In this document: positions 1-64,000 of the stretch, in pieces
Layout: each line of letters starts with the position of its first letter
How positions within the stretch are numbered: position 1 is the first letter of the stretch
Assembly (NCBI GenBank): GCA_963774955.1
Contig: CAVZGV010000003.1
Span: 256,771-320,770 of the forward strand
DNA: 64,000 bases
Source: Candidatus Falkowbacteria bacterium
GTDB taxonomy: Bacteria; Patescibacteriota; Patescibacteriia; CAIXNZ01
Direction: 5' to 3'
Translations under genes and position numbers: made by a program
Notes under the pieces: generated by a model
Told to the model about the DNA's origin: nothing
Database searches by the model: none
What the model saw: only the letters and a program-made list of their open reading frames with translations

Positions 1-1
1 C

Positions 2-112
2 ACAACTAATAGTGACGGCAGTGTGAGTGCTACATCTGTTCAGATTAGACCGGCTACTCCTGATGGCAATTCGGTCACCCCACCAAATTTACCCCCTCCG
101 GCAGGAAATTAA
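2..112 (+). CDS. 3' end of an upstream gene (partial; ends ...VTPPNLPPPAGN*), product unknown
   Basis: Open frame from the window edge to TAA at 110-112, followed by a hairpin and T-run. Only 37 codons are visible, so the product is unknown. Confidence 0.25.
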   Translation, partial: TTNSDGSVSATSVQIRPATPDGNSVTPPNLPPPAGN

Positions 113-134
113 ATTCAAGTATTACCAAAAGTCG

Positions 135-170
135 TCCTCACTTTGGGGGCGACTTTTTAGTTTTTAAAAA
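135..170 (+). terminator. Putative rho-independent terminator of the upstream partial gene
   Basis: Imperfect hairpin AGTCGTCC...GGGGCGACT followed by TTTTTAGTTTTT. Confidence 0.35.
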
Positions 171-178
171 CATACAAT

Positions 179-207
179 AAAAAAAGCCCCGTTCCACTTA
201 ATGGAAC
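179..207 (-). terminator. Putative rho-independent terminator of the 223..1530 minus-strand gene
   Basis: Perfect 6-bp stem GTTCCA/TGGAAC with a 5-nt loop, then GGGGC and a U-run on the minus strand (complement of AAAAAAA at 179-185). Confidence 0.45.
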
Positions 208-222
208 AGAGCTTAGTCTTGG

Positions 223-1530
223 CTATTTTTTATCACCAAGATATTGGTCGTAGGCGGCTTTTAGTTCGCTCAGAGTATTGACTCTTTGCGGCCCGGTTTG
301 CCTGATCAGTAAATCTTTGAGAAAATCGGTCAAAAAATCCTTGATTTTGTCAATGAAGGTCGCAGCCTGTTTGCCGAAATCATTATTTTCCTGAATGTTC
401 ATTTGCGAAGTGAAAAAGCTAACAACCACTTCGGCTTCCTGGCTGAAGGGATAATCCAGCATCAAGGAGTGAGAGCCGTTAAGTATACTGCTGATTTCCT
501 GGGTAATCAGGTTAATGATCGCGGGTATTGTCTCTTTTTCACTTGTCATTTCTTTTTTGAAATGCAAGGTAAAGACAATTAAGACATGGTGAAAAGCTTG
601 GGTTAAAAGCTGATTGTCGTCAGGTACCTCCGGCTCTATAGGTACGACTTCATAATCCAGGAGTTGTTCCTTCGGGAATTCAGGCAGGTCAGGATCAGGC
701 TGTTTCGAAGTTTGAGAAAGTTTCAACCGGTCTTGGAGCCTCTGGTTCTCCTCCCGGACTATATCCAGCTTGGCTCTCAGTTCGGTCAGTTGTGCCTGCA
801 AAGGTTCAATCTGCTGCTGAGATTTTTTAGCCGCAGATATTGCCTCTCTACGGAGTTTCTCATTTTGTTGCTGCAGCCCAGCAATATCCTTAACCATTTT
901 TTCAACCGGAATTTGAGGCAGTTCTTCCAACTCGGAAAGGATAATTTCCGGAAGATCGGCATTTTGTTTCGCCATTTTTTTGTATTCTTCCAGTTGCCTA
1001 TGGGTTTGAAGCAAGAGTGCTTCCCGGTTTCGGTCAGTGGCCATCAGCTCTTTTTCCGTTTGCCTTAATTGTTCACGGACAATTTCGCACTGGGTAGTCA
1101 TCTGCTGCAAGATTATCTTTTGTTCAGCTTGTAAGGTTCTGATCTCCTGCTTATGAGCTTGTTCCATCTCGTCGATTTGCGTTTGAAGTTGTTGAACTAC
1201 GCTATTCGGCGTAATGGTAGTCTGATCAGCTGTTTGGCACCTGCGTTCAATATGGGAGTGAGCAAAGTAGGGAATGCCGTCAATGGTCAGAATATCAGCT
1301 GATTCTGCCTTATCATTTGCTTCCCCAACTAATTGTAGGGTCGGCAATTTACTCAATTCATCCAGTTGCGGGATTTTTTCCCTGCTGTTGATATAAAGGG
1401 TATTACCGAGAATGAAGGCATCAGTCCCTTTGGGACCGAAAATCGCGCTTAAGCCAGTTAAATTGTGGCCTTCGATTGTTGCCAGGACGCCAAATGGTCT
1501 CTGGATAATAACTTTTATCTGATCTGTCAT
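223..1530 (-). CDS. Hypothetical protein with a long central coiled-coil and globular N- and C-terminal domains
   Basis: 435-aa ORF. The central ~200 aa are Q/E/L/R/K-rich heptad-like sequence (LQAEQKIILQQMTTQCEIVREQLRQTEKEL...). I recognise no catalytic motif. Confidence 0.5.
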   Translation of the reverse strand: MTDQIKVIIQRPFGVLATIEGHNLTGLSAIFGPKGTDAFILGNTLYINSREKIPQLDELSKLPTLQLVGEANDKAESADILTIDGIPYFAHSHIERRCQTADQTTITPNSVVQQLQTQIDEMEQAHKQEIRTLQAEQKIILQQMTTQCEIVREQLRQTEKELMATDRNREALLLQTHRQLEEYKKMAKQNADLPEIILSELEELPQIPVEKMVKDIAGLQQQNEKLRREAISAAKKSQQQIEPLQAQLTELRAKLDIVREENQRLQDRLKLSQTSKQPDPDLPEFPKEQLLDYEVVPIEPEVPDDNQLLTQAFHHVLIVFTLHFKKEMTSEKETIPAIINLITQEISSILNGSHSLMLDYPFSQEAEVVVSFFTSQMNIQENNDFGKQAATFIDKIKDFLTDFLKDLLIRQTGPQRVNTLSELKAAYDQYLGDKK

Positions 1531-1698
1531 AGAGTTATCCTCCTCTGTTTTTTTGTTAAAGAGCTAATAATACAAAATAACATTTTTAGTGTTATTAGTC
1601 AAGGTTTTTTTGCTGGTCTTCAGGTACCTGCTGTATAACATAAATAAAGATTTATGGAAAGTTTAAATTAAATATAAATCGTTAAATTCTAGATTTTT

Positions 1699-1707
1699 TG
1701 GTATAAT
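1699..1707 (+). promoter_or_regulatory. Extended -10 promoter element (TGgTATAAT) upstream of msrB
   Basis: TGGTATAAT lies ~34 nt upstream of the ATG at 1741. The same TGnTATAAT pattern recurs upstream of many genes in this window. Confidence 0.4.
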
Positions 1708-1740
1708 ATGTTAAGAACTAAGGATTAAGAATTGAGGTTC

Positions 1741-2127
1741 ATGCTAAATAAAAGTGAACAAGAGTGGAGAAAAAAATTAACACCTGAGCAGTATCGGGTT
1801 TTAAGAGAAAAGGGGACTGAGCCGGCTTTTACCGGCGAGTATGTTAATACCAATGAGAAGGGGATGTATGTTTGTGCCGCCTGCGGTAATGAATTATTTT
1901 CCTCTGAGACCAAATTTGACGCTGGTTGCGGCTGGCCCAGTTTTTGGCAGGCGGTTGATAACAAGAAAATTATTTTACAGCCGGATCACAGTCATGGCAT
2001 GAATCGCACTGAAGCTGTCTGTGCCCGCTGCGGTGGTCACCTGGGGCATGTTTTTGATGACGGCCCCCAGCCGACCGGTAAAAGATTTTGTATTAATTCA
2101 GTCAGTTTAAATTTCAAAAAACAGTAA
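1741..2127 (+). CDS. msrB: Peptide-methionine (R)-S-oxide reductase MsrB (SelR domain)
   Basis: Two CxxC pairs (CAACGNELF...[12 protein letters not shown]) and a conserved GWPSF-like motif. GAGG lies 4 nt upstream of the ATG at 1741. The track ORF begins at an in-frame TTG at 1732. Confidence 0.9.
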
Positions 2128-2207
2128 TTTCTGTAACATTTTGGCTAATTAGCCGTCTTTTATAGTATCTGCCTTCCTGCTAATCGGGGAGGCGGTTAAT
2201 TATATTC

Positions 2208-3962
2208 ATGAAAGATTTCACAAAAAAAACACTGCTAACCTACTGGCATTACAGTTGGCATTACAAAATTACGACCATCTTAACGGTGGGCGGTATTTTT
2301 TGCGCTTCAATTTTACAGCTGATTGAACCGTTATATTTTAAAAAATTCTTTGATTTATTGGTCCAGGGCAATGGTTCTGATATAACTAGTCAGTTAATAG
2401 GCATTTTAGTAATTATTGGCTGTCTGTCAGCCGCATCCTGGCTGAGTTGGCGCACCATGGGATTTTCTATTGTTTATTTAACGTCCAGAACCATGGCTGA
2501 TTTATCCAATTTATGCTTTGCTAAACTGCATTTGCATTCTTTTTCGTATTTTAATAATAATTTTGTCGGTACTTTGGTGAAAAGGGTTCAGTGGTTTGTT
2601 AAAGCCTATGAAAATGTTACAGACCGGATCCTTTTTGATTTGACCACTTTGGCTATCAATATTGTTTTTATTGTGACCGTACTTTTTCTGAGAAATTTTT
2701 ACTTGGGCTTAATTATTCTGATCTGGCTGATAATTTTTATGATTGTTAATTATTTTTTCAGTAAGTATAAATATAAATATGATCTGGCCAGAAATGAAGC
2801 CCAATCAGAGTCAACCGGTTATCTGGCTGATACAGTGACTAATAATGCCAATCTGAAATTGTTTAATGCCTATGAACGCGAAAAACAGGGGTTTGCCGCC
2901 AAGCAGGAAAAAGTCCGAAAGTTAATGTCGTTTTCCTGGAATTTAAGTGAGGTCTTTAATGCTATTCAGGGCGCATTCATGATAAGTTTGGAATTGGGTA
3001 TTTTTTATCTGGCGATCAGGTTGTGGCAGCAGAGCTTAATTACTTTAGGGGATTTTGTCCTGATTCAGTCTTATCTGATCAATATTTTTCAGCGTATCTG
3101 GAATTTTGGCCGTACTATTATGAGAATATACGAAGGCTTATCTGATGCTGAAGAAATGACCGTTATTCTAAACACAAAGCCGGAAATTCAGGATGTACTT
3201 AAAGCTAAGAATTTATCAGTTAATAAGGGCGAGATTCAATTTAAGGAAGTTGGTTTTAATTATCACCAGACCAGGGAAGTGCTGAAAAACTTCAATCTGA
3301 CAATTAAACCAGGGGAACGGGTGGCTTTAATCGGACCTTCAGGCGCTGGAAAAACTACAATTGCCAAAATACTTTTACGTATGCATGATTTGTCAGGGGG
3401 CAAGATTTTAATTGACGGTCAAAATATAGCCCAGGTAACCCAGGAGAGTTTATGGGGAAATATCAGTTTGGTGCCCCAGGATCCGATTTTATTCCACCGG
3501 CCTTTGCTGGAAAATATCAGATATGGTCAGCCAAAAGCCAGTAAAAAAGACATAATTGCCGCGGCTACGGCAGCCAATTGCCATGAATTTATTGAAAATT
3601 TACCGCAGGGTTATGAAACATATGTCGGTGAACGAGGCATTAAATTGTCAGGTGGTGAACGCCAGCGCGTGGCTATTGCCCGAGCGATTTTGCACAATGC
3701 ACCGATTTTAATCCTGGACGAAGCGACTTCAAGTTTGGATTCAGAATCTGAAGGCTTGATTCAGGACGCCTTGGATAAATTGATGAAGGATAAAACCGTG
3801 ATTGTCATTGCCCATCGTTTATCAACGATCAGGAAAATGGATCGGATTGTTGTCATTGATCAGGGTAAAATTATGGAAGAGGGAACACATAAGGAGTTAA
3901 TTACCAAGAAAGCTGGTATCTATAAAAAACTGTGGGAATTACAGGCTGGCGGGTTTATTTAA
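2208..3962 (+). CDS. ABC exporter, fused permease and ATPase (MsbA/ABCB-like)
   Basis: N-terminal 6-TM region, then Walker A GPSGAGKTT, ABC signature LSGGERQRVAIARA and Walker B ILILDEATSSLD. Confidence 0.9.
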   Translation: MKDFTKKTLLTYWHYSWHYKITTILTVGGIFCASILQLIEPLYFKKFFDLLVQGNGSDITSQLIGILVIIGCLSAASWLSWRTMGFSIVYLTSRTMADLSNLCFAKLHLHSFSYFNNNFVGTLVKRVQWFVKAYENVTDRILFDLTTLAINIVFIVTVLFLRNFYLGLIILIWLIIFMIVNYFFSKYKYKYDLARNEAQSESTGYLADTVTNNANLKLFNAYEREKQGFAAKQEKVRKLMSFSWNLSEVFNAIQGAFMISLELGIFYLAIRLWQQSLITLGDFVLIQSYLINIFQRIWNFGRTIMRIYEGLSDAEEMTVILNTKPEIQDVLKAKNLSVNKGEIQFKEVGFNYHQTREVLKNFNLTIKPGERVALIGPSGAGKTTIAKILLRMHDLSGGKILIDGQNIAQVTQESLWGNISLVPQDPILFHRPLLENIRYGQPKASKKDIIAAATAANCHEFIENLPQGYETYVGERGIKLSGGERQRVAIARAILHNAPILILDEATSSLDSESEGLIQDALDKLMKDKTVIVIAHRLSTIRKMDRIVVIDQGKIMEEGTHKELITKKAGIYKKLWELQAGGFI

Positions 3963-4040
3963 ATGTTTAGGTTTTAAGTAGACGTATATGAAAAAAGAGC
4001 TCCGCGGTTGCGGGGCTCTTTCGATTTTAATTTTTTGCCA

Positions 4041-4607
4041 TTATCTGGCAAAGGGGTCGATGGTATCCATCTTTTTGGTGCGGAAGGTTTCTTCGGTTGC
4101 TTCCGTGGTGATGGTTTTGCTCAGTTCATCCAGGTTGATTCTGGGGAAGCCGAAAATACCGGCGACCAGGCTGTTGGGGAAAGTCAGCAGGCTTTCCCTG
4201 TACACTCGTATTCTGTCGATTTTGTCCCGCTGTTTGGCCTCGAAACTGTTGTAGCCGGCTTCGATCACGGCTTGCAACTTGAGAAAGACAGCTGAGTCGA
4301 TCGTAGGATTTTGTTCCGTGATCAGGCTGATGGCAGCTTTGGAGCCACCGTCGCCGTAACGGCCGGTCATGGAGGCGTCAATAGCCTTGATAACCATGTC
4401 ACCGTATTTTTCCACGGACAGGCCCTGGGACTTGATGTTGTTGTAGATGCTGGCATGCACGTTTTTCATGTCTTCATGGCTAGCCAGGATGCCCTGTTCC
4501 TGTCTGATCAGGTTATTGTATGAGCCGAGTACGTAGATACCGCAGCCACCGACAACGGCGACCAGACCACAGACGATGACCAATACGAACACTCCAACCG
4601 TTTTCAT
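4041..4607 (-). CDS. lemA: LemA family membrane protein
   Basis: N-terminal TM helix (MKTVGVFVLVIVCGLVAVVGG) followed by a LemA-like domain (NNLIRQEQGILASHEDMKNVHASIYNN...YNSFEAKQRDKIDRIRV). AGGAGG lies 6 nt upstream of the ATG at 4607. The track ORF is extended upstream through the neighbouring gene. Confidence 0.85.
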   Translation of the reverse strand: MKTVGVFVLVIVCGLVAVVGGCGIYVLGSYNNLIRQEQGILASHEDMKNVHASIYNNIKSQGLSVEKYGDMVIKAIDASMTGRYGDGGSKAAISLITEQNPTIDSAVFLKLQAVIEAGYNSFEAKQRDKIDRIRVYRESLLTFPNSLVAGIFGFPRINLDELSKTITTEATEETFRTKKMDTIDPFAR

Positions 4608-4627
4608 TTTCTTCCTCCTAATAGGGG

Positions 4628-5944
4628 TTAATTGCGCCATTTGTTGTTGACAAGGATAAAGGAAGTCAGCCAAGAGGTTGCTCCACCCAAAAGCACGATC
4701 AGAACCTGGCACCACCAGGGCAGGGAAATTTCCGAGACCAGGTATTCCAAGTTAGCCATGGGCAGTCGTTCAAAACCACCTGCGTTCGGCGGTTTGGCGA
4801 TCTGATCCACAATGATATCGCCGACTTCCTGAGGATTGGTCAGGAGCGGCAATTTCATCAGCCGATCGCGCAATTCAATCTTGAAGGCCTCCACTTCGGT
4901 CCAGGCCAGGATATGGACAAAGTTTTTTTCCGGGAAATTGGTAATCCCCAGAATAACCACCACGTCATTTTTCTTGCTGTTGACCCAGGCTTGTTCCAGA
5001 GCATAACCGAATTTGGGATCAGAGGTGTTAACCAGATAGACTATGATGTTAACCTGTTTGTGATGTCCCAGTCTGGTTAAGGCAATATCAAGCTGTTTGT
5101 CCAGTTGATTTACCCAATCCTTGGGGAGCTTAACTCCGGCATCAATGACCCGATTGATTTCAATCGGACCAAATTTGGAGCCATAAACTCTAGGATAAGG
5201 TTTAATCAGGGTTTGGAACCCGGTTTGGCCGCGTCTTTTCCTGATCGAATCAGAGGCGCGTAAGTAATTGACATAGTCGTGTTCGCGGCTGGCCGGGATT
5301 AGTTTCTCAGGCTTATTGTCATAAGCGGCATAAAACATATCGCCGTCACCGACACTGACTTGGTTTGAATGATGTAGGTCTACTTTTTTCTCATTACCAA
5401 AGTGCTGGACATAGGACCGGTAGATATTTCTATCAGTGTCAAAATTACCGGCCGTGGTCTGAACTTTCCATTCGGGGTCATGACGGACATTGTAATATTC
5501 AGTGTGCGAACTGGTGCAGTGTCCATCTTTATCCCGTGCATCGCAAACACTTCTTGATTTTCTTTCAGTCCAGGCTTCATAATATTCAGCCCGGGAAGTG
5601 TAGCCATTCCAGACTTCTGTATCAATCAGTTCGGTTGAAGTCCGGAAAAACAGGGCAAAAAGACCGGTAATAACCACAAAGGATACAAGGATTTGGATCG
5701 GCAGTTCAATCCACATGAATTCTTTGGGGTTGGTAAGTTTTCTAAAAAAGCCGAAAACACCGGCCACAAAGACCATAATCCAAAAGCCGATGTTGTGGGT
5801 AATGACAATTGAAAGTTTGCCACCGGCCTCATAGGCATACCAAATTGAGCCGATAATGCCTCCGATAACTGCCAAGGCAAAAAGACCCAAAATGACCACA
5901 GCCTTGATAGTTTCCCAATCCCAGTTGCTCTGCCTGTATCTCAT
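4628..5944 (-). CDS. Hypothetical polytopic membrane protein with a large extracytoplasmic domain, in an operon with lemA
   Basis: 438 aa with 3-4 N-terminal TM helices, a ~300-aa soluble domain and a C-terminal TM. Its stop is 20 nt upstream of the lemA start. A strong AGGAGG SD sits at 5956-5961. Confidence 0.6.
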   Translation of the reverse strand: MRYRQSNWDWETIKAVVILGLFALAVIGGIIGSIWYAYEAGGKLSIVITHNIGFWIMVFVAGVFGFFRKLTNPKEFMWIELPIQILVSFVVITGLFALFFRTSTELIDTEVWNGYTSRAEYYEAWTERKSRSVCDARDKDGHCTSSHTEYYNVRHDPEWKVQTTAGNFDTDRNIYRSYVQHFGNEKKVDLHHSNQVSVGDGDMFYAAYDNKPEKLIPASREHDYVNYLRASDSIRKRRGQTGFQTLIKPYPRVYGSKFGPIEINRVIDAGVKLPKDWVNQLDKQLDIALTRLGHHKQVNIIVYLVNTSDPKFGYALEQAWVNSKKNDVVVILGITNFPEKNFVHILAWTEVEAFKIELRDRLMKLPLLTNPQEVGDIIVDQIAKPPNAGGFERLPMANLEYLVSEISLPWWCQVLIVLLGGATSWLTSFILVNNKWRN

Positions 5945-6073
5945 TTTTTAAGTATTCCTCCTTATTTGAATTTAATTTTAAAGGACATTATATAATATCA
6001 AATTATGGTCATTATGTCAATGGGGGCGATGGTGTTAAAGTACCCTTGATTTTTTTATGGTTTTATGATATTC

Positions 6074-6082
6074 TGCTATAAT
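6074..6082 (+). promoter_or_regulatory. Extended -10 (TGcTATAAT) promoter; the transcript is probably leaderless
   Basis: TGCTATAAT ends 15 nt before the ATG at 6098. Confidence 0.4.
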
Positions 6083-6097
6083 AATAAAAAGAACCAT

Positions 6098-7303
6098 ATG
6101 ATTAAAGATTATTTCATTCCACATAGCCTAAATAACTACCAGCCGCATATTTTGCATCCTAAGCGTCTGCTTTTTCACGGTACGGCTGCAATATTGATTA
6201 AAGTTTTTGTGCTGGTCTCTCTTTTAGTGTTGCCGGCTTCAGGTTGGTTGACTCCGGATGTCATGACTGAACAAAGCCACGAGATTATTAATCTTACCAA
6301 CCAGTTGCGTCAAGAGTCCGGACTCGAGCCTTTAGTTGAAAATGCCCAATTAAATCAAGCCGCCTACAATAAGGTTCAGGATATGATGATCGGACAATAT
6401 TTTTCACATCTGAGCCCCGCCAATCTCGGTTTGGCAGACTGGTTAAAATTAGCTGACTATCCTTATGCCGTGGCCGGTGAAAATTTGGCCATGGGTTTTT
6501 CATCAGCTAAACAGGTGGTGGCTGCCTGGCAAAAAAGTAAAACTCATAATGCCAATCTGCTCGATCCTGATTTTAAGGAAATCGGAGTGGCTATGGTCAG
6601 CAATATATATAAAAAGCATGATACCACAATGGTAGCTCAATATTTCGGCACACAAAAAGTCAGTCTGGGTTTAAAACCAGCAACGCAGTTAACTCAGTCG
6701 GACTATAATACAACTCCTGATTCTCAAGTACTAGGCGTTAAGATTTTTGATGATAAATCTTTAGGAAGTAATACTTTACCGGTTATTGATCTAACCAAAA
6801 CCAAAATATATTTAAACCAACCTATCGGTCAAGAAGATAAAGTAATTCAGGTCATGGCATTTTTAAGCGCAGATACAGTTTCTGCCGGCGCCAATTTTGG
6901 CAGTTATCATTTAGAATTACAAAAGGATGATCAGGGAAATAACTGGTTTGGTAATCTATTCATCCCGGCTGAAGATGCAGAGGGAATTTTTGATCCGATT
7001 GTATTAGCCAGCCTGACCGCCATGGACGCGACCGGCAATACCACCACCAGTGACATTGACTGGGCAAATATTGAAACGATCAAACCATCTTTGGTCAAAC
7101 AGTACTTGTTTATTAAAAACAGCTCCTCTTGGGGGGTTAGAACTTTAGTCGGAGCCAGTAGAATCTATTTTTCACTTTTATTACTAATCGGCATTATTGT
7201 TTTATGCCTGAATATTTTTATTGAGATACGAAAACAGTGCGCTCATATAATTACTTCGTCCCTGGCTTTAATCGGGTTATTAATAATTTTAATAATATTT
7301 TAA
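6098..7303 (+). CDS. CAP/SCP/PR-1-like domain protein with N- and C-terminal TM anchors
   Basis: CAP-domain motifs (NQLRQESGLEPLVENAQLNQAAY... HNANLLDPDFKEIGVAMV), an N-terminal TM and a C-terminal hydrophobic stretch. The start is taken at MIKDYF because the -10 box overlaps the upstream in-frame ATG at 6065. Confidence 0.7.
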   Translation: MIKDYFIPHSLNNYQPHILHPKRLLFHGTAAILIKVFVLVSLLVLPASGWLTPDVMTEQSHEIINLTNQLRQESGLEPLVENAQLNQAAYNKVQDMMIGQYFSHLSPANLGLADWLKLADYPYAVAGENLAMGFSSAKQVVAAWQKSKTHNANLLDPDFKEIGVAMVSNIYKKHDTTMVAQYFGTQKVSLGLKPATQLTQSDYNTTPDSQVLGVKIFDDKSLGSNTLPVIDLTKTKIYLNQPIGQEDKVIQVMAFLSADTVSAGANFGSYHLELQKDDQGNNWFGNLFIPAEDAEGIFDPIVLASLTAMDATGNTTTSDIDWANIETIKPSLVKQYLFIKNSSSWGVRTLVGASRIYFSLLLLIGIIVLCLNIFIEIRKQCAHIITSSLALIGLLIILIIF

Positions 7304-7326
7304 TATTTAATTTTAATTTAAAAATT

Positions 7327-9330
7327 ATGTCAAACAAAGGGAAATTAATATCTTTAGGCGCAGTTTTTTTCTTTTTAGCGCTGATGTTTATGCCTCAGGC
7401 CTCAAAAGCTTTTACAGTTTTTCCGACTTCAGCAGCTTGTACCGCTTCTGGCGGAGTTATGGGAGATTTGAATCATGATACGAAAATAAATGATTTGGAT
7501 GTCGCCGTAATTAGTCATATATTTGTTGGTACCGAACCATATACCCCTTGTGGCGATTTTGATAGTGATGGCATTATTGGTCCCGGAGAAATGTCGCAAC
7601 TCAGGACTTTATCCTGGGATATTGACGCCGGCCGAGTAATAGCTCCGACAGCTGAACTTTGGACCAATAGTTTTTATAATCCTTACAGAATCCCGGCTTG
7701 TCAGACAGTATTTGGCGATGTAAACGGTGATTTAAAAGCTGATTATCAGGATGTGTCCATTATTCAGTATATGATTGTGATGAAATTGCCTGCTAGTTTA
7801 TGCGGTGATTCTAATAGTAACGGTATTATCTCACCTGTTGATTATTCAGTTTCTCAAGGAATTAGCCTAGGCCTTTCATATGCTCATTTGGAAAAACCAA
7901 TTATTACCTTGATTGGCTCTAACCAAATTACTTTACAAGTTGGTACCGTCTATACTGAATTGGGAGCTACCGCGAATGATACTCAAGATGGTGATTTGAC
8001 CGCTTCTATTTTAATTGATTCTTCTGCTGTAAATACTGCTGTTGTGGGGACATATGTTGTTACCTATAATGTGACTGATTCCAACGGCAATAACGCTATG
8101 GAACGACTACGACAAGTAAATGTTGTTGATACAACCATTCCAGTCATTACATTATTAGGGGTAAATCCTCAGGCTATTGCCAGAGGACGTGCTTATGTTG
8201 AATTAGGAGCCACAGCTAATGATAATTATGACGGTGATATTACCGCTTCAATTCTTATAGATGCGTCTGCTGTTAATATCAGCGTGGCCGGAACATATAC
8301 TGTGACCTATGATGTTACTGATGCCAACGGCAATCCGGCAACTCAGGTAACCAGAACCGTGAATGTTATTTCAACAGGCTCTGGCAGCGGAGATGTGACT
8401 CCACCGACAAATTTAAGCTTGGTCATTAATGACGACGCTAATATTTCAAATAATATAAATGTAATTTTGACCATTGGAGCTACGGATGCCAGTCAAATGG
8501 TTATAAGTAATGATTCTGAATTTGACGTTGCTCAATGGGAGCCTTTTAGCACCAGTAAAGATTGGCAGTTGACAGAAGGTTCTGGCCGTAAAGTCGTTTA
8601 TGCAAAATTTAGAGATTCCGCAGGTAATGTTTCGGCTACAATTTCGGACGAAATTACCTTAGTACCGGAAGTCGTGCCAGTTGATGAAACAGAAGGCGCC
8701 ATTATTGAAGAAGGCGAAGTTTTGGGCGAAAAAATTGTGGCAGCCGGAACATTAATAAAAAGAGCGGATATTAGCAGTGTATATTTTATAGGCGCTGACG
8801 ATCGCAGGCACGCTTTTCCGAATGAACCTACCTTTTTCAGTTATTATTCTGATTTTTCAGAGGTGTTGACTGTTTCCGCTGAAACTTTGGCAGCCATACC
8901 TATGGGCAGCAATGTAACTATGAATCCGGGCACCTGGCTGGTAAAAATTCAGTCTGAACCCAGCGTTTATGCTGTGGAGCCATCCGGAGTATTGCGCTGG
9001 ATTTCCAGCGAACAAATTGCTTTAAACTTGTATGGCAGCGGCTGGGAGACTAAAATTGTCGATATTGAACCTACCTTTTTCGTTAATTATCAGATCGGTT
9101 CTGAAATAAAGATAGCCAGTTATCCGACCGGCCAATTGATTTCATACCAGGGCAGCGACAAAGTGTATTACGTTGATCAGGGGCAAATAAGACTTGTTGC
9201 CGCTAATGTTTTCCAGAACAATAATTATCAGAGCAAATTTGTTATAAATAACGCATCCACTTTGATGGCTTATGAAAACGGTCTTGATTTGCCGGCTTCC
9301 GGCATGGAAGTGGTGATTGCCTTGAGATAA
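7327..9330 (+). CDS. Secreted multidomain protein with four dockerin/EF-hand-like Ca-binding repeats, two Ig-like (DUF5011-type) domains and a C-terminal domain
   Basis: Signal peptide (MSNKGKLISLGAVFFFLALMFMPQASKA). Four repeats match Dx[ND]xDxxI spacing (GDLNHDTKINDLDVAVI, GDFDSDGIIGPGEM, GDVNGDLKADYQDVSI, GDSNSNGIISPVDY). Two ~75-aa tandem repeats read PxITLxGxNxxxxxxGxxYxELGATANDxxDGDxTASILIDxSAVN...GTYxVTYxVTDxNGN. Confidence 0.7.
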   Translation: MSNKGKLISLGAVFFFLALMFMPQASKAFTVFPTSAACTASGGVMGDLNHDTKINDLDVAVISHIFVGTEPYTPCGDFDSDGIIGPGEMSQLRTLSWDIDAGRVIAPTAELWTNSFYNPYRIPACQTVFGDVNGDLKADYQDVSIIQYMIVMKLPASLCGDSNSNGIISPVDYSVSQGISLGLSYAHLEKPIITLIGSNQITLQVGTVYTELGATANDTQDGDLTASILIDSSAVNTAVVGTYVVTYNVTDSNGNNAMERLRQVNVVDTTIPVITLLGVNPQAIARGRAYVELGATANDNYDGDITASILIDASAVNISVAGTYTVTYDVTDANGNPATQVTRTVNVISTGSGSGDVTPPTNLSLVINDDANISNNINVILTIGATDASQMVISNDSEFDVAQWEPFSTSKDWQLTEGSGRKVVYAKFRDSAGNVSATISDEITLVPEVVPVDETEGAIIEEGEVLGEKIVAAGTLIKRADISSVYFIGADDRRHAFPNEPTFFSYYSDFSEVLTVSAETLAAIPMGSNVTMNPGTWLVKIQSEPSVYAVEPSGVLRWISSEQIALNLYGSGWETKIVDIEPTFFVNYQIGSEIKIASYPTGQLISYQGSDKVYYVDQGQIRLVAANVFQNNNYQSKFVINNASTLMAYENGLDLPASGMEVVIALR

Positions 9331-9352
9331 CTTTACTCTAAAAATAACAAAG

Positions 9353-9380
9353 CTCCCTCACGTACGGGGGAGTTTTTGTT
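9353..9380 (+). terminator. Rho-independent terminator
   Basis: CTCCC-TCACGTACG-GGGGAG hairpin followed by TTTTTGTT. Confidence 0.5.
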
Positions 9381-9449
9381 AATCTCGCCAGATAAGCCTT
9401 TTTTTGCTATAATTAAATTGTAATTATGTAATATGTTTTTTTTGAGTCT

Positions 9450-10361
9450 ATGGCCAGAAAAATAGTAAAATTTGGGGGCATTACCTGGGTAAATATTGAA
9501 AAATTTGATCAGGAGGAGGAGAAATACCTCCGGGAAAATTATAAATTTCATCCTTTAACCGTGAAAGATTGTTACGATATCAGCCAAAATGCCAAGGTGG
9601 ATTTTTATGAAAATTATCTTTTTTTAATTCTGCATTTTCCTCACTTGAATAAAGTTGAATTTCGTATTGGTATCAATGAACTGGCAATGTTTGTCGGCCC
9701 AGATTTTTTCATTACCGTAACCACGGGGAAATTTAAAAAAATTAGTAAATTATTTTTTTTAATCCAGCATAATTCCAAACTGAGGCAGGAGTATCTGTCT
9801 TCGGGCGTTAATTATCTGGCGTATATGGTTGTTAAAAGTCTTTTTGAAAAGGGAACCAGACCCATTAGTAATTATTTGAAGCAAAGAATAAGAGATATTG
9901 AAACAGAGATTTTTGAGGAAGGTAAACGTCAAACCTCGGTTAAAAAACTCGCTTTGATCCGACGCAATATTTTAAATTTTAGAAGTGTCTTGGAGCCGCA
10001 AAAGGCTGTGGTTAAAAGTTTGACCACGAGTAAATTATTGGCTGATTTTAAAGATTATTTTGATGATATTAATGACTATTTGGAGAAATTATGGTCGACT
10101 TCCGCCAATTACAAGGAGTTGATCGACGGGTTTAACGAAGCTAATGAATCTTTAATTTCTTTCCGGACCAATCAGATAATTACAACTTTGACGGTGATTT
10201 CTGTGGCTTTACTGCCTTTGACTTTGTTCTCCAGCATTTATGGTATGAATATTGAGCTGCCGTATGCTGAATATCCTCATGTGATTTGGGGCGTCTTTAT
10301 AACCGTCTTTGCCGCCATAATTATTTCACTTTTATATTTAAAGCGAAAAAATAGAATCTAA
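9450..10361 (+). CDS. corA: CorA-family Mg2+/Co2+ transporter
   Basis: Two C-terminal TM helices carrying the YGMN motif (IYGMNIELPY) after a ~230-aa cytoplasmic domain. A TGCTATAAT promoter sits at 9405-9413. Confidence 0.8.
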   Translation: MARKIVKFGGITWVNIEKFDQEEEKYLRENYKFHPLTVKDCYDISQNAKVDFYENYLFLILHFPHLNKVEFRIGINELAMFVGPDFFITVTTGKFKKISKLFFLIQHNSKLRQEYLSSGVNYLAYMVVKSLFEKGTRPISNYLKQRIRDIETEIFEEGKRQTSVKKLALIRRNILNFRSVLEPQKAVVKSLTTSKLLADFKDYFDDINDYLEKLWSTSANYKELIDGFNEANESLISFRTNQIITTLTVISVALLPLTLFSSIYGMNIELPYAEYPHVIWGVFITVFAAIIISLLYLKRKNRI

Positions 10362-10366
10362 AATTT

Positions 10367-10933
10367 ATGTCAAAAATTCAAGTTGAAGTTTCAGCCCGTC
10401 ATTGTCATTTGAGCCAAAAAGATGCTGATACTTTGTTCGGTAAAAATTATCAGTTTAAAGTCATGAAAATGGTGTCCCAGCCTGGCCAGTTTGCCACGGT
10501 TGAGGAGGTTACGGTTAAAGGACCTAAAGGAGAATTTAAATTAAGAATAGTCGGGCCGATTCGTAACGATACTCAGGTGGAACTGGCGGTGACTGATTGT
10601 TTCCGTTTGGGTGTGAAGCCGATTATCAGGGTTTCCGGTGACATTAAAGGGACTTCAGGCGCAGTTTTGATCGGACCAAAAGGACAGGTGAGCATCAAGG
10701 AAGGTGTTATTGCGGCCCAAAGACATTTGCATATTGCTCCAGCTGAAGCCAAAGTCCTGAAAGTTAAAACCGGTCAAATTGTTTCTATGAAAATAAAAGG
10801 TCCCAGGGGTTTAATCTTTAATAATGTAATTGTGCGTTCAGGACCTGGTCATAAAAAGTCATTTCAGATTGATACTGATGAAGGCAATGCCTGCGGTTGG
10901 GTGCCGGGGATGACCGCGGATTTAATTGTGTAA
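10367..10933 (+). CDS. pduL: PduL/EutD-like phosphate acyltransferase
   Basis: VEVSARHCHLSQKDADTLFG and a second AQRHLHIAPAEA repeat fit the two-repeat HxH architecture of the PduL family. The gene starts 5 nt after the corA stop. Acetate kinase follows two genes downstream, and no classical pta is present in the window. Confidence 0.75.
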   Translation: MSKIQVEVSARHCHLSQKDADTLFGKNYQFKVMKMVSQPGQFATVEEVTVKGPKGEFKLRIVGPIRNDTQVELAVTDCFRLGVKPIIRVSGDIKGTSGAVLIGPKGQVSIKEGVIAAQRHLHIAPAEAKVLKVKTGQIVSMKIKGPRGLIFNNVIVRSGPGHKKSFQIDTDEGNACGWVPGMTADLIV

Positions 10934-11016
10934 GGCGAAAACGCCTACGGTTTTATAAACCGTAGGCGACACAAGCTTGTGTCGCCTACAAAAACATATT
11001 TTGGGCGTTTTCGCCC
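10934..11016. other. Nested palindromic element: an outer inverted repeat GGCGAAAACGCC/GGGCGTTTTCGCC enclosing two perfect hairpins
   Basis: Hairpin 1 is GCCTACGGTTT-TATA-AAACCGTAGGC (10943-10967). Hairpin 2 is GTAGGCGACACAAG/CTTGTGTCGCCTAC (10962-10989). The outer arms are at 10934-10945 and 11003-11016. The element is intergenic between pduL and the MBL hydrolase gene. Confidence 0.45.
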
Positions 11017-11026
11017 GAACAACCTT

Positions 11027-11620
11027 ATGAATAAACAATTAGCTCGAGTAAAAATATTACTTACTGGCTATTTTAAATGGCTGAGTGTCTTTAAAAATAA
11101 ATTTAAAGCCAGCTCAACCGTGACTTTGATTCGTGATGGCCGTGTTAATATTTTGGTTGATACCGGTCATCATGAGGTTGAAAAAAAGTTAGTGGCAGCT
11201 TTAAAAAAGGAAGGCTTAAAGCCCAATGATATTCATTATGTGATTGTCTCTCATCATCATCCTGATCATGTGGCGAATAATCATTTATTTAAAAAAGCTA
11301 TTATTACTGATGTTCTGACCAGCTATAAGGGTGATCGGTTTAAGGTTGATTTGGACATATTATATAAAGGTAAAAATATAATTACGCCAAATGTCTATAT
11401 AATCAGCACACCCGGCCATGAACTGGATGAATGTACGGTTATGGCGAAAACTGAAAAGGGAATCATTGCTATTGTCGGTGATGTCTTTTGGTCTAAGCAA
11501 AGAGAAAGAAATATTATGGTCAAGGATAAGAAGGCTTTGGCTAAAAGTCAGGCTAAGGTTGTGAAATTAGCTGATTATGTAATTCCCGGACATGCGGGAA
11601 TGTTTAAAATTAGTAAATAG
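11027..11620 (+). CDS. MBL-fold metallo-hydrolase
   Basis: HxHxDH motif (VSHHHPDHVANN) with later His/Asp ligands (TPGHELDE...GDVF...PGHAG). Confidence 0.75.
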   Translation: MNKQLARVKILLTGYFKWLSVFKNKFKASSTVTLIRDGRVNILVDTGHHEVEKKLVAALKKEGLKPNDIHYVIVSHHHPDHVANNHLFKKAIITDVLTSYKGDRFKVDLDILYKGKNIITPNVYIISTPGHELDECTVMAKTEKGIIAIVGDVFWSKQRERNIMVKDKKALAKSQAKVVKLADYVIPGHAGMFKISK

Positions 11621-11765
11621 TACGAGGTGTATAGGTTAGGAATCTAGTTAAGTTAACGGTGTATTGTGTTGTACTATTCACTAAACACCTAACTTACATC
11701 TTAACCCTAATACTAAGCACCAATTATAAGATTATAAAAATTTGATTAGTTAATACTATCAATTT

Positions 11766-12899
11766 ATGAAAGTTAAATATATTTTAGTTCTCAATGCGGG
11801 CAGTGCGACACTAAAGTTTAAAATTTTTAATTTCTCTGATTTAAAATTGGTTAAAGAGGGGATTATTGAGCGCATCGGACTGATGAATTCTTTTATCAGA
11901 ATTGGAGACAAAAAAGAAGTTTACGAAGTGGAAACTCATGAGCAGGCTTTCCGTCTTTTGATTTCTAAAATAGAAGATCTTAAAGATAACATTGTTCTGA
12001 TCGGACACCGTGTAGTTCATGGCGGCGAAGAATTTACTAAGCCGACCCTGATTACCAAAAAGCTCCTGAAAAAACTGGAAAAGTATAATAAACTGGCGCC
12101 TTTGCATAATCCCGTGGGTATTAGCTGTATTAAAGCCAGTCAAAAATATATGCCCCAGGCCGCTGATGTGGCTGTTTTTGATACCGGGTTTTATCAGACT
12201 TTGCCCAAGCATGCTTTTATTTATGCCATACCTTTGAAATATTATAACCGCGATAAAATCAGGCGTTATGGTTTTCATGGTATTTCTCATCAGTACATTG
12301 CCGGTCAGGCGGCTTTGAAACTGAAAAAGCCGTTATCTAAATTAAATCTGATAACCTGCCATTTGGGTTCCGGCTGCAGTATTACGGCGATTAAAAACGG
12401 CCAGGCAGTCGATACTTCCATGGGCTTTACACCGCTTGAGGGTCTGGTCATGTCCACCCGCAGCGGTAGTATTGATCCTGCGATTCCTTTGTATTTAATG
12501 CGCAAGGAAAAAATGACTGAAGATGAGATTAATGACCTTTTAAATAAGCGTTCAGGCATTTTTGGCTTATCAGGCAGTATGGATATGCGCGAACTTTTAA
12601 GCAAGGCCGGTTTTAGCGTTAACGGTTTTAAATTAACCGGGAAAATTAAGGCTAAAGACAAGGAAATTGCCAAGTTGACATTGGACATTTTTGTCTATAA
12701 TATAAAGAAGTATATAGGCGCCTATGCGGCAATTCTCGGCAAGATAGATGCTGTGGTTTTTACGGGCGGGATTGGAGAACGAAGCGAAATTATCCGCAGT
12801 TTAATTCTGAAAGATTTACCGAAATATCTCAGTTTAGTTATTCCGGCTAATGAGGAAAAATTAATTGCTGAGCAGTCTAAACAGTTAGTAAGGGATTAG
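11766..12899 (+). CDS. ackA: Acetate (propionate) kinase
   Basis: N-terminal ILVLNAGSATLKFKIF, then HRVVHGG, FDTGFYQT and a C-terminal VFTGGIGE motif. These are typical ASKHA acetate-kinase motifs. Confidence 0.9.
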   Translation: MKVKYILVLNAGSATLKFKIFNFSDLKLVKEGIIERIGLMNSFIRIGDKKEVYEVETHEQAFRLLISKIEDLKDNIVLIGHRVVHGGEEFTKPTLITKKLLKKLEKYNKLAPLHNPVGISCIKASQKYMPQAADVAVFDTGFYQTLPKHAFIYAIPLKYYNRDKIRRYGFHGISHQYIAGQAALKLKKPLSKLNLITCHLGSGCSITAIKNGQAVDTSMGFTPLEGLVMSTRSGSIDPAIPLYLMRKEKMTEDEINDLLNKRSGIFGLSGSMDMRELLSKAGFSVNGFKLTGKIKAKDKEIAKLTLDIFVYNIKKYIGAYAAILGKIDAVVFTGGIGERSEIIRSLILKDLPKYLSLVIPANEEKLIAEQSKQLVRD

Positions 12900-12949
12900 G
12901 GGTGAGGTAATCTGGTCTTTGAGCGAAAAGTTTTTATTTATATAAAAAT

Positions 12950-13813
12950 ATGAAAAATAATTATAAAATTATTTTATTACTACTGGTGCTGATAATAGCG
13001 CCATTCTTAATGTTTGGGGTAGATCAGGTTTTGGCGCAGCCGGCTGAAAATAGTGTGCTTTGTGAGGCCGGCAATAACGGTTGTACCCAGCAGGGTTTGC
13101 AATTGGCGACTATGCTGGAAAACAGGGGTATAAGTTTCGCCTTGATCGCCACAGCAGGTCTTTTGGATGGAGTTAATCCCTGTGCCATTGGCATGCTGAT
13201 TTTATTACTGGGGTATTTGCTGGTTTTTGTTCATGATACACATCGCATGGTCAGGCTAGGTTTAATTTATATCGTGACAGTTTTTGCCACTTACTTTTTA
13301 ATTGGTATAGCTTTTTCTCAGTTTGTTTATCAATTATTAGCTCAGTCATGGTATCAGGAAATTTCTCATATTATTAAATATATTATTATAGCGGCGATCT
13401 GGATGGCCGCAATTATTAATATCAAAGATTTTTTTGCCTACGGCAAATGGTTTTCTTTGGGCGTTTCCAAGGGCGAGGTTCCGTTGTTACTAAAGTTGAT
13501 TAAAAAGGTTGACTGGCATACGACGATTTTATTAGGTATTGCGGTTACTATTTTTGAACTGCCTTGTTCTCTGCCATTGTACGTCGGTTCGATCGCAATT
13601 ATGACGCAAACTTTTCACTACGTAAAAACCATATTATATCTTTTGGTTTATAATTTGATGTTTATTACGCCTTTGTTTATTGTTTACGCAATTTTAGTAA
13701 AAACCCATCATATATTTGAAGCTAAAGATGTCCAGGAAAAGTTTAATAAATGGATGAAATTGAGTATGGGGATAGCGCAGGTTTTAATTGGCATAGGTTT
13801 ATTATTATTGTAA
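12950..13813 (+). CDS. ccdA: Cytochrome c biogenesis / thiol-disulfide transfer membrane protein (CcdA/DsbD family)
   Basis: Polytopic membrane protein with the conserved GVNPCA motif in TM1 and a second Cys in a later TM (ELPCSLPLY). Confidence 0.7.
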   Translation: MKNNYKIILLLLVLIIAPFLMFGVDQVLAQPAENSVLCEAGNNGCTQQGLQLATMLENRGISFALIATAGLLDGVNPCAIGMLILLLGYLLVFVHDTHRMVRLGLIYIVTVFATYFLIGIAFSQFVYQLLAQSWYQEISHIIKYIIIAAIWMAAIINIKDFFAYGKWFSLGVSKGEVPLLLKLIKKVDWHTTILLGIAVTIFELPCSLPLYVGSIAIMTQTFHYVKTILYLLVYNLMFITPLFIVYAILVKTHHIFEAKDVQEKFNKWMKLSMGIAQVLIGIGLLLL

Positions 13814-13890
13814 TAAGTCATTTATTAGAATAACCAAACTACAAGCATCAACCTCCAAATAAATCACAAATTCTAAGTACTAAAATTAAA

Positions 13891-13946
13891 GATTAATTTG
13901 TAATTTAAGATTTGGGATTCGGAGATTATTTGGGATTTGGGATTTG
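13891..13946. repeat. Short tandem ATTTGGG repeats (4 units) preceded by AATTTGTAAT
   Basis: GATTTGGGATTCGGAGATTATTTGGGATTTGGGATTTGG lies immediately upstream of murJ. Confidence 0.4.
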
Positions 13947-13970
13947 GTTTTTGAAGCTTTACACGAATTT

Positions 13971-15623
13971 ATGATCAAGAGTCTAATTAACGGTGAATCA
14001 AAGACAATTACCTCAGCAGCGATTATAGTGGGCGCGGCTTCATTGGCAAGCCGTTTTTTAGGTGTAGTCAGAGATAGGATTTTAGCTGGTGAATTTGGTG
14101 CCGGCGATACCTTGGACGCATATTATGCCGCCTTCAGAATCCCTGATTTGATTTTTAATCTTTTAGTCTTGGGAGCTTTGTCAGCCGGTTTTATCCCAAT
14201 TTTCACTTTATATTTACAGCGACAGGAAAATGACAAAGCCTGGCGTTTGACCAATGAGATTTTGAATATGTTAATTGTCGGTCTGTTGGTCTTATGCTGT
14301 TTGCTTTTTATTTTTGCTCCGCAATTGATGAAAGTCATCACGCCTGGTTTTAGCAGTGACAAAATAGCTACCGCCGTTACCTTAACTCGGATTATGTTTT
14401 TAAGTCCGATACTTTTGGGAATCAGTAGCGTTATGGGCGGAATTTTACAGTCTTTCAAAAGATTTTTTGTTTATTCTCTTGCCCCCATCTTTTATAATCT
14501 GGGAATCGTTTTTGGTGCACTAGTTTTTGTGCCCTGGTGGGGGATTAAAGGCTTGGCCTGGGGGGTGGTTTTGGGAGCTTTTTTACACTTACTCGTTCAA
14601 ATCCCCACCTGTACCTGGTTAGGTTACCGTTATCAATTAGTTCTAAATTTTAAAGACGAGGCGATTAAAAAAATCGGTAAAATAATGGTGCCCAGAACTC
14701 TGACTTTGGGTATTAATCAGCTAAATCTTGTTGTTATTACAATTATTGCCTCAACCCTGGCGGGCGGATCTTTGGCCATATTTAATCTGGCTAATAATTT
14801 ACAGGTTTTTCCGGTCGGCATTTTCGGGATTTCTTTTGCGATTGCTGCTTTCCCGACGCTGGCGGCTTTGGCGATTAAAGATGATAAAAAGGAATTTATT
14901 CATAGTTTTTCCAATACAACTCGTCAGATATTATTTTTTATAATACCGGCGTCAGTTTTGCTTTTAGTTTTACGCGCCCAGATCGTGCGTGTGATATTAG
15001 GTTCAGGTCAGTTTACCTGGGAGGACACAGTTTTAACCATAGATACTTTAGCGATGTTTACGATCAGTTTGTTTGCTCAGGCTTTGATTCCTCTACTGAT
15101 TCGCGGGTTTTATGCTTTTCAAAATTCTTTAACGCCATTCATTTTGGGTATGGCAGCTTCGGTTTTAAATATAATTCTAAGCTTGATTTTAATTAAGCCG
15201 TTTACGTTTTTAGGTTACAATTTTGATTTGGGCATCAGCGGCTTAGCCCTGGCTTTTTCTATCTCCACTATTTTTAATTTCGCCTTATTGTGGATTGGCT
15301 TGAGAATTCGGGCCGGAAGCTTGGATGAGAAACACGTTATCTGGTCAGTTTTTAAAATTTCACTGGCAACTTTGGCTATGGCCATGGTGACCCAGTTTAT
15401 GAAATTCGGCATTGAGCCATATTTTGGCACTACGACATTTCTAGGTATATTTTTGCAGGGTTTAATCGCCGGGCTGGTCGGTATTGCCGTATTTATTGTT
15501 GCCGGTTTAGCCTTGAAGTCTCAGGAAATGATTACTTTTGTTGACTCTATGAAAAAACGTATTTTTAAGGAAAAAAGTTTTTATCCTAAAGAAAATATTG
15601 ATGAAAACGTGGAAGTTAAGTAA
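13971..15623 (+). CDS. murJ: Lipid II flippase MurJ (MviN)
   Basis: N-terminal SAAIIVGAASLASRFLGVVRDRILAGEFGAG...LDAYYAAFRIPDL with ~14 TM helices. The start is taken at the ATG for MIKSLING; the track ORF begins at an upstream TTG. Confidence 0.85.
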   Translation: MIKSLINGESKTITSAAIIVGAASLASRFLGVVRDRILAGEFGAGDTLDAYYAAFRIPDLIFNLLVLGALSAGFIPIFTLYLQRQENDKAWRLTNEILNMLIVGLLVLCCLLFIFAPQLMKVITPGFSSDKIATAVTLTRIMFLSPILLGISSVMGGILQSFKRFFVYSLAPIFYNLGIVFGALVFVPWWGIKGLAWGVVLGAFLHLLVQIPTCTWLGYRYQLVLNFKDEAIKKIGKIMVPRTLTLGINQLNLVVITIIASTLAGGSLAIFNLANNLQVFPVGIFGISFAIAAFPTLAALAIKDDKKEFIHSFSNTTRQILFFIIPASVLLLVLRAQIVRVILGSGQFTWEDTVLTIDTLAMFTISLFAQALIPLLIRGFYAFQNSLTPFILGMAASVLNIILSLILIKPFTFLGYNFDLGISGLALAFSISTIFNFALLWIGLRIRAGSLDEKHVIWSVFKISLATLAMAMVTQFMKFGIEPYFGTTTFLGIFLQGLIAGLVGIAVFIVAGLALKSQEMITFVDSMKKRIFKEKSFYPKENIDENVEVK

Positions 15624-15685
15624 CAGCTATAAGCTTATTTAATCAAGGCCTTTTGGGGCAGAATTTAAAAGATCAGGGAGGGAAC

Positions 15686-15916
15686 ATGGATATTTTTTTA
15701 AATTGGGTTGCGAAGGTTTTGGTTTTTATTTTAGATTTGTTCCTTGGAAATCCGTCGGCAGCTGCAACGGAAGAAAAAAACAAAAAAAAGGTGCAGTCTG
15801 AGTCTCCTAAATCCGGAGCCAACTGCCATTTGTGTTCTCGCTGGGTCGATGATGCACATCCCAAAGGGGAATTTGTGGTTTGCGAACATTGTCTGACCCT
15901 CAAGCCGAGCCAATAG
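15686..15916 (+). CDS. Small membrane-anchored zinc-ribbon protein (hypothetical)
   Basis: Strong SD GGGAGGG lies 4 nt upstream of the ATG for MDIFLNW. The protein has an N-terminal TM and C-terminal CHLC...CEHC. Confidence 0.45.
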   Translation: MDIFLNWVAKVLVFILDLFLGNPSAAATEEKNKKKVQSESPKSGANCHLCSRWVDDAHPKGEFVVCEHCLTLKPSQ

Positions 15917-15927
15917 CTCGGCTTTTT
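15904..15927 (+). terminator. Rho-independent terminator
   Basis: GCCGAGC-CAATA-GCTCGGC followed by TTTTT. Confidence 0.55.
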
Positions 15928-16003
15928 AATTAATGCGAATGGCTAGATAAACTATTGGAACGAAAGTAATTTGAGGCATGCGAATGGGTTTATAAATGAA
16001 TGA

Positions 16004-16040
16004 AATTTGTAATTCGTAGATAATTTGTACATTTGTAGCT
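16004..16040. repeat. ATTTGTA motif cluster (3 copies) sharing two 10-mers with the 23225-23298 array
   Basis: AATTTGTAAT (16004-16013) and ATTTGTAGCT (16031-16040) are identical to 23261-23270 and 23272-23281. The cluster lies upstream of the 16115 gene. Confidence 0.35.
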
Positions 16041-16114
16041 TAACGTTTGACTTTCTTTCTTTGTTATGATAAATTTTAATTCAAAATCAGTACTTTTTAA
16101 AAGGGAGGTTAAGC

Positions 16115-16522
16115 ATGATAGATTATAATGAAAATGATTTAAGGGAATTTTTAGCAAGTTTAGGTTGGCCAGAAGAAATGATTGAAAAATGGTTTGAAGA
16201 AGTGAAGGCAAGACCACCTAATCCTGTGTTAGAAAAAATTGTAAGCATTGTGGCTGCAGTAAAGGAATATGTAGAAAAGCAACTAAATGAATTCTATGAT
16301 GACTTATATGTAAAGACTGGCAGAGGAACGCTTTTGCCTAGTGAGTGCATTGAGATTCTTTTGCCGTTTGAAATCGCAAAGGCCTGGATAGATCTAGAAA
16401 GAAAACCGTTGAATCAGCTTACACTTTGCGAAGGATATGTGGCAAAGGGTTGGAAAATGGTTTGGGTGGAAGAGAGGATAAATTCAAATGACAAAGAATT
16501 TGTCATTGTTTTTCAGGCTTAA
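16115..16522 (+). CDS. Hypothetical cytoplasmic protein
   Basis: 135-aa ORF with a strong SD (AAGGGAGG) 7 nt upstream. Its codon usage (AGA/AGG Arg, GAA-rich) looks different from neighbouring genes. I recognise no motifs. Confidence 0.5.
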   Translation: MIDYNENDLREFLASLGWPEEMIEKWFEEVKARPPNPVLEKIVSIVAAVKEYVEKQLNEFYDDLYVKTGRGTLLPSECIEILLPFEIAKAWIDLERKPLNQLTLCEGYVAKGWKMVWVEERINSNDKEFVIVFQA

Positions 16523-16576
16523 TATTGAGGGAGAAATAGTTGATTCTCTCTCTTTTTTTTGCTAAGATAACTTTAT

Positions 16577-18451
16577 ATGAATTCGAGTAATATTCGCAAT
16601 TTCTGTATTATCGCGCATATTGATCACGGTAAGTCCACTTTGGCTGACCGTTTTTTGGAATTGACCGGGACTGTGGAAAAAAGGAATATGAAAGCTCAGA
16701 TTTTGGATGCTATGGATTTGGAACGGGAAAGGGGAATTACCATCAAACTTAACGCCTGTACAGATGAAATATCAGGAGTATGTTTTGAATTTAATTGATA
16801 CTCCCGGCCATGTTGATTTTACTTATGAAGTTTCGCGTTCTTTAGCTTGTGTTGAAGGGGCGATTCTTTTGGTTGACGCGACACAGGGTATTCAGGCTCA
16901 GACAATTGCCAATTTGTATTTGGCTCTGGAACAGAATTTAACCATTATTCCGGTTATTAATAAAATTGATTTGCCCAATGCCGAGGTAGACTAAAACTAA
17001 AATGGAAATTATTAATTTGCTGGGTTGTAAGGAAGATGAGATTTTAATGTGTTCAGCCAAAACAGGGGAGGGTGTCAAGGAAATTTTGGATGAGGTTATT
17101 AAAAAAGTTCCCGCACCATTGACTAACACAGTAAGAGCCTTTTCGCGCTTTAATTTTTGATTCTTTTTATGATGAATATAAAGGCGTGATTGTTTATGTT
17201 CGGGTTTTTGACGGAGAATTAAAAAAGGGTCAACCGATATACTTTTATTGCCAGTCAGACTATCAACCGAAACGTTGGAAGTGGGCAGTATGAGACATCA
17301 AATTAGTTCCCGATGAAATTTATGCAGCCGGTCAGATCGGTTATATTGTGACTGGTTTGAAAGAAGTGGAAAAATCTCGTGTCGGCGATACTATTACTTT
17401 AAAAGGTGCTAGAAGTTGAACCTTTGCCTGGTTATAAAGAAGTTCGGCCAATGGTTTTTGCCGGTATTTTTTGTAAAGAAGGCAGTGAATTTAATCAGTT
17501 TACGTGAAGCAGTCAATAAATTAAAATTAAATGATGCGGCTTTGTTTTTTGAACCGGAACATTCTTCAGCCTTGGGTTTTGGTTTTCGCTGCGGTTTTTT
17601 GGGCTTGCTGCATTTGGAAATTTTTCAGGAACGATTAAAGCGGGAATTTAATTTGGATTTAATTGTGACAGTGCCTAGTGTTGGCTTATAAAGTAACTTT
17701 AAAATCAGCAGGTTTGAAAAAGGAACTGGAAGCCAAATTAAAAAGCCGGGACTTTTTGGCAGAAAATTTGGAAGCTAATCAGATTGTTATTAAAAGTCCG
17801 ATTGATTTACCAGATCCAAATTATATTGAAAAAATTGAAGAACCAATGATTAAAGTTGATATTGTTTCGCCCAAGGATTTTATGGGCGGTATTATGCAGT
17901 TAGTGGCGGAAAAACGAGGTGAATATATTAATACTGAATATCTGTATGTCAGTAGCTGAAATTGATCAGCGGGTGATTTTGCATTATAAAATGCCCTTGG
18001 CTTCAATTTTGACTGATTTTTACGATAAATTAAAAAGTCTTAGTTCTGGTTATGCTTCTTTGAATTATGAATTTATGCGGTTATCAACAGGCTGAAGTTG
18101 AACGTTTGGATATTTTTGTGGCAGAAGAAATAGTAGAATCATTGGCAATTATTGTTTATAAAGATGATGCTTATAAGGTCGGCAAAAAAATAGTTGAATA
18201 CTCTGAAAGAAAGTCTGCCCAAACAATGGTTTGTGGTTAAATTGCAAGCAGCAGTTGGCGGTAAGATTATGGCCAGTGAACGTTTGGGCGCTTATCGTAA
18301 AGATGTGATTGCCAAGCTTTATGGTGGTGATGTTACCCGTAAAAATAAACTTTTGGATAAACAGAAAAAAGGCAAAAAGAAAATGGCCGAACTCGGCGCC
18401 GGGTCAGTGGATATTCCGACCGAGACATTTTTGAAAATATTGAAGCGATAG
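16577..18451 (+). pseudogene. lepA: lepA (elongation factor 4) pseudogene, fragmented by at least 6 frameshifts or stops
   Basis: Successive ORF fragments in different frames match LepA in order: G1 [12 protein letters not shown]...ERERGITIK (16577-16798), G3/G4 [17 protein letters not shown]...[12 protein letters not shown]...NKIDLP (16707-16994), CSAKTGEGV (frame 1), [33 protein letters not shown] (17416-17691), a domain IV fragment (17678-17959) and the C-terminal [24 protein letters not shown] (18194-18451). A 1-nt shift is visible near 16755 and another near 16992. Confidence 0.8.
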
Positions 18452-18614
18452 TGGTTGGTAATTGGTTAATGATTAATTTTTAATTTATAATTTTTAGTTA
18501 ACAAAAAATTATTTAAAATTTAATGAAAACATTTCGGCATTAGAAATTTATTAAAAATTAGTAATTAATAATTAAAAATTTAGTCAAATATTTATTTTTT
18601 GCTATAATAACTAC

Positions 18615-18713
18615 ATGAAAAAGAATAACATAATCAAAATCGTCTGGATCTTCCTCAGTATTATTGTGGTTTTATCCATGCTGATCTGGACAATCGGACC
18701 AGGCTTATTTTAG
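18615..18713 (+). CDS. Possible 32-aa single-TM micro-protein
   Basis: Extended -10 TGCTATAAT (18600-18608) is followed 6 nt later by ATG. MKKNNIIKIVWIFLSIIVVLSMLIWTIGPGLF* is hydrophobic. It is too short for the ORF track. Confidence 0.25.
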   Translation: MKKNNIIKIVWIFLSIIVVLSMLIWTIGPGLF

Positions 18714-18737
18714 ATTTAATTAATTATTTATAATCTC

Positions 18738-20501
18738 ATGCTTAAAAAGTGGGTTTTGAAAGAGCCGGTAAGTTTGGAATTGAAAAAACAGTTTCCGGAA
18801 ATGCCGGGTGTAATTTTGCAATTGCTGGTTAACCGAGGGTTAACGACTCAAAAGCAGATTGATGGTTTTTTAACCCCGGATTATGGTCAGGATGTGCTTG
18901 ACCCTTTTTTATTTCCGGACATGGATAAGGCAGTGGCCAGAATTTATCAGGCTGTGGCCAATAAAGAGAAAATTGCCATCCATGGTGATTATGACGCAGA
19001 TGGTGTTACCAGCAGTGCTTTGGTCGCTGATGTTTTGGGTAAGCTAGGCGCTGATTTTGAGGTTTATATTCCGCATCGGGAAAAAGAAGGTTATGGTCTT
19101 TTTGAGAAAACTATAAAATATTTTGTCAAACAAAAAATTAAGCTGATTATAACTGTTGATTGTGCGATCAGTAATTTTGCTGAAATCGAATTTGCCAATC
19201 AAAAGGGGATTGATGTGATTGTAACTGACCATCATGCTGAGCCAATGAAATTACCGCCGGCGTATGCGATTATTAATCCCAAAGTTAAATCATGTAATTA
19301 TCCATTTTATGATCTGGCCGGTGTGGGCGTGGCTTATAAACTTGCTCAAGCCATCATATCTAGAGACAAAAAGGGAATTTTTCCTGCGGGCTATGAAAAA
19401 TGGTTGCTTGATTTGGTGGCCATCGGCACAGTGACTGATGTCATGCCGTTATTGGGAGAAAATCGCACCTTGGTTAAATACGGCTTGATAGTTTTAAATA
19501 AAACGAAAAGAATCGGTTTAAAGCTTTTGGCGCAAAAATCCGGAATTTGGCCGGTAACTGAATCAGAATTAATGAATTCGGAGAATATTGGCTATGTTTT
19601 GGGCCCGCGTCTGAATGCTGCCGGTCGCATGGATCATGCCAATGGCGCTTATGAACTTTTAAAAACCGATGATCAGCTAGAAGCGGAAAAATTAGCTGAT
19701 GCTCTGGAAAAAAATAATAAAAAACGTCAGGGGGTGACTGAAAAAATAATGACAGATATTAAAAAAGAAGTTATAGATATTGATAAACAGCTGATAATTT
19801 TGTCTGAGGGCAATAATTGGCCACTGGGGATAATCGGTTTAGCTGCCGGTAAAATAAAAGACGAATATAATCGGCCGATATTGATCATCACAAAAACTTT
19901 GACTAAAATTGCGGGTTCCGGCCGCTCAATTCCAGAATTTAATATGATTGCGGCTTTGGATAAAGTCGCTGATTGTTTTAAGGTTTATGGTGGACATCCG
20001 GGCGCGGCCGGTTTTACCATGAAAAGCCGGAAATTTATTGCTGATTTTAAAAAACGAATTACTGAAATAGCTGAAAGTGAATTAAAGGGTCAGGATTTAT
20101 CACCGAAACTGGAAATTGAAGGCGAGCTGGATTTAAAGGATCTGACCTGGGAACTTTTTGAACAGATTGAAAAATTTGAGCCGTTTGGTACGGGTAACCC
20201 CAAGCCGGTATTTTTAGTTAAAAATTTACGGGTGGAAAATATCCGCACCGTCGGTAGCGACAATAAACATCTGAAATTGTTTCTCAAACATGACAATATG
20301 GTCAAAAGTTTTGAAGCCATTGGTTTTGGGATGGGGAATTTAATTAATGAGGTTAAATATGAGGATTTAGTGGATGTTGTTTGCGAGGTAAATTTGAATG
20401 AATTTAATGGAACTAGAAAGTTAGAGTTGAGGCTGGTAGATATAAAAAAGGTCAAAGAGGAAGATTTTGTTTCGACCTTAGACAAAAAAATAATAAAGTA
20501 G
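18738..20501 (+). CDS. recJ: Single-stranded-DNA-specific exonuclease RecJ
   Basis: DHH motifs (IHGDYDADGVTS; VIVTDHHAEP), a DHHA1-like GGHPGAAG and a C-terminal OB-fold region. Confidence 0.9.
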   Translation: MLKKWVLKEPVSLELKKQFPEMPGVILQLLVNRGLTTQKQIDGFLTPDYGQDVLDPFLFPDMDKAVARIYQAVANKEKIAIHGDYDADGVTSSALVADVLGKLGADFEVYIPHREKEGYGLFEKTIKYFVKQKIKLIITVDCAISNFAEIEFANQKGIDVIVTDHHAEPMKLPPAYAIINPKVKSCNYPFYDLAGVGVAYKLAQAIISRDKKGIFPAGYEKWLLDLVAIGTVTDVMPLLGENRTLVKYGLIVLNKTKRIGLKLLAQKSGIWPVTESELMNSENIGYVLGPRLNAAGRMDHANGAYELLKTDDQLEAEKLADALEKNNKKRQGVTEKIMTDIKKEVIDIDKQLIILSEGNNWPLGIIGLAAGKIKDEYNRPILIITKTLTKIAGSGRSIPEFNMIAALDKVADCFKVYGGHPGAAGFTMKSRKFIADFKKRITEIAESELKGQDLSPKLEIEGELDLKDLTWELFEQIEKFEPFGTGNPKPVFLVKNLRVENIRTVGSDNKHLKLFLKHDNMVKSFEAIGFGMGNLINEVKYEDLVDVVCEVNLNEFNGTRKLELRLVDIKKVKEEDFVSTLDKKIIK

Positions 20502-20526
20502 TTCGGAATCACAAAAAAAATTCACT

Positions 20527-20562
20527 AAAAACACGAAAATAGCTTTCGTGTTTTTTCGTGAT
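20527..20562. repeat. CACGAAAA-motif palindrome (AAAACACGAAAATAGCTTTCGTGTTTT + TTTTCGTGAT)
   Basis: Perfect inverted repeat ACACGAAA/TTTCGTGT followed by a third copy of TTTCGTG. It is related to the TIRs at 35707 and 36157 and to the motif at 44242. Confidence 0.5.
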
Positions 20563-20596
20563 AAAGATTTAGTGGTTCAGTTATCCTTGCAATTAT

Positions 20597-20634
20597 AAAA
20601 CCCCGAGGAACAAGTCCGCGGGGCTTTGGTTTTT
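20597..20634. terminator. Bidirectional terminator between recJ and the convergent 833-aa gene
   Basis: Hairpin CCCCGAGG...CCGCGGGG flanked by AAAA and TTTGGTTTTT. Confidence 0.5.
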
Positions 20635-23134
20635 AATCCTCGTCAGGATCGCTGCCGACAAAGAAGGTGTGAAATTCTCGATCAACAATTTTTGCTCCTG
20701 ATTTGAGGTCACCGCCCATTGAATCCGAATATTCGAATTCGTTGAGTGACGGCGGTAATTCCAGACGCAGGGTTCTGGTTTTGATCTTGGACTTGGGTAG
20801 GACCTCTTTGAGCAGGTCTACCAGTTCCTGGTCCTTGACTGCAATCATTACCGGTAAATCATTATCCCTGCTGATTTTGCCGGCTTTGGCTATCAGCCAT
20901 TGCAGCATGCCGATGCCGATCTCCCTGGACCAGGCTTTGCAGTACGGCCTTTCCATCAAAAGCAGGGGAATGGTTTCCTTATCCGTGTGGCCGTATTCAA
21001 ACGGCAAGAGGCGCATAATGCTGCGGCCAATGATGTCAAAATGATTATTTCTGATCCACAGTACTCGTTTGTTGGCATCAACCACATAAGCCGCCAGGCA
21101 TTGATTATGACCAGTCCATTCGTGCCAGCGTTGACAGCTTTGAACAGGTAAAGTACCGACTTTCATCAGCTCATAAGGCTTATCACTGTCTTCAAAGGTC
21201 AGATGCGAGATAGCTGAAGTGTCAGTGCTATTGAGCAGCTCAATAATTTGCTGCGTCAATTCTTTGGCTTCGGACGTGCCCAGCTTCTGAGCAATTTGGG
21301 ATAAATGACGCTGGATGTCTTTGAGCATTGTAACCGTGATCGCATTGATTTTCAACAACTCGCAGATGATTTTGATCAGGCCATATTCTTTTTTGATCTG
21401 ACCGAGTCTGGCGCCAATTTGCTTACGCTCTTCGGGAGACAAATCAGTGCCTCTGAGTTTCTTAACAAGATCTTCGTTTTCAGCGTCAATATCTGAGGTG
21501 ACTGGCTTGCCCGTGTGTTTTTCCCAGAGTACAGCTAGTTGTCCGGCTAAACGTTGGATAGCGTTGAGGCGCTGCTGGAGCGCGTCTGTCAGTCCGACAA
21601 TCATGGCATGCCGATGATCATCTTTCCACGCTTTCGGATTTGACAAGAAGTTGATTTGTTTGCCACTTGTTTTGTTACTGTAGCGCCAATGGTCAAAATG
21701 CTTGGCCATGGCTTGTTTGAGTGTTTCTGAGGCCAGCTCGGCCCCGCGCTCATAGCCATTGGCTTTGCATAATGAGGCATAGGTAAAGCACATTTCCAGC
21801 AGACCGTTTCTAGCCACAAGCTGCCAGATGTTATCCTGGGTCAGCAGGTTTAATTCTTCATCACTAAGATTAAGAATCTTTTTGTACATGGCTTTGGTTC
21901 CGTTTTCAACTTGGTAAACCAGATCTTCCATGGAAGCGCAATCAGCCGGATAGTTTAGATCCGATCTGGAACGAAGGCTAAGCATCTCAATGGCTTGTAA
22001 GCCCCGCAATAATTCCTCGCAGGAATTGGCCAGACTGATGAAATGACACAGTGATTTTTCAGCCTGCCCGGCATAGCGGAAGATATTCAGACAGCGCCAC
22101 AGCAATCTCTTGTCATCGCGTGACTTCTGGAAATGCTTGTCCGTGGTCAGCTCTTCCAGCTTGGCAATGATCTCTCGGGCCTGAGGCATTTCAAACTGAT
22201 ATTTGGTCAGAATGAGAAAGCCCAGACTCAGGGGCAGATTTTTCAGCGCTTGCAGCAGTTCCAGCCGTTCTGGCTGCTCGAAACATTGTTGCCAATCGAG
22301 ACTGCTTAGTGGATAGTCTATCAGGCTGCCGGCTTTGTAGTGGATGTTTTGCAGGATGACGGTAATGGCAAAACAGAATTTATCAGCTGTGTTTAGACAG
22401 GCTTGGATATCTTCAAGTTGCATTTTGAGCTGATCAAAATCCTTGGCTGAATTCTTGGTTTCTTTGGCCAGGTACGCAAGCAGGGAAGTGACCTCAGTCA
22501 GGGATAATCTTTGCAGAAAAAACGGGACCAGCTCGATGATGGCCGCAATATCATTGCCGGCGCCATCTTGATGCAGGGTTAAGAGGCTCCAGAATGCGTT
22601 CTGATAGTCTCTTTCGTTTAGACAATCATCCGCTGTATGCTCGGATAATTTATTTTGGTACGATTGCCAAATTGAGGAAGGCAGAGCATTGGCATGAGCC
22701 ATGGCCAAACTTAATTTGATGACCAAAAGCTGCCAGCTTCTCCAGTTTAGATATGTATCTTCCAGACATGAATTTTGCGGGCAGTGATCTGTCAGGTTAA
22801 GTAATGCCTGGGCCAATTCTGGAAGGCGGACTTGGCTGCGCATTTTGGGGCTTAGATTACCGCGCGAAGAAAATTTCGGTTTGACTGCTTTGGCCGTACT
22901 TTCTTTGGCCAGAAACTGTTTCCAGTCCTCAAAGGCAGAAAAACCTTTATTCAGCAGTTTCTGGTATCTTTCCAGCTGAAAGATTTCATAAAGAGCTTCT
23001 TTGTTGCCGTCATTCAGCAACCCCAGCTGTATTCCCAAATTTTGAGCCAGCACAAGACGTTGTTCTAAGCGCTGTTCTAACCTTGCCTCTTGCCGTAATT
23101 CCGGCCGGCAACACATCATAAGACCTAGTGCCAT
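20633..23134 (-). CDS. Large (833 aa) predominantly alpha-helical hypothetical protein, first gene of the high-GC island
   Basis: Long ORF with high-GC codon usage (CTG, GCC, CAG). It contains no Walker, HxH, GGDEF or other motifs I can recognise and has an acidic C-terminus (VGSDPDED). Confidence 0.6.
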   Translation of the reverse strand: MALGLMMCCRPELRQEARLEQRLEQRLVLAQNLGIQLGLLNDGNKEALYEIFQLERYQKLLNKGFSAFEDWKQFLAKESTAKAVKPKFSSRGNLSPKMRSQVRLPELAQALLNLTDHCPQNSCLEDTYLNWRSWQLLVIKLSLAMAHANALPSSIWQSYQNKLSEHTADDCLNERDYQNAFWSLLTLHQDGAGNDIAAIIELVPFFLQRLSLTEVTSLLAYLAKETKNSAKDFDQLKMQLEDIQACLNTADKFCFAITVILQNIHYKAGSLIDYPLSSLDWQQCFEQPERLELLQALKNLPLSLGFLILTKYQFEMPQAREIIAKLEELTTDKHFQKSRDDKRLLWRCLNIFRYAGQAEKSLCHFISLANSCEELLRGLQAIEMLSLRSRSDLNYPADCASMEDLVYQVENGTKAMYKKILNLSDEELNLLTQDNIWQLVARNGLLEMCFTYASLCKANGYERGAELASETLKQAMAKHFDHWRYSNKTSGKQINFLSNPKAWKDDHRHAMIVGLTDALQQRLNAIQRLAGQLAVLWEKHTGKPVTSDIDAENEDLVKKLRGTDLSPEERKQIGARLGQIKKEYGLIKIICELLKINAITVTMLKDIQRHLSQIAQKLGTSEAKELTQQIIELLNSTDTSAISHLTFEDSDKPYELMKVGTLPVQSCQRWHEWTGHNQCLAAYVVDANKRVLWIRNNHFDIIGRSIMRLLPFEYGHTDKETIPLLLMERPYCKAWSREIGIGMLQWLIAKAGKISRDNDLPVMIAVKDQELVDLLKEVLPKSKIKTRTLRLELPPSLNEFEYSDSMGGDLKSGAKIVDREFHTFFVGSDPDED

Positions 23135-23224
23135 ATCGTCCTCCTATAAAGGGTTTTTAATTTTCAAGGATCCAAGTCCCCTGAATAGAGAAATTTAGCA
23201 TGTAAATTTAAAAAAGTCAATTGT

Positions 23225-23298
23225 AAGCTACAAATATACAAATAAATACAAATGACTACAAATTTGTAATAATTTGTAGCTGATTTGTATATTTGTAA
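23225..23298. promoter_or_regulatory. Palindromic array of 4 direct + 4 inverted TACAAAT heptamers in the promoter region of the 833-aa gene
   Basis: TACAAAT occurs at 23229, 23237, 23247 and 23257. ATTTGTA occurs at 23263, 23272, 23284 and 23292. The array is symmetric about ~23262 and lies 90-165 nt upstream of the start at 23134. Confidence 0.5.
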
Positions 23299-23304
23299 CA
23301 GAAT

Positions 23305-23345
23305 TAAAAAAGCCCCGCGTGGATTTGATCCATGGCGGGGTCTTT
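23305..23345. terminator. Bidirectional rho-independent terminator
   Basis: AAAAAAG-CCCCGCGTGGAT-TTG-ATCCATGGCGGGG-TCTTTTGTT. Confidence 0.55.
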
Positions 23346-23353
23346 TGTTATTT

Positions 23354-23695
23354 CTAGGCTGCCTTGCTATCTTTGTTTTTTTCCATAGCCGGGAAAGGGA
23401 CAATCTCTGCAAATTCGATTGGCAGTAGGTTGTTGTCAATCCAGCTCTCGGAAAAGCCCTGGCTCTGCAACCAGCGCCGGCGATGGCCTTCATCTTGAAA
23501 GAGGAGCAGGTCATTGCCGTGGTTCAGATAGCGAGGAGCCATGCCCAGACGGAGCAGACCGTTGCAGAATGCTGATTTTATCCGCTGCGGATCAATTAAG
23601 CTCCGATGCGGATAACAGCTGATCTGAGTTTGACTGTCGACTACCTCCAGTTTTTCAACCTCGGAGGAGCAACGCGCAATTTCCCAAAATTCCAT
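23354..23695 (-). CDS. Small hypothetical protein (113 aa), paralog-like to the upstream gene
   Basis: AGGAGG lies 6 nt upstream of the ATG at 23695 (MEFWEIARC...). It shares a [FW]LQxxGF motif with the upstream small protein. The track ORF is extended upstream. Confidence 0.5.
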   Translation of the reverse strand: MEFWEIARCSSEVEKLEVVDSQTQISCYPHRSLIDPQRIKSAFCNGLLRLGMAPRYLNHGNDLLLFQDEGHRRRWLQSQGFSESWIDNNLLPIEFAEIVPFPAMEKNKDSKAA

Positions 23696-23708
23696 AATTG
23701 TCCTCCTT

Positions 23709-24017
23709 TTAGGCGGCTTGGGCCAGGCATTTGCCGGCGCACTGCACGCAGTATGGCTGGCAGGGAAGCTGGCCAGGCAGTTTGTCAAAGCCGTTTTGGA
23801 GAAAAAATTTTTCAATTTCCTCCATGCTTTTGCCGATGATGACTGGTTGGTTGTCCACTACTTCCAAGAAGATTCCGTCTCCGCAGATGCTTCTGGGAGT
23901 AATGTCATAGCGGACGTCTTTGGGTTTGTACAGCGGGTTGGTTGTCTGGTTCAAGATGGTAAACATCAGCCAGACTCCCAGATTACTGACGCGCAAAATC
24001 CTCTGGCTAATCGGCAT
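23709..24017 (-). CDS. Small hypothetical protein (102 aa) with a C-terminal Cys cluster
   Basis: AGGAG lies upstream of the ATG at 24017 (MPISQRIL...). The C-terminus reads CQPYCVQCAGKC. The stop is 13 nt before the next gene's start, so this is a two-gene operon. Confidence 0.5.
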   Translation of the reverse strand: MPISQRILRVSNLGVWLMFTILNQTTNPLYKPKDVRYDITPRSICGDGIFLEVVDNQPVIIGKSMEEIEKFFLQNGFDKLPGQLPCQPYCVQCAGKCLAQAA

Positions 24018-24454
24018 GATTTTTCTCCTTGGTTCGGTAGGCTGTTTGGTTGACAAAGGCCAATATTTATGGTTAAATCTATTGATTCTGGATTTATTAT
24101 CATATCATATTTATTCAATTTTGTCAAGGTTTAGTGCATTTCTTTGGATTAAATTGGCTAATTTTAGTCAATTATATAGTTAGTTGCTAATTTGGGGCAC
24201 AAGCATAGGTCATGAAAGCATTATTAGACTGTAAAATTTGACAACTTTGTTTTATTTGTTTAAGATTGGAAATTGTTTTATCATAGAAGTAGAGGAGGAT
24301 AGGTTACGACGGAATTGCATCTTGATTGGACATTTAAAATAATGAAGGCCCTCCTACACTAAAGCTTCGGAGGGCAAAGGAGGTGAATTAGTCGCGGCAA
24401 AGGAAAGTGTTGGATGTTAACTCGAACCAGAAAATTCACGGCAAGGAGGCCAAA

Positions 24455-27274
24455 ATGAGCAACAAAAAAGGAGGTGCCAATAAGCGCCTCAAATTGCTCA
24501 AAACAAGGGCCAGACCAGCTTTGAACTTCCCAGAGCTGGTTGGGATAGCCAGACATAGCTCAACTCCAAATGAGGCTGCCAAAAAAGCCACTGAGGAATT
24601 GTGTTATGAGCTGGCTTATCTCGCTGCCGGCGATCGGGTTGAAGCCTTAAAACAAGTCAAAGTTCTGCAAAGCGCTGTTCATCAGCTGACTGTAATCAGA
24701 AGAGATTATGGTCGTGCAGAATTTGGCAAGTTTGTGGCTGCCAATTCCGTGTCGACGGCAGACTCTACCAGTCCACGCTTACTGAAAAATGTAAGCACGG
24801 ACCAGAGCAAACAAGGAGAAAAGGATATGAACAGAAAAAAAGGAACAGCGGTCAAGGTCGAGAAGCAGGAAACTAACGTCCAGCCGAGCATTCCGCTCAA
24901 GCACATTACGTATAATGTTGCTTTGAACGGCGCACATGCCCGGGTGCGTTCCATCCAGGAATTCACCAATGACGCTGATCATCCGGTGGAAGCGATTTAC
25001 GTTTTTCCACTGCCTGATGAAGCCAGTGTCACGGCATGTTCGATGAAGATCGGTCGCAAGACCATCAAGGCTGAACTCAAGGAACGAGAACTGGCGCGCA
25101 GGGAATATGACCAGGCGATCAGCTCCGGTCATCACGGCGCTTTGATGGAACAGGAACGGCCAAACATTTTCACCATGAACGTGGGCGGCATCGAACCGAA
25201 AGAAACCATCAAAGTGGAAATCACCTATGTGCAGCGTATTCATTGGCAGGACGGCGGCGGTCGCTTTCGCGTGCCTCTGGTCGTAGCGCCCAGGTTTATC
25301 CCCGGTGTTCCGACCGGCAAGCAGGCTGGTGGCTGGGCTCCGGATACTGACGAAGTGCCGGATGCTTCGCGCATCACTCCGAATGTGGCGCCTGAAGGCG
25401 TGCTTTATAACGCCAGCATCAATGTCTCGTTCGCACCAGGTTTCCGCTGCCAAATGACTTCACCGTCACACGACATGATCGTCAAGGACCAGACTGTGGC
25501 CAAAGACGCCAAGATCGAACTGAAAACCGGCGACATCCGGACTGACAGGGACTTCACTCTGGTTTACAAATCCTTGTCCAAACGGCCTGAAGTCGCGGTT
25601 TTCCAGAATGCGGGCAAGGACGAAAGTTTTTGCCTGGTCAACATTCTGCCTCCGGGTGATGTGGCGACTGTTCCCAGCGATGTGGTTTTCCTGCTCGACA
25701 TTTCCGGCAGCATGGACGGTCCCAAACTCGAGGGCCTGAAAGTCCTGGCCAAAAAAGTCCTGACCAAAATCAGGGACCAGAAGCTGGGACATCGGGTTTC
25801 CATCATTGCTTTTGAAAGCAGGCCGCATCTGATCGTGCCGCTGAGTGACATCTCTGATGTGCATTTGCAGGGTATTGATCGGCTTAGCGACACGGGTGGA
25901 ACCGAACTCGGACCGGCGCTGACAGCGGCTCATCAGCAATTGGGTGACAGTGGTCGTCCACGTATTATTTTCCTGATCAGTGACGGCCAGACCGAAAGCC
26001 TGAATTACCAGGGACACGGAGTTCGGATCATTGCGGCTGGCATCGACAGCGCAGTCAATGATTCCACGCTCAAACAGCTGGCGCAGAAGACCAACGGTAC
26101 CTATGTGAATTACTTCCCGGGCGAAGACTTTGACCGCGCAGCCAACAGCCTGATCGGCATGCTTTCCGGACCGGTTCTGCGTGAAGTCAAAGTGGACAGT
26201 CAGGCTGAAGTGGCCGGGCTGACCGATGTCTTTACCGGACGGCCGGCTTCCATTGCTCTGCGTTTTGACCAGGGTCTGCCTGCTGAAATAAAAATCAGCG
26301 GTCAGGATCCTTCGGGTCAGGAGCAGACTTGGAATTTCAAACCGGCCAGTGGCAAAGATTGCGACTTCGCTGCTCAGATCTGGGCGCGCGAGGCTATCCG
26401 TGAAACGCCGGACAAAACCAAACAGGTGCAAATCAGTTTGAAACACGGCGTCATCTGCAGCGGAACTTCTTTCGTGGCCATTTCCGAAAAGGAAGTGCCG
26501 GGTGAGAAACCGGTGCGGGTGGAGATCCCGGTGAACCTGCCCATGGGCTGGGTCTATGACAAGATCTTTGGCGGAGCCAGTTCTCACGTTAAGGGTCTGG
26601 GATTGAACAGTTCCAGAATCGGCGCTCCGATGGCGCTTCATGCCTTTGCACCTCCGTCTCGCAGCAGCTTTGGGCTTGTTGATGATGACTTTGGCAGCGG
26701 TCATGTTGACTCTTTCGAGTGCTGCTTCGAGGATTCGCCAGTCTACGGAGACGCAGAATGCATCGAGGAAGTTTGCGAGTGCTGCGGATGCGAAGACGAG
26801 GACGATGTGTCCGGTGGCGGACAGGAAATTTTGGACGACTTTGGATATGAGCGTTTCAACTTGGAATCACTTGATCTGGTTGACCGGCTGATCGCCATCA
26901 TGATCAACATCCAGCTGCCTGGTTATCCTTCTCAGAACGCCGAAGCCACTTTCATCGAGCTTGAACGCAACTTGACTGTCAAGGAAATCAAGTCCTGGAG
27001 CGATGAAAAACGGGCCATGGCACTGTACTTCGTGATGCGCCTGAGATCTTGTGGCCTCAAATTGGAAGACCCGAAGGTGATGGATGCTCTGGCTGTGCCG
27101 TCCAAAAATTCCAAAGAAGCGGACTGCTGGCAGTATCTCACGGCCAAGGAAATCGGACTCGGCACTCAGGGTGTTCCTGCTGTTCCAAATTCCATGGACG
27201 GCGCGGACTACATCATGTGGAAAATCAATCCGATCAATCCGCAGCCGACCGGTGACTGGTCGCTTGTTCCTTAA
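24455..27274 (+). CDS. VIT (vault/inter-alpha-trypsin) + von Willebrand factor A domain protein with an acidic Cys-cluster C-terminal region
   Basis: The VIT-like region runs ITYNVALNGAHARVRSIQEFTND...VFPLPDEASVTACSMKIGRKTIKAELKER...TYVQRIHWQDGGGRFRVPL. The vWA has a complete MIDAS (VVFLLDISGSMDG...SDTGGTELGPAL...FLISDGQ). The tail reads CCFEDSPVYGDAECIEEVCECCGCEDEDD. AAGGAGG lies upstream of the ATG at 24455. Confidence 0.8.
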   Translation: MSNKKGGANKRLKLLKTRARPALNFPELVGIARHSSTPNEAAKKATEELCYELAYLAAGDRVEALKQVKVLQSAVHQLTVIRRDYGRAEFGKFVAANSVSTADSTSPRLLKNVSTDQSKQGEKDMNRKKGTAVKVEKQETNVQPSIPLKHITYNVALNGAHARVRSIQEFTNDADHPVEAIYVFPLPDEASVTACSMKIGRKTIKAELKERELARREYDQAISSGHHGALMEQERPNIFTMNVGGIEPKETIKVEITYVQRIHWQDGGGRFRVPLVVAPRFIPGVPTGKQAGGWAPDTDEVPDASRITPNVAPEGVLYNASINVSFAPGFRCQMTSPSHDMIVKDQTVAKDAKIELKTGDIRTDRDFTLVYKSLSKRPEVAVFQNAGKDESFCLVNILPPGDVATVPSDVVFLLDISGSMDGPKLEGLKVLAKKVLTKIRDQKLGHRVSIIAFESRPHLIVPLSDISDVHLQGIDRLSDTGGTELGPALTAAHQQLGDSGRPRIIFLISDGQTESLNYQGHGVRIIAAGIDSAVNDSTLKQLAQKTNGTYVNYFPGEDFDRAANSLIGMLSGPVLREVKVDSQAEVAGLTDVFTGRPASIALRFDQGLPAEIKISGQDPSGQEQTWNFKPASGKDCDFAAQIWAREAIRETPDKTKQVQISLKHGVICSGTSFVAISEKEVPGEKPVRVEIPVNLPMGWVYDKIFGGASSHVKGLGLNSSRIGAPMALHAFAPPSRSSFGLVDDDFGSGHVDSFECCFEDSPVYGDAECIEEVCECCGCEDEDDVSGGGQEILDDFGYERFNLESLDLVDRLIAIMINIQLPGYPSQNAEATFIELERNLTVKEIKSWSDEKRAMALYFVMRLRSCGLKLEDPKVMDALAVPSKNSKEADCWQYLTAKEIGLGTQGVPAVPNSMDGADYIMWKINPINPQPTGDWSLVP

Positions 27275-27310
27275 ACATCAACTCTAACCGTTAGCTGGCA
27301 ACAGTTAACG

Positions 27311-27346
27311 AGGGGCTTGTGGTGAAAACCGCAGGCCCCTTTTTTA
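27311..27346 (+). terminator. Rho-independent terminator after the VIT-vWA gene
   Basis: AGGGGC...GCCCC hairpin followed by TTTTTTATTT. Confidence 0.5.
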
Positions 27347-27584
27347 TTTGGTCAATAGTGTTGTGGTTAAGATGTCGGTTTTGTAATTGGTGTTTCGGGT
27401 AATGTTTTTTGTTACGTGAAATGAAATTTGTCTATGTTATCAACAGTTTTATAGTTTATGTTTTTAAAATATTATGCTATAATTTAAATAATAAATAATA
27501 TTTACTTTAGTTGAGATTGTCGCTTTGTCAGGGGGGTGAGGAAATATTCCAAGGGGATATTTTTTTAGTTATAAGGAGGGAAAG

Positions 27585-28067
27585 ATGGTTAGTAGTGAAA
27601 AGGATCGTCCTGACAGTAATTTGCCGGTTGAAAAACGGCAAGCTCCCAGAAAGGTTGTTCCAGCAAGCGAACGGTTTTCCGTTGTTTTGGGACAACCAGA
27701 TGGTACTTTTAAACCGCCTAGAGAAGTCAGCAGGAAAATACCGACTGAAGCTCTGAATGCAAGATTACTTGCGGCCCAAAATGCCAATTGCACCATAGTG
27801 GATATTTCAGAAATTGGTCTGCGCATTTGCCACAGCGTCAACTTGAATGAGGGCGAAACCGTCGGAATTTTTTTTCAGATTTTTTTAGGACTACCCAACG
27901 AAGAGAAAGGCATTACGTTGATCTGTCAGGTGATTTGGCATAAACCATGGAAAGCCGCTAAGGGCTTGGGCCATTTGACCGGCTTAAACATCATTCACAA
28001 TTCAGACGACGTAAGCTACAAGCAATTTGTAGCCAGCCTACCAACTTTAGCACAAGCCCGCGCCTAG
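27585..28067 (+). CDS. Putative PilZ-domain (c-di-GMP-binding) protein
   Basis: An RxxxR motif (RQAPR) is followed by DxSxxG (DISEIG) ~50 aa later. AGGAGGG SD. A TGCTATAAT promoter sits at 27475-27483. The spacing between the motifs is longer than canonical. Confidence 0.4.
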   Translation: MVSSEKDRPDSNLPVEKRQAPRKVVPASERFSVVLGQPDGTFKPPREVSRKIPTEALNARLLAAQNANCTIVDISEIGLRICHSVNLNEGETVGIFFQIFLGLPNEEKGITLICQVIWHKPWKAAKGLGHLTGLNIIHNSDDVSYKQFVASLPTLAQARA

Positions 28068-28082
28068 CGCGGGCTTTTTTTA
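28056..28082 (+). terminator. Rho-independent terminator; the stop codon lies in its loop
   Basis: GCCCGCGC-CTAG-GCGCGGGC followed by TTTTTTT. Confidence 0.6.
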
Positions 28083-28136
28083 TTGTTAAAAAAATGTTAT
28101 TATTAAATTAATTTTTAGGAATTAGAGATTATATAT

Positions 28137-28544
28137 ATGAATAAAAAAATTAAAATGTTTACTGATGGAGGTGCCCGCGGAAATCCCGGTCCGGCGGCAA
28201 TCGGCATTGTGATTAAAGATGATAAAGATAAAATTATCAAAGAATATGCTGAATGTATCGGCGAGGCAACCAATAATCAGGCGGAATATAGAGCCCTAAT
28301 TAAAGGTTTGGAGTTGGTGTCAGAATTTAAGCCCTCCGAGCTTGATTGTTTTTTGGATAGCGAGCTTTTGGTTAAACAGATGAAACAGGAATATCGGGTT
28401 AAAGATATGAAATTACAGCCTTTATTTGTGAAAGTTTGGAATCTGGCCCTTAATTTAGGCAAGGTCAAGTATCATCATATTCCGCGAATATTAAATAAAG
28501 AAGCTGATAAACTGCTCAATCTGGAGTTGGATAGGCAAGACTAG
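28137..28544 (+). CDS. rnhA: Ribonuclease HI
   Basis: TDGGARGNPGPAAIG...TNNQAEYRALIKGLE...DSELLVKQM...HIPRILNKEADKL carries the DEDD catalytic residues in RNase H order. Confidence 0.85.
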   Translation: MNKKIKMFTDGGARGNPGPAAIGIVIKDDKDKIIKEYAECIGEATNNQAEYRALIKGLELVSEFKPSELDCFLDSELLVKQMKQEYRVKDMKLQPLFVKVWNLALNLGKVKYHHIPRILNKEADKLLNLELDRQD

Positions 28545-28656
28545 GTGTGTTTTGGCGATTTTTATGGTATAATATAAATAGATTTTGGATTTTAGATCTT
28601 AGGTTCTAGTTAATAATCCAAAATCTATAATCTAAAACACTAAAATCTAAATTAAA

Positions 28657-29736
28657 ATGGCTAAACCAGTCAGTTATTTAGGTATTGATTTATCGCCTGA
28701 TTCCATCAAACTGGTGGAATTAATTTCAGAAAACGGTAGGCCAAAATTAGTTACTTATGGCTATACCGAATCAAAAAGTGATATTTTAAAGGGCGATTTT
28801 GTCAATAATAAAAATTTAACATCTACCTTGCTTAAAGAGCTGGCGGATCGGGCCGGAGTGACAACCAATCTGGCTTCGGCTGCCTTGCCGGTGGCTTCGG
28901 TTTTTACCTCGGTAATTAAATTGCCTAATTTGATCAAAAAAGACGTTGATAATAAAAGCAAAATTAAAGGCCTTTTGTCCGAGGAATTGAAAAAAATTTC
29001 CTCTGTACCTTTGGCGGACATGGTTTTTGATTTTAATCTAATTCCTGATCAGGAGGTAGAGAAAGCGGCTGCAAACGCTAAAATATCAATGGCCAGATTT
29101 TTAATTACAGCCTCGACTAAGGATGTAGTCAAGAATTATGTTGATATTTTTAAGCAAGCCAATTTTCAATTGACTAATTTGGATATCGAGTCTTTTTCTT
29201 TAGTTCGTTCTTTGGTCGGTATTGATAAGTCTCTGATTATGCTGATTGATATCGGTGAAAATTTAACTTCAGTGGAAATAGTTAATCTGGCCATCCCGAT
29301 TATTAACCGCAGTATAAATTATGGCGGATCAGTGATTACCAAAGCAGTGGCTGATAGTTTGAATATTGCCATTGCTGAAGCTGAAAATTATAAACTGGAT
29401 TTGTCTATCATGATGCAGCAGTCAAATATGCCAAATTTTCCGAAACCAATTGAAGAAGGCCTGGCTCCATTAGTTACGGAAATAAAATATTTGCTGCAGA
29501 CATATTATGAACAATTTGGCCAGGAGAAGATTTTAGATAAAATAATTTTAACAGGCGGAGGCGCAATGCTCGGTAATTTTTTGGACAGATATTTAACGGA
29601 ACAATTAAATGTCCGAACTTACATTGGTGACCCCTGGGCCAGAATAATGTATCCGGAAGAATTAAAGCCAGTGCTTTTGGAAATCGGCCCGCGTTTTAGC
29701 GTTGCCCTGGGTTTGGCAATGAGAGATATAATTTAA
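28657..29736 (+). CDS. pilM: Type IV pilus assembly protein PilM (actin-like)
   Basis: N-terminal LGIDLSPDSIKLVEL and an ASKHA-fold layout. A TGGTATAAT promoter sits at 28565-28573. Confidence 0.8.
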   Translation: MAKPVSYLGIDLSPDSIKLVELISENGRPKLVTYGYTESKSDILKGDFVNNKNLTSTLLKELADRAGVTTNLASAALPVASVFTSVIKLPNLIKKDVDNKSKIKGLLSEELKKISSVPLADMVFDFNLIPDQEVEKAAANAKISMARFLITASTKDVVKNYVDIFKQANFQLTNLDIESFSLVRSLVGIDKSLIMLIDIGENLTSVEIVNLAIPIINRSINYGGSVITKAVADSLNIAIAEAENYKLDLSIMMQQSNMPNFPKPIEEGLAPLVTEIKYLLQTYYEQFGQEKILDKIILTGGGAMLGNFLDRYLTEQLNVRTYIGDPWARIMYPEELKPVLLEIGPRFSVALGLAMRDII

Positions 29737-29745
29737 ATATAATAT

Positions 29746-30714
29746 ATGGCGATCGATTTTTTAGGTAAAGAAGGGGAAAAACTGGCCAAAAAGGAGGCAA
29801 TTGCCATAAAGATGCATAACCCTGAAAAACAGGTTGTGGCAACTTCTAAGCAAAAAGAAAAACCTAAAGTTAAACCGAAAAAAGAAACGCCTAAGATTCA
29901 GAGTCGGGAGAAGTTCGAGCAGGTCAATTTAATCTTTTCTTTCAAGCAATATATTTTAAAGCGCAGGTTAACTTTTATTCTAATTTTTGTTATAATTATT
30001 GCAGTCCTAGCTGTTTTCGTCTATTGGTTGCTAACCAGACCAAAACCGATTTCGCCACCACCGCCGCCTATTCCCGTTTGCGGTAATGAGAAGATTGAAG
30101 CGGGAGAACAATGCGATTCGAGCGGCTGTATTACTGATCAGGTCTGTGTAGATTGTCAGTGTCAAAATATCATTATATCGCCACCACCGCCGCCGGCACC
30201 TGTTTGTGGTAATGGACAAATTGAAACAGGGGAACAATGTGACCAGATTGGCTGCTCAACAAATCAGACTTGTGTAAATTGTCAGTGCCAAGGAGTTATT
30301 GCCCCACCACCTCCGCCACCACCGCCTCCGCCGGCACCTGTTTGCGGTAATGGTCAGGTTGAAACAGGTGAGCAATGCGATTTGACTGGTTGTACTCCTG
30401 AGCAAACTTGCCTTGATTGCCAATGCCAAATAGTAATTTTGCCGGATACTGAATTAGCGCCTTTACGCGGTGCTCTTATCAAATTTAGTTCAGATAATAA
30501 TATTTATTTGATTGATTATAACGGTGAATTGCGATTAGTCGATCCCTTAACAGCAAGCTTTAAAAACAATCAAACCATCAGGGATATAAAAATAGATGAA
30601 ATTTATTTAATCGCTGATCAATATAAAACGGTACGAATGGGCCAGCCAGTTTTAGGTAAAGTTGACTGGGATCCCCGAATATTAAGTTCTGCAGAACTAA
30701 TTCCTTTTCAATAA
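29746..30714 (+). CDS. Membrane-anchored protein with three Myxococcus-type Cys-rich repeats and poly-Pro linkers (PilN position)
   Basis: A cytoplasmic N-terminus and one TM precede 3x [P-rich]-VCGNGxIExGEQCDxxGCxxxQxCxxCQCQ and a ~90-aa C-terminal domain. The gene starts 10 nt after the pilM stop. Confidence 0.55.
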   Translation: MAIDFLGKEGEKLAKKEAIAIKMHNPEKQVVATSKQKEKPKVKPKKETPKIQSREKFEQVNLIFSFKQYILKRRLTFILIFVIIIAVLAVFVYWLLTRPKPISPPPPPIPVCGNEKIEAGEQCDSSGCITDQVCVDCQCQNIIISPPPPPAPVCGNGQIETGEQCDQIGCSTNQTCVNCQCQGVIAPPPPPPPPPPAPVCGNGQVETGEQCDLTGCTPEQTCLDCQCQIVILPDTELAPLRGALIKFSSDNNIYLIDYNGELRLVDPLTASFKNNQTIRDIKIDEIYLIADQYKTVRMGQPVLGKVDWDPRILSSAELIPFQ

Positions 30715-30843
30715 TTATTAATCGGATAGTTAAACCACGGAATTTTCATTCATTGCCTGTCGGCAGGTTGATAATACGGATAAACTAAGGAATCCGTGTA
30801 ATCAGTGAAATTAACTCAGTGGTTTAGTAACCAATAAAAACAT

Positions 30844-31233
30844 ATGGCAGACGCAAAAATCAAAATTTTATTAGTCGAAGACGACACTTTTTTAGTAGAA
30901 ATGTATACAACTAAATTTGAGCTTGAAGGCTTTTCAGTTATGGCTGCGGAAGACGGTAAAAAGGGCCTGGAAATGGCTGATAAAGAAAAACCGGATATAA
31001 TCCTGCTGGATATTTTAATGCCCAAAATGGACGGATTCGCAGTTCTGGATGCCTTGAAACAAAATAAGGATTTAGCGAGTATCCCTGTTGTTTTGCTGAC
31101 AAATTTGGGGCAAAAAGATGATGTCAAAAAAGGGTTTGAAAAAGGCGCTGTGGGTTATTTGATCAAGGCTCATTTTATGCCTTCGGAGGTAGTGGATAAA
31201 ATTAAAAAGATTTTAAAGGAAAACAAGAAATAA
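30844..31233 (+). CDS. Stand-alone CheY-like response-regulator receiver domain
   Basis: ILLVEDD...ILLDILMPKMDGF...VVLLTN...GYLIK carries the receiver-domain D/D/T/K residues. Confidence 0.85.
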   Translation: MADAKIKILLVEDDTFLVEMYTTKFELEGFSVMAAEDGKKGLEMADKEKPDIILLDILMPKMDGFAVLDALKQNKDLASIPVVLLTNLGQKDDVKKGFEKGAVGYLIKAHFMPSEVVDKIKKILKENKK

Positions 31234-31251
31234 ATCTAGATTATATAATAA

Positions 31252-31719
31252 ATGAAAAATGGCTTTACAAAAATAGAAGTATTGATTTTTATTTTACTTA
31301 TTGTTATGGTAGTGGCAATGGATGTCGCTGTAATTTGGTATTTATCTTTAAAAAACAAGGACATCCAAGTATTGTCTGAAATTGATCAAATTAAAAGCGG
31401 ACTGGAAGTTTATTTACTGACCAATGATTTTTATCCTGAGTCAAATGGCGTGATAAATTTAAGTGATGCCTATAGCGGTACAGAAAAATTATGCGGGGAA
31501 GGCTTTAAAAAACAAACCGACCCTTGTGATCGAAATATCCTAAAACCGATTCCGAATCAATATCTGGCTGAAGGTAATATTTATCAGTATAAACGAAGCG
31601 AAGACGGCCAAAATTATCAGCTGGAATTCAATTTAATTACCAACTTTAAAAATTTGGGCTTAACCAAGGGGAAAAATTGTTCAAATAATATACAAATAAT
31701 TAGTCAACCGTGTTTTTAA
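31252..31719 (+). CDS. Type IV pilin/pseudopilin-like protein
   Basis: Class III signal MKNG|FTKIEVLIFILLIV (G-1, F+1, E+5). Confidence 0.6.
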   Translation: MKNGFTKIEVLIFILLIVMVVAMDVAVIWYLSLKNKDIQVLSEIDQIKSGLEVYLLTNDFYPESNGVINLSDAYSGTEKLCGEGFKKQTDPCDRNILKPIPNQYLAEGNIYQYKRSEDGQNYQLEFNLITNFKNLGLTKGKNCSNNIQIISQPCF

Positions 31720-31723
31720 CTAT

Positions 31724-32191
31724 ATGATTCGAGATAAAAAACAAGGAGGATTTTCATTAGTAGAATTATTAATTGTGGTTGCCATTATTATACTTTTGGC
31801 GACTATATCGGTCATTGCTTTAAATGACCAGCGGGCCAAGGCAAGAGATGCGAAAAGAACTAGTGATGTCAGACAAATCCGGACTGCGTTGGAGTTTTAT
31901 CATAGTGACGAAGATCAATATCCTGTATTTGATAATCCTATAGTTTTGGGTCAAAAGGGTGGCGAAAAATTATGTGCCAAGTCAGCTGGAGCAATCGTTT
32001 CACTTGAAACTCCCTGCAGTCAGGATACAACGTATATGGCAATTATTCCCAAAGATCCTTTGCCGGACAGACAATATATATATAAGGGTAATATTAAGGA
32101 TTATGAAATAATTTTTACCACGGAAAAGCCAAGTGGTTTGGGTGAAGCTGGTCAGTATATTGCCACGGCTGAAGGTATTAATATAAAGTAA
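31724..32191 (+). CDS. Type IV pilin (prepilin N-terminal cleavage/methylation domain)
   Basis: KKQGG|FSLVELLIVVAIIILLA, a canonical prepilin leader with E+5. Confidence 0.75.
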   Translation: MIRDKKQGGFSLVELLIVVAIIILLATISVIALNDQRAKARDAKRTSDVRQIRTALEFYHSDEDQYPVFDNPIVLGQKGGEKLCAKSAGAIVSLETPCSQDTTYMAIIPKDPLPDRQYIYKGNIKDYEIIFTTEKPSGLGEAGQYIATAEGINIK

Positions 32192-32298
32192 AATAAAACA
32201 AAATTAGCTTGTACATATAAAAAATCCCTAAAATTTTAGGGATTTTTTAGTTTTAAAACATGATTTATATTTAAGCTAAAAACTGCTATAATTTAAGC

Positions 32299-33039
32299 AT
32301 GATTACTAGCAGTTTATTTTTGTTTTTGTTAGGTATTATTGGCGGCAGTTTCTTGAATTGCTGTCTGTATCGCGTTGTCAGAAAAGTTCCGCTTTGGGGC
32401 CGGTCTTTTTGCCCCCAGTGCCGTAAGCAAATATTAAATCTGGATTTAGTGCCCTTGCTTAGTTACCTGTGGCTTAAAGGCAAATGCCGATTCTGTAAAA
32501 AACCGATTGGTTGGCAGTATTTCGGCATAGAATTGGTCACCGGCTTGCTCTTTGTCTTGTTTTTTATAAAATATGGAGCGGTCAGTTGGTTTTTAGTCCG
32601 AGATTTGTTTTTTATTTCAATTTTGCTGTTTATTCTGATTTTCGACTGGCGTCATTATTTAATTTTGGATAAGGTGATTTGGCCTGCTTTGGTTTTTAGT
32701 TTTATATTTAATGTTTGCCTGGGGCGGCCATGGCAGGAATTAATCTTGGCCGGTTTGATTGGCGCCGGTTTTTTCTTTTTACAACACCTTGTATCTGGCG
32801 GTAAATGGATTGGCCAGGGCGATATAAACTTGGGTTTACTTTTGGGGGTAATGTTGGGCTGGCAATTTACTTTACTGACGTTAGCCTTAGCTTATATAAT
32901 CGGAGGAGTAATTGCTACGATATTATTATTGACTAAGAGAAAAAAAATCGGTGATATCCTGCCCATGGGCAGTTTTTTGGCCGGTGCTGCCATTTTTGTT
33001 TTGCTTTGGGGAAATTTGATATTAGCTATCATTTATTAA
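32299..33039 (+). CDS. pilD: Prepilin peptidase (A24 family) PilD
   Basis: N-terminal CPQCRK...CRFCKK tetra-Cys zinc finger between TM1 and TM2, and a polytopic membrane region with conserved Asp residues. TGCTATAAT ends 6 nt before the ATG, so the transcript is probably leaderless. Confidence 0.85.
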   Translation: MITSSLFLFLLGIIGGSFLNCCLYRVVRKVPLWGRSFCPQCRKQILNLDLVPLLSYLWLKGKCRFCKKPIGWQYFGIELVTGLLFVLFFIKYGAVSWFLVRDLFFISILLFILIFDWRHYLILDKVIWPALVFSFIFNVCLGRPWQELILAGLIGAGFFFLQHLVSGGKWIGQGDINLGLLLGVMLGWQFTLLTLALAYIIGGVIATILLLTKRKKIGDILPMGSFLAGAAIFVLLWGNLILAIIY

Positions 33040-33060
33040 TTAGTTGATTAAATAATAAAA

Positions 33061-33082
33061 GCACCACTAGGTGGTGCTTTTG
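33061..33082. terminator. Bidirectional terminator between pilD and the convergent kinase gene
   Basis: AAAA-GCACCAC-TAG-GTGGTGC-TTTTG. The minus-strand stop codon lies in the loop. Confidence 0.5.
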
Positions 33083-33522
33083 GGTTCGGTGGTGATTTTT
33101 AATTCCCGCCAGAAAGGAAGCGAGGTCTCAAACTGCTGGCAATATTGTTGATTCCGCTCTAGTGGGATTTCATGGATTCCTCGGCTGGTGGCAATCAGGG
33201 GTGAGCAGGTAATCGTGACGATCAGCACCTGATAACCGAAAACCATTCCGGTCAGGTAATAAGGCGAGACTTCCCAGCGTTGGATATTGGTGTTGTCCTC
33301 CACAATCACTGGGTGGCCTTCAGCGACAGCGTTCAGAAATTTGGCAAAGCATTCCTGATGAGCTTGGCCAATCAGGTCATGATTATGTTTGTATAGTCCG
33401 TCTACATGTGCGGCGAAAAAATCGTCAGCGCTGCAGACAATGGCTTCAGGGTAATTATTTTTGTGATACGTTGTTTTGCCTGAGCCAGAAAGACCCCTCA
33501 TGATTATGATTTGTTTGTCCAA
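33067..33522 (-). CDS. P-loop NTPase / small-molecule or polynucleotide kinase-like (AAA_33-type)
   Basis: Walker A IIMRGLSGSGKTTY sits at the N-terminus. The start is taken at a TTG with an AAGGAG SD; the upstream ATG at 33567 is an alternative. Confidence 0.55.
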   Translation of the reverse strand: MDKQIIIMRGLSGSGKTTYHKNNYPEAIVCSADDFFAAHVDGLYKHNHDLIGQAHQECFAKFLNAVAEGHPVIVEDNTNIQRWEVSPYYLTGMVFGYQVLIVTITCSPLIATSRGIHEIPLERNQQYCQQFETSLPFWRELKITTEPKSTT

Positions 33523-33618
33523 ATTTATCTCCTTTTGTGTGATTTTCCGGATATTACAGCCTATCACAAATTTGGGGATTTGTCAATTATAGCCATAAAA
33601 TTATTGGTTGTTTTATGA

Positions 33619-35691
<2,073 letters not shown>

Positions 35692-35706
35692 TTACGAAAG
35701 TTGGAC

Positions 35707-36173
35707 ACGAAAAAACACGAAAAATTGATGGCGTAATAAAAAGTTAAAACAAAAGGTGAAAAAATATGGGGGAAATAATATATAAAGATTTGAGTTATCA
35801 AGTTATGGGATCAGTTTTTAGGGTATTTAAGAAGTTGGGCTTTGGTTATAGAGAAAAATATTATCAGAGAGCCATTGAGGAAGAATTAAAAATAGAAAAT
35901 CTGGGATATATTAAGGAATGTTGCGTGAAACTAGAATATAATGGGAGAATTATTGGTAGATATTTTATAGATTTCGTTATTGAAGATAAGATTGCCTTAG
36001 AGATTAAGATAGCAAAAGATTTTTACACAAAAGATGTTAAGCAACTTTTAAGTTATTTGAAGGCAAAAAAATTAAAATTAGGAATTCTTATAATTATTAC
36101 TAAAGATGGGATTAGATATAAGCGTTTTGTTAATTAATTAAATTTGAACTGCGTATTTCGTGTTTTTTCGTGA
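35707..36173. mobile_element. GxxExxY-protein cassette bounded by 17-bp perfect terminal inverted repeats (CACGAAAAAACACGAAA)
   Basis: The left arm (35707-35723) is the exact reverse complement of the right arm (36157-36173). Between them lies a single GxxExxY-family ORF. Related motifs occur at 20527 and 44242. Confidence 0.45.
35766..36137 (+). CDS. GxxExxY family protein
   Basis: GYREKYY matches the Gxx-E-xx-Y signature. The length (123 aa) and composition fit this family, which is often found as an insertion cargo (for example in 23S rRNA intervening sequences). Confidence 0.65.
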   Translation: MGEIIYKDLSYQVMGSVFRVFKKLGFGYREKYYQRAIEEELKIENLGYIKECCVKLEYNGRIIGRYFIDFVIEDKIALEIKIAKDFYTKDVKQLLSYLKAKKLKLGILIIITKDGIRYKRFVN

Positions 36174-36209
36174 TTATTATTTCGTGGTTCATAATAACCT
36201 AATAAAACT

Positions 36210-36527
36210 ATGCAAATCAACATCAAAGGTACCAATATGGATCTGACCCCGGCAATTAAAGATTATGTCAATGAAAAAGTCGGCAGTTTGGAAAAGTTTT
36301 TTGACCAGGCTATTATAGCCAGGGTAGATGTAGGTCGTACTTCCAACCATCACCAAAAGGGCGATGTGTTCCGCGCGGAAATAAATATGGATGTGCCCCA
36401 AAAGCATGTATTGCGGGCTGAGTCAGTTAAAGAAGATTTGTATTTAGCCATTAATGACGCTAAGGCTGATTTGGAACGTCAGATTAAAAAATATAAGGAA
36501 AAAATGCGGGGGAATGATAAATATTAA
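36210..36527 (+). CDS. hpf: Ribosome hibernation promoting factor (HPF/RaiA, short form)
   Basis: MQINIKGTNMDLTPAIKDYVNEKVGSLEKFF...RAEINMDVP...AINDAKADLERQIKKYKEK. Confidence 0.8.
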   Translation: MQINIKGTNMDLTPAIKDYVNEKVGSLEKFFDQAIIARVDVGRTSNHHQKGDVFRAEINMDVPQKHVLRAESVKEDLYLAINDAKADLERQIKKYKEKMRGNDKY

Positions 36528-36546
36528 GCTGAAATCAATATAAAAA

Positions 36547-36577
36547 AGCCCTTCTGAATTACAGGAGGGCTTTTTGT
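36547..36577 (+). terminator. Rho-independent terminator after hpf
   Basis: AGCCCT...AGGGCT hairpin followed by TTTTTGT. A TGCTATAAT promoter for the next gene sits at 36607-36615. Confidence 0.5.
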
Positions 36578-36633
36578 ATATGATATGGCCAATTTTAGCT
36601 AAGGATGCTATAATTAAAAAGTAATAAATATAC

Positions 36634-39600
36634 ATGATAAATCCAAGGAAAATCAGACAAAAAGTGGTTTTCTTGAAGTTTTTTAGTTTTAAAACTAAGC
36701 TTATTTTAAGTTTGGTTTTTGTTTTAATTATCGCTATCATCTTCTCAGTTAATTACTTTGTCCCGGTCAGCGCGGACAATTTCTTAGTGACTGAAAATTT
36801 TACCACTGATACTTTGAAAGATGCGAATGCCACTACTGGTATTTGGGACACTACTTTGAATCAAGCTCGGTTGTTAGGTAAAGATTGGATTAATATGGAG
36901 GAAACTAAAGATACTTACGGACCGTTTACAACTTTAACCGATTCTGTGTTGAATTATAATATTACTTATGATACAAGTGCAAATCCTTATATTGTTTGGG
37001 TGTCAAATGGAGTGGGCGGGGTTGGCGATGTTTATTTTACCAAATGGACGCCCGGGACAGGCTGGACAGGTATGGACTGTATCTCAGCGTATGACAATAT
37101 TTCCAGCTCCACAGCACTTTCTTCGCAGCCTAAAATAAAATTAGACGGCGCCGACGATCCGATTATAATTTGGTCTGAAAGTTCGACTTCGACTGATATC
37201 TATTTAGCTCATTGGGATAGCGGTAATAACCGCTGGGCCAATATGGCGGGTAATGCGAGTGCTCCCGAAAACATCAGCCAAGATTCAGTTAATAACACTT
37301 TTTTTACCCTGGAAGTAGATGGTACTGGTAAACCGGCCATTGTTTTTACTAGAAATGTGGGCCCAACTATAAATGATTTGTATTTTACGACTTGGAATGG
37401 CACAACATGGACCGGTGCGGACGGGGTTGATACTGATTTTAATCCTTTAATCTATGAAAACGATAAGATATCTGATTCCTCTACCAGTTATGGCAATGAA
37501 AATATTAAGTTGAGATTTAACAGTTTGAACGAACCCTATATTGCTTGGTGGCAAATAATTGTTAGTCCGACCAGAGTCTTATTTACAAAATGGACACCCG
37601 CAGTTGGTTGGACGCATATGGACGGAACTACATTAGGTTTTGAACCAATCAGCGATCTTACCAAGGTAGGTTCCCAGCCTAATTTGGAGATGGGTACTGA
37701 TGATTTTCCTTATATTACTTATGTGGAAGCTCCCGTTGGCGGTGGCCCTAGTTCAAATTTAGAAATATTATTTGCCCATTGGACCGGTTCAGGCTGGTAC
37801 GGTATGGATGGAATAGTTTTACGTGATAATGTTTCTATAAACACCAGTTCATCGCAGGTACCTCAGATGAAACTTGATGCCGGGAATAACCCCATTGTTA
37901 TTTGGCGCGATACTACTCCACCCGGAGGTGGCGCAGTTACCCAATTAGAAGTCTACTTACGCAAATGGACAGGTGTTGCCTGGACGGCCATGGATGGTAT
38001 TGCTACCTATGATAATATCTCAAATACTCCTGCCGCCAGGTCATATACTTATAATTTAGCTGTAGATAGTACGGGTGAGCCAAATCTTTTCTGGGGAGAC
38101 GGTCCTTCATCTTTGTTAAATTATTATTTCACCCGCTGGGTGGTTGGTAGTGGTTGGGAAAAAATTGACGGTACTTTAGGCCAAGATGCGGTATTGTCCG
38201 GTGCCGCGATTAATAGTTTTTCAGTTGGACCCGATGATACCCCCTATGTTTTATTTGCAGATCCACCGTCAACTGGACAGCCACAGCTGATCAAAGGTAA
38301 AGATATTTATGCGTCTACTTCTGATATTGTTTCTTTGAATATGAATACAGGTTCTGATTTCGTAGTATCGGCCAAGATTTCCGCGGCGGAAACTCTTAAT
38401 GGCCAAACAGTAAATTATTTTTTATCCAATGACGGTGGCGCTACTTGGGAGGTTGTCAGTAATAATGTGGCGCATGATTTTATTACCTCTCATGGTTTTG
38501 ATTTGCGCTGGAAAGCGGAACTGGTGACAATTTTGAATTCGGTTACACCTGTAGTTGATGATCTGGACATTACTTATAGAACAAAAAAAATATTCTGCAG
38601 TCTTTCTCCGACTTCTGTACTTCAGGGACAGCCGGTGACTATTGCAGCGACTACCAGTTTTGTGCCTGGTGCAGTTTGGGCTACGGTGGAAAAAAACGGT
38701 GAGGTTTTAAGCACGGTAACAATGAATAATGTCGGTGGCAATAACTTTAGCGTTAATTACAGTACCGCGGGAACCAATTTAGGTAGAAATGACGTGGCAG
38801 TATTTGCCTCCAATGCCACAGATACTTATGTCTGTAATCCTTCTACCGGTGTTGACTGGCAGCGGATGTCAACCAATGATATCCCTTGGGACCCACGGAC
38901 TTTTCACGGCTCTGTCAGTTTGGGAAATTATATTTATCTCTTTGGAGGTTTATCGGACAGATTTTTAAGTGATGTTTGGCGTTCTCAAGATGGTTATAAT
39001 TGGCAGCAGATGCCTGATGCCCCCTGGGCCGCAAGAGGGATGTTTGATCCTATTGTTTTTAACGACAAAATTTGGGTCATGGGCGGTCGAAGTTATGTTT
39101 ACTTAAGCTCTCCAGTGAACTACGGTGATGTCTGGTATAGCTCAGACGGCCAATCATGGACACAATCAACTAATGATCTGCCGTCATCACCTGCAGTTAC
39201 CCGCAGGACTTATGCCTCGACAGTTTTTAATAATAAATTATGGATTTCCGGCGGCAATTCAGGCGGGCCTACCAATGATGTCTGGTATAATGATGATCCC
39301 ATAACTAATGCCTGGGTTCAGGCGACACCAGCTGCCAGCTGGTCAGTTAGGACTCTTCATCAAATGGTTACTTTTGATAATAAAATGTGGGTAATGGGTG
39401 GCAATGGTCCTTTAAACGATATCTGGCATTCAACAGACGGTGTTAATTGGTATGATACTTTTTGCCAGGGAGGAGTTGATGACGGCCAAGCCTGTGTTAT
39501 TGGCGGGGATTGCGATTCAAGTTCTTGTTTGTCAGAAACAGCAGCCTGGCCTGCCAGAGTAGATTTTCAAGCCTTGGTTTTTGATGAAGATGGTAGCGGG

Positions 39601-42600
39601 CCTCAGCCGGAAAAAATGTGGGTCATGGGCGGTGCTGATTTCCTAGCTGAAGGCAGAACAAATTATAACGATGTTTGGTCCTCCGTAGACGGATCAACCT
39701 GGATTTTAAGAAGCAATCCGCTTTGGACGGCATCTTATCCGTTAAATTCCGCACCCGCAACCTGGGAAATGTGGTCAGCCAGAAATGGACTTCAGGTAGT
39801 TAAGCATAATAACGGTGCAGGGGATAAGTTATATTTATTAGGAGGTTATGAATATCGAGCTGCATCTCAAAATGATGTTTGGATTTCCAGTGACGGTTCA
39901 AATTGGGATATATTAAATACTTCATATAATGCTCCGTTTTCGCCAAGATTTAATACAAAAATAATTGATTTTAAACCTGCTTTAGGCACTGATCAACTTT
40001 GGTTATTAGGGGGTAAGACCAGGAGTGGGGGATTAGCTAATGATATTTGGAGTACTGCTGACGGACGGACTTGGTCATTAAAGGTTGATAATGGTATAAC
40101 GCCCTGGTCTGCACGTTTTGGCCACAACGTGTTTACTTTTGATAATAAATTATGGATTTTAGGCGGTTGCGCCAATGATAAAGAAAGAGCAGATCCAAAT
40201 ACTCAGCCTCAACCCGGAGCATATTGCTTGGGCAAATGTGACGGTGGCACTAATAATGGTGCTTATTGTAATGTAGCAACTGATTGTAATTCCTTTAAAT
40301 GCAAATGGCAGGGATTAAATGATATTTGGAATTCAAATGACGGAGAAAATTGGACTTGTGTTGTTGGTAGCGGCTGTCCTAATCCTGTGGCCTGGGCTGG
40401 ACGCTATGGCCAGACAGTGGCAACTTATAATGGCAAAATATATTTAATAGGTGGCATTACCCGCGGAGCCTGTTTAGGTGCTCCTGTGTTAGGTTCGGCT
40501 TGTACTGGCAATGCTCAATGCGTTGCCGGTGGCGGAACTCAATGTGCGGGCGTGTGTTTGTCAGGTACAAATGCTGGAAATCCTTGTCTTAATGATGCTG
40601 CTTGTGGGGGAAATAAATGTTCTAATTATGCTAACGTTTTTAATCGGGATGTTTTATCTTCCTCAAACGGCTATACTTGGACACAAGAAATTGCTAGTGC
40701 TCCCTGGCCTCTAAGATATAATTCCAGCGCTATTAGTTTTAATGACGGTTATGCAGAGAAATTATATTTTTTTGGTGGTTATTATGTAGGTCCTATATAT
40801 TACAACGATGTTTGGTGGACAACTGATGGCGCTACCTGGCGCAATACTTTTTGCCAAGGGGGGATCTATGAAGGCAAGGCTTGTATTATCGCTGGTGATT
40901 GCGGTACTGGAATTTGTGCTGCTAAGACAGCTGAATGGCCGGGTAGAATGACATTTGCCCTCCAAAAATATAATGATAAATTATGGGTTTATTCTGGTCA
41001 GACTTTGGGAGATATTCCTGGGCCGGGAACCCAGTTATTACCAGCTCTTTGGACAAATGATGTTTGGTGGTCAAATAACGGTTCTTTTTGGACTCAAGCA
41101 AATAATACGGCTGAGTTTCCTGGCCGTGATTATTTTACTTCTGCAGTTTTTGATAATCGTTTATTTTTGACTGGTGGTGATTCAAACTGGGGCACTATGA
41201 ATGATGTCTGGGCCTCAAGTTATGATTATAGCAGTATGAATTTTACCGTGAGTTCGGCACCCGGTTCAACCGGTTCGAGTTGTACAGATACAGTGCCGGA
41301 AGATCCCGGAGATGTTGTGGCTCCGTCTTTGCCCTGTGTAGCTACTAGCTCAGCAGCCATTGACTGGGATTTTGTGGATAATGCGGCCTGTGAAATGGGA
41401 TACAGACTTTATGACGCTGCTACGGATGTCAGAATAAAATATGTAGAACAGCCGAATTTGAGTTTAATTTCGGAAACCGGTTTGGATGTAAATAATCAAT
41501 ATAGCCGCTATGTCACAGCATATAATGCGGCCGGCGAATCAGCCGCAACCACAGCTGCCAGCTGTTTTACCCTGGCCAAAGTGCCGAATAAGCCGATCAT
41601 TTTAAGCGCCAACGAAAATGAAATAATATTGCAAATAGATCCTAATGACGGTAATCCCGTGGGTACAGAATATGAAATCAAGGAACTATTGACTAACCAA
41701 TTTGTTCAGGCCGACGGAACCTTTGGAGCCGGAGAAACCTGGCAAACTTATGATAATTGGGGAGGCGACAGCGGATTAGCAGTTATCGGTGAATTGCCAG
41801 CAGCAGAACAGCCGCTATATGAGGAACCATATCAACAGCCTGATTTAAATAATAATGAAAATATTAATGCCGCCTTTCATATTAGTTTAACCAGCGGCCA
41901 GAATTATAATTTTACCGTGCAGGCGAAAAACGGCGACGGGATACCAACGGGATTTTCGGCAACTACTTCTGCTACTACAGTTACGACAGGGCCTGGAACA
42001 GTTTTAGCACCGAATGTAGGCGCAGAGAAAGGCGTATTCAAAAAAATAACCTGGCATTCTTCCTTTGGTCTTTTTAATGTTGCTCTGGCCAGCAATAAAT
42101 TGTTAATTAATGCGAGCGGACCAATTAGTCACGTGTTGGCAGTTTTGTCCTGGTTGTTGAATCTAACGTTGTTGATTTTATTAGTTATGTTAGGTTTGAG
42201 TCTGTACCAGACCTTAAAATATCTTAAACATGAAATTAAGTACCCTGATACGTTCCGATTAATCTGGTCAATTTTAAGCAGGGAAGCGCAGCATAGTTAT
42301 AAAAGTGATGCTTTAAGGACAGCAGACGGTGTTTATTATATAAGTGCTTTTGGGCAACATAAAAAACTGCAGAATTTAAGTCAACAGACTTTTAAAGGTA
42401 CTTTAGCGGCTATGGGTATAAAATTGATAATATTGGGAACATTATTTACGGGGCTGATCACTGTAAATCACAGTAGCTTAGCGCTTCTGCAGCCATATAA
42501 TTTGGGCGGGGAGACTTTAAAAGTTGGTGATGTTTTGACTTATGATTTGGAGGTTTCTAATAAAGGTACGGCTCCGGCTCAAAATATCGTCATCAAAGAT

Positions 42601-44091
42601 ACTCTGAGTAATTATTTAACTTTTCGTAATGGCACTAGCGGTTTGAATTTTGACGTAAATACTAACACAGTAACTTTTACCCTTCCAAGTATGCAAGTTA
42701 ATGGGTTGGCTAATTTTATTATTAATGTGGTTGTTAAGAAAGGCAGCGAAGGGAAGGTCATTATTAATCAGGCTCAAGTTTCAGGCGATAATTTTATGAC
42801 GGTTTCCACTAATATAGTCCGCAATGAAGTCGAACCCGCAGTTTTATCTCTTTGCGGGAATAATAAAATTGATCCTGGTGAACAGTGTGATCCGACAGGC
42901 TGTGCCAGTGATGAACGTTGTGTTTCTTGCCGTTGCCAGCCAATTCCGCCAGCCCCGGTTTGCGGAAACAGCATAGTTGAAACAGGAGAACAGTGCGATA
43001 ATACTGCCTGCGGAGCAGATCAGATATGCAGTAATTGCGCCTGTCTGCCAGTCGCCATCCCGCCGGTTATCCCGCCAATTCCGCCTGTCATCCCGCCGCC
43101 AGTCACACCACCTGGCACTCTACCGCCAGGCACTCCTCCGGGCACTTTACCACCATCAACACCGCCGGGGATCCCGCTAATCACGCCGATAATCAGTTCC
43201 ATTTCAGGCGTCATCGACCAAATAGTGTCGGAACAGTTAAAGGAATTCATGGATAATTCGCAAGTTGAACAAACGAGCCAGAATGTCGTGACGCCGATAT
43301 TGTTGGGCTTAGCGCTATTAAATACAGTGCCATTAATCTTGGCTTTGAGTATTTACCTGTTGCCGTATCTGCATCTGCTTTTCCTGGAGCCGTTATTAAT
43401 TTTGTTCGGCAAGAAAAGGAAAAAGTGGGGCGTAGTTTACAATTCACTGAGTAAAGTGCCTGTTGATTTGGCTTTGGTAAGATTGTACCGTAAAAATGAT
43501 AATATGCTGGTGCAGACTAGGGTAACGGATAAGGAAGGCAGATATATCATAATCGCCAAAGAACCTGGTAAATATTACCTGAGCGTCACTAAGCCTGGAT
43601 TTACCAGCCCAACAAAATATCTGAAAGATGAAAAACAAGATCTGAAATACCTAGATTTGTATCATGGAGAAATGCTTGAGATCACTGAAAAGGATGCGGT
43701 CATAACTGCCAATATACCATTGGATCCGGCAGAAAAGATGGCCTTGCCGCTCAAGGAAGTGCTTAGGAGCTATTTATTGAAAAATTTAAGGTTAATCATC
43801 TCGTATGTGGGCATTATTCTGGCCTTACTGATAGTGATCATTTATCCGACCGTAATTACCATTGGAGCTTTGATTTTGCATGTTATTTTATTCTTGATTT
43901 TCCGCAGGCTGATAGTGCCGGCCAAGCCCAAACGCTGGGGCATTGTTTATGATGCCGAAAACAAGGCGCCATTGCATCAGGCCGTGGTAAGAATTTTTGA
44001 CACGAAATTTAACAAGCTGCTGGAAACGCAGGTGACAGACCGCAAAGGACGTTATGCTTTCTTGTGGGAAAAAATGAATACCAGCTGTTGA
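36634..44091 (+). CDS. Giant cell-surface protein, paralog 1 (2485+ aa). Domains: N-terminal TM anchor, W-repeat beta-propeller, Kelch/Asp-box propellers with Cys-rich loops, FN3-like, DUF11/CARDB-like, two Myxo-type Cys-rich repeats, Pro-rich linker, and a C-terminal module of TM helices and CarboxypepD_reg-like domains
   Basis: The ORF is continuous. Kelch motifs (IYLFGG...NDVWRSQDGYNWQQ). An FN3-like region (LPCVATSSAAIDW...YSRYVTAYNAAGES). CGNNKIDPGEQCDPTGCASDERCVSCRCQ and VCGNSIVETGEQCD repeats. The CarbopepD_reg-like domain reads KKWGVVYNSLSKVPVDLALVRLY...TDKEGRYII. The reading frame breaks ~40 codons before the end (compare the paralogs), so the track ORF ends early at 44091. The homologous C-terminus continues in another frame to ~44190. 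Confidence 0.85.
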   Translation: MINPRKIRQKVVFLKFFSFKTKLILSLVFVLIIAIIFSVNYFVPVSADNFLVTENFTTDTLKDANATTGIWDTTLNQARLLGKDWINMEETKDTYGPFTTLTDSVLNYNITYDTSANPYIVWVSNGVGGVGDVYFTKWTPGTGWTGMDCISAYDNISSSTALSSQPKIKLDGADDPIIIWSESSTSTDIYLAHWDSGNNRWANMAGNASAPENISQDSVNNTFFTLEVDGTGKPAIVFTRNVGPTINDLYFTTWNGTTWTGADGVDTDFNPLIYENDKISDSSTSYGNENIKLRFNSLNEPYIAWWQIIVSPTRVLFTKWTPAVGWTHMDGTTLGFEPISDLTKVGSQPNLEMGTDDFPYITYVEAPVGGGPSSNLEILFAHWTGSGWYGMDGIVLRDNVSINTSSSQVPQMKLDAGNNPIVIWRDTTPPGGGAVTQLEVYLRKWTGVAWTAMDGIATYDNISNTPAARSYTYNLAVDSTGEPNLFWGDGPSSLLNYYFTRWVVGSGWEKIDGTLGQDAVLSGAAINSFSVGPDDTPYVLFADPPSTGQPQLIKGKDIYASTSDIVSLNMNTGSDFVVSAKISAAETLNGQTVNYFLSNDGGATWEVVSNNVAHDFITSHGFDLRWKAELVTILNSVTPVVDDLDITYRTKKIFCSLSPTSVLQGQPVTIAATTSFVPGAVWATVEKNGEVLSTVTMNNVGGNNFSVNYSTAGTNLGRNDVAVFASNATDTYVCNPSTGVDWQRMSTNDIPWDPRTFHGSVSLGNYIYLFGGLSDRFLSDVWRSQDGYNWQQMPDAPWAARGMFDPIVFNDKIWVMGGRSYVYLSSPVNYGDVWYSSDGQSWTQSTNDLPSSPAVTRRTYASTVFNNKLWISGGNSGGPTNDVWYNDDPITNAWVQATPAASWSVRTLHQMVTFDNKMWVMGGNGPLNDIWHSTDGVNWYDTFCQGGVDDGQACVIGGDCDSSSCLSETAAWPARVDFQALVFDEDGSGPQPEKMWVMGGADFLAEGRTNYNDVWSSVDGSTWILRSNPLWTASYPLNSAPATWEMWSARNGLQVVKHNNGAGDKLYLLGGYEYRAASQNDVWISSDGSNWDILNTSYNAPFSPRFNTKIIDFKPALGTDQLWLLGGKTRSGGLANDIWSTADGRTWSLKVDNGITPWSARFGHNVFTFDNKLWILGGCANDKERADPNTQPQPGAYCLGKCDGGTNNGAYCNVATDCNSFKCKWQGLNDIWNSNDGENWTCVVGSGCPNPVAWAGRYGQTVATYNGKIYLIGGITRGACLGAPVLGSACTGNAQCVAGGGTQCAGVCLSGTNAGNPCLNDAACGGNKCSNYANVFNRDVLSSSNGYTWTQEIASAPWPLRYNSSAISFNDGYAEKLYFFGGYYVGPIYYNDVWWTTDGATWRNTFCQGGIYEGKACIIAGDCGTGICAAKTAEWPGRMTFALQKYNDKLWVYSGQTLGDIPGPGTQLLPALWTNDVWWSNNGSFWTQANNTAEFPGRDYFTSAVFDNRLFLTGGDSNWGTMNDVWASSYDYSSMNFTVSSAPGSTGSSCTDTVPEDPGDVVAPSLPCVATSSAAIDWDFVDNAACEMGYRLYDAATDVRIKYVEQPNLSLISETGLDVNNQYSRYVTAYNAAGESAATTAASCFTLAKVPNKPIILSANENEIILQIDPNDGNPVGTEYEIKELLTNQFVQADGTFGAGETWQTYDNWGGDSGLAVIGELPAAEQPLYEEPYQQPDLNNNENINAAFHISLTSGQNYNFTVQAKNGDGIPTGFSATTSATTVTTGPGTVLAPNVGAEKGVFKKITWHSSFGLFNVALASNKLLINASGPISHVLAVLSWLLNLTLLILLVMLGLSLYQTLKYLKHEIKYPDTFRLIWSILSREAQHSYKSDALRTADGVYYISAFGQHKKLQNLSQQTFKGTLAAMGIKLIILGTLFTGLITVNHSSLALLQPYNLGGETLKVGDVLTYDLEVSNKGTAPAQNIVIKDTLSNYLTFRNGTSGLNFDVNTNTVTFTLPSMQVNGLANFIINVVVKKGSEGKVIINQAQVSGDNFMTVSTNIVRNEVEPAVLSLCGNNKIDPGEQCDPTGCASDERCVSCRCQPIPPAPVCGNSIVETGEQCDNTACGADQICSNCACLPVAIPPVIPPIPPVIPPPVTPPGTLPPGTPPGTLPPSTPPGIPLITPIISSISGVIDQIVSEQLKEFMDNSQVEQTSQNVVTPILLGLALLNTVPLILALSIYLLPYLHLLFLEPLLILFGKKRKKWGVVYNSLSKVPVDLALVRLYRKNDNMLVQTRVTDKEGRYIIIAKEPGKYYLSVTKPGFTSPTKYLKDEKQDLKYLDLYHGEMLEITEKDAVITANIPLDPAEKMALPLKEVLRSYLLKNLRLIISYVGIILALLIVIIYPTVITIGALILHVILFLIFRRLIVPAKPKRWGIVYDAENKAPLHQAVVRIFDTKFNKLLETQVTDRKGRYAFLWEKMNTSC

Positions 44092-44241
44092 CGGAAAAAG
44101 AAGGTTACAAACCCAGGGAAGTTAAGCCGGTTGATCTGGTTAAAAATGAGGAGATTGTCAATTTGGATGTCGGATTGAGTAAAAATTGATATCGGAATCA
44201 CCTGCCTACGCCAAGGCTTCGGCAGGCAGGCGGAAATTGAT

Positions 44242-44264
44242 TCACGAAAATACACGAAAACGAA
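44242..44264. repeat. CACGAAAA motif pair (TCACGAAAATACACGAAAACGAA)
   Basis: Third locus of the same motif family. It follows an imperfect hairpin (CCTGCC...GGCAGG, 44195-44232) downstream of giant gene 1. Confidence 0.4.
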
Positions 44265-44428
44265 TACTGGAACGAAAACTGGATTTAGTGTATTTCGTTA
44301 TAACTTTATAATTCATTTATCCAATATTAAAAGCTCCCATTATTGTGGTTGGAGGAGTTTTTATATTGGCGATTTTTATTTTGGCTAGTTTTAGCCAGAT
44401 GATATAATAAAATTGTAATCAAAGACAC

Positions 44429-47400
44429 ATGCTGAACCCAAGGAAAATCAGACAAAATATGTTTTTCTTGAAATTTTTTAGTTTTAAAACTAAGCTCATT
44501 TTGAGTTTGGTTTTTGTTTTAATTATTGTAGTTACTTTGGGTTATAATTATTTTCAATCTGTTAACGCGGAAAATGTGTCGTTTACTGAAACATTCTCCA
44601 CACTTGCTAATAAAGATGTTAATATCACAACCGGCAAATGGGATACGGTTTTGGGGCTAGCGAGATTGCTGGGTAAAGACTGGGTTAATATGGCGGAAAC
44701 AAAAGATGGCTTAGAAACCATTAGTTCCAGTGGTATCAATTACATTTACGACGTTGAATATGATTCAGCGGGCAATCCTTATATAGTGGGTATAGATAAA
44801 AGTAGGGGCAGAAATTTGCCGTTTTTTGTCAAATGGACGCCCAGTATGGGCTGGACCAATATGGCAGAAACAATTGCAGGCCAGGAAATTTTATATGATA
44901 CGGGATTTTCTGCGTCTTCCCCAGAACTTGCTTTAGATAGTAATGATAATCCCTATCTTATCTGGGGTCAGCTTATTCCACCGTCTGGATCTGAAGCGGA
45001 CATCTTTTTTACTAAATGGTCGCCCTCTGCCTGCGGCGGAGCAGGTTGTTGGACAAATATGGCGGGAACAACCGCTGGTCCGGAAGAAATTGCGCATAAC
45101 GGCTATCGTTATAATATTGTGAATGATATTAAAATTGATTCCAGCAATTATCCCCAAGTGCTTTATAGTCTTGATATGACAGGATCAAATATTCATGATT
45201 TGTTTTTTTCCAGATGGAATGGCGCAAGCTGGACCAAAGCTAATGGTATTGACGCTGACAGTGATCCTGCGACTTATGAAAGTGATAATATTACTAACAC
45301 TCCTGCTGCTGATGATCAATTGGCTGGTTTAAATTTAGTTAATGATAATCCTTATGTCGCTTGGTATGGCTTTTCAAATACAGATGTACTTTTTAGCAAA
45401 TGGACTCCCGGGTTAGGTTTGTGCGCTGATCCCGTGGGTTGCTGGACAAATATGCAGGAAACAATTTTAGGGCCGGAAAAGGTTGATCAGCCAAATGTCG
45501 TAGGTTACCCAGGCACTTATTTTTCCGCACCAAAAAATAATTTTAAAATCGCTACCGACAATAATGTTTATATTAGCTGGTCTTATGAGACTCCTGCGGC
45601 TGTACCCGGCCAGCCACTAGACGTTTATATCAGAAAAGGCATAGCAGGTGTTGGTTGGAGTCAGATTGATAATTCTCCCGGCTATACAAATGTTTCTAAT
45701 AGTGCCCTTGACAATTCAAATTTAAAGGGTTTTTCACTGGATTCAGCTAATAATCCTAATGTTATCTGGGGGGAAAGACCTGGCGGATGGGGTGGTACAA
45801 ATAACGATGTCTATTTTGCTCGTTGGAATGGTTCTTCTTGGGTAAAAATGGATGGTACTCCGGCTCCAGAAAATATAACGAATTCAGCAGATACTATTAC
45901 AGCGCCTGAATTTATTGTTTTAGATTCTTTTAATACGCCCTATGTTTTGTATTATGAATCAAGCGGAAGACAGCTAAAAAAATGGAGCGGTTCAATCTGG
46001 GGGAAGATGGATGGTAGTGCCGGATATGAATTATTAACCCCTCCTTCTGTAGCTGTAAGATCTTTGGATATAATTAACAGCAATCCTCAGTTTATCGGTG
46101 ATAATAACGTTGTCGAATCAGCATATTTTAGTAAATATCTACCGACATATAATACTACTTCAACTATTCAGTCAGTAAATGTTAGTACCGCCGGTACGGA
46201 TTTTATCAAGAGCGCAGCTTTAACCGCGAACCAAACACTTAACGGCCAAAATATTATTTATTCAATTTCAAATGATGGCGGTGCGACTTGGACAATTGTG
46301 CCAGGTACGGGCACTCTGTTAGATTTTAGTACTGCTGGCAATGATTTACGCTGGAAGGCAGATTTGCAAGGAACTTCTTCGGTTACGCCGATAATTAATG
46401 ATTTATCTCTTAGTTATCAGACCAGAAAAATCACTTGTAGTCTGACCCCAAACTCAGTTTTACAGGGACAGTCGGTGACTATTTCCGCAAGCACTGGTTT
46501 TGCGGCTCCGAAGGTCTGGGCAACTGTGGAAAAAGACGGTTCAGTTTTAAGTACCGTAGATCTTGTCGGTGGGCCTAATAATTGGAGTTATCAGTTTCCG
46601 ACTGGTAGCCAGAATTTTGGGCAAAATGATGTGGCCGTGTTTACTACAGATGGAACTGATACCTTTGTCTGCAATCCTTCAACAGGCGCTGATTGGCAGA
46701 TGATGACCAAGGAAGATATTCCCTGGGATAGGCGGTATACTCATAGTGCTGTTTCGTTTAATAATCGTTTGTTTGTTATGGGTGGGATAACTGATCGTAA
46801 TCAGAATGATATCTGGTATTCAGCTGACAATGGAGTCAATTGGACCGGTCCGGCCACAGCCGCCTGGAGTCCCAGAAGCTATTTTGGTTTGGTTAATTTT
46901 CAAGGTCAATTGTGGCTATTGGGTGGGTCATATATGGAAGACACTGCTAATGATGTCCCGAGTACTACTACTTATAATGATATTTGGGTTTCTAGTAATG
47001 GCCTTAATTGGACTCCAAGCACTCCTGCAAATGCGCCATGGATCGGACGTTTAGGTTTTGGGTCTACGGTTTATGATGGCAAAATTTGGATAGCGGGAGG
47101 TTATGATTATTTGTCCGCTACTTATATGAATGATGTTTGGTCTTTTGATGGTACAACCTGGGTAAATGAAACCACTCTTCCGACCGGACGTTATGGGCTG
47201 CAATTGGCTGCTTGGGATGAAGATGGAAGCGGACTAGAACCTGAAAAATTATGGGTTATTGCCGGCCGTAGTACAGGCGGTGTGAGGGAAGAAGATGTTC
47301 ATTCTTATGATACTATTTCTGGCTGGAATTGTGTTGCCGGTCCAGTCGCTTATGGTTGTCCGGCCGCTTCAATTCCTGCTTGGGGAGCGCCTCCAGTCGT

Positions 47401-50400
47401 TGGTGATGGCAGACTTTTTCACCAAGTGCTTATTTATAATGATCCCAACGACGCTTTAGATACCCCAAATATGTATTTAATGGGTGGGCAGACAGTATTT
47501 TCAGGCGAATATAATTTTAATGATGTTTGGGTTACTACGACTGCAGATGCCAAGCCTGGCGCTGATTGGAATTTGGTAGTTGATCCGGATGATTATTATC
47601 CATATACAGATCCGCCAACTTTACCGCAACAATGGACGAGTTGGAGCGGACGACGCAATTTTGCGGCTACTATTCATGATGGAAAAATGTGGGTTTTGGG
47701 TGGCTATGGAATTACTACCCGTTCAACCTGGAATGATGTTTGGTACTCTGATAACGGAAATGACTGGAATCTTGTAGGAGAAAATTATGGGGGTATTTTT
47801 CAGAAGCGTTGGGGTACTCAGCTTACTCATCTAGATCCTGATGGCCCTTTAGGACCTATTCCTGATAAATTATTTATTTTAGGAGGGACTACAGGCGCAG
47901 TCGGCAGTACTAATGATGTTTGGTCATCTGTAAATGGCACTGATTGGACCTTAGAATTGTATTCAGACCCTTATGATATTCCTACTCCCACGCGTTGGCT
48001 GCCGCGTAATGCACATCAGGTAGTAACATATAATAATAATTTATATCTGGTCGGGGGTTGTAGTCAGGGCGGTTCTTTTTGTTACGGTTATTGTTCGATT
48101 ACCAAAAAACGCTGTACGAATGACATTTTAATACCCGCAATCGCAGCAGTTAATTGTGATTCTGTAACTGAAGGTATATGTCTGCCGGGTAATTTTAATG
48201 ATGTTTGGTCGTCACCAGATGGTGTCAGCTGGAATTTGGTGACTGATACTCCTGCCTGGGAAGGTAGATATTATCCTACGGTATCAGTTTTTGATGATGG
48301 CACAGGCGAAAAAATTTGGATGCTGGGCGGCCAAGGGTGGCGTCGTTGTATCGGCGGAGTAGAAGATGGCGCTGTTTGTGATAAAAATGCAAGTTGCGAC
48401 AGTAATGTTTGTTCTCGCATTTGCTATGGAGGCGATAGAAAAGGTTTAAGTTGTACTACAGATGCAAATTGTCCGGCCTCGGTTTGCGCCGGCGGGCAAC
48501 CGAGTGTAGACGCTTATAGATTTTTAAAAGATGTTTGGTTTACATCCGATGGTAGTGTCTGGTATTCTGGTTTTTGTACTGGCGGTGCTAATGCTGGCGC
48601 TGCTTGTAATAAAAACAGTGATTGTGCCAGCTTGGTATGTACAGCTAATAAGGCTGCGTGGTCAGCGAGGAATGGTCATAGTTCGGTTGCTTATAACGAC
48701 GGTTCAGGTGAAAAATTGTATGTTATGGGTGGTTGGGATTCAAGCCCTGCCAGCAGTTTAAATGATGTCTGGTCAACTTCGGATGGCAAAAATTGGTCAC
48801 AAATTGCTTTACTTGATGAACCAGGCTGGCTTAGACGTTATACTCATCAAATATATAATTATGATGATAAAATATTTTTACTTGGGGGCAACACCTTTAG
48901 AACCTCGGCTCCGAATAGGAATTTGCTACCAGCTTTATGGACGGATGAGGTTTGGACATCGGTTACCGGCAATGGCAGTGATTGGACTCCTGTTACCACT
49001 GATGCTCCATGGCGCGGTCGTGATTTTTTTAGTAGTACTATTTTTAATAATCGAATGTGGTTAACAGGTGGCGATTCATCAACCTCAGCTATGAATGATG
49101 TCTGGGCCAGTACATATGATTATAGCAGTATGAATTTCACAGTCAGTACGCCGCCCGGTTCAACCGGTTCAAATTGTACAGATACTAAACCTGAAGATCC
49201 AGGAGATGTTGTGGCCCCGACTTTACCCTGTGTCGCTACTAGCTCGGCAGAGATTGACTGGAATTTTGTGGATAATGCGGCCTGTGAAATGGGATACAGG
49301 CTTTATGACGCTACTACAGATATCAGAATGAAATATGTAGAACAGCCGAATCTGAGCACAATCGAAGAAACAGGATTAGCCACCAATATCCAATACAGCC
49401 GCTATGTCACAGCATATAATGCAGCCGGTGAATCAGGAGCGACTAGCCCAGCCAGCTGCTATACCCTGGCCAAAGTGCCAAATAAGCCGATAATATTGAG
49501 CGCCAATGAAAATGAAATAATATTGCAAATTGATCCCAATGACGGGAATCCTCCAGGCACAGAATATGAAATCAAGGAATTATTGACTAACCAATTTGTT
49601 CAGGCCGATGGGACCTTTGGAACCGTAGAAACCTGGCAGACTTATGCTGCTTGGGGAGGCGACAGCGGATTAGCAGTGATTGGTGAATTGCCAGCAGCAG
49701 AACAACCGCTCTATGAGGAACCATCTCAACAGCCGGATTTGAATGCCGCTTTTCATATTAGTTTAACCGCCGGCCAGAATTATAGTTTTGTTGTGCAGGC
49801 GAAAAACGGCGACGGGATCCTGACTGGATTTTCTCCGGCCACGGGCAGTACTTCAGGCCCAACCGGACCTGCTCCCGTATTAGCACCGATAATAACAGCC
49901 GCTAAAGGCGTGGCTATTAATTTAGTCAGAAACAGTAATTATAACGTAAATATTTTTGCCGCTGCCCTGGCTGAAAGCGGCTTTGGCTTTAATGCCAATA
50001 CCAGTAAGACAGAAAGTCTGCTGCGGGAATTTTCATTGATTTTAAACCTGCTGATCCTGATATTGCTGGGCTTTTTGTCAGGCAGTATCATCAGCTCCTT
50101 CAGCCATCTGGGCAAAGATTTAAACTGGCAAAAAAGACTGAAACTACTGGGACAGATGTTTGTGAAAGAGCCGGCAGTAATGTTCAGCGAGCAGGCGCAG
50201 CCTGATAAAAACGGGATTTACCAGATATCATTTGAAAAACACAAGCAAAGCCAGCTCAATGCGCAAAAACACGTCAAACGAGCTTTGGGTTTAATTGCCA
50301 TTAAAGCCGTAGTTTTGGTCACGCTTTTAACCGGCTTGGCCGGAGTCAATCATTTGGGCAAAGCGCAAACAGCGCCGTATGACCAGAGCGGCACAGCAGT

Positions 50401-52087
50401 GAATGTGGGCGATAAGCTGAGCTATATAATTGAAATCAGCAATTCAGGTACAGCCGCGGCCAATGACGCAGTAGTTATGGATACGATAGACAGCAATCTG
50501 GAAAATTTTACAGTTACCGGAATAATTAATTGTGGTACATATACTGACAAGTCAACAGCAACAGTTTTAAACGTAGACGGAGTTGATGTGGCCGAGGCAT
50601 CAACCTGTGTCATTACCTATACAGCGAAAGTAAAAACAGGCACAGAAGGAAATACCATTACCAATCAGGCTTTGGCCTTGGGTCCAGACTTTGCCACAGT
50701 GACAACGAATATAACCATTAATAGTATAAATGCTGCGCCAGCATTAGTTTGCGGGAATAATAAAATTGATCCGGGTGAACAATGTGATCCGACAGGTTGT
50801 GCCAGTGATGAACGTTGTGTTTCTTGCCGTTGCCAGCCAATCCCGCCCACACCGGTTTGCGGTAACAACATAGTGGAAACAGGGGAACAGTGCGATAATA
50901 CTGCCTGCGGAGCAGATCAGATATGCAGTAATTGCGCTTGCCAATCCGTTATCCCGCCAATCCCGCCAGTAATCCCGCCGCCAGTCACACCACCAGGAAC
51001 TCTACCGCCAGGAACTTTACCACCAGGCACCCCGCCGGGCACTTTACCACCATCGACACCTCCGGGCATACCGTTAATTACGCCGATAATCAGTTCAATT
51101 TCAGGCGCTATAGACCAAATATTGCCGGAACAGTTAAAGGCAATTTTGGATAATCCGCAAGTTGAACAAACGAGCCAGAATATTGTGACGCCGATACTTT
51201 TAGCCTTGGCGCTATTAAATACAGTGCCATTAATATTGGCTTTGAGTATTTACCTGTTGCCGTATCTGCATCTGCTTTTCCTGGAGCCGTTATTAATTTT
51301 GTTCGGCAAGAAGAGGAAAAAGTGGGGCGTAGTTTACAATGCTTTAACCAAAATACCAATAGATTTAGCTTTGGTCAGATTGTACCGTAAAAATGATAAT
51401 ATGCTGGTGCAGACGAGGGTCACGGATAAGGAAGGCAGATATATCATCATTGCCAAAGAACCCGGTAAATATTATCTGAGCGTAACCAAACCGGGATTTA
51501 TCAGCCCGACCAGGTATCTGAGAGATGAAAATCAAGATACAAAATATCTGGATCTGTATCACGGTGAAGTGATTGAAGTGACAGAAAAAGATGCGGTCAT
51601 CACCGCCAATATCCCGTTGGATCCAGCGGAAAAGATGGTTTTACCGATAAAAGAGGTTGTCAGAAGTTATCTGCTCAAGAACTTAAGATTAATTATTTCC
51701 TATATCGGGATGGTCCTGGCTTTGCTGATAGTGATTATTTATCCCACAGTAATAACCATTGGAGCTTTGATTTTGCATGTTATTTTGTTCTTGATTTTCC
51801 GCAGAATGATAGTGCCGGCCAAGCCCAAACGCTGGGGCATTGTTTATGATGCCGAAAACAAGGCGCCATTACATCAGGCTATTGTCAGAATCTTTGATAC
51901 CAGATTTAATAAATTGCTGGAAACCCAGGTGACTGACCGCAATGGCCGCTATGCCTTTTTGGTGGGTAAAAATGAATACCAGCTGTTGACTGAAAAAGAA
52001 GGTTACAAACCCAAAGAAGTTAAGCCTGTTGACCTGGTTAAAAATGAGGAGATTGTCAATCTGGATGTTGGCTTAAATAGAATTTAA
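44429..52087 (+). CDS. Giant cell-surface protein, paralog 2 (2552 aa), same architecture as paralog 1
   Basis: Continuous ORF. The N-terminus (MLNPRKIRQNMFFLKFFSFKTKLILSLVFVLII) is nearly identical to paralog 1. Kelch/Asp-box blades with CxxxGxxCxxxxDCxSxxC loops. The FN3/DUF11/Cys-repeat/Pro-linker/TM/CarbopepD_reg C-terminal module is present. TGATATAAT sits at 44400-44408. Confidence 0.9.
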   Translation: MLNPRKIRQNMFFLKFFSFKTKLILSLVFVLIIVVTLGYNYFQSVNAENVSFTETFSTLANKDVNITTGKWDTVLGLARLLGKDWVNMAETKDGLETISSSGINYIYDVEYDSAGNPYIVGIDKSRGRNLPFFVKWTPSMGWTNMAETIAGQEILYDTGFSASSPELALDSNDNPYLIWGQLIPPSGSEADIFFTKWSPSACGGAGCWTNMAGTTAGPEEIAHNGYRYNIVNDIKIDSSNYPQVLYSLDMTGSNIHDLFFSRWNGASWTKANGIDADSDPATYESDNITNTPAADDQLAGLNLVNDNPYVAWYGFSNTDVLFSKWTPGLGLCADPVGCWTNMQETILGPEKVDQPNVVGYPGTYFSAPKNNFKIATDNNVYISWSYETPAAVPGQPLDVYIRKGIAGVGWSQIDNSPGYTNVSNSALDNSNLKGFSLDSANNPNVIWGERPGGWGGTNNDVYFARWNGSSWVKMDGTPAPENITNSADTITAPEFIVLDSFNTPYVLYYESSGRQLKKWSGSIWGKMDGSAGYELLTPPSVAVRSLDIINSNPQFIGDNNVVESAYFSKYLPTYNTTSTIQSVNVSTAGTDFIKSAALTANQTLNGQNIIYSISNDGGATWTIVPGTGTLLDFSTAGNDLRWKADLQGTSSVTPIINDLSLSYQTRKITCSLTPNSVLQGQSVTISASTGFAAPKVWATVEKDGSVLSTVDLVGGPNNWSYQFPTGSQNFGQNDVAVFTTDGTDTFVCNPSTGADWQMMTKEDIPWDRRYTHSAVSFNNRLFVMGGITDRNQNDIWYSADNGVNWTGPATAAWSPRSYFGLVNFQGQLWLLGGSYMEDTANDVPSTTTYNDIWVSSNGLNWTPSTPANAPWIGRLGFGSTVYDGKIWIAGGYDYLSATYMNDVWSFDGTTWVNETTLPTGRYGLQLAAWDEDGSGLEPEKLWVIAGRSTGGVREEDVHSYDTISGWNCVAGPVAYGCPAASIPAWGAPPVVGDGRLFHQVLIYNDPNDALDTPNMYLMGGQTVFSGEYNFNDVWVTTTADAKPGADWNLVVDPDDYYPYTDPPTLPQQWTSWSGRRNFAATIHDGKMWVLGGYGITTRSTWNDVWYSDNGNDWNLVGENYGGIFQKRWGTQLTHLDPDGPLGPIPDKLFILGGTTGAVGSTNDVWSSVNGTDWTLELYSDPYDIPTPTRWLPRNAHQVVTYNNNLYLVGGCSQGGSFCYGYCSITKKRCTNDILIPAIAAVNCDSVTEGICLPGNFNDVWSSPDGVSWNLVTDTPAWEGRYYPTVSVFDDGTGEKIWMLGGQGWRRCIGGVEDGAVCDKNASCDSNVCSRICYGGDRKGLSCTTDANCPASVCAGGQPSVDAYRFLKDVWFTSDGSVWYSGFCTGGANAGAACNKNSDCASLVCTANKAAWSARNGHSSVAYNDGSGEKLYVMGGWDSSPASSLNDVWSTSDGKNWSQIALLDEPGWLRRYTHQIYNYDDKIFLLGGNTFRTSAPNRNLLPALWTDEVWTSVTGNGSDWTPVTTDAPWRGRDFFSSTIFNNRMWLTGGDSSTSAMNDVWASTYDYSSMNFTVSTPPGSTGSNCTDTKPEDPGDVVAPTLPCVATSSAEIDWNFVDNAACEMGYRLYDATTDIRMKYVEQPNLSTIEETGLATNIQYSRYVTAYNAAGESGATSPASCYTLAKVPNKPIILSANENEIILQIDPNDGNPPGTEYEIKELLTNQFVQADGTFGTVETWQTYAAWGGDSGLAVIGELPAAEQPLYEEPSQQPDLNAAFHISLTAGQNYSFVVQAKNGDGILTGFSPATGSTSGPTGPAPVLAPIITAAKGVAINLVRNSNYNVNIFAAALAESGFGFNANTSKTESLLREFSLILNLLILILLGFLSGSIISSFSHLGKDLNWQKRLKLLGQMFVKEPAVMFSEQAQPDKNGIYQISFEKHKQSQLNAQKHVKRALGLIAIKAVVLVTLLTGLAGVNHLGKAQTAPYDQSGTAVNVGDKLSYIIEISNSGTAAANDAVVMDTIDSNLENFTVTGIINCGTYTDKSTATVLNVDGVDVAEASTCVITYTAKVKTGTEGNTITNQALALGPDFATVTTNITINSINAAPALVCGNNKIDPGEQCDPTGCASDERCVSCRCQPIPPTPVCGNNIVETGEQCDNTACGADQICSNCACQSVIPPIPPVIPPPVTPPGTLPPGTLPPGTPPGTLPPSTPPGIPLITPIISSISGAIDQILPEQLKAILDNPQVEQTSQNIVTPILLALALLNTVPLILALSIYLLPYLHLLFLEPLLILFGKKRKKWGVVYNALTKIPIDLALVRLYRKNDNMLVQTRVTDKEGRYIIIAKEPGKYYLSVTKPGFISPTRYLRDENQDTKYLDLYHGEVIEVTEKDAVITANIPLDPAEKMVLPIKEVVRSYLLKNLRLIISYIGMVLALLIVIIYPTVITIGALILHVILFLIFRRMIVPAKPKRWGIVYDAENKAPLHQAIVRIFDTRFNKLLETQVTDRNGRYAFLVGKNEYQLLTEKEGYKPKEVKPVDLVKNEEIVNLDVGLNRI
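49640..52087. repeat. ~2.4 kb 3' block of giant gene 2, near-identical (only scattered SNPs) to 56660-59099 in giant gene 3
   Basis: Long stretches are identical by direct comparison. For example, 50150-50400 equals 57170-57420. The embedded spurious track ORFs 50422..50613 and 57434..57625 are identical. Confidence 0.85.
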
Positions 52088-52112
52088 TTTTGGATAATAG
52101 TCATTATAAAAG

Positions 52113-52135
52113 CCCCTTATTTAAGGGGTTTTTTA
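52113..52135 (+). terminator. Rho-independent terminator after giant gene 2
   Basis: CCCCTTA-TT-TAAGGGG followed by TTTTTTA. A TGGTATAAT promoter sits at 52191-52199. Confidence 0.6.
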
Positions 52136-52235
52136 TCTAAGTTTAGATAAGTTTTTGTTGTTGATAACTCTACTGAATATATATAAATTGTGGTATAATA
52201 AATACAAGTAAAAATATCTAAAATTAAAGCAAATT

Positions 52236-55200
52236 ATGAATAGACTAAAAATAAAGCCATTAATTTTTTGGCGCTTTGTAAATGAAAAAGTAAAATTAAT
52301 ATTTTTAGGATTAATTTTCATTTTGTCCATAGCTACAGTTGGTTTGATAATAAAAAATATTATCAAGGCCGCTCCTGACATATATAGCGAAGATTTTACC
52401 ACTACAATTTTTTATGATCAGGAAAATACTACTGCCGATTGGTCCACCTCAATTGGCCAAGTAAGTGTTGCCAAAGAATGGGTTAAATCAGATGGCACAA
52501 AAACTTATTATGAAAATATCAGCCGGGAATTATACACTTCCAGAAATCCGGCTGTTGTTGTTAATAACAGTAATCAGCCATATATATTTTGGGAAAATGA
52601 TACGACCGGCAGTGGTAGTTATGATTATTATTTTACCCGGGGGAATTTAATTGCTGAGCCGGCTGATTGGCAGAAAATGGACGGGATTAGCGGTTGGGAA
52701 AATATTTCCAGTAATCCCGCCGGAGGTCCTGTTAATGGCAAGATGGCAATTGATTTATCTGATAAGCCTTATTTTGTCTGGCAGGAAGCAAATGACATTT
52801 TTTTTAGTTATTGGACAGGCAGTGCTTGGCGCGGCTTACAGAATCCTGCTGCCAGTTTTGATAATTTAAGCCAAAGCGCTGTTTTAGGCTATACTGCCAG
52901 TTTGCCCCAGATTAGCATTGATCAATGGGACCGCGTTTTTGTGGCTTGGCAAGGTAATACTGCTACTAGCAATGAGATTATGGTTACTATGTGGGATAAG
53001 TTAAATCCGGCAAATAGTAAATGGTCTTCAATAACTGGCAAAAATTATTGTCTGCACGGCAGCAATGACGGAACAGTTTGTACTGACAACAGCGTTTGTA
53101 CAGGCGGAGGGATTTGTGTGGGCTATGAAAATATCAGTAAAACTGATAAGAATTCTGCCAACCCCCGTTTAGCCATTGGGACAGGCTCTTTGCCTTATCC
53201 TCAACTTATTTGGATAGAAAATAACGGTACCTATAATCAAATCGTCTATAGCAAATGGACCTATTTTAGCAATACTGCTTTTTGCGGTAATTCTCAGTAT
53301 GCTTGTTGGACCAATATGGCTGGCACTGTTAAAGGTTTTGAAAATATTAGCCAGTGCGCCACTTTTAATTGTACTTATACATCAAGCGATAATTTTAAGT
53401 TGGATTCCAATGGGTTTCCTCAGCTTATTTGGCACACAGGACTTTCAAGTAATACTAGATTGAATTTTATTCATTGGGACGGCAGTCTGTGGTCTGGCAT
53501 GGCTGGTCTTCCGGGTAGGGAAATACCTGATCCGACACCAATATATAATAATGATTATAAATTGGCCATCAATCAAGATGACTATCCCCAGCTGGTCTTT
53601 TCCGCTGGTAGCACTAGGTCTGCTTTATTATTTATTCACTGGAATGGCAGCGCTTGGACCGGCATTAATAATGTGCCTGGCGTGGAGGTGGTTAGAAATT
53701 TTCCCGCCAGAGAGCCCAAAATAGTGGTTGATAATAATAATCAGGTTAATTTATTATGGTTAGATGATTCTGTTGATGATGGGCTCAATTATTTTAATGT
53801 TTATTTTACCAAAAGCAATAACAATGTTTGGACCAGATATTCAGGCAGTGGCAATTGTACTGTCGGCGGAGCGCTTTGTACCAGTGATTTTGATTGCAGC
53901 GGCAGCGGTTATTGCCAAAAAATAGGTTTTGATAATTTATCCAATACAGCCTGGAATAATAATAACCCGAATATCGCTATGGCTGAAAATGGTAATTTGT
54001 ATGTTGTTTGGTCAGCTGGTGATCTTAGTTATACTTTTAAGCCGGAAATAAACTTTACTTATTTGGACAGTGTTTCTAAAAGCTGGTCCGTACTAAGGCC
54101 CGGCGCAGAATCTACAACCACGCTTTTGGGCGAAAAACATTCTTATGCTACGAGTTTAAAAATTGCCACTAGTCCTTTGGCTCCTTATTCTCCTTATATG
54201 ATGTGGGAAGACGATTGCTCGGTTAGTCCTTATCCCACTATAAGTGATGAAAATCAGGACGATGTTTGTTTTATGCGTTGGGATGGTAATAATTGGGTTG
54301 ATATGAACGGTAATTTAGGCAATGAGGAGGTAACTGATAATTTTATAGAAAGAAGATTTTTTAGCAAATACTATAGTCCATTTAGAGGCTCTAATAATTT
54401 ATTATTTGACAGTTTGGGCAATCCTTATTTAATCTGGGTTGATCAACTGAGCGGTAGTAATAATAAGGATCTTAATTTGACCAAATGGAATGGGTCTTCT
54501 TGGGTCAATATGGATAACCAGCGGCGTTGTGTGTATGGAGTTAATGCCGGCAATGTCTGTTTGCTTGATCGCGACTGTTTTGATGATTTGGATTTAGCAG
54601 TGCCTCGCTCATTGACTGGCGACGGCCGCTGTATTTCTGACTTGTGCGACGGTGGTGTTTCGGATGGTTATGTATGCTCTAGAGACCTTGAGTGCATGGA
54701 TAAATTAAATGATGGTTATTGCACCGGTGTTGAAAATATTTCTAATGATCCGGAAGGAAATTATTTGATTACTGGCGATTATTATTCCCATCAAGCAGCT
54801 GTTATTGATTCGGCTGATAATTTATATTTAGTCTGGCCTGAAGAAACAAGTCCGGGCAATCCAGATGACATTTTTTTTACCAAATGGAACGGTTTTGCCT
54901 GGGTTAATATGGATGGCGTGACTTTGGGCAAAGAAAATATTAGTAATTCAGCTAAAGTCTCCTATAAGCCAATTATTGTTTTTGATAACTTGGCTAATCC
55001 CTATATTATCTGGCAAGAATCTCCCATTGGAACATATTTGTTAGATCCAGAAGTTTGGCTGACTCATTGGGATAGTGGCACAAATTCCTGGAAAAGCATG
55101 GATTTATCCAGCTCTATTGAGAAAATCGATGTTTTAGCCGGAGGCAGATCAACTATAAATGAAGATTCTGTGCAGTTCGATGGCAGCAATAGGCCGAATA

Positions 55201-58200
55201 TACTTTATAATTATTATGATGCATTTGGTAATTATAAAGTATTTTTTTTAAGATGGGATGGTTCTTCCTGGGTAGATATGGCTGGCACTGGCAGTTACGA
55301 TCAATTTACTAATTTTTACGATGGGCAATTAAAATTTGATAGCAGTTATAACCCCCACATTGTCATGGTTGATGAAATTAACAGATTGGTGAAATTTACT
55401 CGTTGGTTTGGCGGTCAATGGTCAACCATGGCCGGCAGTCCCGGGATAGAAACTATTATTGAAAATACCGAGCCTTATTCAGCGCCTATTTGGGAATTGG
55501 ATACCTTTGATCGGCCGCGTGTTTTTTGGATGGATGAAACTGAAGGTTATGCTATTAATGCTAGGGATGTTTTTTACACTCAGTGGAATGGAAGCGACTG
55601 GGTTGATGTTTATAATAATCCAGGTTATACCAATATAACCCATCATTATGTGGCGCCCATGTTAGATTTTGATGTGGTTAAAGACGGTAATGATAATTTG
55701 CATTTGATCAACAATAAATTCGAATATAATGTAAATTTATATTATTCCAAGTTAAGCGTGCCTACTGATTATTATCGTATTGTTCAGTCCTCCGATGTTT
55801 ACCCCGGGCCATTAACCGACATTGTTAAATCAGCTACTTTAACAACTGTAACTGATAATGCCGGCGGCAATGTGACCATTAATTACGCAGTCAGTAATGA
55901 TTATGGCAATACCTGGCTACCGGCGCCGCTGGGCACGGAGATAGTTTTTAACAGCGCTCCAACTTTGAAATGGCGGGCTTATTTGAAAACCACAAATGAA
56001 ACAATTGTCCCCACCATTAATGATTTAACAATCAATTATTCTACTTTAGCACCGCCAGTCGGTCTTTATTGCGGTGATGGTATTTGTAATAATGGAGAAA
56101 TATGTACAAGCTGTTCAGCTGATTGTGGAATTTGTCCGCCTCCGCCGATTATTCTTGTTACACCCGCTGGTACATCTGATACAATCTGTTGGGATAGTAT
56201 TCCTGAAGATCCGAGCGATGTTGTTTTGCCGGTATTACCGTGTACAGCCACAAGCCCAAGCGCCATCAGCTGGAATTTTACAGACAATGCCGTTTGTGAA
56301 GCCGGTTATCGTCTTTATGACGCTGCTACAGATATCAGAATGAAATATGTAGAACAGCCGAACCTGAGCACAATCGAAGAAACGGGCTTAGCCACCAATA
56401 TCCAATACAGCCGCTATGTCACAGCATATAACGCGGCCGGTGAATCAGGTTCAAATACAGCATTAAGCTGTTTTACCCTGGCTAAAGTGCCGAATAAGCC
56501 GATCATTTTAAGCGCCAACGAAAATGAAATAATATTGCAAATAGATCCTAATGACGGTAATCCCGTGGGTACAGAATATGAAATCAAGGAACTATTGACT
56601 AATCAATTTGTTCAAGCAGACGGAACCTTTGGCTCCGGAGAAACCTGGCAGACATATGCTGCTTGGGGCGGCGACAGCGGATTAGCAGTGATTGGTGAAT
56701 TGCCAGCAGCAGAACAACCGCTCTATGAGGAACCATCTCAACAGCCGGATTTGAATGCCGCTTTTCATATTAGTTTAACCGCCGGCCAGAATTATAGTTT
56801 TGCAGTGCAGGCCAAAAACGGCGACGGCATTCCGACAGGATTTTCTTCAGCCACAGGCAGTACTTCAGGCCCAACCGGACCTGCTCCCGTATTAGCACCG
56901 ATAATAACAGCCGCTAAAGGCGTGGCTATTAATTTAGTCAGAAACAGTAATTATAATGTCAATATTTTTGCCGCTGCCCTGGCTGAAAGCGGCTTTGGCT
57001 TTAATGCCAATACCAGTAAGACAGAAAGTCTGCTGCGGGAATTTTCATTGATTTTAAACCTGCTGATCCTGATATTGCTGGGCTTTTTGTCAGGCAGTAT
57101 CATCAGCTCCTTCAGCCATCTGGGCAAAGATTTAAACTGGCAAAAAAGACTGAAACTACTGGGACAGATGTTTGTGAAAGAGCCGGCAGTAATGTTCAGC
57201 GAGCAGGCGCAGCCTGATAAAAACGGGATTTACCAGATATCATTTGAAAAACACAAGCAAAGCCAGCTCAATGCGCAAAAACACGTCAAACGAGCTTTGG
57301 GTTTAATTGCTATTAAAGCCGTAGTTTTGGTCACGCTTTTAACCGGCTTGGCCGGAGTCAATCATTTGGGCAAAGCGCAAACAGCGCCGTATGACCAGAG
57401 CGGCACAGCAGTGAATGTTGGTGATAAGCTGAGCTATATAATTGAAATAAGCAATTCAGGTACAGCCGCGGCCAATGACGCAGTAGTTATGGATACGATA
57501 GACAGCAATCTGGAAAATTTTACAGTTACCGGAATAATTAATTGTGGTACATATACTGACAAGTCAACAGCAACAGTTTTAAACGTAGACGGAGTTGATG
57601 TGGCCGAGGCATCAACCTGTGTCATTACCTATACAGCGAAAGTAAAAACAGGCACAGAAGGCAATACTATTACAAATCAGGCTTTGGCCTTGGGTCCAGA
57701 CTTTGCCACAGTGACAACGAATATAACCATTAATAGTATAAATGCTGCGCCAGCATTAGTTTGCGGGAATAATAAATTGGATCCGGGTGAACAATGTGAT
57801 CCGACAGGTTGCGCCAGCGATGAACGCTGTGTTTCCTGCCGTTGCCAGCCAATCCCGCCCGCACCAGTCTGCGGTAACAGCATAGTAGAAACAGGGGAAC
57901 AGTGCGATAATAGTGCCTGCGGAGCAGATCAGATATGCAGTAATTGCGCTTGCCAATCCGTTATCCCGCCAATCCCGCCAGTAATCCCGCCGCCAGTCAC
58001 ACCACCAGGAACTCTACCGCCAGGAACTTTACCACCAGGCACCCCGCCGGGCACTTTACCACCATCGACACCTCCGGGCATACCGTTAATTACGCCGATA
58101 ATCAGTTCAATTTCAGGCGCTATAGACCAAATATTGCCGGAACAGTTAAAGGCAATTTTGGATAATCCGCAAGTTGAACAAACGAGCCAGAATATTGTAA

Positions 58201-59099
58201 CGCCGATACTTATAGCTTTGGCGCTATTAAATACAGTGCCTTTAATCTTGGCTTTGAGTATTTACCTGTTGCCGTATCTGCATCTGCTTTTCCTGGAGCC
58301 GTTATTAATTTTGTTCGGCAAGAAGAGGAAAAAGTGGGGCGTAGTTTACAATGCTTTAACCAAAATACCAATAGATTTAGCTTTGGTCAGATTGTACCGT
58401 AAAAATGATAATATGCTGGTGCAGACGAGGGTCACGGATAAGGAAGGCAGATATATCATCATTGCCAAAGAACCCGGTAAATATTATCTGAGCGTAACCA
58501 AACCGGGATTTATCAGCCCGACCAGATATTTGAAAGATGAAAAGCAAGATACAAAATATCTGGATCTGTATCACGGTGAAGTGATTGAAGTGACAGAAAA
58601 AGATGCGGTCATCACCGCCAATATCCCGTTGGATCCAGCGGAAAAGATGGTTTTACCGATAAAAGAGGTTGTCAGAAGTTATCTGCTCAAGAACTTAAGA
58701 TTAATTATTTCCTATATCGGGATGGTCCTGGCTTTGCTGATAGTGATTATTTATCCCACAGTAATAACCATTGGAGCTTTGATTTTGCATGTTATTTTGT
58801 TCTTGATTTTCCGCAGGATGATAGTGCCGGCCAAACCTAAACGTTGGGGCATTGTTTATGATGCCGAAAACAAGGCGCCATTACATCAGGCTATTGTCAG
58901 AATATTTGATACCAGATTTAATAAATTGCTGGAAACGCAGGTGACTGACCGTAATGGCCGCTATGCCTTTTTGGTGGGTAAAAATGAATACCAGCTGTTG
59001 ACTGAAAAAGAAGGTTACAAACCCAAAGAAGTTAAGCCTGTTGACCTGGTTAAAAATGAGGAGATTGTCAATCTGGATTTGGGGTTAAGTAAAAATTAA
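52236..59099 (+). CDS. Giant cell-surface protein, paralog 3 (2287 aa). A different N-terminal anchor and ~15 W-repeat blades replace the Kelch region; the C-terminal module is shared with paralogs 1 and 2
   Basis: Continuous ORF. Repeats of type [VI]xF[TI]xWxGxxWxxMxG run through residues ~100-1500. A CxxC-rich segment (LYCGDGICNNGEICTSCSADCGIC) precedes the conserved FN3, DUF11, Cys-repeat, Pro-linker and TM/CarbopepD_reg module. Confidence 0.9.
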   Translation: MNRLKIKPLIFWRFVNEKVKLIFLGLIFILSIATVGLIIKNIIKAAPDIYSEDFTTTIFYDQENTTADWSTSIGQVSVAKEWVKSDGTKTYYENISRELYTSRNPAVVVNNSNQPYIFWENDTTGSGSYDYYFTRGNLIAEPADWQKMDGISGWENISSNPAGGPVNGKMAIDLSDKPYFVWQEANDIFFSYWTGSAWRGLQNPAASFDNLSQSAVLGYTASLPQISIDQWDRVFVAWQGNTATSNEIMVTMWDKLNPANSKWSSITGKNYCLHGSNDGTVCTDNSVCTGGGICVGYENISKTDKNSANPRLAIGTGSLPYPQLIWIENNGTYNQIVYSKWTYFSNTAFCGNSQYACWTNMAGTVKGFENISQCATFNCTYTSSDNFKLDSNGFPQLIWHTGLSSNTRLNFIHWDGSLWSGMAGLPGREIPDPTPIYNNDYKLAINQDDYPQLVFSAGSTRSALLFIHWNGSAWTGINNVPGVEVVRNFPAREPKIVVDNNNQVNLLWLDDSVDDGLNYFNVYFTKSNNNVWTRYSGSGNCTVGGALCTSDFDCSGSGYCQKIGFDNLSNTAWNNNNPNIAMAENGNLYVVWSAGDLSYTFKPEINFTYLDSVSKSWSVLRPGAESTTTLLGEKHSYATSLKIATSPLAPYSPYMMWEDDCSVSPYPTISDENQDDVCFMRWDGNNWVDMNGNLGNEEVTDNFIERRFFSKYYSPFRGSNNLLFDSLGNPYLIWVDQLSGSNNKDLNLTKWNGSSWVNMDNQRRCVYGVNAGNVCLLDRDCFDDLDLAVPRSLTGDGRCISDLCDGGVSDGYVCSRDLECMDKLNDGYCTGVENISNDPEGNYLITGDYYSHQAAVIDSADNLYLVWPEETSPGNPDDIFFTKWNGFAWVNMDGVTLGKENISNSAKVSYKPIIVFDNLANPYIIWQESPIGTYLLDPEVWLTHWDSGTNSWKSMDLSSSIEKIDVLAGGRSTINEDSVQFDGSNRPNILYNYYDAFGNYKVFFLRWDGSSWVDMAGTGSYDQFTNFYDGQLKFDSSYNPHIVMVDEINRLVKFTRWFGGQWSTMAGSPGIETIIENTEPYSAPIWELDTFDRPRVFWMDETEGYAINARDVFYTQWNGSDWVDVYNNPGYTNITHHYVAPMLDFDVVKDGNDNLHLINNKFEYNVNLYYSKLSVPTDYYRIVQSSDVYPGPLTDIVKSATLTTVTDNAGGNVTINYAVSNDYGNTWLPAPLGTEIVFNSAPTLKWRAYLKTTNETIVPTINDLTINYSTLAPPVGLYCGDGICNNGEICTSCSADCGICPPPPIILVTPAGTSDTICWDSIPEDPSDVVLPVLPCTATSPSAISWNFTDNAVCEAGYRLYDAATDIRMKYVEQPNLSTIEETGLATNIQYSRYVTAYNAAGESGSNTALSCFTLAKVPNKPIILSANENEIILQIDPNDGNPVGTEYEIKELLTNQFVQADGTFGSGETWQTYAAWGGDSGLAVIGELPAAEQPLYEEPSQQPDLNAAFHISLTAGQNYSFAVQAKNGDGIPTGFSSATGSTSGPTGPAPVLAPIITAAKGVAINLVRNSNYNVNIFAAALAESGFGFNANTSKTESLLREFSLILNLLILILLGFLSGSIISSFSHLGKDLNWQKRLKLLGQMFVKEPAVMFSEQAQPDKNGIYQISFEKHKQSQLNAQKHVKRALGLIAIKAVVLVTLLTGLAGVNHLGKAQTAPYDQSGTAVNVGDKLSYIIEISNSGTAAANDAVVMDTIDSNLENFTVTGIINCGTYTDKSTATVLNVDGVDVAEASTCVITYTAKVKTGTEGNTITNQALALGPDFATVTTNITINSINAAPALVCGNNKLDPGEQCDPTGCASDERCVSCRCQPIPPAPVCGNSIVETGEQCDNSACGADQICSNCACQSVIPPIPPVIPPPVTPPGTLPPGTLPPGTPPGTLPPSTPPGIPLITPIISSISGAIDQILPEQLKAILDNPQVEQTSQNIVTPILIALALLNTVPLILALSIYLLPYLHLLFLEPLLILFGKKRKKWGVVYNALTKIPIDLALVRLYRKNDNMLVQTRVTDKEGRYIIIAKEPGKYYLSVTKPGFISPTRYLKDEKQDTKYLDLYHGEVIEVTEKDAVITANIPLDPAEKMVLPIKEVVRSYLLKNLRLIISYIGMVLALLIVIIYPTVITIGALILHVILFLIFRRMIVPAKPKRWGIVYDAENKAPLHQAIVRIFDTRFNKLLETQVTDRNGRYAFLVGKNEYQLLTEKEGYKPKEVKPVDLVKNEEIVNLDLGLSKN
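56660..59099. repeat. Partner copy of the ~2.4 kb near-identical 3' block (see 49640-52087)
   Basis: See the partner feature. In addition, 56460-56640 matches giant gene 1 (41563-41705) rather than gene 2, so the gene is a mosaic. Confidence 0.85.
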
Positions 59100-59110
59100 A
59101 GTTTTCCACA

Positions 59111-59136
59111 AGAGCCCCGCGCTGCGGGGCTTTTTT
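59111..59136 (+). terminator. Rho-independent terminator after giant gene 3
   Basis: AGCCCCGCGCTGCGGGGCTTTTTT. A TGTTATAAT promoter sits at 59158-59166. Confidence 0.65.
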
Positions 59137-59190
59137 ATATAAAATGCCTGTATTTTATGTTATAATATATAAAGAAGGATAATTGATTTA

Positions 59191-62100
59191 ATGAACGAAA
59201 ATTTGCCAAATTATATGAGATATCTAAAAAACACTTCGGTTATTGCTCTGAGTGCTATTATAGTGTTGGTCTCTATTTTTATATTTATTTTTTTTCGTTT
59301 TCAACAGTACATAATTAGGCCGGTAAAGGGGCTGCCGTTAAATAACCCGATTATTTATGAGAATATTACTGGTGAAGTATTTGCCAGCGGTGATTTTAAT
59401 AATGATAATAAAGGTGATTTGGCGACTATCAGTTCCGGGGCTTTAAAAGTTTATTTGGGGACAGGGGCCAGTGCGTTTTCCGCTCCTTTGAGTTTGAATG
59501 TCGGTATAAGCAATCTTAATGATTTGAAAACTGCGGATATAAATAATGACGGTAATTTTGATTTAATTGTTGCAGCCCAAGGCAATACTACCATGGCAAT
59601 TTTTCTTGGCGCCGGTGACGGAACTTTTACTGCTGGTAGCGGCGTTAATATCGGGCTGGTAACAAAAAGTATTACTTTGGCCGATATAAATAATGATAAT
59701 AATGTTGATTTGCTGTATTTAGCAGATAATACTGCGAAGTTTTATTCTAGGCTCGGCAATGGCGCCGGCGCTTTCCAGGCCGCAACAGAATATACAGGGG
59801 TTAGCAACCAGAAATCTATAACCAGTGCAGATTTTAATAATGATAGTTATGCGGACGTCGCGATTATCGGTAATTCAGTCCAAATATTTATAAATGACGA
59901 TAATGGCGGATTTATTGAAGGAGCCAATTATATCCAATCAGGTTCAAAAATTATTGCCGCCGATATTACCAATGATAACTTTGTAGATTTAGTTTTTGTC
60001 GGCAGTAAGGTGGTGACATTAATCAATAAAGGGAATGCTTCTTTTATCCTGGGTGAAATTTATGATGGGAGTTCTTCTGTATACATTACGGGCACATCAC
60101 TATTTACAGGTGATTATAACAACGATGGAGAAAATGACGTCGGTGTTATTTTTAGTAATAAATTGTATCTTTATTATAACCAGAGTGTTTTATATATAAC
60201 TTATTTATCCCCGCCTGGCGTCTTTGTCGGCGAATCTGCCTTTACTTTGACTGTTAATGGCAGTGGTTTTAATAGCAATTCGATTGTCAGATTTAACGGC
60301 AATAATAAAACAACTGTTTATATAAACCCGAATCAAATAGAGGCAACGATAGCCGCCGGTGATGTCAGTGAAACTAGTACTAATGATGTTACGGTCTATG
60401 ATAGCTCCAGCGGAGTAGAATCCGTCATGAGGTTTTTTTATGTTATACCTGGATTTTTTGACGCTCAAAATTTTAGTACCGGCACTCAGCCAACCTCCCT
60501 TTACACAGCAAATTTAAACGGGGATAGTTTTCCAGATTTGGCCGTGGCTAATTCGGGCAGTAATAATATTTCCATAAAACTGGGCCGCGGTGACGGCATG
60601 TTTATACCGGCTAATCCAGAGACCATTGCTGTAAATAACCAGCCGAATTCAATCGCTGGCGGAGATTTTAACGGGGATACTTATATTGATTTGGTTGTAG
60701 CCAATAAAGGTTCTGATAATTTAAGCGTATTGATGGGTAACGGCTTGGGTGGATTTACTGCGGCGACGGCTATCACAGCCGGCAGTCAGCCGGAAAAAGT
60801 CATTGTGACTGATTTTAATAATGACGATAATCTTGATCTGGCTGTTGCTTGTTCCGGCAGTAATAATATAAAAGTATTTTTAGGTAATGGCCTGGGCGGG
60901 TTTGCGCAGTCTGAAGCTGATGCTGTCGGTACTCAACCGCGATCCTTAGCTTCTGCTGATTTTAATAAAGACGGATTTAAAGATTTGGCGGTCGCTAATT
61001 ATGGTAGTACATCCATTTCAATTTTATTAGGTAATGGTAACGGTACCTTCATGGCAGCAGATCCAGCGACAATTACGACTGGCTTACAACCTATTTCAGT
61101 GGCTGACGCTGATTTTAACGGCGATAATTTTCCTGACCTAATTGTGGCTAATTACGGTGAAAATACAGTCAAGATTTTTCTTGGTGATGGCGAAGGTCAT
61201 TTTGCAGAATCAGCTGAATTAAATACTGATATTCAACCGCGGGTTGTCAGTACACAGGATTTTAACGGTGATGATATTGATGATTACGCGGTAGTAAACT
61301 ATGGCGCAAATAATATGATCATGGTTTTAGGCAATGGTGACGGTACTTTTTATTCAGCGATTAATTATGATTTGGGGACTCAACCACTAGGTATAATAAA
61401 TGGTGATTTTAATAATGATAGCAGAATAGATTTTGCGGTCGCTAATAATGGTAGTAATAATATATCCATCATTTTAAAAAGAAAAATAATTGATATTAAT
61501 ATTTTAAAGCCTGAAAATCGTTATAATGTCAATTTATGGCCTAAGGGGCTTGTAAGTGGCGATATTGATGGCGATGGTTATAAAGATTTAATGGTGGTCA
61601 ATGAAGGACCAAATACTGTTAGTCTTTTACATAATGATAGAGATGGAACGTTCACAGCCCTATCAGAATTTGACGTAGCTGATAGACCTATTGGTGTAGA
61701 TTCTGCTGATTTAAACGCAGATGGCCGTGAAGATATGGTGGTAACAACTGGTAACAGTGCTAATTATTCTGTTTTTTTAGGTAAACCAGACGGAACGTTG
61801 CCAAATGTAAAAAATTATAACCTGCCGACTTATCCAAATGGTTTCACGGCTGGTGATTTCAATGGTGACAGTATTTATGATGTCGCCGTTTCTCTACAAC
61901 CGACAGCGGAAATTGGTCAAATAGGTGTTTTTTTAGGAAATGGTGATACAAGTTTTACTGCTGGTGATACTTATACTGTAGGTAGGTGGCCGAGTGGGGT
62001 AACATCGGGTGATTTTAATAATGATAATATATTAGATGTAGCTGTCTTTAATAGTTATATTGGAAATATTTCCGTGTTGTTGGGAAATGGTGACGGAACA

Positions 62101-64000
62101 TTTCAAGCTCCTCAAGATTTTGATTTAGGTGCTGACCCTGCAACCGGTGATAACGCAGTTATCAGTATTGATATCAATAATGATAATAATTTAGATATAA
62201 TAGTATCCAGATTCTGGCACGGAGGTGGTGATCCAAATTATAATCGTTGTCTGTCTTATAATTGTTACACTGCACATCCATATCCTATATGTGCAACTTT
62301 AACTTGCCCCGTATTGAGTGGAGATGGAATTTTTATTTTATTGGGAGATGGTGACGGTACTTTTCAGAATTATCAGGGCTATGGCGATTTAATAAATTCT
62401 CATTTTGTTATCGCCGCTAAAATTAATAACGATAATTACTATGATTTAATCACTAGCAAGGTGGATGATAATCAACTAGTTGTTTTATTTAATAATACAA
62501 CTGGGGGTTTTGATTCTGAAGATATAGTAACTTATGATTTTACTAATCCTTACCCCGCTATAGCTGCAAGTGGTGACCTTGATAATGATGGTGATAATGA
62601 TCTTGCTGTCGCTACAGCTTTAGAAAACAAATTGTATATAATGATGAATGATGGTTCGGGATCATTAACAACTAATGAAGTAAAATCTATTGATATTTCA
62701 CCTTCTAATTTAAGAATTATTGATTTTAATAATGATGGATTTGAAGATATTGTAATATCAACCCAAAATGCAACAAATGAGGTTCCTGTATATTTGAATA
62801 ATGGTGATGGTACATTTAGCAACCCTGTTAATTATTCTGGTGCAGCGGATACGATGAGTATGGAATTTTTTGATAATAACAATGATGACATTGTTGATAT
62901 TATTTCTTTAAGTAATTCAAAACAATTAGTTTCTACTTTGGTTAGTAATGGTGATGGAACTTTTGATACCCCAAGGATTTTTGGCGGCGCTGATGGTCCG
63001 ATTTCTCATGTTTTGCATGATGATTTTAATAATGATGGTAACTTGGATTTATTGGTGGGGCCTAGAGTTGAATTTGGAGATGGAACAGGGCAATTTTCAT
63101 CGGCTGTTGATTCGGTAGAAGGAATGTCTTTTTATTCTAATACCAGTGGTGATTTTGATGAAGATGGAGATATTGATTTAGCCGGACTTGATTGGCCAGG
63201 TATGGACAGAATGGCGGTTTCTTTTAACGATGGCAATGGAAATTTCGGTAGCCCGACATATTATTCTGTTTCTTCTTTACCTTGGGACATTATTTCGGCT
63301 GATTTTAATAATGATGGTCATCTGGATTTAGCGGTGGCTAGTCAATATGCCGCTCAAATTTCTATGTTTATGGGTAACGGAACTGGTTATTTTAGTAATG
63401 CAGTACCAGCAAATTTATATTATAGTGTTCAGTCGTTAATTAATGAAGATTTTAATGGCGATGGCAGGGAAGATCTGGTTGTCTTGAACAGTCCTAATTA
63501 CTTATCAATTTTATTGGGTAACGATAATTTAACTTTCCAGCCGCCCGTTGATTATAATGTGGGTAGCGGACCGTATCAGGTAATTACTGATGATTTTAAT
63601 AATGATCAGCGACCCGATCTGGCATCTACAAATACTGACCTTTCTAATATCTCAGTATTTTTAGGCGATGTTATTACCGCACCGCAAATTTATCATCCCG
63701 GGGTTGGGGTGATTGGAACTCCCAGCAAGCCGGTTGAATTTGATTGTCAGGCTTTATCCGGCCAAACAATACGTTGGTCATTTGATAACATCTCAGCCGA
63801 TGCTATCGGCTTTAATTTATATGCCACTGATGGATTAATTTACAGTACTGAGGGTGAAGATATTACGGATTTAAATTATATTGATGAATCAGACTTGGAG
63901 CCAAATACTTTATATGAGGATAGATTTGTCAGGATATTTAATAACAATGGAGAATCTCCCGCATCTAATGATGCCAGTTGCTATACCCTGGTTAATGAAC
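59191..64000 (+). CDS. Giant surface protein 4 (partial, >1600 aa, runs off the window). Domains: N-terminal TM, more than 20 FG-GAP/VCBS (integrin-alpha-like) repeats, an IPT/TIG-like domain, and an FN3-like module related to paralogs 1-3
   Basis: The frame from the ATG at 59191 stays open to the window end. I checked codons at 60481 and 63961. Repeats of type TGxxPxSxxxADFNGDGxxDLAVANxGSNNISVLLGNGxGxF. The end reads ...NNNGESPASNDASCYTLVNE, which resembles ...YNAAGES...ASCYTLAKV of paralogs 1-3. Confidence 0.8.
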   Translation, partial: MNENLPNYMRYLKNTSVIALSAIIVLVSIFIFIFFRFQQYIIRPVKGLPLNNPIIYENITGEVFASGDFNNDNKGDLATISSGALKVYLGTGASAFSAPLSLNVGISNLNDLKTADINNDGNFDLIVAAQGNTTMAIFLGAGDGTFTAGSGVNIGLVTKSITLADINNDNNVDLLYLADNTAKFYSRLGNGAGAFQAATEYTGVSNQKSITSADFNNDSYADVAIIGNSVQIFINDDNGGFIEGANYIQSGSKIIAADITNDNFVDLVFVGSKVVTLINKGNASFILGEIYDGSSSVYITGTSLFTGDYNNDGENDVGVIFSNKLYLYYNQSVLYITYLSPPGVFVGESAFTLTVNGSGFNSNSIVRFNGNNKTTVYINPNQIEATIAAGDVSETSTNDVTVYDSSSGVESVMRFFYVIPGFFDAQNFSTGTQPTSLYTANLNGDSFPDLAVANSGSNNISIKLGRGDGMFIPANPETIAVNNQPNSIAGGDFNGDTYIDLVVANKGSDNLSVLMGNGLGGFTAATAITAGSQPEKVIVTDFNNDDNLDLAVACSGSNNIKVFLGNGLGGFAQSEADAVGTQPRSLASADFNKDGFKDLAVANYGSTSISILLGNGNGTFMAADPATITTGLQPISVADADFNGDNFPDLIVANYGENTVKIFLGDGEGHFAESAELNTDIQPRVVSTQDFNGDDIDDYAVVNYGANNMIMVLGNGDGTFYSAINYDLGTQPLGIINGDFNNDSRIDFAVANNGSNNISIILKRKIIDINILKPENRYNVNLWPKGLVSGDIDGDGYKDLMVVNEGPNTVSLLHNDRDGTFTALSEFDVADRPIGVDSADLNADGREDMVVTTGNSANYSVFLGKPDGTLPNVKNYNLPTYPNGFTAGDFNGDSIYDVAVSLQPTAEIGQIGVFLGNGDTSFTAGDTYTVGRWPSGVTSGDFNNDNILDVAVFNSYIGNISVLLGNGDGTFQAPQDFDLGADPATGDNAVISIDINNDNNLDIIVSRFWHGGGDPNYNRCLSYNCYTAHPYPICATLTCPVLSGDGIFILLGDGDGTFQNYQGYGDLINSHFVIAAKINNDNYYDLITSKVDDNQLVVLFNNTTGGFDSEDIVTYDFTNPYPAIAASGDLDNDGDNDLAVATALENKLYIMMNDGSGSLTTNEVKSIDISPSNLRIIDFNNDGFEDIVISTQNATNEVPVYLNNGDGTFSNPVNYSGAADTMSMEFFDNNNDDIVDIISLSNSKQLVSTLVSNGDGTFDTPRIFGGADGPISHVLHDDFNNDGNLDLLVGPRVEFGDGTGQFSSAVDSVEGMSFYSNTSGDFDEDGDIDLAGLDWPGMDRMAVSFNDGNGNFGSPTYYSVSSLPWDIISADFNNDGHLDLAVASQYAAQISMFMGNGTGYFSNAVPANLYYSVQSLINEDFNGDGREDLVVLNSPNYLSILLGNDNLTFQPPVDYNVGSGPYQVITDDFNNDQRPDLASTNTDLSNISVFLGDVITAPQIYHPGVGVIGTPSKPVEFDCQALSGQTIRWSFDNISADAIGFNLYATDGLIYSTEGEDITDLNYIDESDLEPNTLYEDRFVRIFNNNGESPASNDASCYTLVNE

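Follow-up and report, generated by a model that had tools for sequence, protein, structure and literature searches.

The protein considered here shares its core layout with the eukaryotic intracellular VWA5A/Vwa1 proteins: VIT, vWA and beta domains, after which come a long disordered loop and a helical domain at the C-terminus. In Dictyostelium Vwa1 and human VWA5A the arrangement, as set out in PMC10539598, agrees with that of a 939-aa protein encoded in the window, the whole 64-kb stretch of DNA that was analysed. PARP4 and ITIH1 have a similar VIT-vWA core; by sequence PARP4 matches best (E = 2.6e-45), and by structure ITIH1 is the top match to the AF2 model (pLDDT 76.6). vWA proteins are also present in described conflict systems, in work of the Aravind group as related in PMC13622651.

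The VIT-vWA gene lies in a GC-rich region that the initial annotation read as a high-GC island inserted between recJ and rnhA and carrying five genes. On balance, and by a little, we lean toward a long-established locus, prone to recombination, in a Parcubacteria lineage of tiny symbiotic (CPR) bacteria, and away from a discrete recent insertion.

Architecture of the VIT-vWA protein and its locus

Pfam bears out the VIT (E = 9.5e-34) and VWA (E = 1.2e-16) domains that had been named in the 939-aa protein, which is divided as follows.

Residues 12-97: N-terminal helical domain
Residues 100-142: disordered linker
Residues about 148-405: VIT domain
Residues about 409-590: vWA domain
D415-x-S417-x-S419, T483 and D510: MIDAS residues
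Up to about residue 700: beta/helical part
Residues 709-797: acidic, Cys-rich disordered linker
Residues 808-937: C-terminal helical domain, ending WSLVP

The MIDAS metal site is intact and its residues are invariant in 45 sequences, and the protein has neither a signal peptide nor a pilin-like N-terminus. We predict that it is intracellular (cytoplasmic). Its homologues number more than 2,000, with full-length members in CPR bacteria and DPANN archaea.

The gene order recJ, cassette, VIT-vWA, pilZ, rnhA, pilM is found in three other Parcubacteria assemblies (L001, L005 and L006), so that our syntenic comparison comprises four genomes. The features read in the window are listed below.

20527-20557, plus strand: recJ terminator (sequence reading and scan)
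20599-20625, minus strand: terminator-like hairpin after the 833-aa gene (sequence reading and scan)
20633-23134, minus strand: gene for an 833-aa protein (ORF listing)
23192-23220, minus strand: promoter-like site for the 833-aa gene, TTGACT-17-TAAATT with TG (scan)
23229-23297, no strand: nested palindrome with TACAAAT / ATTTGTA heptamers, a candidate operator (inverted repeats I11 and I21)
23310-23345, minus strand: small-gene operon terminator (sequence and scan)
23354-23695, minus strand: small gene B, 113 aa (ORF; AGGAGG SD)
23709-24017, minus strand: small gene A, 102 aa (ORF; AAGGAG SD)
24099-24127, minus strand: strong promoter-like site of the small-gene operon, TTGACA-17-TATGAT with TG (scan and alignment)
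24238-24266, plus strand: VIT-vWA promoter-like site, TTGACA-17-TAAGAT (scan and alignment)
24272-24454, plus strand: conserved 5' leader of VIT-vWA (alignment)
24455-27274, plus strand: VIT-vWA gene, 939 aa (Pfam, AF2)
27310-27341, plus strand: strong terminator after VIT-vWA, 14-bp stem (scan and sequence)
27585-28067, plus strand: PilZ-domain protein, 160 aa (Pfam PilZ, E = 2.1e-7)
28054-28076, plus strand: pilZ terminator (scan)

The five ORFs and the strong Shine-Dalgarno sequences were recovered much as first described, and the antisense ORFs of 412 and 224 aa both lie within the VIT-vWA gene. Terminators follow recJ, the 833-aa gene, the small-gene operon, VIT-vWA and pilZ. The five genes do not form one block: at least four transcription units can be told apart, and none shares its promoter-like site or terminator with another. 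The strong terminator at 27310-27341 indicates that VIT-vWA is monocistronic. Its promoter-like site is kept in all four syntenic genomes, and its leader, which has no Rfam match, contains a sequence block (24311-24338) and a hairpin (24348-24375) whose pairing is kept by compensatory changes; RNAalifold gives 28 pairs in the leader, 9 of them changed on both sides. The small-gene operon promoter-like site (11 of 12 matches) is kept in L001, L005 and L006, and the hairpin sequence of the operon terminator in L001. Directly upstream of the promoter-like site of the 833-aa gene, which has a similarly placed counterpart in L001, the palindrome has inverted repeats with perfect 15-nt arms.

The 833-aa protein had been taken for all-helical. 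In its AF2 model (pLDDT 87.8) residues about 42-640 make up a helical body, and residues about 640-830, at the C-terminus, take an alpha/beta GNAT (acyl-transferase) fold; the disordered N-terminus carries a conserved MPGxGM...LEQRLEQ motif. The protein has no match in Pfam, NCBIfam, PADLOC or PHROGs. The PilZ domain is confirmed by Pfam, and RxxxR (RQAPR) and DxSxxG (DISEIG) motifs can be read in the protein. The pilZ gene has promoter-like sites and a terminator of its own, and its position is kept in L001, L005 and L006.

An old locus with a family-wide G+C excess

The G+C profiles in 1-kb and 300-nt windows and the per-gene GC3 (third-codon-position G+C) agree that a real high-GC stretch lies amid AT-rich flanks, as had been reported. 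G+C is 46-55% across 20.6-27.3 kb versus about 39%; in 1-kb windows the values are 0.46-0.47 from 21 to 24 kb and 0.54-0.55 from 25 to 27 kb, most of the 64-kb window lying at about 0.33-0.45. At 300-nt resolution G+C rises at about 20.5-20.65 kb and falls at about 27.25-27.4 kb, with dips to 0.34-0.39 in two intergenic regions (23.05-23.35 kb and 23.95-24.4 kb). GC3 is 0.53-0.66 in genes of the region (833-aa gene, 0.53; the two small genes, 0.58 and 0.66; VIT-vWA, 0.59) versus about 0.37 in the flanks (recJ, 0.37; rnhA, 0.39; pilM, 0.36). The pilZ gene, originally counted within the anomaly, is host-like in GC3 (0.43) and belongs to the flanking pilus cluster. Because a second bump of 0.507 occurs at 4-5 kb, the region is the largest compositional anomaly in the window, not the sole one.

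Abrupt composition changes at both borders might betray a GC-rich segment misjoined to an AT-rich contig. However, the same gene order crosses both borders in GCA_026395755.1, Logan SRR20698647, Logan SRR13958301, JGI 3300037810 and Logan SRR18595301, which were assembled independently from different samples with different pipelines, and the likelihood of a chimera is negligible.

A recent insertion, in which a donor of higher G+C supplied a single 7.5-kb block with one five-gene system, would account for the departure from the flanks in G+C and codon usage at all three codon positions. The rarity of the cassette genes is in line with it: just 3 of 5.8 billion proteins are close homologues of the 833-aa protein (a profile search finds 405 distant ones), each small protein is a singleton, and in other CPR genomes the GC3 of the 833-aa family strays to either side of the host value, as in recently transferred genes. 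The layout is, however, not specific to this genome, since the locus is kept in the three other assemblies and the flanking genes have diverged to dS values of 1.1-1.8 (dN/dS 0.04-0.09) between syntenic genomes. The best homologues are all from CPR or DPANN and none from GC-rich phyla. Consistent with the unmarked borders first reported, no tRNA was found in the region, no integrase domain among its proteins by Pfam and no direct repeats at its borders; searches for Rfam families were equally empty. The encoded proteins also lack any functional annotation, in keeping with the first reading. The separate transcription units and the host-like pilZ also speak against a single system, as does the lack of co-occurrence of the five genes elsewhere: the 833-aa family adjoins VIT-vWA only in this lineage (0 of 23 other loci recovered in the genome scan), and the neighbors of VIT-vWA vary between clades. 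We consider a recent island highly unlikely.

The G+C excess of VIT-vWA is likewise a poor mark of foreign origin, for it is a property of the family. GC3 is 0.59-0.62 in VIT-vWA versus about 0.40 in the flanks in 4/4 syntenic genomes, and it exceeds that of the flanks in 19/19 non-redundant loci across CPR and DPANN (mean excess +0.14; sign test, p = 4e-6). The GC3 profile along the gene runs parallel in distant lineages, one archaeon included.

Selection for host-optimal C-ending codons, with VIT-vWA and the cassette genes very highly expressed, is another potential source of the shift. In the window the shift is chiefly one of NNC over NNT (TTC, 0.55 vs 0.14; ATC, 0.71 vs 0.20; GAC, 0.65 vs 0.23) and of CTG in place of TTA, with only slight changes in AAA (0.62 vs 0.74) and GAA (0.72 vs 0.77). 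The strong promoter-like sites and SD sequences fit this explanation, as does a dS that is lower within VIT-vWA than in the flanks, which could reflect silent-site constraint instead of recent exchange. Highly expressed genes beside VIT-vWA elsewhere nonetheless lack a GC3 excess (in L108, S2 0.26, EF-Ts 0.30 and GAPDH 0.25 vs VIT-vWA 0.53; in L106, EF-1alpha 0.26 vs VIT-vWA 0.62). In these two loci NNG also takes a larger share of the Lys, Glu and Gln codons in VIT-vWA (0.57-0.76 vs about 0.3), which points to a general G+C shift in those two genomes. In the window itself, GC3 is 0.29 in a candidate pilin gene (31724-32191) whose assignment rests on the N-terminal sequence. Codon selection of this kind is quite unlikely.

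As an old, recombining locus, the region may owe its G+C excess to an ongoing exchange of alleles with a gene pool of higher G+C, to biased gene conversion or to selection on silent sites; the excess would then be no fading relic of a single transfer. The effects reported for biased gene conversion tend to be far smaller than +0.14 to +0.32.

Cassette turnover and allelic vWA types

The gene content between recJ and VIT-vWA varies among related genomes. VIT-vWA is a core gene of these relatives, which refutes the island claim for that gene but not for the cassette genes. The slot by recJ holds separately transcribed, fast-turning-over genes for proteins of ~100 aa from several unrelated families, most of them ending in Ala-Ala; every syntenic genome has a different combination, with a separate promoter and terminator for each unit. 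The 833-aa gene, present in the window and in L001 and absent from L005 and L006, is accessory in this lineage, and its family is common to CPR and DPANN.

Small protein A, with the Cys-rich tail LPCxPxCVQCAGKCLAQAA, is 45% identical to a 103-aa gene product in L001, and the exact 102-aa protein is found in a public collection. Small protein B ends in ...DSKAA and has no homologue among the loci compared; its exact 113-aa sequence occurs in a public collection as a singleton. The two were initially described as paralogues, a relation that BLASTP does not detect (E = 0.079 over 10 residues), although both end in Ala-Ala.

The vWA domain occurs as two allelic types among the four syntenic genomes. 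In 60-aa windows, the amino acid identity is 82-93% between the window and L005 and 77-82% between L001 and L006; cross pairs share 40-48% over aa 411-530 of the window protein and 63-68% at 531-590. The flanking genes, in contrast, group the window with L001, and this conflict with the flank phylogeny points to recombination. Along the locus, dS between the window and L001 forms a mosaic from 0.24 to 2.3. The horizontal exchange first suspected stands in another form, that of variable slot content and a vWA domain swapped between lineages. Which small-gene families a genome carries shows no correlation with its vWA type. The ligand-binding vWA domain may be under diversifying or balancing selection.

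Candidate roles of the VIT-vWA protein

The two divergent vWA alleles, exchanged between lineages, and the quick evolution and turnover of the adjoining small genes would suit an anti-phage or inter-microbe conflict module, in which a vWA sensor or adaptor works with variable small partners and the GNAT protein as effector. vWA proteins are known from conflict systems, as cited above (PMC13622651). Against this, PADLOC matches none of the five proteins to a known defence system, no phage or defence-system signals were found for the region, and no MoxR ATPase, nuclease, protease or other effector lies nearby. VIT-vWA is conserved, single-copy and lineage-wide, standing among housekeeping genes in four loci: S2, EF-Ts and GAPDH in L108, EF-1alpha in L106, and GreA in L042 and L043. 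In DPANN the GNAT family is flanked by EF-2 and EF-1alpha, and outside the present lineage it is unlinked to VIT-vWA. A conflict role is unlikely.

Proximity to pilus genes suggests a type IV pilus accessory, with VIT-vWA acting alongside PilZ, PilM and PilB, for example as a cytoplasmic regulator or scaffold in the assembly of pili for host attachment. Downstream of VIT-vWA in this clade come pilZ, rnhA, pilM and then the remaining pilus cluster; a PilB-type ATPase lies beside it in a second clade, a pilin-like gene about 5 kb off in L107 and an MshEN-domain gene in L109. Pilus tip adhesins carry vWA domains, and SpaC, PitA and Mfa5 are among the PDB matches to the VIT-vWA model. In other clades, however, its neighbors are non-pilus genes (PBP2, GreA, GyrB, DnaX, GAPDH or EF-1alpha, called outside the syntenic genomes by a simple longest-ORF rule, with PBP2 and GreA identified by sequence alone). 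The missing signal peptide or pilin-like N-terminus and the terminator that separates VIT-vWA from pilZ as a distinct transcription unit count against it as well. In genomes as small and as full of pilus genes as those of CPR, such neighbors are likely to arise by chance, and we hold a pilus role to be distinctly improbable.

The old locus favored here could instead encode a Mg2+/MIDAS-dependent intracellular protein-binding hub resembling VWA5A and PARP4, with the Ala-Ala-tailed mini-proteins as candidate partners. Their C-terminal carboxylate might serve as a MIDAS ligand; alternatively, they may be labile regulators bearing ClpXP-type degron tags. Several VIT-vWA loci (L042, L043, L052, L106 and L108) have no small Ala-Ala-tailed neighbor. 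Among mechanical ORFs, 10/240 near VIT-vWA end in AA versus 8/732 farther off (Fisher p = 0.0046), an enrichment that is in part confounded, since Ala codons are GCN and some cassettes are rich in G+C. Ala-Ala ends occur in at least six mutually dissimilar families by VIT-vWA genes, in at least four genomic contexts.

Composition, gene order and age of the locus

The initial annotation had singled out a stretch between recJ and rnhA as an inserted, horizontally acquired island of five genes forming one system. The five genes are listed here.

20633-23134, minus strand: gene for an 833-aa protein
23354-23695, minus strand: gene for a 113-aa protein (small B)
23709-24017, minus strand: gene for a 102-aa protein (small A)
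24455-27274, plus strand: gene for a 939-aa VIT-vWA protein
27585-28067, plus strand: gene for a PilZ-domain protein

The compositional part of this description is borne out. In 1-kb windows, G+C content is 0.46-0.47 at 21-24 kb and 0.54-0.55 at 25-27 kb, versus ~0.33-0.45 in the bulk of the 64-kb window; at 300-nt resolution it climbs at ~20.5-20.65 kb and drops at ~27.25-27.4 kb. Two intergenic regions inside the stretch go down to 0.34-0.39. All three codon positions show the excess, the third (GC3) most strongly: values of 0.53-0.66 (833-aa gene, 0.53; small genes, 0.58 and 0.66; VIT-vWA, 0.59) stand against ~0.37 in the surroundings (recJ, 0.37; rnhA, 0.39; pilM, 0.36). The PilZ gene, with a host-like GC3 of 0.43, lies compositionally outside the anomaly of which it was thought to be part. 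The ORFs are as first described, including antisense ORFs within the VIT-vWA gene, and strong Shine-Dalgarno (SD) sequences are seen. The start codons chosen for the small genes (102 and 113 aa) agree with products in a public collection.

The genes are arranged in at least four separate transcription units rather than one block, each with its own promoter-like site and terminator. Searches of the region and window for tRNAs, integrase or transposase domains, flanking direct repeats and Rfam families at gathering score returned none, as had been noted for the borders, and Rfam gave only chance matches below threshold on the intergenic regions.

Two of the intergenic segments have structure of their own. 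The VIT-vWA 5′ leader (24272-24454, plus strand), for which Rfam has no match, is kept in four syntenic genomes and contains an invariant-looking block at 24311-24338. A hairpin at 24348-24375 pairs via compensatory changes (CCTCC/GGAGG vs CGCC/GGCG), and a second small hairpin flanks the SD on both sides. Immediately 5′ of the -35 belonging to the 833-aa gene, at 23229-23297, lies a nested palindrome of four TACAAAT versus four ATTTGTA heptamers; L001, one of the syntenic genomes, carries a different repeated motif (CGTTA/TAACG) at this site.

The nearest relatives of the region's proteins are on contigs of Candidatus Parcubacteria and other Patescibacteria (CPR). The gene order recJ, variable segment, VIT-vWA, pilZ, rnhA, pilM and the remaining type IV pilus cluster was also found in three independent assemblies: L001 (NCBI GCA_026395755.1; identical to L010 and repeated in the shorter Logan contig L002), L005 (Logan SRR13958301) and L006 (JGI 3300037810; repeated in Logan contig L007). 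This search for the same gene block, proposed at the outset, thus recovered the layout with a variable content in the slot between recJ and VIT-vWA, and the presence of the same locus in independent assemblies excludes an assembly chimera. RecJ identity among the syntenic genomes is 84-87% and MurJ dN is 0.05-0.08; judged by sequence divergence, the four genomes are not close relatives of each other. Silent-site divergence in the flanks is high (dS 1.1-1.8; dN/dS 0.04-0.09), and VIT-vWA has a GC3 of 0.59-0.62 versus ~0.40 in the flanks in all four. The shared locus, the flank dS and the retained GC3 together indicate that the locus is older than the split of these lineages and has kept its composition without relaxing towards that of the host.

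A single recent island is therefore contradicted by the synteny in other assemblies and, as described below, by the family-wide composition of VIT-vWA. The gene sits at the same site in L001, L005 and L006, where only the recJ-proximal cassette genes vary, so that insertion at this site does not stand. Horizontal acquisition survives in part, as exchange of cassette genes and vWA types, and fails as the insertion of a single block into what is a resident locus.

The VIT-vWA family and its G+C excess

The domain calls for the VIT-vWA and PilZ-like proteins are upheld by Pfam (VIT, E = 9.5e-34, residues 164-274 of a 955-aa ORF; VWA, E = 1.2e-16; PilZ, E = 2.1e-7). From its sequence the latter qualifies as a PilZ-domain protein for which c-di-GMP binding is predicted, as the motifs RxxxR (RQAPR) and D/NxSxxG (DISEIG) can be read in it. 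The vWA metal site (MIDAS; DxSxS, then T, then D) is complete, with D415, S417, S419, T483 and D510 unchanged in all 45 sequences aligned. An AF2 model (pLDDT 76.6) places a helical N-terminal domain (12-97) and a disordered linker (100-142) before the VIT-vWA-beta core, which is followed by a disordered, acidic, Cys-rich linker (709-797) and a helical domain (808-937). On reading the sequence, no signal peptide is seen; the N-terminus is basic and helical and has no hydrophobic stretch.

The best structural match is ITIH1 (Foldseek E = 3.9e-25, ~650 aligned columns), spanning VIT, vWA with MIDAS and the hybrid-like domain. ITIH1 differs in being a secreted animal protein with its C-terminus covalently linked to glycosaminoglycan; sequence identity is only 14%, and it has neither the N-terminal nor the C-terminal helical domain of the window protein. 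Among solved structures, the best sequence match is vault PARP4 (E = 2.6e-45). With VWA5A/BCSC-1, Vwa1 and the VIT-vWA region of PARP4 the protein shares the lack of a signal peptide, the VIT domain, a vWA domain with complete MIDAS and a beta (hybrid-like) part. For Dictyostelium Vwa1 and human VWA5A, PMC10539598 describes a disordered loop and, after it, a bundle of C-terminal helices that is predicted to pack against vWA; the long disordered loop and C-terminal alpha-helical domain modeled here resemble this. The VIT+vWA core of this intracellular class is reported in bioRxiv 10.1101/2023.06.16.545156 to be deeply knotted. The modeled protein thus appears to have the layout of the intracellular VWA5A/Vwa1 clade, as judged from the published description of that layout.

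Relative to VWA5A, Vwa1 and PARP4, the family in CPR and DPANN (ultra-small bacteria and archaea) adds a four-helix domain conserved at the N-terminus, a linker rich in Cys, Asp and Glu, and a C-terminus of invariant WSLVP type; it also shows a GC3 excess throughout the family, vWA domains of allelic types and neighbour genes with Ala-Ala tails. The available parts of the accounts of eukaryotic VIT-vWA proteins (PMC10539598; bioRxiv 10.1101/2023.06.16.545156) make no mention of these extra features. The core also matches positions 4-594 of the 629-position profile of TIGR03788, the NCBIfam model for a marine proteobacterial sortase target protein. Membership was rejected, the score of 295.5 bits falling short of the 551.65 cut-off and no signal peptide, LPXTG or sortase signal being apparent on reading. 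In viral contigs, relatives of VIT-vWA are only distant and generic (<=29% identity).

More than 2,000 VIT-vWA homologues were found, the full-length ones 45-77% identical and from many CPR groups and DPANN archaea. Further loci were taken from metagenomes and a gene-position index, and the GC3 of VIT-vWA was compared with that of its neighbour genes in each. VIT-vWA exceeded its neighbours in 19 of 19 non-redundant loci (sign test p = 4e-6), by a mean of +0.14 (range +0.02 to +0.32), with a regression slope on host GC3 of 0.66. Along the gene, GC3 rises and falls in parallel across distant lineages: the VIT, vWA and C-terminal domains are high, the disordered linker and the initial 100 codons low. 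This G+C excess was recorded as the most unusual feature of the locus. A departure from host composition, the mark expected of an island, is present in the window and is not diagnostic, because VIT-vWA departs likewise across loci.

Translational selection was initially favoured as the cause, since VIT-vWA in the window uses NNC over NNT; CTG also replaces TTA, and AAA and GAA are nearly unchanged. It was dropped on finding that highly expressed neighbours are host-like in composition, which contradicts it. At L108, VIT-vWA has a GC3 of 0.53 versus 0.26, 0.30 and 0.25 for the adjoining S2, EF-Ts and GAPDH genes, and at L106 it has 0.62 versus 0.26 for the adjoining EF-1alpha; at both loci, G-ending codons of Lys, Glu and Gln are also raised. 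L106 is an Aenigmarchaeota contig (6001-10322) with VIT-vWA immediately upstream of EF-1alpha, and this adjoining archaeal EF-1alpha gene establishes its VIT-vWA as archaeal.

The excess thus spans two domains of life and genomes under strong AT pressure, and is absent from highly expressed neighbours, making this family a clean test case for whether silent-site G+C is kept up by selection, by allele exchange or by biased gene conversion. Sharp departures in G+C that lack marks of mobility need not signal recent transfer; the one seen here is a lasting trait of a single gene family.

Two other VIT-vWA contexts were observed. L109 (1-14352) encodes a 783-aa homologue, 48% identical to the window protein, within a one-directional run of ~28 small ORFs, among them an HTH repressor-like gene and a Clp_N-like one with a match to phrog_35667; VIT-vWA shows no G+C excess over its neighbours there, and the family may be carried here by a mobile element or a virus. 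Elsewhere, in one clade of VIT-vWA, a secreted staphylococcal-nuclease-like protein of 161 aa (Pfam SNase E = 1.2e-22; L036 6933-7418, with homologues in L035, L037 and L049) is encoded two genes upstream of VIT-vWA, with a PilB-type ATPase on the other side in L035 and L036.

Recombination and the variable slot

Among the four syntenic genomes, the vWA domain (residues ~411-590) occurs as two allelic types, one in the window and L005 (82-93% amino acid identity) and the other in L001 and L006 (77-82%). Cross pairs share 40-48% identity at residues 411-530 and 63-68% at 531-590 (dN 0.37-0.45). The VIT part is 75-97% identical in all pairs, and the flanking genes place the window with L001, against the vWA grouping. 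Over the whole of VIT-vWA, dS is 0.73-1.04, below the flanks, and dN/dS is 0.22-0.27, above them. The divergence of each segment between the window and L001, and the contents of the slot, are tabulated below.

Table. Silent-site divergence (dS) between the window and L001
murJ: 1.5
recJ: 1.3
833-aa gene: 2.3
small gene A: 1.6
VIT-vWA, N-domain: 0.24
VIT-vWA, VIT: 0.54
VIT-vWA, vWA: 1.59
VIT-vWA, C-domain: 0.75
pilZ: 0.73
pilM: 0.72

Table. Genes between recJ and VIT-vWA in the four syntenic genomes
Window: small A, small B, 833-aa gene
L001: 115-, 103- and 102-aa genes, 837-aa gene
L005: 115-aa gene, relative of the 102-aa gene, unrelated 372-aa gene
L006: 102-, 81- and 84-aa genes

Only some of the small-gene families in the slot are common to more than one genome. 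The 372-aa gene of L005, which takes the place of the 833-aa gene, was considered as a relative of it and dropped (hhalign probability 1%). On this sequence comparison, the locus is a recombination mosaic, with exchange at a resident locus and not one inserted block.

The small proteins have no family match in Pfam, NCBIfam, PADLOC or PHROGs, and Pfam likewise finds nothing for those of related loci. They had been called paralogous, which the comparison does not sustain: BLASTP gives E = 0.079 over 10 residues, and nothing is common to both except an ...AA C-terminus and a LEVVD motif, which is short. The tail of small A contains four Cys residues. Neither is related to any part of the VIT-vWA protein with which they were compared.

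Ala-Ala C-termini recur near VIT-vWA in small ORFs of at least six mutually dissimilar sequence families in at least four genomic contexts (QAA, KAA, NAA, VAA, DAA, LAA, KAA and QAA), the preceding residue varying (Q, K, N, V, D, L). Among all mechanically called ORFs of 50-170 aa, the share ending in AA is 10 of 240 at up to 1.2 kb from VIT-vWA and 8 of 732 at greater distances (Fisher p = 0.0046); near genes of the 833-aa family it is 0 of 144. These counts suggest, without proving, an enrichment of Ala-Ala tails among small ORFs beside VIT-vWA, because Ala codons become more frequent in cassettes rich in G+C, as some of these are. The terminal carboxylate of such tails is free, and a group of this kind is among the ligands that a vWA MIDAS can bind, as with complement C3b and factor B. 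Proteins tagged by ssrA also end in ...AA-COOH, the tag being a ClpXP degron. Either kind of recognition may apply to the small proteins.

The 833-aa protein has three close homologues, and a 40-sequence profile search returned the same three only. A profile search of 1.84 billion representatives gave 405 relatives, with no Pfam family among those tested. Their hosts are DPANN archaea (Woesearchaeota, Pacearchaeota, Nanoarchaeia) and many CPR groups. PADLOC, PHROGs and NCBIfam gave nothing useful for the protein, and viral contigs held no relative of the family. First described as all-helical, the protein proves to have a C-terminal alpha/beta domain: the AF2 model (pLDDT 87.8) shows a helical body between a disordered N-terminus, in which an MPGxGM...LEQRLEQ motif is conserved, and a C-terminal domain of GNAT fold. 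The acetyl-CoA pyrophosphate-binding motif of GNATs, Q/R-x-x-G-x-G/A after strand beta-4, has a counterpart (R737-E-I-G-I-G742) at the expected place in the window protein and its close relatives; it is degenerate in distant members. In the model, then, the C-terminal domain has a GNAT fold; acyl-transfer activity is only predicted. Unlike the GNAT (GCN5-related N-acetyltransferase) superfamily (especially its N-terminal acetyltransferases Naa40/NatD, Naa50/60/80 and RimI/RimJ), the domain here is preceded by a ~600-residue helical region and the N-terminal motif, and the Pfam and NCBIfam GNAT models do not match the protein.

Two classifications were rejected. A GNAT toxin-antitoxin pair (AtaT/TacT) combines a ~175-aa toxin with an RHH antitoxin; the gene here encodes 833 aa and is monocistronic, its neighbours have no RHH match, and in DPANN the family sits amid translation genes. 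A likeness of the N-terminus to sigma-54 region I found no Pfam Sigma54 match, and the family also occurs in archaea.

In a genome scan with a 12-sequence alignment, the 833-aa family never adjoins a VIT-vWA gene outside this lineage, which, with the separate transcription units, speaks against five genes forming one system. Its CPR members depart from host GC3 in both directions. In DPANN the gene is host-like in composition and lies near ribosomal-protein genes or between aEF-2 and EF-1alpha (the latter in L012, 6159-15566, and L014, 16-5704). With VIT-vWA upstream of EF-1alpha in L106, both families of the region adjoin EF-1alpha in archaea.

Possible roles and neighbouring features

The domains of the region (intracellular VIT-vWA, GNAT fold, PilZ) are known already, and the region is not the new kind of system proposed. 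As far as a limited literature search shows, what is new is a family of full-length VIT-vWA proteins present across CPR and DPANN, with additional terminal domains, a lasting G+C excess, vWA domains of allelic types and neighbours with Ala-Ala tails, and also a giant GNAT-fold family without a Pfam match. The former draws attention to a conserved, uncharacterised intracellular protein of VWA5A layout with a core like that of vault PARP4; the latter defines a large family common to CPR and DPANN that lies, in DPANN, inside the EF-2/EF-1alpha cluster.

We suggest that the VIT-vWA protein most likely acts as an intracellular, metal-dependent binding hub. Polymorphism and exchange of the vWA domain would imply a changing ligand, for which the fast-turning-over Ala-Ala-tailed mini-proteins beside it would be obvious candidates, a concrete and testable idea. 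Alternatively, the tails may make the mini-proteins unstable regulators of ClpXP type, as ssrA does. The G+C excess might arise as a side effect of biased gene conversion or of ongoing allele exchange, or else reflect silent-site constraint; folding of the deeply knotted core (as reported in bioRxiv 10.1101/2023.06.16.545156) is a conceivable, purely speculative source of the latter. The GNAT protein would be a separate accessory gene, placed in the variable slot of this sublineage by chance. In its full form, the proposal is a previously undescribed recognition module in which the carboxylates of interchangeable ~100-aa Ala-Ala proteins dock on the MIDAS of a knotted VIT-vWA hub, with a ligand domain made polymorphic by recombination and high G+C arising via that exchange or silent-site selection. 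We consider this improbable as a whole. If true, ultra-small episymbionts would possess in it a system specific to their lifestyle, for use in proteostasis or in interaction with hosts or viruses.

A polymorphic binding domain with variable partners makes a defence or conflict module possible. In the vWA-MoxR and related vWA-centred conflict systems of the Aravind group (as cited in PMC13622651), a vWA protein likewise adjoins variable, fast-evolving partner genes. Here, however, PADLOC matches none of the five proteins, the region lacks a MoxR AAA+ ATPase and any associated domain of sensor or effector type, and VIT-vWA is monocistronic and lineage-wide, behaving as a core gene. A pilus-related role is suggested by pilus-gene neighbours in two clades, but other clades have no such neighbours.

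Several further features of the window were observed. A second GC-rich patch at 4000-6000 (50.7% G+C at 4001-5000) contains a 438-aa minus-strand ORF (4628-5944, GC3 0.52), which Pfam does not match and whose N-terminal part includes a hydrophobic segment. On the plus strand at ~16580-18450, lepA is disrupted by five or more frame changes when set against the 620-aa LepA of L001, which is intact, as are the adjoining genes in the window, and is either a pseudogene or the site of local sequence errors. Three tandem giant paralogous ORFs of 2485, 2552 and 2287 aa (36634-44091, 44429-52087 and 52236-59099, plus strand) have near-identical N-termini, each with a hydrophobic segment, and G+C bumps recur at 49-51 kb and 56-58 kb. 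Finally, a 322-aa ORF 3′ of pilM (29746-30714, plus strand), which Pfam does not match, carries three tandem Cys-rich modules with a poly-Pro run before each (PPPPP..PVCGNG.E.GEQCD..GC...Q.C..CQCQ), and its L001 homologue is 66% identical.

Follow-up and report, generated by a model that had tools for sequence, protein, structure and literature searches.

The window, i.e., the whole 64,000-nt stretch of DNA analysed here, contains an intergenic array of short repeats at 23.2 kb, between the terminator of a minus-strand operon of small genes (23709-24017 and 23354-23698) and the promoter of a gene for an 833-aa protein. A related half array is found at 16.0 kb. The two loci comprise:

20633..23134, minus strand: 833-aa gene downstream of the array, with no Pfam or NCBIfam match
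23192..23220, minus strand: sigma-70-type promoter of the 833-aa gene (TTGACT, 17 nt, TGcTAAATT)
23229..23263, no strand assigned: left arm of the array, four TACAAAT copies (plus strand) at 23229, 23237, 23247, and 23257
23262..23297, no strand assigned: right arm of the array, four ATTTGTA copies at 23262, 23272, 23283, and 23291
23307..23346, minus strand: intrinsic terminator hairpin ending the upstream small-gene operon
16005..16037, plus strand: half array of ATTTGTA, ATTCGTA, ATTTGTA, and ATTTGTA (spacing 7, 11, 8)
16047..16075, plus strand: promoter of a 135-aa ORF (16115-16522; TTGACT, 17 nt, TGaTAAATT)

The 833-aa protein has just two close homologues, plus 216 remote ones, which like the protein itself have no domain recognized by Pfam or NCBIfam. 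With the -35 hexamer of its gene at 23220-23215 and the -10 at 23197-23192, the array reaches from about -44 to -112, counted from the inferred start site. A terminator scan of the 23.2-kb region gave a match solely at 23327-23342, within the 23307-23346 hairpin, leaving the array itself unmarked. Pfam and NCBIfam searches of the neighbouring ORFs gave no match, and so no DNA-binding regulator, whether of the ribbon-helix-helix (RHH) type or any other. An earlier note on this DNA had placed the array upstream of the first gene of an “island,” with the amendment needed that this gene is on the minus strand (23134 to 20633). This higher-GC island is found in the same gene order in a relative, and so is not a recent insertion.

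All eight exact copies described in that note, four direct TACAAAT followed by four inverted ATTTGTA, are present at 23229-23297. Together they form an eight-heptamer palindrome, with inner copies sharing 2 nt to give the centre CAAATTTG and 1-4 nt spacers between the heptamers. Counting from the inner copy outward, the left arm has spacings of 10, 10, and 8, mirrored in the right arm by 10, 11, and 8; the outer 15 nt of the arms are 100% complementary (inverted repeat I2). Two shared 10-mers had also been reported, and both were recovered: AATTTGTAAT is present at 13895, 16004, and 23261, and ATTTGTAGCT at 16031, 23272, and, in reverse complement, 23226. The heptamer occurs 27 times in the window (17.9 +/- 4.9 expected), and 8 of the 27 are packed into 69 bp; when the window was simulated 200 times with a first-order Markov model, no 80-bp segment had more than 2. 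Eleven of the 27 belong to the 23.2- and 16.0-kb arrays, and elsewhere the heptamer is not enriched. The 23.2-kb array is real and non-random.

In the 16.0-kb half array, exact ATTTGTA copies begin at 16005, 16023, and 16031, and the one-mismatch ATTCGTA at 16012; it has the same GTAGCTTA terminus as the 23.2-kb array. Degenerate left-arm-like copies (two TGCGAAT and a TATAAAT) lie beside it at 15935-15997, with a terminator upstream at 15902-15924. It stops at about -45 of the 135-aa ORF promoter, so that both TACAAAT arrays of the window end at a fixed position, about -44/-45, relative to a TTGACT-17-TGnTAAATT promoter. This common distance to the -35 hexamer is not predicted for a purely selfish element, and counts against one.

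Further arrays in the window, and the one gene found between two arms, belong to a sister motif class, CAC-N-AAA:

20510..20574, no strand assigned: 3+3 array without an ORF (CACAAAA, CACTAAA, CACGAAA, then TTTCGTG, TTTCGTG, TTTAGTG)
35693..35722, no strand assigned: left arm of a cargo-bearing element (TACGAAA, CACGAAA, CACGAAA; 10, 13 from the inner copy outward)
35766..36137, plus strand: GxxExxY cargo gene, 123 aa (TIGR04256, PF13366 PDDEXK_3)
36156..36186, no strand assigned: right arm of the cargo-bearing element (three TTTCGTG; 10, 14 from the inner copy outward)
44243..44290, no strand assigned: small partial array (two CACGAAA, then TTTAGTG), beside a cctgcc...ggcagg hairpin

The array at 20510-20574 is compact, lies between the recJ stop codon and the terminator of the 833-aa gene, and is spaced 9, 13 on one side and 10, 14 on the other (inner copy outward); this 9-10/13-14 spacing is shared with the arms around GxxExxY genes. 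The GxxExxY cassette in the window has CACGAAA arms, not TACAAAT, and no GxxExxY gene with TACAAAT arms lies within the 64 kb. The two classes, which differ at positions 1 and 7, are both present in the genome, and each array is uniform in class. The PD-(D/E)XK residues of the cargo protein (E30, D69, E79, K81) are invariant across its homologues, and its AlphaFold2 model has a pLDDT of 94.

The closest relative (L001) has about 80% nucleotide identity and the same gene order. It retains the terminator (a 48-nt stretch is 95.8% identical), the promoter, and the 5′UTR of the 833-aa gene; at the site of the array it has no empty junction but some 125 bp of unrelated sequence. The array is missing upstream of two homologues of the 833-aa gene, in the syntenic L001 (57% amino-acid identity) and in L003 (39%). 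Conservation in relatives had been set beforehand as the test of the operator proposal, and the nearest syntenic relative keeps the flanks without the array, which therefore is no conserved operator; nor is it needed by the promoter of the 833-aa gene.

Known regulators and mobile elements are very few in Patescibacteria, whose genomes are tiny and dense. A pattern scan of genome contigs for three spaced ATTTGTA copies gave 119 loci, where dyad arrays were found at 13 of 30 CPR-labelled, 5 of 8 unlabelled, and 9 of 81 other loci. None of 120 viral-contig loci had a dyad array of at least 3+3 copies, the matches being uniform tandem repeats, so no link to phages is indicated. Among Patescibacteria, many intergenic regions, whatever the orientation of the genes, have the polar layout (TACRAAT)n-gap-(ATTYGTA)n; for arrays without an ORF, the polarity is “<<>>” in 32 cases vs. 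“>><<” in 2. Such arrays occupy whole intergenic gaps between co-directional, divergent, and convergent gene pairs, including the tuf/rpsJ, rplC/rplD, and pilB/pilT/pilC boundaries, and some abut start codons directly, leaving no space for a promoter. Each arm consists of 3-5 copies, 7-14 bp apart, of a 7-bp YAC-N-AAW site (here TACAAAT), and the two arms mirror each other in orientation and spacing. Many more motif classes exist elsewhere, beyond TACAAAT and CACNAAA. Central spacers differ between the copies of one genome, which leaves recent transposition unsupported.

The 23.2-kb array has the same features (at least three heptamers per arm, site-then-complement polarity, mirrored 7-14 bp spacing), and its spacings resemble those of other TAC-type arms (L286, L290, L302 (9,10,8), L308 (8,12)). 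No Rfam family covers the arrays in the window or in 14 other array-bearing loci, and a literature search found no mention of the heptamer together with CPR bacteria, with GxxExxY itself turning up in just three papers. The array is one copy of a widespread and apparently undescribed family of mirror-image heptamer arrays in CPR/Patescibacteria. A repeat that fills gaps in these genomes, down to those in ribosomal-protein and pilus operons, would be either a major unrecognized cis-element or a very successful selfish one. The earlier note had suggested, as its second option, that the 23.2- and 16.0-kb loci are relics of a single element; this comes close to the evidence, both being copies of one repeat-element family.

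Arms of this kind also tightly bracket GxxExxY genes (PF13366, PD-(D/E)XK), as in the window cassette (35693-36186) and a second one (L087). Among 76 GxxExxY loci from JGI, a mirrored exact 6-mer in at least 2+2 copies was found at 32; in the controls, the direct orientation gave 10 of 76, and 7 of 223 generic CPR ORFs scored. With position 4 masked, the motif becomes NNC-N-RAW (n = 64 loci): mirrored copies number at least 2+2 at 49 loci and at least 3+3 at 30, and the opposite polarity occurs at 0 of the 64. The median distance of the inner copies is 12 nt to the ATG and 9 nt to the stop codon, and the arm spacings mirror each other. TACAAAT itself is used at five GxxExxY loci, and in two cases (L263 and L264) 3+3 copies without an ORF adjoin ORF-bearing ones; copies that lack an ORF but match in arm geometry thus share genomes with cassettes. 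Motif class follows GxxExxY relatedness, the nearest neighbour having the same class in 29 of 50 cases (16 expected). In the genome sample, dyad arrays without an ORF outnumber those with cargo by about 35 to 1. An ORF of a different family, PF05635 (IVS-protein), is likewise bracketed by inverted short repeats (in L056).

Do the mirrored heptamers serve as protein sites or pair with each other? Position 4 is the differing base in 94 of 152 one-mismatch copies, with positions 1-3 and 5-7 conserved, and it agrees in 54 of 106 mirrored pairs, vs. 58 +/- 3 from shuffles, i.e., there is no covariation. Transversions account for 45 of the 52 differences between mirrored copies; among A/G variants, A.C mismatches on the transcribed strand are as frequent as G.U pairs; and the spacers of arrays without an ORF are complementary at 11 of 41 positions, the level expected by chance. 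In the arms flanking GxxExxY genes, the spacers reach 58% complementarity, which means that a degree of pairing, or a common origin of the two arms, exists there. Mirrored spacing without covariation, at position 4 or in most spacers, points to protein sites on double-stranded DNA rather than a hairpin, and the architecture fits multiple sites for an oligomeric protein binding double-stranded DNA. In this respect the operator- or iteron-like structure originally proposed stands (conserved heptamers, mirrored spacing, free spacers and central base); its reading as a conserved, dedicated operator does not.

The best explanation, to which we give a probability of roughly 0.55, takes the 4+4 array for a copy, lacking cargo, of a dyad-symmetric element with ends resembling terminal inverted repeats (TIRs), built from heptamer arrays and common in Patescibacteria. 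Most likely, then, a tiny selfish DNA element has its empty shell or its docking site here, and the array is probably not a switch reserved for the adjacent gene. Each heptamer would be recognized, on double-stranded DNA, by a single subunit of an oligomeric protein. This putative protein might load cooperatively on an arm, the two arms being handled as a pair in the manner of transposon TIRs or the halves of a homing site. A copy without an ORF would be a non-autonomous relic or an unoccupied site, and any mobility of such elements is putative. The 23.2-kb copy would have settled in a permissive gap between terminator and promoter; given its -44 to -112 span, it may modulate the promoter of the 833-aa gene, and a local effect on transcription is possible.

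The best candidate for the binding protein is a GxxExxY nuclease. More tentatively, the heptamer arrays could be recognition and synapsis sites of GxxExxY (PF13366) PD-(D/E)XK nucleases, the two together making up an unrecognized class of minimal selfish element. This would consist of a gene for a nuclease of roughly 120 aa inside inverted multi-heptamer arrays, with the central base unread; cargo-less copies would be MITE-like derivatives or homing targets. Elements of this type would have spread through Patescibacteria intergenic regions, even in core operons, with a contiguous form in other phyla. The function of PF13366 is listed as unknown, and no transposase activity is known for it (PMC3424549). 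Such a link would give this large family (PF13366/TIGR04256), “unknown” since 2012, its first testable function and supply a concrete DNA substrate for biochemistry. Counting against the best reading, the GxxExxY cargo protein (123 aa) is small, has no DNA-binding domain set apart from the rest, and resembles in structure generic folds of the Cas4 and lambda-exonuclease type.

Several known systems have partly similar properties. Miniature inverted-repeat elements (MITEs) and transposons (Tn7 TnsB sites, Mu ends, IS21-type multiple terminal repeats) also have inverted arms, each with several short protein-sized sites (3-5 here). As in these, the arms keep their geometry across gaps of 5 bp or of about 450 bp, copies with cargo exist alongside copies without, the location is intergenic, and presence varies between close relatives. 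In contrast to them, the array sites have just 7 bp, of which the central base is unread; instead of a DDE, serine, or tyrosine transposase, the cargo is a 123-aa PD-(D/E)XK protein; and internal sequences differ between copies, with no transposition event seen. The array has terminal inverted repeats, and GxxExxY genes with the same kind of ends could fill the place of an autonomous partner, but no flanking direct repeat (target-site duplication) was seen, and L001 shows no clean empty site or insertion junction, observations that count against the best reading.

REP/BIME sequences (ERIC, Correia, RUP-type) are likewise short palindromic repeats, strain-variable, present in many copies per genome, and confined to intergenic regions, including those inside operons and between convergent genes. 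REPs, however, are single imperfect palindromes of 20-40 nt, in part RNA stems, and linked to RAYT transposases, whereas the arms here are iterated heptamers associated with a GxxExxY gene, and their pairing is not conserved.

The sites of ribbon-helix-helix proteins (omega of pSM19035, MetJ boxes, ParG/ParR) are also 7 bp long, direct and inverted, and upstream of promoters, with many dimers binding cooperatively. The omega heptads (WATCACW) are strictly contiguous, with the repressor gene adjacent, but the 23.2-kb array has 8-11 bp spacing rather than a contiguous 7-bp register and no RHH gene among its neighbours. Spacing in the family as a whole is 7-14 bp, a whole gene may separate the arms, and, unlike omega sites, the arrays are scattered over housekeeping intergenic regions.

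Intervening sequences (IVS) in rRNA and free-standing homing endonucleases offer another likeness, a small ORF of a selfish family tightly bracketed by inverted repeats; a compact palindrome split by an ORF is the geometry expected for a homing site. IVS stems, though, are RNase III substrates in rRNA, while the arrays lie between protein genes and their pairing is not conserved. In contrast to homing endonucleases, any cleavage and homing, both putative, would be directed at a repeated array and not at a single conserved gene.

TIGR-Tas systems also place short interspaced repeats beside an unannotated protein in CPR bacteria. They have two alternating 8-12-nt repeats, 9-nt spacers, a 36-nt period, one orientation, and a Nop-domain Tas protein (Faure et al. 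2025, PMC12045711). These defining features are not shared by the array, which has a single heptamer, 1-4 nt spacers, and mirror symmetry, next to an 833-aa protein with no Nop domain, and the identification was rejected.

Some other candidates were also set aside. A promoter in the central spacers of split arrays would need a consistent -10 on the downstream gene's strand, and none was present. A Bacteroidetes-type -33/-7 promoter (TTTG...TAnnTTTG) formed from 8-bp-spaced pairs fits some copies by eye, and leaves convergent regions unexplained. An uptake-signal-like sequence was rejected on the lack of enrichment outside the arrays, and an intrinsic terminator on the A/U-rich stem and on the scan described above. 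To our knowledge, none of the CtsR, PhoP/WalR, Fur/Zur 7-1-7, or MraZ operator consensuses fits the array sequence or architecture.

Among alternatives to a cargo-less selfish element, the one that survives best, though we consider it unlikely, is that a chromosomal protein of the host binds the arrays, for instance a boundary factor or a nucleoid-associated or insulator-like one that recognizes AC-N-AA cores. The arrays would then be primary host features at gene boundaries, with GxxExxY genes inserting in or homing to their centres. The large excess of arrays without an ORF fits this, as does their position at gene boundaries, including those in ribosomal-protein and pilus operons. Compact arrays with overlapping inner copies do resemble uninterrupted sites, and a small-ORF family as different as PF05635 is bracketed in the same way. 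A single host factor is harder to reconcile with the coexistence in one genome of TACAAAT and CACNAAA classes, each uniform within its array, with the many further classes elsewhere, with the tendency of motif class to follow GxxExxY relatedness, and with the same boundary in the closest relative having no array.

Less probable still is the suggestion of the earlier note that the array is an operator (or iteron array) at which a dedicated transcription factor, dimeric or oligomeric, co-regulates the 833-aa and 135-aa genes. It would account for the shared terminus ATTTGTAGCTTA of the two arrays, which both stop upstream of a TTGACT -35 hexamer, at a distance of about 9-10 bp, and for the 10-11 bp phasing within the arms, which would put the sites on one helix face; both downstream genes are lineage-specific. 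The absence of the array, but not of the promoter, 5′UTR, or terminator, in the syntenic relative speaks against it, as do the 39%-identical homologue with no upstream array, the failure of Pfam and NCBIfam to find a nearby regulator, and the arrays beside dozens of unrelated genes, in convergent gaps, or directly at start codons. Co-regulation of the island gene and the gene at 16115 is thus not borne out, and in annotation such arrays should not be taken for gene-specific operators.

A nucleic-acid hairpin or cruciform, whether a terminator, an RNase III stem like those of rRNA IVS, or a REP-like mRNA-stabilizing stem, seems very unlikely. The 23.2-kb copy does fold well, at -24.2 (plus strand) and -29.1 (minus strand) kcal/mol, with z-scores of -6.5 and -8.6, and this capacity to form a long hairpin (-24 to -29 kcal/mol) counts against the best reading. 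The compact CAC-type array scores as terminator-like at 20527-20555, arrays are frequent between co-transcribed genes, and small ORFs of rRNA-intervening-sequence kinds are bracketed by them. Against this stand the absence of covariation at position 4, the predominance of transversions, the A.C mismatches, and the chance-level spacer complementarity described above. The 23.2-kb stem is also A/U-rich, with one G-C pair per heptamer and no adjoining U-tract, beside a proper intrinsic terminator, and Rfam gives no matching family.

The least credible reading, of AT-rich phased curved DNA boosting the promoter in the manner of an UP element, or of neutral low-complexity sequence made by slippage, would suit the A/T tracts phased at about 10 bp over -44 to -112 and the arrays of other short motifs in intergenic regions of the source genome, L099, and L001, but such an array is absent from the majority of canonical promoters in the window, neither curvature nor slippage predicts conserved positions 1-3 and 5-7 around a free position 4, and the exact heptamer recurs in distant Patescibacteria with fixed polarity and mirrored spacing.

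The array at 23229-23297 reads TACAAAT-a-TACAAAT-aaa-TACAAAT-gac-TACAAATTTGTA-ata-ATTTGTA-gctg-ATTTGTA-t-ATTTGTA. The symmetric 4+4 arrangement described in the earlier note is borne out: all eight copies are exact, and eight heptamers in 69 bp is a density beyond any in 200 first-order Markov simulations (maximum 2 per 80 bp). The window has 27 heptamers in all where 17.9 +/- 4.9 would be expected, which does not make the heptamer a generally common one. The shared 10-mers are also where they had been reported. The claim that the array lies upstream of a gene holds for an 833-aa ORF on the minus strand, to its left, and not for any gene on the plus strand. The surrounding features are:

23134, minus strand: start of the 833-aa ORF, left of the array and preceded by AGGAGG
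23220-23215 (TTGACT), 17-nt spacer, TGcTAAATT ending at 23192, minus strand: sigma-70-type promoter of this ORF
23307-23346, minus strand: intrinsic terminator of a two-ORF operon (small, Cys-rich), right of the array

With a terminator to the right and a promoter to the left, the array therefore occupies a terminator-to-promoter gap, at about -44 to -112 relative to the inferred start site of the 833-aa gene's promoter; apart from this locus and the one at 16.0 kb described below, promoters across the window are canonical and lack an array. The 5'UTR of the gene (window 23135-23191; 9930-10000 in L001, the syntenic closest relative) is strongly conserved between the two, and includes an inverted repeat, CTATTCAGGGG...CCCTTTATAG, which may be a translational leader hairpin, since it overlaps the Shine-Dalgarno region.

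A second, half array has ATTTGTA at 16005, 16023, and 16031 and ATTCGTA at 16012, in a locus of the same build and order:

15902-15924: terminator
16.0-kb array: degenerate left-arm-like copies, four ATTYGTA copies, then a terminus, GTAGCTTA, common to both arrays
16047-16075: promoter (TTGACT, 17 nt, TGaTAAATT)
downstream of the promoter: 135-aa ORF without a family match

The earlier note suggested an operator-like or iteron-like site, to be judged by its conservation in relatives, with possible co-regulation of the two loci. For the 833-aa protein there are only two close homologues, one of them (57% identity) on L001, a Candidatus Parcubacteria contig. L001 and the window share the gene order ackA, MurJ, lepA, recJ, 833-aa gene, small ORFs, VIT-VWA, PilZ, RNase H, pilM, with flanking genes about 76-84% identical in DNA. 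In the intergenic alignment the terminator (95.8% identity across 48 nt), -35, -10, 5'UTR, and gene start are all conserved, and where the window has its 74-bp array L001 has about 125 bp of CG-containing, unrelated sequence; this replacement contains no heptamer in three or more copies, with the central base masked as well. There is no array upstream of a homologue with 39% identity (L003) either. L001 also lacks the 135-aa gene and its array, another small gene occupying that position. By the criterion given in the earlier note, a conserved operator is not supported.

The 833-aa protein is itself a member of a larger uncharacterised family (216 representatives at E <= 1e-3), conserved over residues ~300-830, a part that many homologues carry as the C-terminal end of a protein of 1000-1400 aa. 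No informative Pfam domain was found in the query or in eight remote homologues (seven without any, one with a sub-threshold HBB match). Upstream of the array, the window has small ORFs of 114 and 102 aa (23354-24017), to which three ORFs correspond in L001 (8432-9720); they have Cys-rich C-termini and no family match, and their divergence is far more rapid than that of the housekeeping genes on either side. The window lepA (16577-18451) has several frameshifts and stop codons, and is intact in L001 (620 aa, ~82% DNA identity); because its neighbours are intact, it looks like a real pseudogene, not an assembly error.

The significance of the array lies mainly in a family-level pattern, and less in this single copy. 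One genome per species was scanned for three ATTTGTA copies separated by 0-5 nt, and at least 119 loci matched. Among the matches listed, 30 carry a Patescibacteria (CPR) label, far above their sequence share, and dyad arrays, (TACRAAT)n then (ATTYGTA)n, make up 13 of these 30, 5 of 8 unlabelled MAG loci, and 9 of 81 others; these nine are mostly contiguous, with a 7-bp period (Bacteroidota, Acidobacteriota, Chloroflexota, Ignavibacteria). Polarity is nearly fixed (32 '<<>>' to 2 '>><<' among the matches listed). Viral contigs, scanned in a matching way, gave tandem repeats only: none of 120 loci had a dyad array of 3+3 copies or more. CPR arms are typically spaced 7/8, 11, 8, mirrored in the opposite arm, and the gap between arms runs from -2 nt (an overlap, seen in the window and in L012, L031, and L048) up to some 50 nt. 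The arrays take up entire intergenic regions, 0-20 nt from flanking genes that are co-directional, divergent, or convergent: between tuf and rpsJ, rplC and rplD, and rplW and rplB on a Berkelbacteria contig; between rplC and rplD and between rplB and rpsS in another MAG; and at gene boundaries around pilB, pilT, and pilC. Being found in so many unrelated settings, they do not fit a regulon-specific operator. Eight non-CPR loci (L092, L027, L021, L030, L034, L055, L085, L114) have the form (TACRAAT)3-5, 18-95-bp gap, (ATTYGTA)2-5; contiguous non-CPR arrays have the CPR polarity, several lying between convergent genes.

Arms of this kind also bracket genes for GxxExxY proteins (PF13366/TIGR04256, PD-(D/E)XK type), a family whose function is listed as unknown (PMC3424549). 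The window has one such cassette:

33631-35691: ligA
35693-36186: complete cargo-bearing element (3-heptamer arm, GxxExxY gene, mirrored 3-heptamer arm)
35766-36137: 123-aa GxxExxY ORF, between ligA and hpf (TIGR04256, E = 2.9e-26; PF13366, E = 1.5e-26)
36210-36527: hpf

Its left arm (TACGAAA, CACGAAA, CACGAAA) and right arm (three TTTCGTG) form a split array of the sister motif, CACNAAA. An orthologous cassette (L245, 69% identity) has the same ligA-hpf context, its left arm altered to CACTAA and its right arm still mostly TTCGTG. No GxxExxY gene with TACAAAT arms occurs within the 64-kb window; elsewhere (L087), a 34% identical gene lies between five TACAAAT/TACGAAT copies and three ATTTGTA plus one ATTCGTA. 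The association was counted in a set of 80 GxxExxY loci drawn from JGI metagenomes, over the 130-150 bp flanking the gene at either end.

Repeat arms beside GxxExxY genes and controls
Mirrored exact 6-mer, at least 2+2: GxxExxY 32/76; direct orientation 10/76; generic CPR ORFs 7/223
Mirrored exact 6-mer, at least 3+3: GxxExxY 10/76; direct orientation 1/76; generic CPR ORFs 1/223
Position 4 masked, at least 2+2: GxxExxY 49/64 distinct loci; opposite polarity 0/64; direct orientation 3/64
Position 4 masked, at least 3+3: GxxExxY 30/64 distinct loci; opposite polarity 0/64; direct orientation 1/64

The single generic ORF with at least 3+3 copies is the window's own GxxExxY cassette. The arm motifs are all of the form NNC-N-RAW (CACGAAA, CACTAAT, TACGAAT, TACTAAT, TACAAAT, CACAGAA, GCGAAT, CCGAAT, CTCTAAT), with mirrored spacings (e.g., 9,13/9,14; 17,7/17,7; 20,10/20,10; 8,12/8,12), and lie a median of 12 nt from the ATG and 9 nt from the stop codon. 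Motif class and protein relatedness go together to a modest degree: in 29 of 50 cases the nearest neighbour is of the same class (16 expected). The PD-(D/E)XK signature is intact (E30, D69, E79, and K81 invariant), and the predicted model (pLDDT 94) is similar to PD-(D/E)XK nucleases, among them Cas4 and lambda exonuclease. PF05635 ('23S rRNA intervening sequence protein', a four-helix bundle) is a second small-ORF family with such a bracket: the ORF at L056 2223-2591 (E = 1.5e-14) is flanked by inverted TTTTGAAT/ATTCAAAA arrays.

The arrays might act by base pairing, and the 23.2-kb copy does fold as a long hairpin (-24.2 and -29.1 kcal/mol), yet pairing is not kept across the family: in ORF-less arrays, complementarity between mirrored spacers reaches 11 of 41 positions, no more than AT-rich DNA would give by chance; where position 4 varies between A and G, the transcribed strand shows A.C combinations roughly as often as G.U ones; and no Rfam family matches. 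Among one-mismatch copies in GxxExxY loci, position 4 differs in 94 of 152, every other position in 1-23. Mirrored copies in the arms are identical there in 54 of 106 cases (58 +/- 3 expected), without covariation, and 45 of 52 differences are transversions. With position 4 free and not covarying, the heptamer appears to behave as a bipartite protein site whose central base is unread. Spacers in GxxExxY arms are 58% complementary, consistent with arms descending from one another.

Arms with and without an ORF are alike. A compact ORF-less 3+3 CACNAAA/TTTNGTG array at 20510-20574, directly 3' of the recJ stop codon, has spacings (inner outward) of 9,13/10,14, close to the 10,13/10,14 of the window GxxExxY arms and matched by CAC-type arms elsewhere; by score, its inner pair is also a weak terminator-like hairpin in both directions. 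Together with the 23.2-kb array, it leaves the 833-aa gene array-flanked at both ends. The 23.2-kb spacing, 10,10,8/10,11,8, resembles TAC-type arms of L286, L290, and L302 (9,10,8), and in L263 and L264 ORF-less 3+3 copies adjoin an ORF-bearing copy with the same motif and spacing. Judged by their arms, ORF-less copies are probably the same element without cargo, and the window would therefore hold at least five of them: two compact arrays, at 20.5 kb (CAC type) and 23.2 kb (TAC type), the copy with cargo at 35.7 kb, a half or decayed array at 16.0 kb, and a partial one at 44.2 kb.

In broad kind, the array is probably a small element with terminal inverted repeats at its ends, or else part of a family of intergenic repeats. 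The heptamers would be double-stranded DNA sites for subunits of an oligomeric protein, for which the nuclease encoded between the arms is the obvious candidate, and the two arms would be used as a pair at whatever distance. Terminal inverted repeats and split homing sites typically behave in this way, unlike a classical operator, and an ORF-less copy would then be a relic, a non-autonomous copy, or an unoccupied target. Neither target-site duplications nor a clean empty site were found. The element model does not explain why both TACAAAT arrays lie at the same distance from a promoter (-44/-45); insertion may favour that position, or the arrays may have been co-opted to influence transcription.

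TIGR-Tas arrays, also present in CPR bacteria, are ruled out by their definition. Known systems that come closest are MITEs and transposon ends with several subterminal sites, intergenic repeats of the REP/BIME type, heptad operators of RHH proteins, and IVS or homing-endonuclease cassettes, none fitting fully; no description of these arrays or of the GxxExxY bracket was found in the searchable literature.

The architecture recurs with other motifs: in a Berkelbacteria S10 operon (L099, regions 5150-5357 and 3399-3608), the rpsJ-rplC spacer has about four AAAGT and four ACTTT around a central gap, and the fusA-tuf spacer has CGTATAACGTAT-type repeats. Spacer arrays of other short motifs (TAGATTTT/AAAATCTA, GATTTGGGAT, and TTAGG/CCTAA-like) lie at window 28545-28656, 13903-13943, and 11621-11765, and such arrays seem typical of the spacers in this genome. 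Within or immediately next to several heptamer arrays are GC-rich cctgcctgccggcagg-type hairpins (L087 7783-7800, L068 ~1240-1290, window 44195-44235), which may be a second small repeat travelling with them. The last 27 kb of the window (36634-64000) is taken up by four consecutive giant plus-strand ORFs of 2485, 2552, 2287, and >1603 aa.

Follow-up and report, generated by a model that had tools for sequence, protein, structure and literature searches.

Among the described proteins that combine a VIT and a vWA domain, those closest in plan to the one analysed here are human VWA5A/BCSC-1 and Dictyostelium Vwa1, for which an intracellular VIT-vWA architecture that continues into a long disordered loop and ends in a helical C-terminal domain has been described (PMC10539598). 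These clade B proteins have no signal peptide and retain the MIDAS, and a regulatory packing of their C-terminal domain has been proposed from structure models (PMC10539598). Secreted bacterial VIT-vWA proteins, including the "marine proteobacterial sortase target protein" of NCBIfam TIGR03788, carry a signal peptide at the N-terminus and, at the C-terminus, an LPxTA(T) motif with a TM anchor. ITIH proteins are extracellular animal proteins that are C-terminally processed and covalently linked to glycosaminoglycan, PARP4 joins VIT and vWA to BRCT, PARP catalytic and MVP-interaction domains, and ArnB, of the archaellum regulators ArnA/ArnB, is a cytoplasmic protein composed of a vWA domain and a beta-sandwich that works with a zinc-ribbon protein.

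The 64-kb window (the whole stretch of DNA analysed) encodes a 939-aa VIT-vWA protein (Table 1), to which P0001 of our homologue search is 100% identical. The predicted ORF is a real gene: over 2000 homologues reach E<=1e-3, and among the 120 top matches listed about 115 cover the greater part of the protein. All 115-member counts given below refer to these relatives. The family consists of more than 100 sequence clusters which, among the matches listed, occur only on contigs of CPR/Patescibacteria and DPANN archaea. We favoured ATG 24455 over the upstream GTG 24407 as start codon, because a Shine-Dalgarno sequence lies 5 nt upstream of the former and homologues begin at the same Met; a read-through peptide, HGKEA(K/V)M, is also found upstream of homologues, therefore the stretch before the ATG is conserved. 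The gene is a monocistronic unit that has a promoter-like site, a Shine-Dalgarno sequence and a terminator to itself. Neither a riboswitch nor a leader was found in the 400-nt gap before the gene or in its 3' region (no Rfam match at gathering score), and there is no tRNA, as an integration site, within the window.

Table 1. Coordinates of the VIT-vWA gene, its protein parts and flanking elements in the window.
Feature	Position (nt)	Strand	Remarks
CDS, VIT-vWA protein	24455..27274	+	939 aa, stop codon included
Sigma-70-like promoter match	24238..24266	+	TTGACA-17-TAAGAT; ~190 nt 5' of start codon; consensus match only
Shine-Dalgarno	24443..24449	+	AAGGAGG; 5 nt before ATG 24455
Intrinsic terminator	27310..27351	+	14-bp stem with 8 GC pairs, then T-run; 36 nt past stop codon
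N-terminal module, residues 6-99	24470..24751	+	basic five-helix domain (predicted); AF2 pLDDT ~88-96
Disordered linker 1, residues 100-141	24752..24877	+	pLDDT 33-41
ITIH-like core, residues 147-707	24893..26575	+	VIT (148-258), vWA Rossmann domain (409-560), flanking beta-sandwich parts
MIDAS DxSxS, D415-I-S417-G-S419	25697..25711	+	kept in 115/115 members
MIDAS T483	25901-25903	+	
MIDAS D510	25982-25984	+	
Disordered acidic linker 2, residues 708-792	26576..26830	+	pI 4.05; pLDDT 31-43
Cys/acidic patch, residues 756-784	26720..26806	+	CCFEDSPVYGDAECIEEVCECCGCEDEDD; 7 Cys in 29 residues; inside linker 2
C-terminal helical domain, residues 793-939	26831..27271	+	ends W-S-L-V-P; defines family
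Small ORF, 102 aa from ATG (115 aa from TTG 24056)	23709..24017	-	divergent; GC3 0.67; ends ...CVQCAGKCLAQAA
Small ORF, 113 aa from internal ATG	23354..23695	-	GC3 0.58; ends ...DSKAA

The proposal of a VIT domain followed by a vWA domain was borne out by the Pfam HMM search, in which residues 148-258 matched PF08487 (E 9e-34, 116.4 bits against a cut-off of 26.5) and residues 409-560 matched PF00092 (E 1e-16, 62 bits against a cut-off of 23.8); with both domains above the Pfam gathering thresholds and in this order, the protein belongs to the VIT-vWA (ITIH-like) superfamily. The MIDAS is intact and lies where the initial annotation had placed it (DISGSMDG at residue 415, TGGTEL at 480, SDGQ at 509), and the alignment shows that it is complete, as D415, S417, S419, T483 and D510 are kept throughout the 115 family members. 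The full-length AF2 model (pLDDT 84.4, pTM 0.83, 14% of residues disordered) had its best Foldseek match in ITIH1 (6fpy; E 5e-25, probability 1.00, about 620 columns at 14% identity), which has the same MIDAS motif and is also the best structural match of the core. As judged from this model, residues 147-707 are shown to have the ITIH1 fold with a strictly conserved MIDAS metal site, whereas ITIH proteins have no helical tail of the kind found here.

To call this domain order that of eukaryotic ITIH/PARP4-type proteins, as had been done, is misleading, since the same core is widespread in bacteria (at least 592 confirmed GTDB loci). Secreted bacterial relatives also outscore the 939-aa protein against PARP4 and ITIH4, those of Acidobacteriota and Nitrospirota reaching 118-134 bits compared with 87 bits. 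VIT-then-vWA is a common bacterial architecture too, hence no eukaryote-type oddity. The core of the secreted bacterial proteins is homologous over about residues 147-706 (30-34% identity), with the motifs QERPNIF and MNVGGIEP in common, and TIGR03788 aligns to residues 152-701, although its score of 295.5 bits is below the cut-off of 551.65. A likeness also exists to ArnB (8s05, 5a8j) in sequence (E 3.4e-7) and fold (E 3e-13), a far shorter protein in which both a VIT domain and a helical tail are missing; FHA or kinase partners were not seen in the family loci.

The family differs from its secreted bacterial relatives in the absence of both export and anchoring signals. By a plain Kyte-Doolittle hydropathy scan, which is not a dedicated signal-peptide predictor, the 939-aa protein has no N-terminal hydrophobic segment or TM-like stretch and neither the N-terminal signal peptide nor the C-terminal sorting signal of the TIGR03788 type, and the same scan found no signal peptide or TM in 113 of 115 relatives, which makes the predicted cytoplasmic location plausible. 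Most of the 17 relatives sampled at 30-34% identity have hydrophobic N-termini, and several end in LPxTA(T) and a TM anchor; signal peptide and sorting signal are present in the sampled Nitrospirota and Gammaproteobacteria. Where the nearest bacterial relatives carry the anchor, the family is thus shown to have an acidic, disordered linker followed by an all-helical domain of its own. In the family member P0070 a double zinc ribbon is fused to the N-terminus, which recalls the zinc-ribbon partner of ArnB and fits a cytoplasmic location.

These observations bear on the idea that the protein might be a surface- or pilus-associated adhesin for attachment of an episymbiont to its host, exported without a classical signal peptide. 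Domains of the vWA/MIDAS type are typical adhesin heads, Foldseek also matched the pilus tip adhesins PitA, SpaC and Mfa5, the gene adjoins PilZ, PilM, pilin and prepilin peptidase genes in the clade of the window, and a PilB-type ATPase is encoded just upstream in two further loci (L003 and L139). Moreover, the family is confined, among the matches listed, to two groups of ultra-small organisms, and the ultra-small CPR and DPANN organisms are largely known as episymbionts. We nevertheless regard an adhesin as unlikely: the 113 members mentioned above also lack a class-III pilin leader and a sorting motif, and the export signals appear to have been lost in the family, because its closest secreted relatives have exactly those signals. 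Pilus-gene neighbours are absent from L006, L007 and L009, and the zinc ribbon of P0070 likewise speaks against an exported protein.

The two ends of the protein are not covered by any Pfam, NCBIfam, PHROG or PADLOC model and have no PDB sequence match. The tail of about 150 aa that the initial annotation had pointed out is conserved in the homologues as residues ~793-939. Modelled alone (AF2), the tail forms eight helices with a pLDDT of 93.7, and the structure search of this model gave no PDB or BFVD match. Its profile retrieved only 61 matches among 1.84e9 proteins, and a metagenome scan with a narrower tail alignment retrieved five loci. As the tail also occurs as standalone proteins of 138-160 aa, it is an autonomous domain. 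The basic N-terminal extension was likewise confirmed (147 aa, K+R 27 against D+E 15, pI 10.0), and its helical module matches no Pfam or PDB entry; a marginal profile match to alpha-COP (3mkq_B, E 0.023) was taken as chance, and an origin as a duplicate of the tail was rejected (domain E-values >0.05 with all filters off). The module is present in about 40 of 115 members and seldom occurs without the long WSLVP tail (4 members, against 38 with both), and to judge from these sequences it is optional and swappable across the family. In L009 it forms a separate 88-aa ORF just 5' of the VIT-vWA ORF, but this standalone gene may be a frameshift artefact, since the ORF overlaps the stop-to-stop frame of the VIT-vWA ORF.

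The order of parts matches that of Vwa1 and VWA5A: VIT, vWA with flanking hybrid parts, then, with no secretion signal, a long disordered loop and an all-helical C-terminal domain. Structure models of Vwa1 and VWA5A put the helical domain on the core, and for the present family the pTM of 0.83 would imply a similar placement. The C-terminal domains are alike in plan, with no sequence link found; the family adds the optional N-terminal helical module, is limited to CPR and DPANN among the matches listed, and belongs to organisms that are not known to have an F-box or ubiquitin partner. That the combination is not a described family therefore holds for the end-domains, which match none of the databases searched, but not for the general plan, which is that described for Vwa1 and VWA5A (PMC10539598).

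The genomic surroundings offer little that is constant. Neighbours vary among the 8 annotated lineages, and none that has a recognisable domain is retained from lineage to lineage. A partnership with the 833-aa protein and two small proteins encoded nearby had been considered, but it is not supported: in syntenic relatives the 833-aa gene is absent (L001) or shortened to 372 aa (L010), and its product has three members in 5.8 billion proteins, the third in a locus without VIT-vWA within the 14 kb examined. The 833-aa protein, a near-ORFan, was rejected as a partner of the VIT-vWA protein. The divergent 102-aa small ORF has a promoter-like site (24127-24099, minus strand) and is 45% identical to a 103-aa ORF of L011, no homologue was found for the 113-aa ORF, and the tie of both to the VIT-vWA gene is uncertain. 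In 8 of 14 loci there are flanking small ORFs with -AA as their last residues; they belong to at least six unrelated families, and this Ala-Ala C-terminus resembles the ssrA degron. In 13 of 14 loci the VIT-vWA gene has a higher GC3 than the ORFs around it. Expression-linked codon bias was rejected as the cause, given a GC3 of 0.26 for EF-1alpha beside the gene in L006 (gene 0.62) and of about 0.29 for the pilin genes of the window.

The protein could also belong to a conflict or defence island gained by horizontal transfer, together with GC-rich neighbours such as the 833-aa protein and the Ala-Ala small ORFs, which we consider no more probable than an adhesin. The GC excess and the recurrent -AA families would fit such an island, as would the GC-rich recJ-pilZ segment, the gene content of which varies among four syntenic genomes, and vWA proteins do form part of MoxR-vWA conflict systems according to literature cited in PMC13622651. 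However, PADLOC gave no match for any of five proteins examined, and no MoxR AAA+ ATPase, Bat operon or kinase/phosphatase triad was found in the window neighbourhood or in the 8 annotated loci, nor any other AAA+ partner, nuclease or toxin domain in the latter; BatA and BatB models scored far under their cut-offs on the 939-aa protein. The 833-aa protein is dispensable and found elsewhere without VIT-vWA, and the VIT-vWA gene has a promoter-like site and terminator of its own. A phage origin is not supported either, since relatives in IMG/VR viral contigs are only 22-31% identical, with no close family member among them, and no PHROG match was meaningful. A bolder and still less probable reading would be a lineage-specific, ITIH-like cytoplasmic receptor of ultra-small symbionts, exchanged between bacteria and archaea, whose MIDAS and/or tail reads the adjacent Ala-Ala small proteins. 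If true, the receptor would be an adaptor, quality-control or regulated-proteolysis module that has so far gone unrecognised, and the lasting GC excess would mark repeated horizontal spread.

It is very doubtful that the protein serves as a nucleic-acid or RNP scaffold by analogy with the vWA-containing Ro60, TEP1 and PARP4, its basic N-terminal domain binding RNA or DNA. The basic pI of that module and the frequency of DNA-metabolism neighbours (recJ, uvrC, dnaX, ligA) would agree with such a role, and PARP4 is the best PDB sequence match (E 7.6e-24, residues 145-554 against PARP4 620-1027). However, about 65% of members lack the module, which matches no nucleic-acid-binding family. A special relationship to PARP4 and the vault was rejected, as PARP4 is matched with higher scores by ordinary secreted relatives from bacteria; the 939-aa protein yielded VIT and vWA families alone and none of the additional PARP4 domains, and no MVP (Vault), TROVE or PARP domain occurs among the annotated neighbours in the window and 8 loci.

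A dense acidic Cys cluster in the C-terminal third had been described as metallothionein-like. The cluster exists, and its position could be refined from about nt 26708-26810 to nt 26720-26806, but the comparison to metallothionein does not hold, since the segment is predicted to be disordered, has no Pfam match, to metallothionein or otherwise, and its Cys positions are not conserved. Spacings are CC, CxC and CxCC, with a recurrent motif C-[DEI]-E-V-C. In the 15 closest relatives (P0001-P0015) Cys makes up 4.5% of the linker and 1.0% elsewhere (odds ratio 4.5, p 7e-19), whereas the more distant third of the family (P0068-P0115) has no such enrichment. Across the family the linker varies from 44 to 148 aa and contains 0 to 7 Cys, which cannot be aligned; no tandem repeat was detected that would make the patch a slippage product. 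Metal binding or buffering as the main role, although the spacings and the enrichment would suit it and thiols would stay reduced in the cytoplasm, is most improbable, because it is the MIDAS core and the tail that are conserved and under selection. The patch seems to be only a lineage-specific patch of a disordered linker, an elaboration of the tether that is possibly metal- or redox-sensitive and would not be the core function.

On balance we think that the protein is probably a soluble cytoplasmic ITIH-like VIT-vWA protein that works as a module for metal-dependent protein binding, to which domains with a regulatory or adaptor role are tethered. By analogy with integrins, ITIH1 and CLCA1, the MIDAS cation would capture a protein ligand by one of its acidic side chains or a carboxylate. 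In the AF2 model both end-domains would be placed with confidence on the core, as implied by a pTM of 0.83 when the core accounts for no more than 60% of the chain and 14% of residues are disordered. As suggested for Vwa1 and VWA5A, the tethered domains might lie against the core as surfaces with a regulatory (autoinhibitory) or adaptor role, and the tail is probably able to act in trans, because it also exists as a free protein.

Specific to the family are its restriction to CPR and DPANN, among the matches listed, the absence of export signals and the helical end-domains on disordered linkers. Neither the fold nor the probable mode of action is new, and current understanding is not overturned; the family is a prokaryotic counterpart of the poorly understood eukaryotic intracellular VIT-vWA proteins (VWA5A/BCSC-1, Vwa1), and its two end-domains, without a match in the databases searched, could enter domain databases. 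CPR and DPANN represent a large share of microbial diversity, with very small genomes and mostly uncultured members, and to our knowledge there is a functional lead for few of their lineage-specific proteins. As it is large, strongly conserved, common to both groups and equipped with an invariant metal-dependent site, the family is a candidate for something central to the biology of CPR and DPANN organisms.

The initial annotation had read a VIT domain followed by a vWA domain with an intact MIDAS, the metal site of the vWA domain (DxSxS...T...D), and this was borne out by Pfam, where both domains matched significantly (VIT, residues 148-258, E 9e-34; VWA, residues 409-560, E 1e-16). The MIDAS residues D415, S417, S419, T483 and D510 are kept in 115 of the 115 family members examined. 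The basic N-terminus (pI 10.0 over residues 1-147) and the absence of a signal peptide or transmembrane (TM) segment in a hydropathy scan likewise agreed with the first reading. The gene lies in an AT-rich window (GC 0.41) with a gene set typical of CPR/Patescibacteria, including recJ, RNase H, ligA and a type IV pilus cluster. Translation probably starts at the ATG at 24455, because the Shine-Dalgarno sequence AAGGAGG is found 5 nt upstream and homologues open with the same MS(N/K)KK. Rfam gave no above-threshold match in the 400-nt gap upstream of the gene or in its 3' region, and no tRNA was found in the window.

Coordinates of the VIT-vWA gene, the parts of its protein (from the AlphaFold2 model where marked AF2), and associated features; loci with L numbers are contigs fetched for comparison
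Feature	Locus	Position	Strand	Remark
VIT-vWA CDS	window	24455-27274	+	939 aa
Promoter-like site	window	24238-24266		upstream of VIT-vWA gene
Strong terminator	window	27310-27341		downstream of VIT-vWA gene
N-terminal module (AF2)	protein	residues 6-99		five helices
First linker (AF2)	protein	residues 100-141		disordered
Core (AF2)	protein	residues 147-707		VIT, vWA and flanking parts
Second linker (AF2)	protein	residues 708-792		disordered, acidic, pI 4.05, holds Cys patch
Cys patch	protein	residues 756-784		nt 26720-26806
C-terminal domain, tail (AF2)	protein	residues 793-939		all-helical
833-aa protein	window	20633-23134	-	GC3 0.53, GC-richer than genome
Ala-Ala small ORFs	window	23354-23695, 23709-24017	-
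Ala-Ala small ORFs	L001	8837-9082, 9376-9684
Ala-Ala small ORF	L003	9174-9524
Ala-Ala small ORF	L010	9223-9570
Ala-Ala small ORF	L011	8610-8921
Ala-Ala small ORF	L137	7516-7833
Ala-Ala small ORF	L138	1116-1457
Ala-Ala small ORF	L139	4046-4387
418-aa protein	L134	8745-10001	+	TM segments at N- and C-terminus, no Pfam match
Standalone tail protein	L134	10001-10477	+	158 aa, coupled to 418-aa gene
Standalone N-terminal module	L009	7702-7968	+	88-aa ORF, directly upstream of VIT-vWA gene
VIT-vWA gene	L009	8001-10400

AlphaFold2, run on the full-length protein with 77 homologues, gave a model (pLDDT 84.4, pTM 0.83) that places the core between two helical end-domains. The core makes up 60% of the chain and disordered residues 14%; a pTM this high despite these proportions implies, judged from its value, that both end-domains would be confidently placed against the core. 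The best Foldseek match of the core was ITIH1 (6fpy, E 5e-25), followed by a T. brucei intraflagellar VIT-vWA protein, archaeal ArnB proteins, pilus tip adhesins and integrin beta subunits. Modelled by itself, the tail reached a pLDDT of 93.7 and found no fold match at E <0.3 in PDB or BFVD. Neither end-domain matched Pfam, PHROGs or PDB sequences, the sole exception being a marginal hit of the N-terminal profile on alpha-COP (18 bits).

The initial assignment to a eukaryotic ITIH/PARP4 type could not be upheld. Judged by sequence comparison, the family has diverged from an ordinary bacterial one, lacks its signals and shows no special eukaryotic affinity, because residues 147-706 share 30-34% identity with VIT-vWA proteins of Acidobacteriota, Nitrospirota, Gammaproteobacteria and many others, the sampled relatives mostly carry secretion-like N-termini, and the secreted relatives reach 118-134 bits against PARP4/ITIH4, the window protein 87. 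At least 592 bacterial VIT-vWA core loci were confirmed by scan, and the sortase-target family TIGR03788 of NCBIfam aligns to residues 152-701 with a score below cut-off. Unlike our protein, most of 17 sampled bacterial relatives have hydrophobic N-termini, and several terminate in an LPxTA(T) motif with a TM segment and basic residues behind it. The combination had also been thought undescribed: this holds for the end-domains in the databases searched, but the overall plan matches that reported for two signal-less VIT-vWA proteins, Vwa1 of Dictyostelium and human VWA5A, in which a long disordered loop leads to a helical C-terminal domain; there this domain was modelled as docking on the vWA domain, with autoinhibition proposed (PMC10539598).

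More than 2000 homologues were found at E<=1e-3, and about 115 of the best 120 listed cover most of the protein. Among these 120, source names, where given, were mostly CPR (Parcubacteria, Buchananbacteria, Falkowbacteria, Uhrbacteria, 'Patescibacteria group') or DPANN archaea (Aenigmarchaeota, Pacearchaeota), and the family appears specific to these two groups. The archaeal assignment of the Aenigmarchaeota contig L006 is genuine, because EF-1alpha is the next gene, and so is that of L134, which carries an MCM helicase. The 'Pacearchaeota' label of contig L005 may be wrong, as its pilin and MshEN domains are of bacterial type. Across the family the second linker ranges from 44 to 148 aa. A long tail ending in W-S-L-V-P occurs in about 63 members, the remainder having a tail about 35 aa shorter, and the N-terminal module, present in about 40, pairs almost exclusively with the long form (38 members versus 4); some members have a different N-terminus, such as the double zinc ribbon of family protein P0070.

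The tail is an autonomous domain, found in these searches only in the VIT-vWA family and in standalone form, because its profile retrieved just 61 of 1.84 billion representative proteins, namely family members and about 20 standalone proteins, 138-160 aa long, which begin with Met and terminate near WxxVP. Three of the latter were verified as complete ORFs within contigs, one of them, on L134, translationally coupled to a membrane protein, with no VIT-vWA gene in the 11.3 kb of contig fetched. The N-terminal module stands alone in L009, where the frame of its ORF overlaps the stop-to-stop frame of the VIT-vWA gene; this split may reflect true gene fission, or else a frameshift artefact from a single-base error in the assembly.

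The acidic Cys cluster of the initial annotation is present, but the term metallothionein-like is not warranted, since it lies in a disordered linker (pLDDT 31-43), linker Cys counts vary from 0 to 7 across the family, with the maximum in the window protein, and Cys positions do not align among homologues. No tandem repeat was found in it. Cys accounts for 4.5% of linker residues in the 15 closest relatives versus 1.0% in the remainder of the protein (odds ratio 4.5, p 7e-19), and the motif C-[DEI]-E-V-C recurs in acidic surroundings. Enrichment is weak among the 52 members that follow and disappears in the 48 most distant ones. The cluster is a lineage-specific trait within a disordered tether and may be sensitive to metal or redox.

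Neighbours of the VIT-vWA gene differ between all lineages examined. In four syntenic genomes (window, L001, L010, L011) it is kept between recJ and pilZ, and the stretch from recJ to the gene varies in content. The 833-aa protein, once suggested as a partner, occurs in the window and L011, shrinks to 372 aa in L010 and is missing in L001; a search of 5.8 billion proteins gave it just two relatives (57% and 39% identity), one of them at a locus without VIT-vWA. It is not a partner. The 833-aa protein matched nothing in Pfam, NCBIfam, PADLOC, PHROG or PDB and appears to be a near-ORFan within a variable island; PADLOC gave no match for the five proteins checked. The downstream PilZ-domain gene (27585-28067, +), with orthologues in L001, L010 and L011, has its own terminator (28054-28076), and its product is unusually divergent among the four genomes (27-81% amino-acid identity versus 81-87% for RecJ). 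In L007 a 683-aa Band_7 (SPFH) protein (3793-5844, -) is encoded 2 kb upstream of a Falkowbacteria family member. An SPFH-like shoulder domain is known from the vault protein MVP; the proximity, seen in one lineage only, is probably coincidental.

The VIT-vWA gene is GC-richer than its surroundings in the window and in all 15 other loci compared (L001, L003, L005-L007, L009-L011, L052, L053, L135-L139). Mean offsets over 14 loci were +0.10 for GC1 and +0.09 for GC2, which stem from a conserved richness of the protein in G, A, P, R and V, and +0.14 for GC3 (range -0.02 to +0.33, the extreme being L006). An expression effect on GC3 is contradicted by EF-1alpha of L006 (0.26, versus 0.62 in the adjoining VIT-vWA gene) and by the window pilins (about 0.29). 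The excess persists in the four syntenic genomes, whose recJ and pilM four-fold sites are mostly about 45-55% identical. The most economical explanation, though unproven, is that the gene was acquired horizontally at different times, with transfers between bacteria and archaea among them. The window has a second GC3-rich gene pair, 4041-4640 (-, GC3 0.67, weak LemA-family match below cut-off) and 4628-5944 (-, GC3 0.52, no Pfam match), where the background is about 0.37; this segment, too, may have been acquired.

Small ORFs (81-116 aa) of at least six unrelated families flank the gene and end in Ala-Ala (LAQAA/LANAA, AVAA/MALAA, EKAA/KLAA, SKAA, ADAA, KQAA), an ending that resembles an ssrA-type C-terminal degron. 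They occur in 8 of 14 loci as against about 2 of 285 other ORFs, a post hoc count over phylogenetically clustered loci; those of the window clade have a high GC3 (0.57-0.83).

Elsewhere in the window, a 322-aa protein after pilM (29746-30714, +), in the position expected for PilN, has one TM segment and three tandem Cys-rich modules preceded by proline runs (PPPPxPVCGNGxxExGEQCDxxGC...CxxCQCQ), which we take to resemble the Myxococcus cysteine-rich repeat; it had no Pfam match at E<=0.01. Three consecutive giant proteins (36634-44091, 44429-52087 and 52236-59099, +; 2485, 2552 and 2287 aa) share near-identical N-terminal TM segments. The first, which was scanned, contains surface-type repeats (Kelch beta-propellers, DUF11, CarboxypepD_reg and fn3-like domains), and all three have the look of paralogous surface proteins of a kind typical for CPR genomes.

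The initial observation is thus confirmed and its interpretation supported in part. We lean, by a modest margin, towards a module of the ITIH/VWA5A kind, specific to CPR and DPANN, that binds proteins in the cytoplasm through its MIDAS and in which two tethered helical domains would regulate binding or adapt the module to its partners. Its interest lies mainly in these two end-domains without match in the databases searched, in the restricted, cross-domain distribution of the family and in the two unexplained features of its context, the GC excess and the Ala-Ala ORFs.
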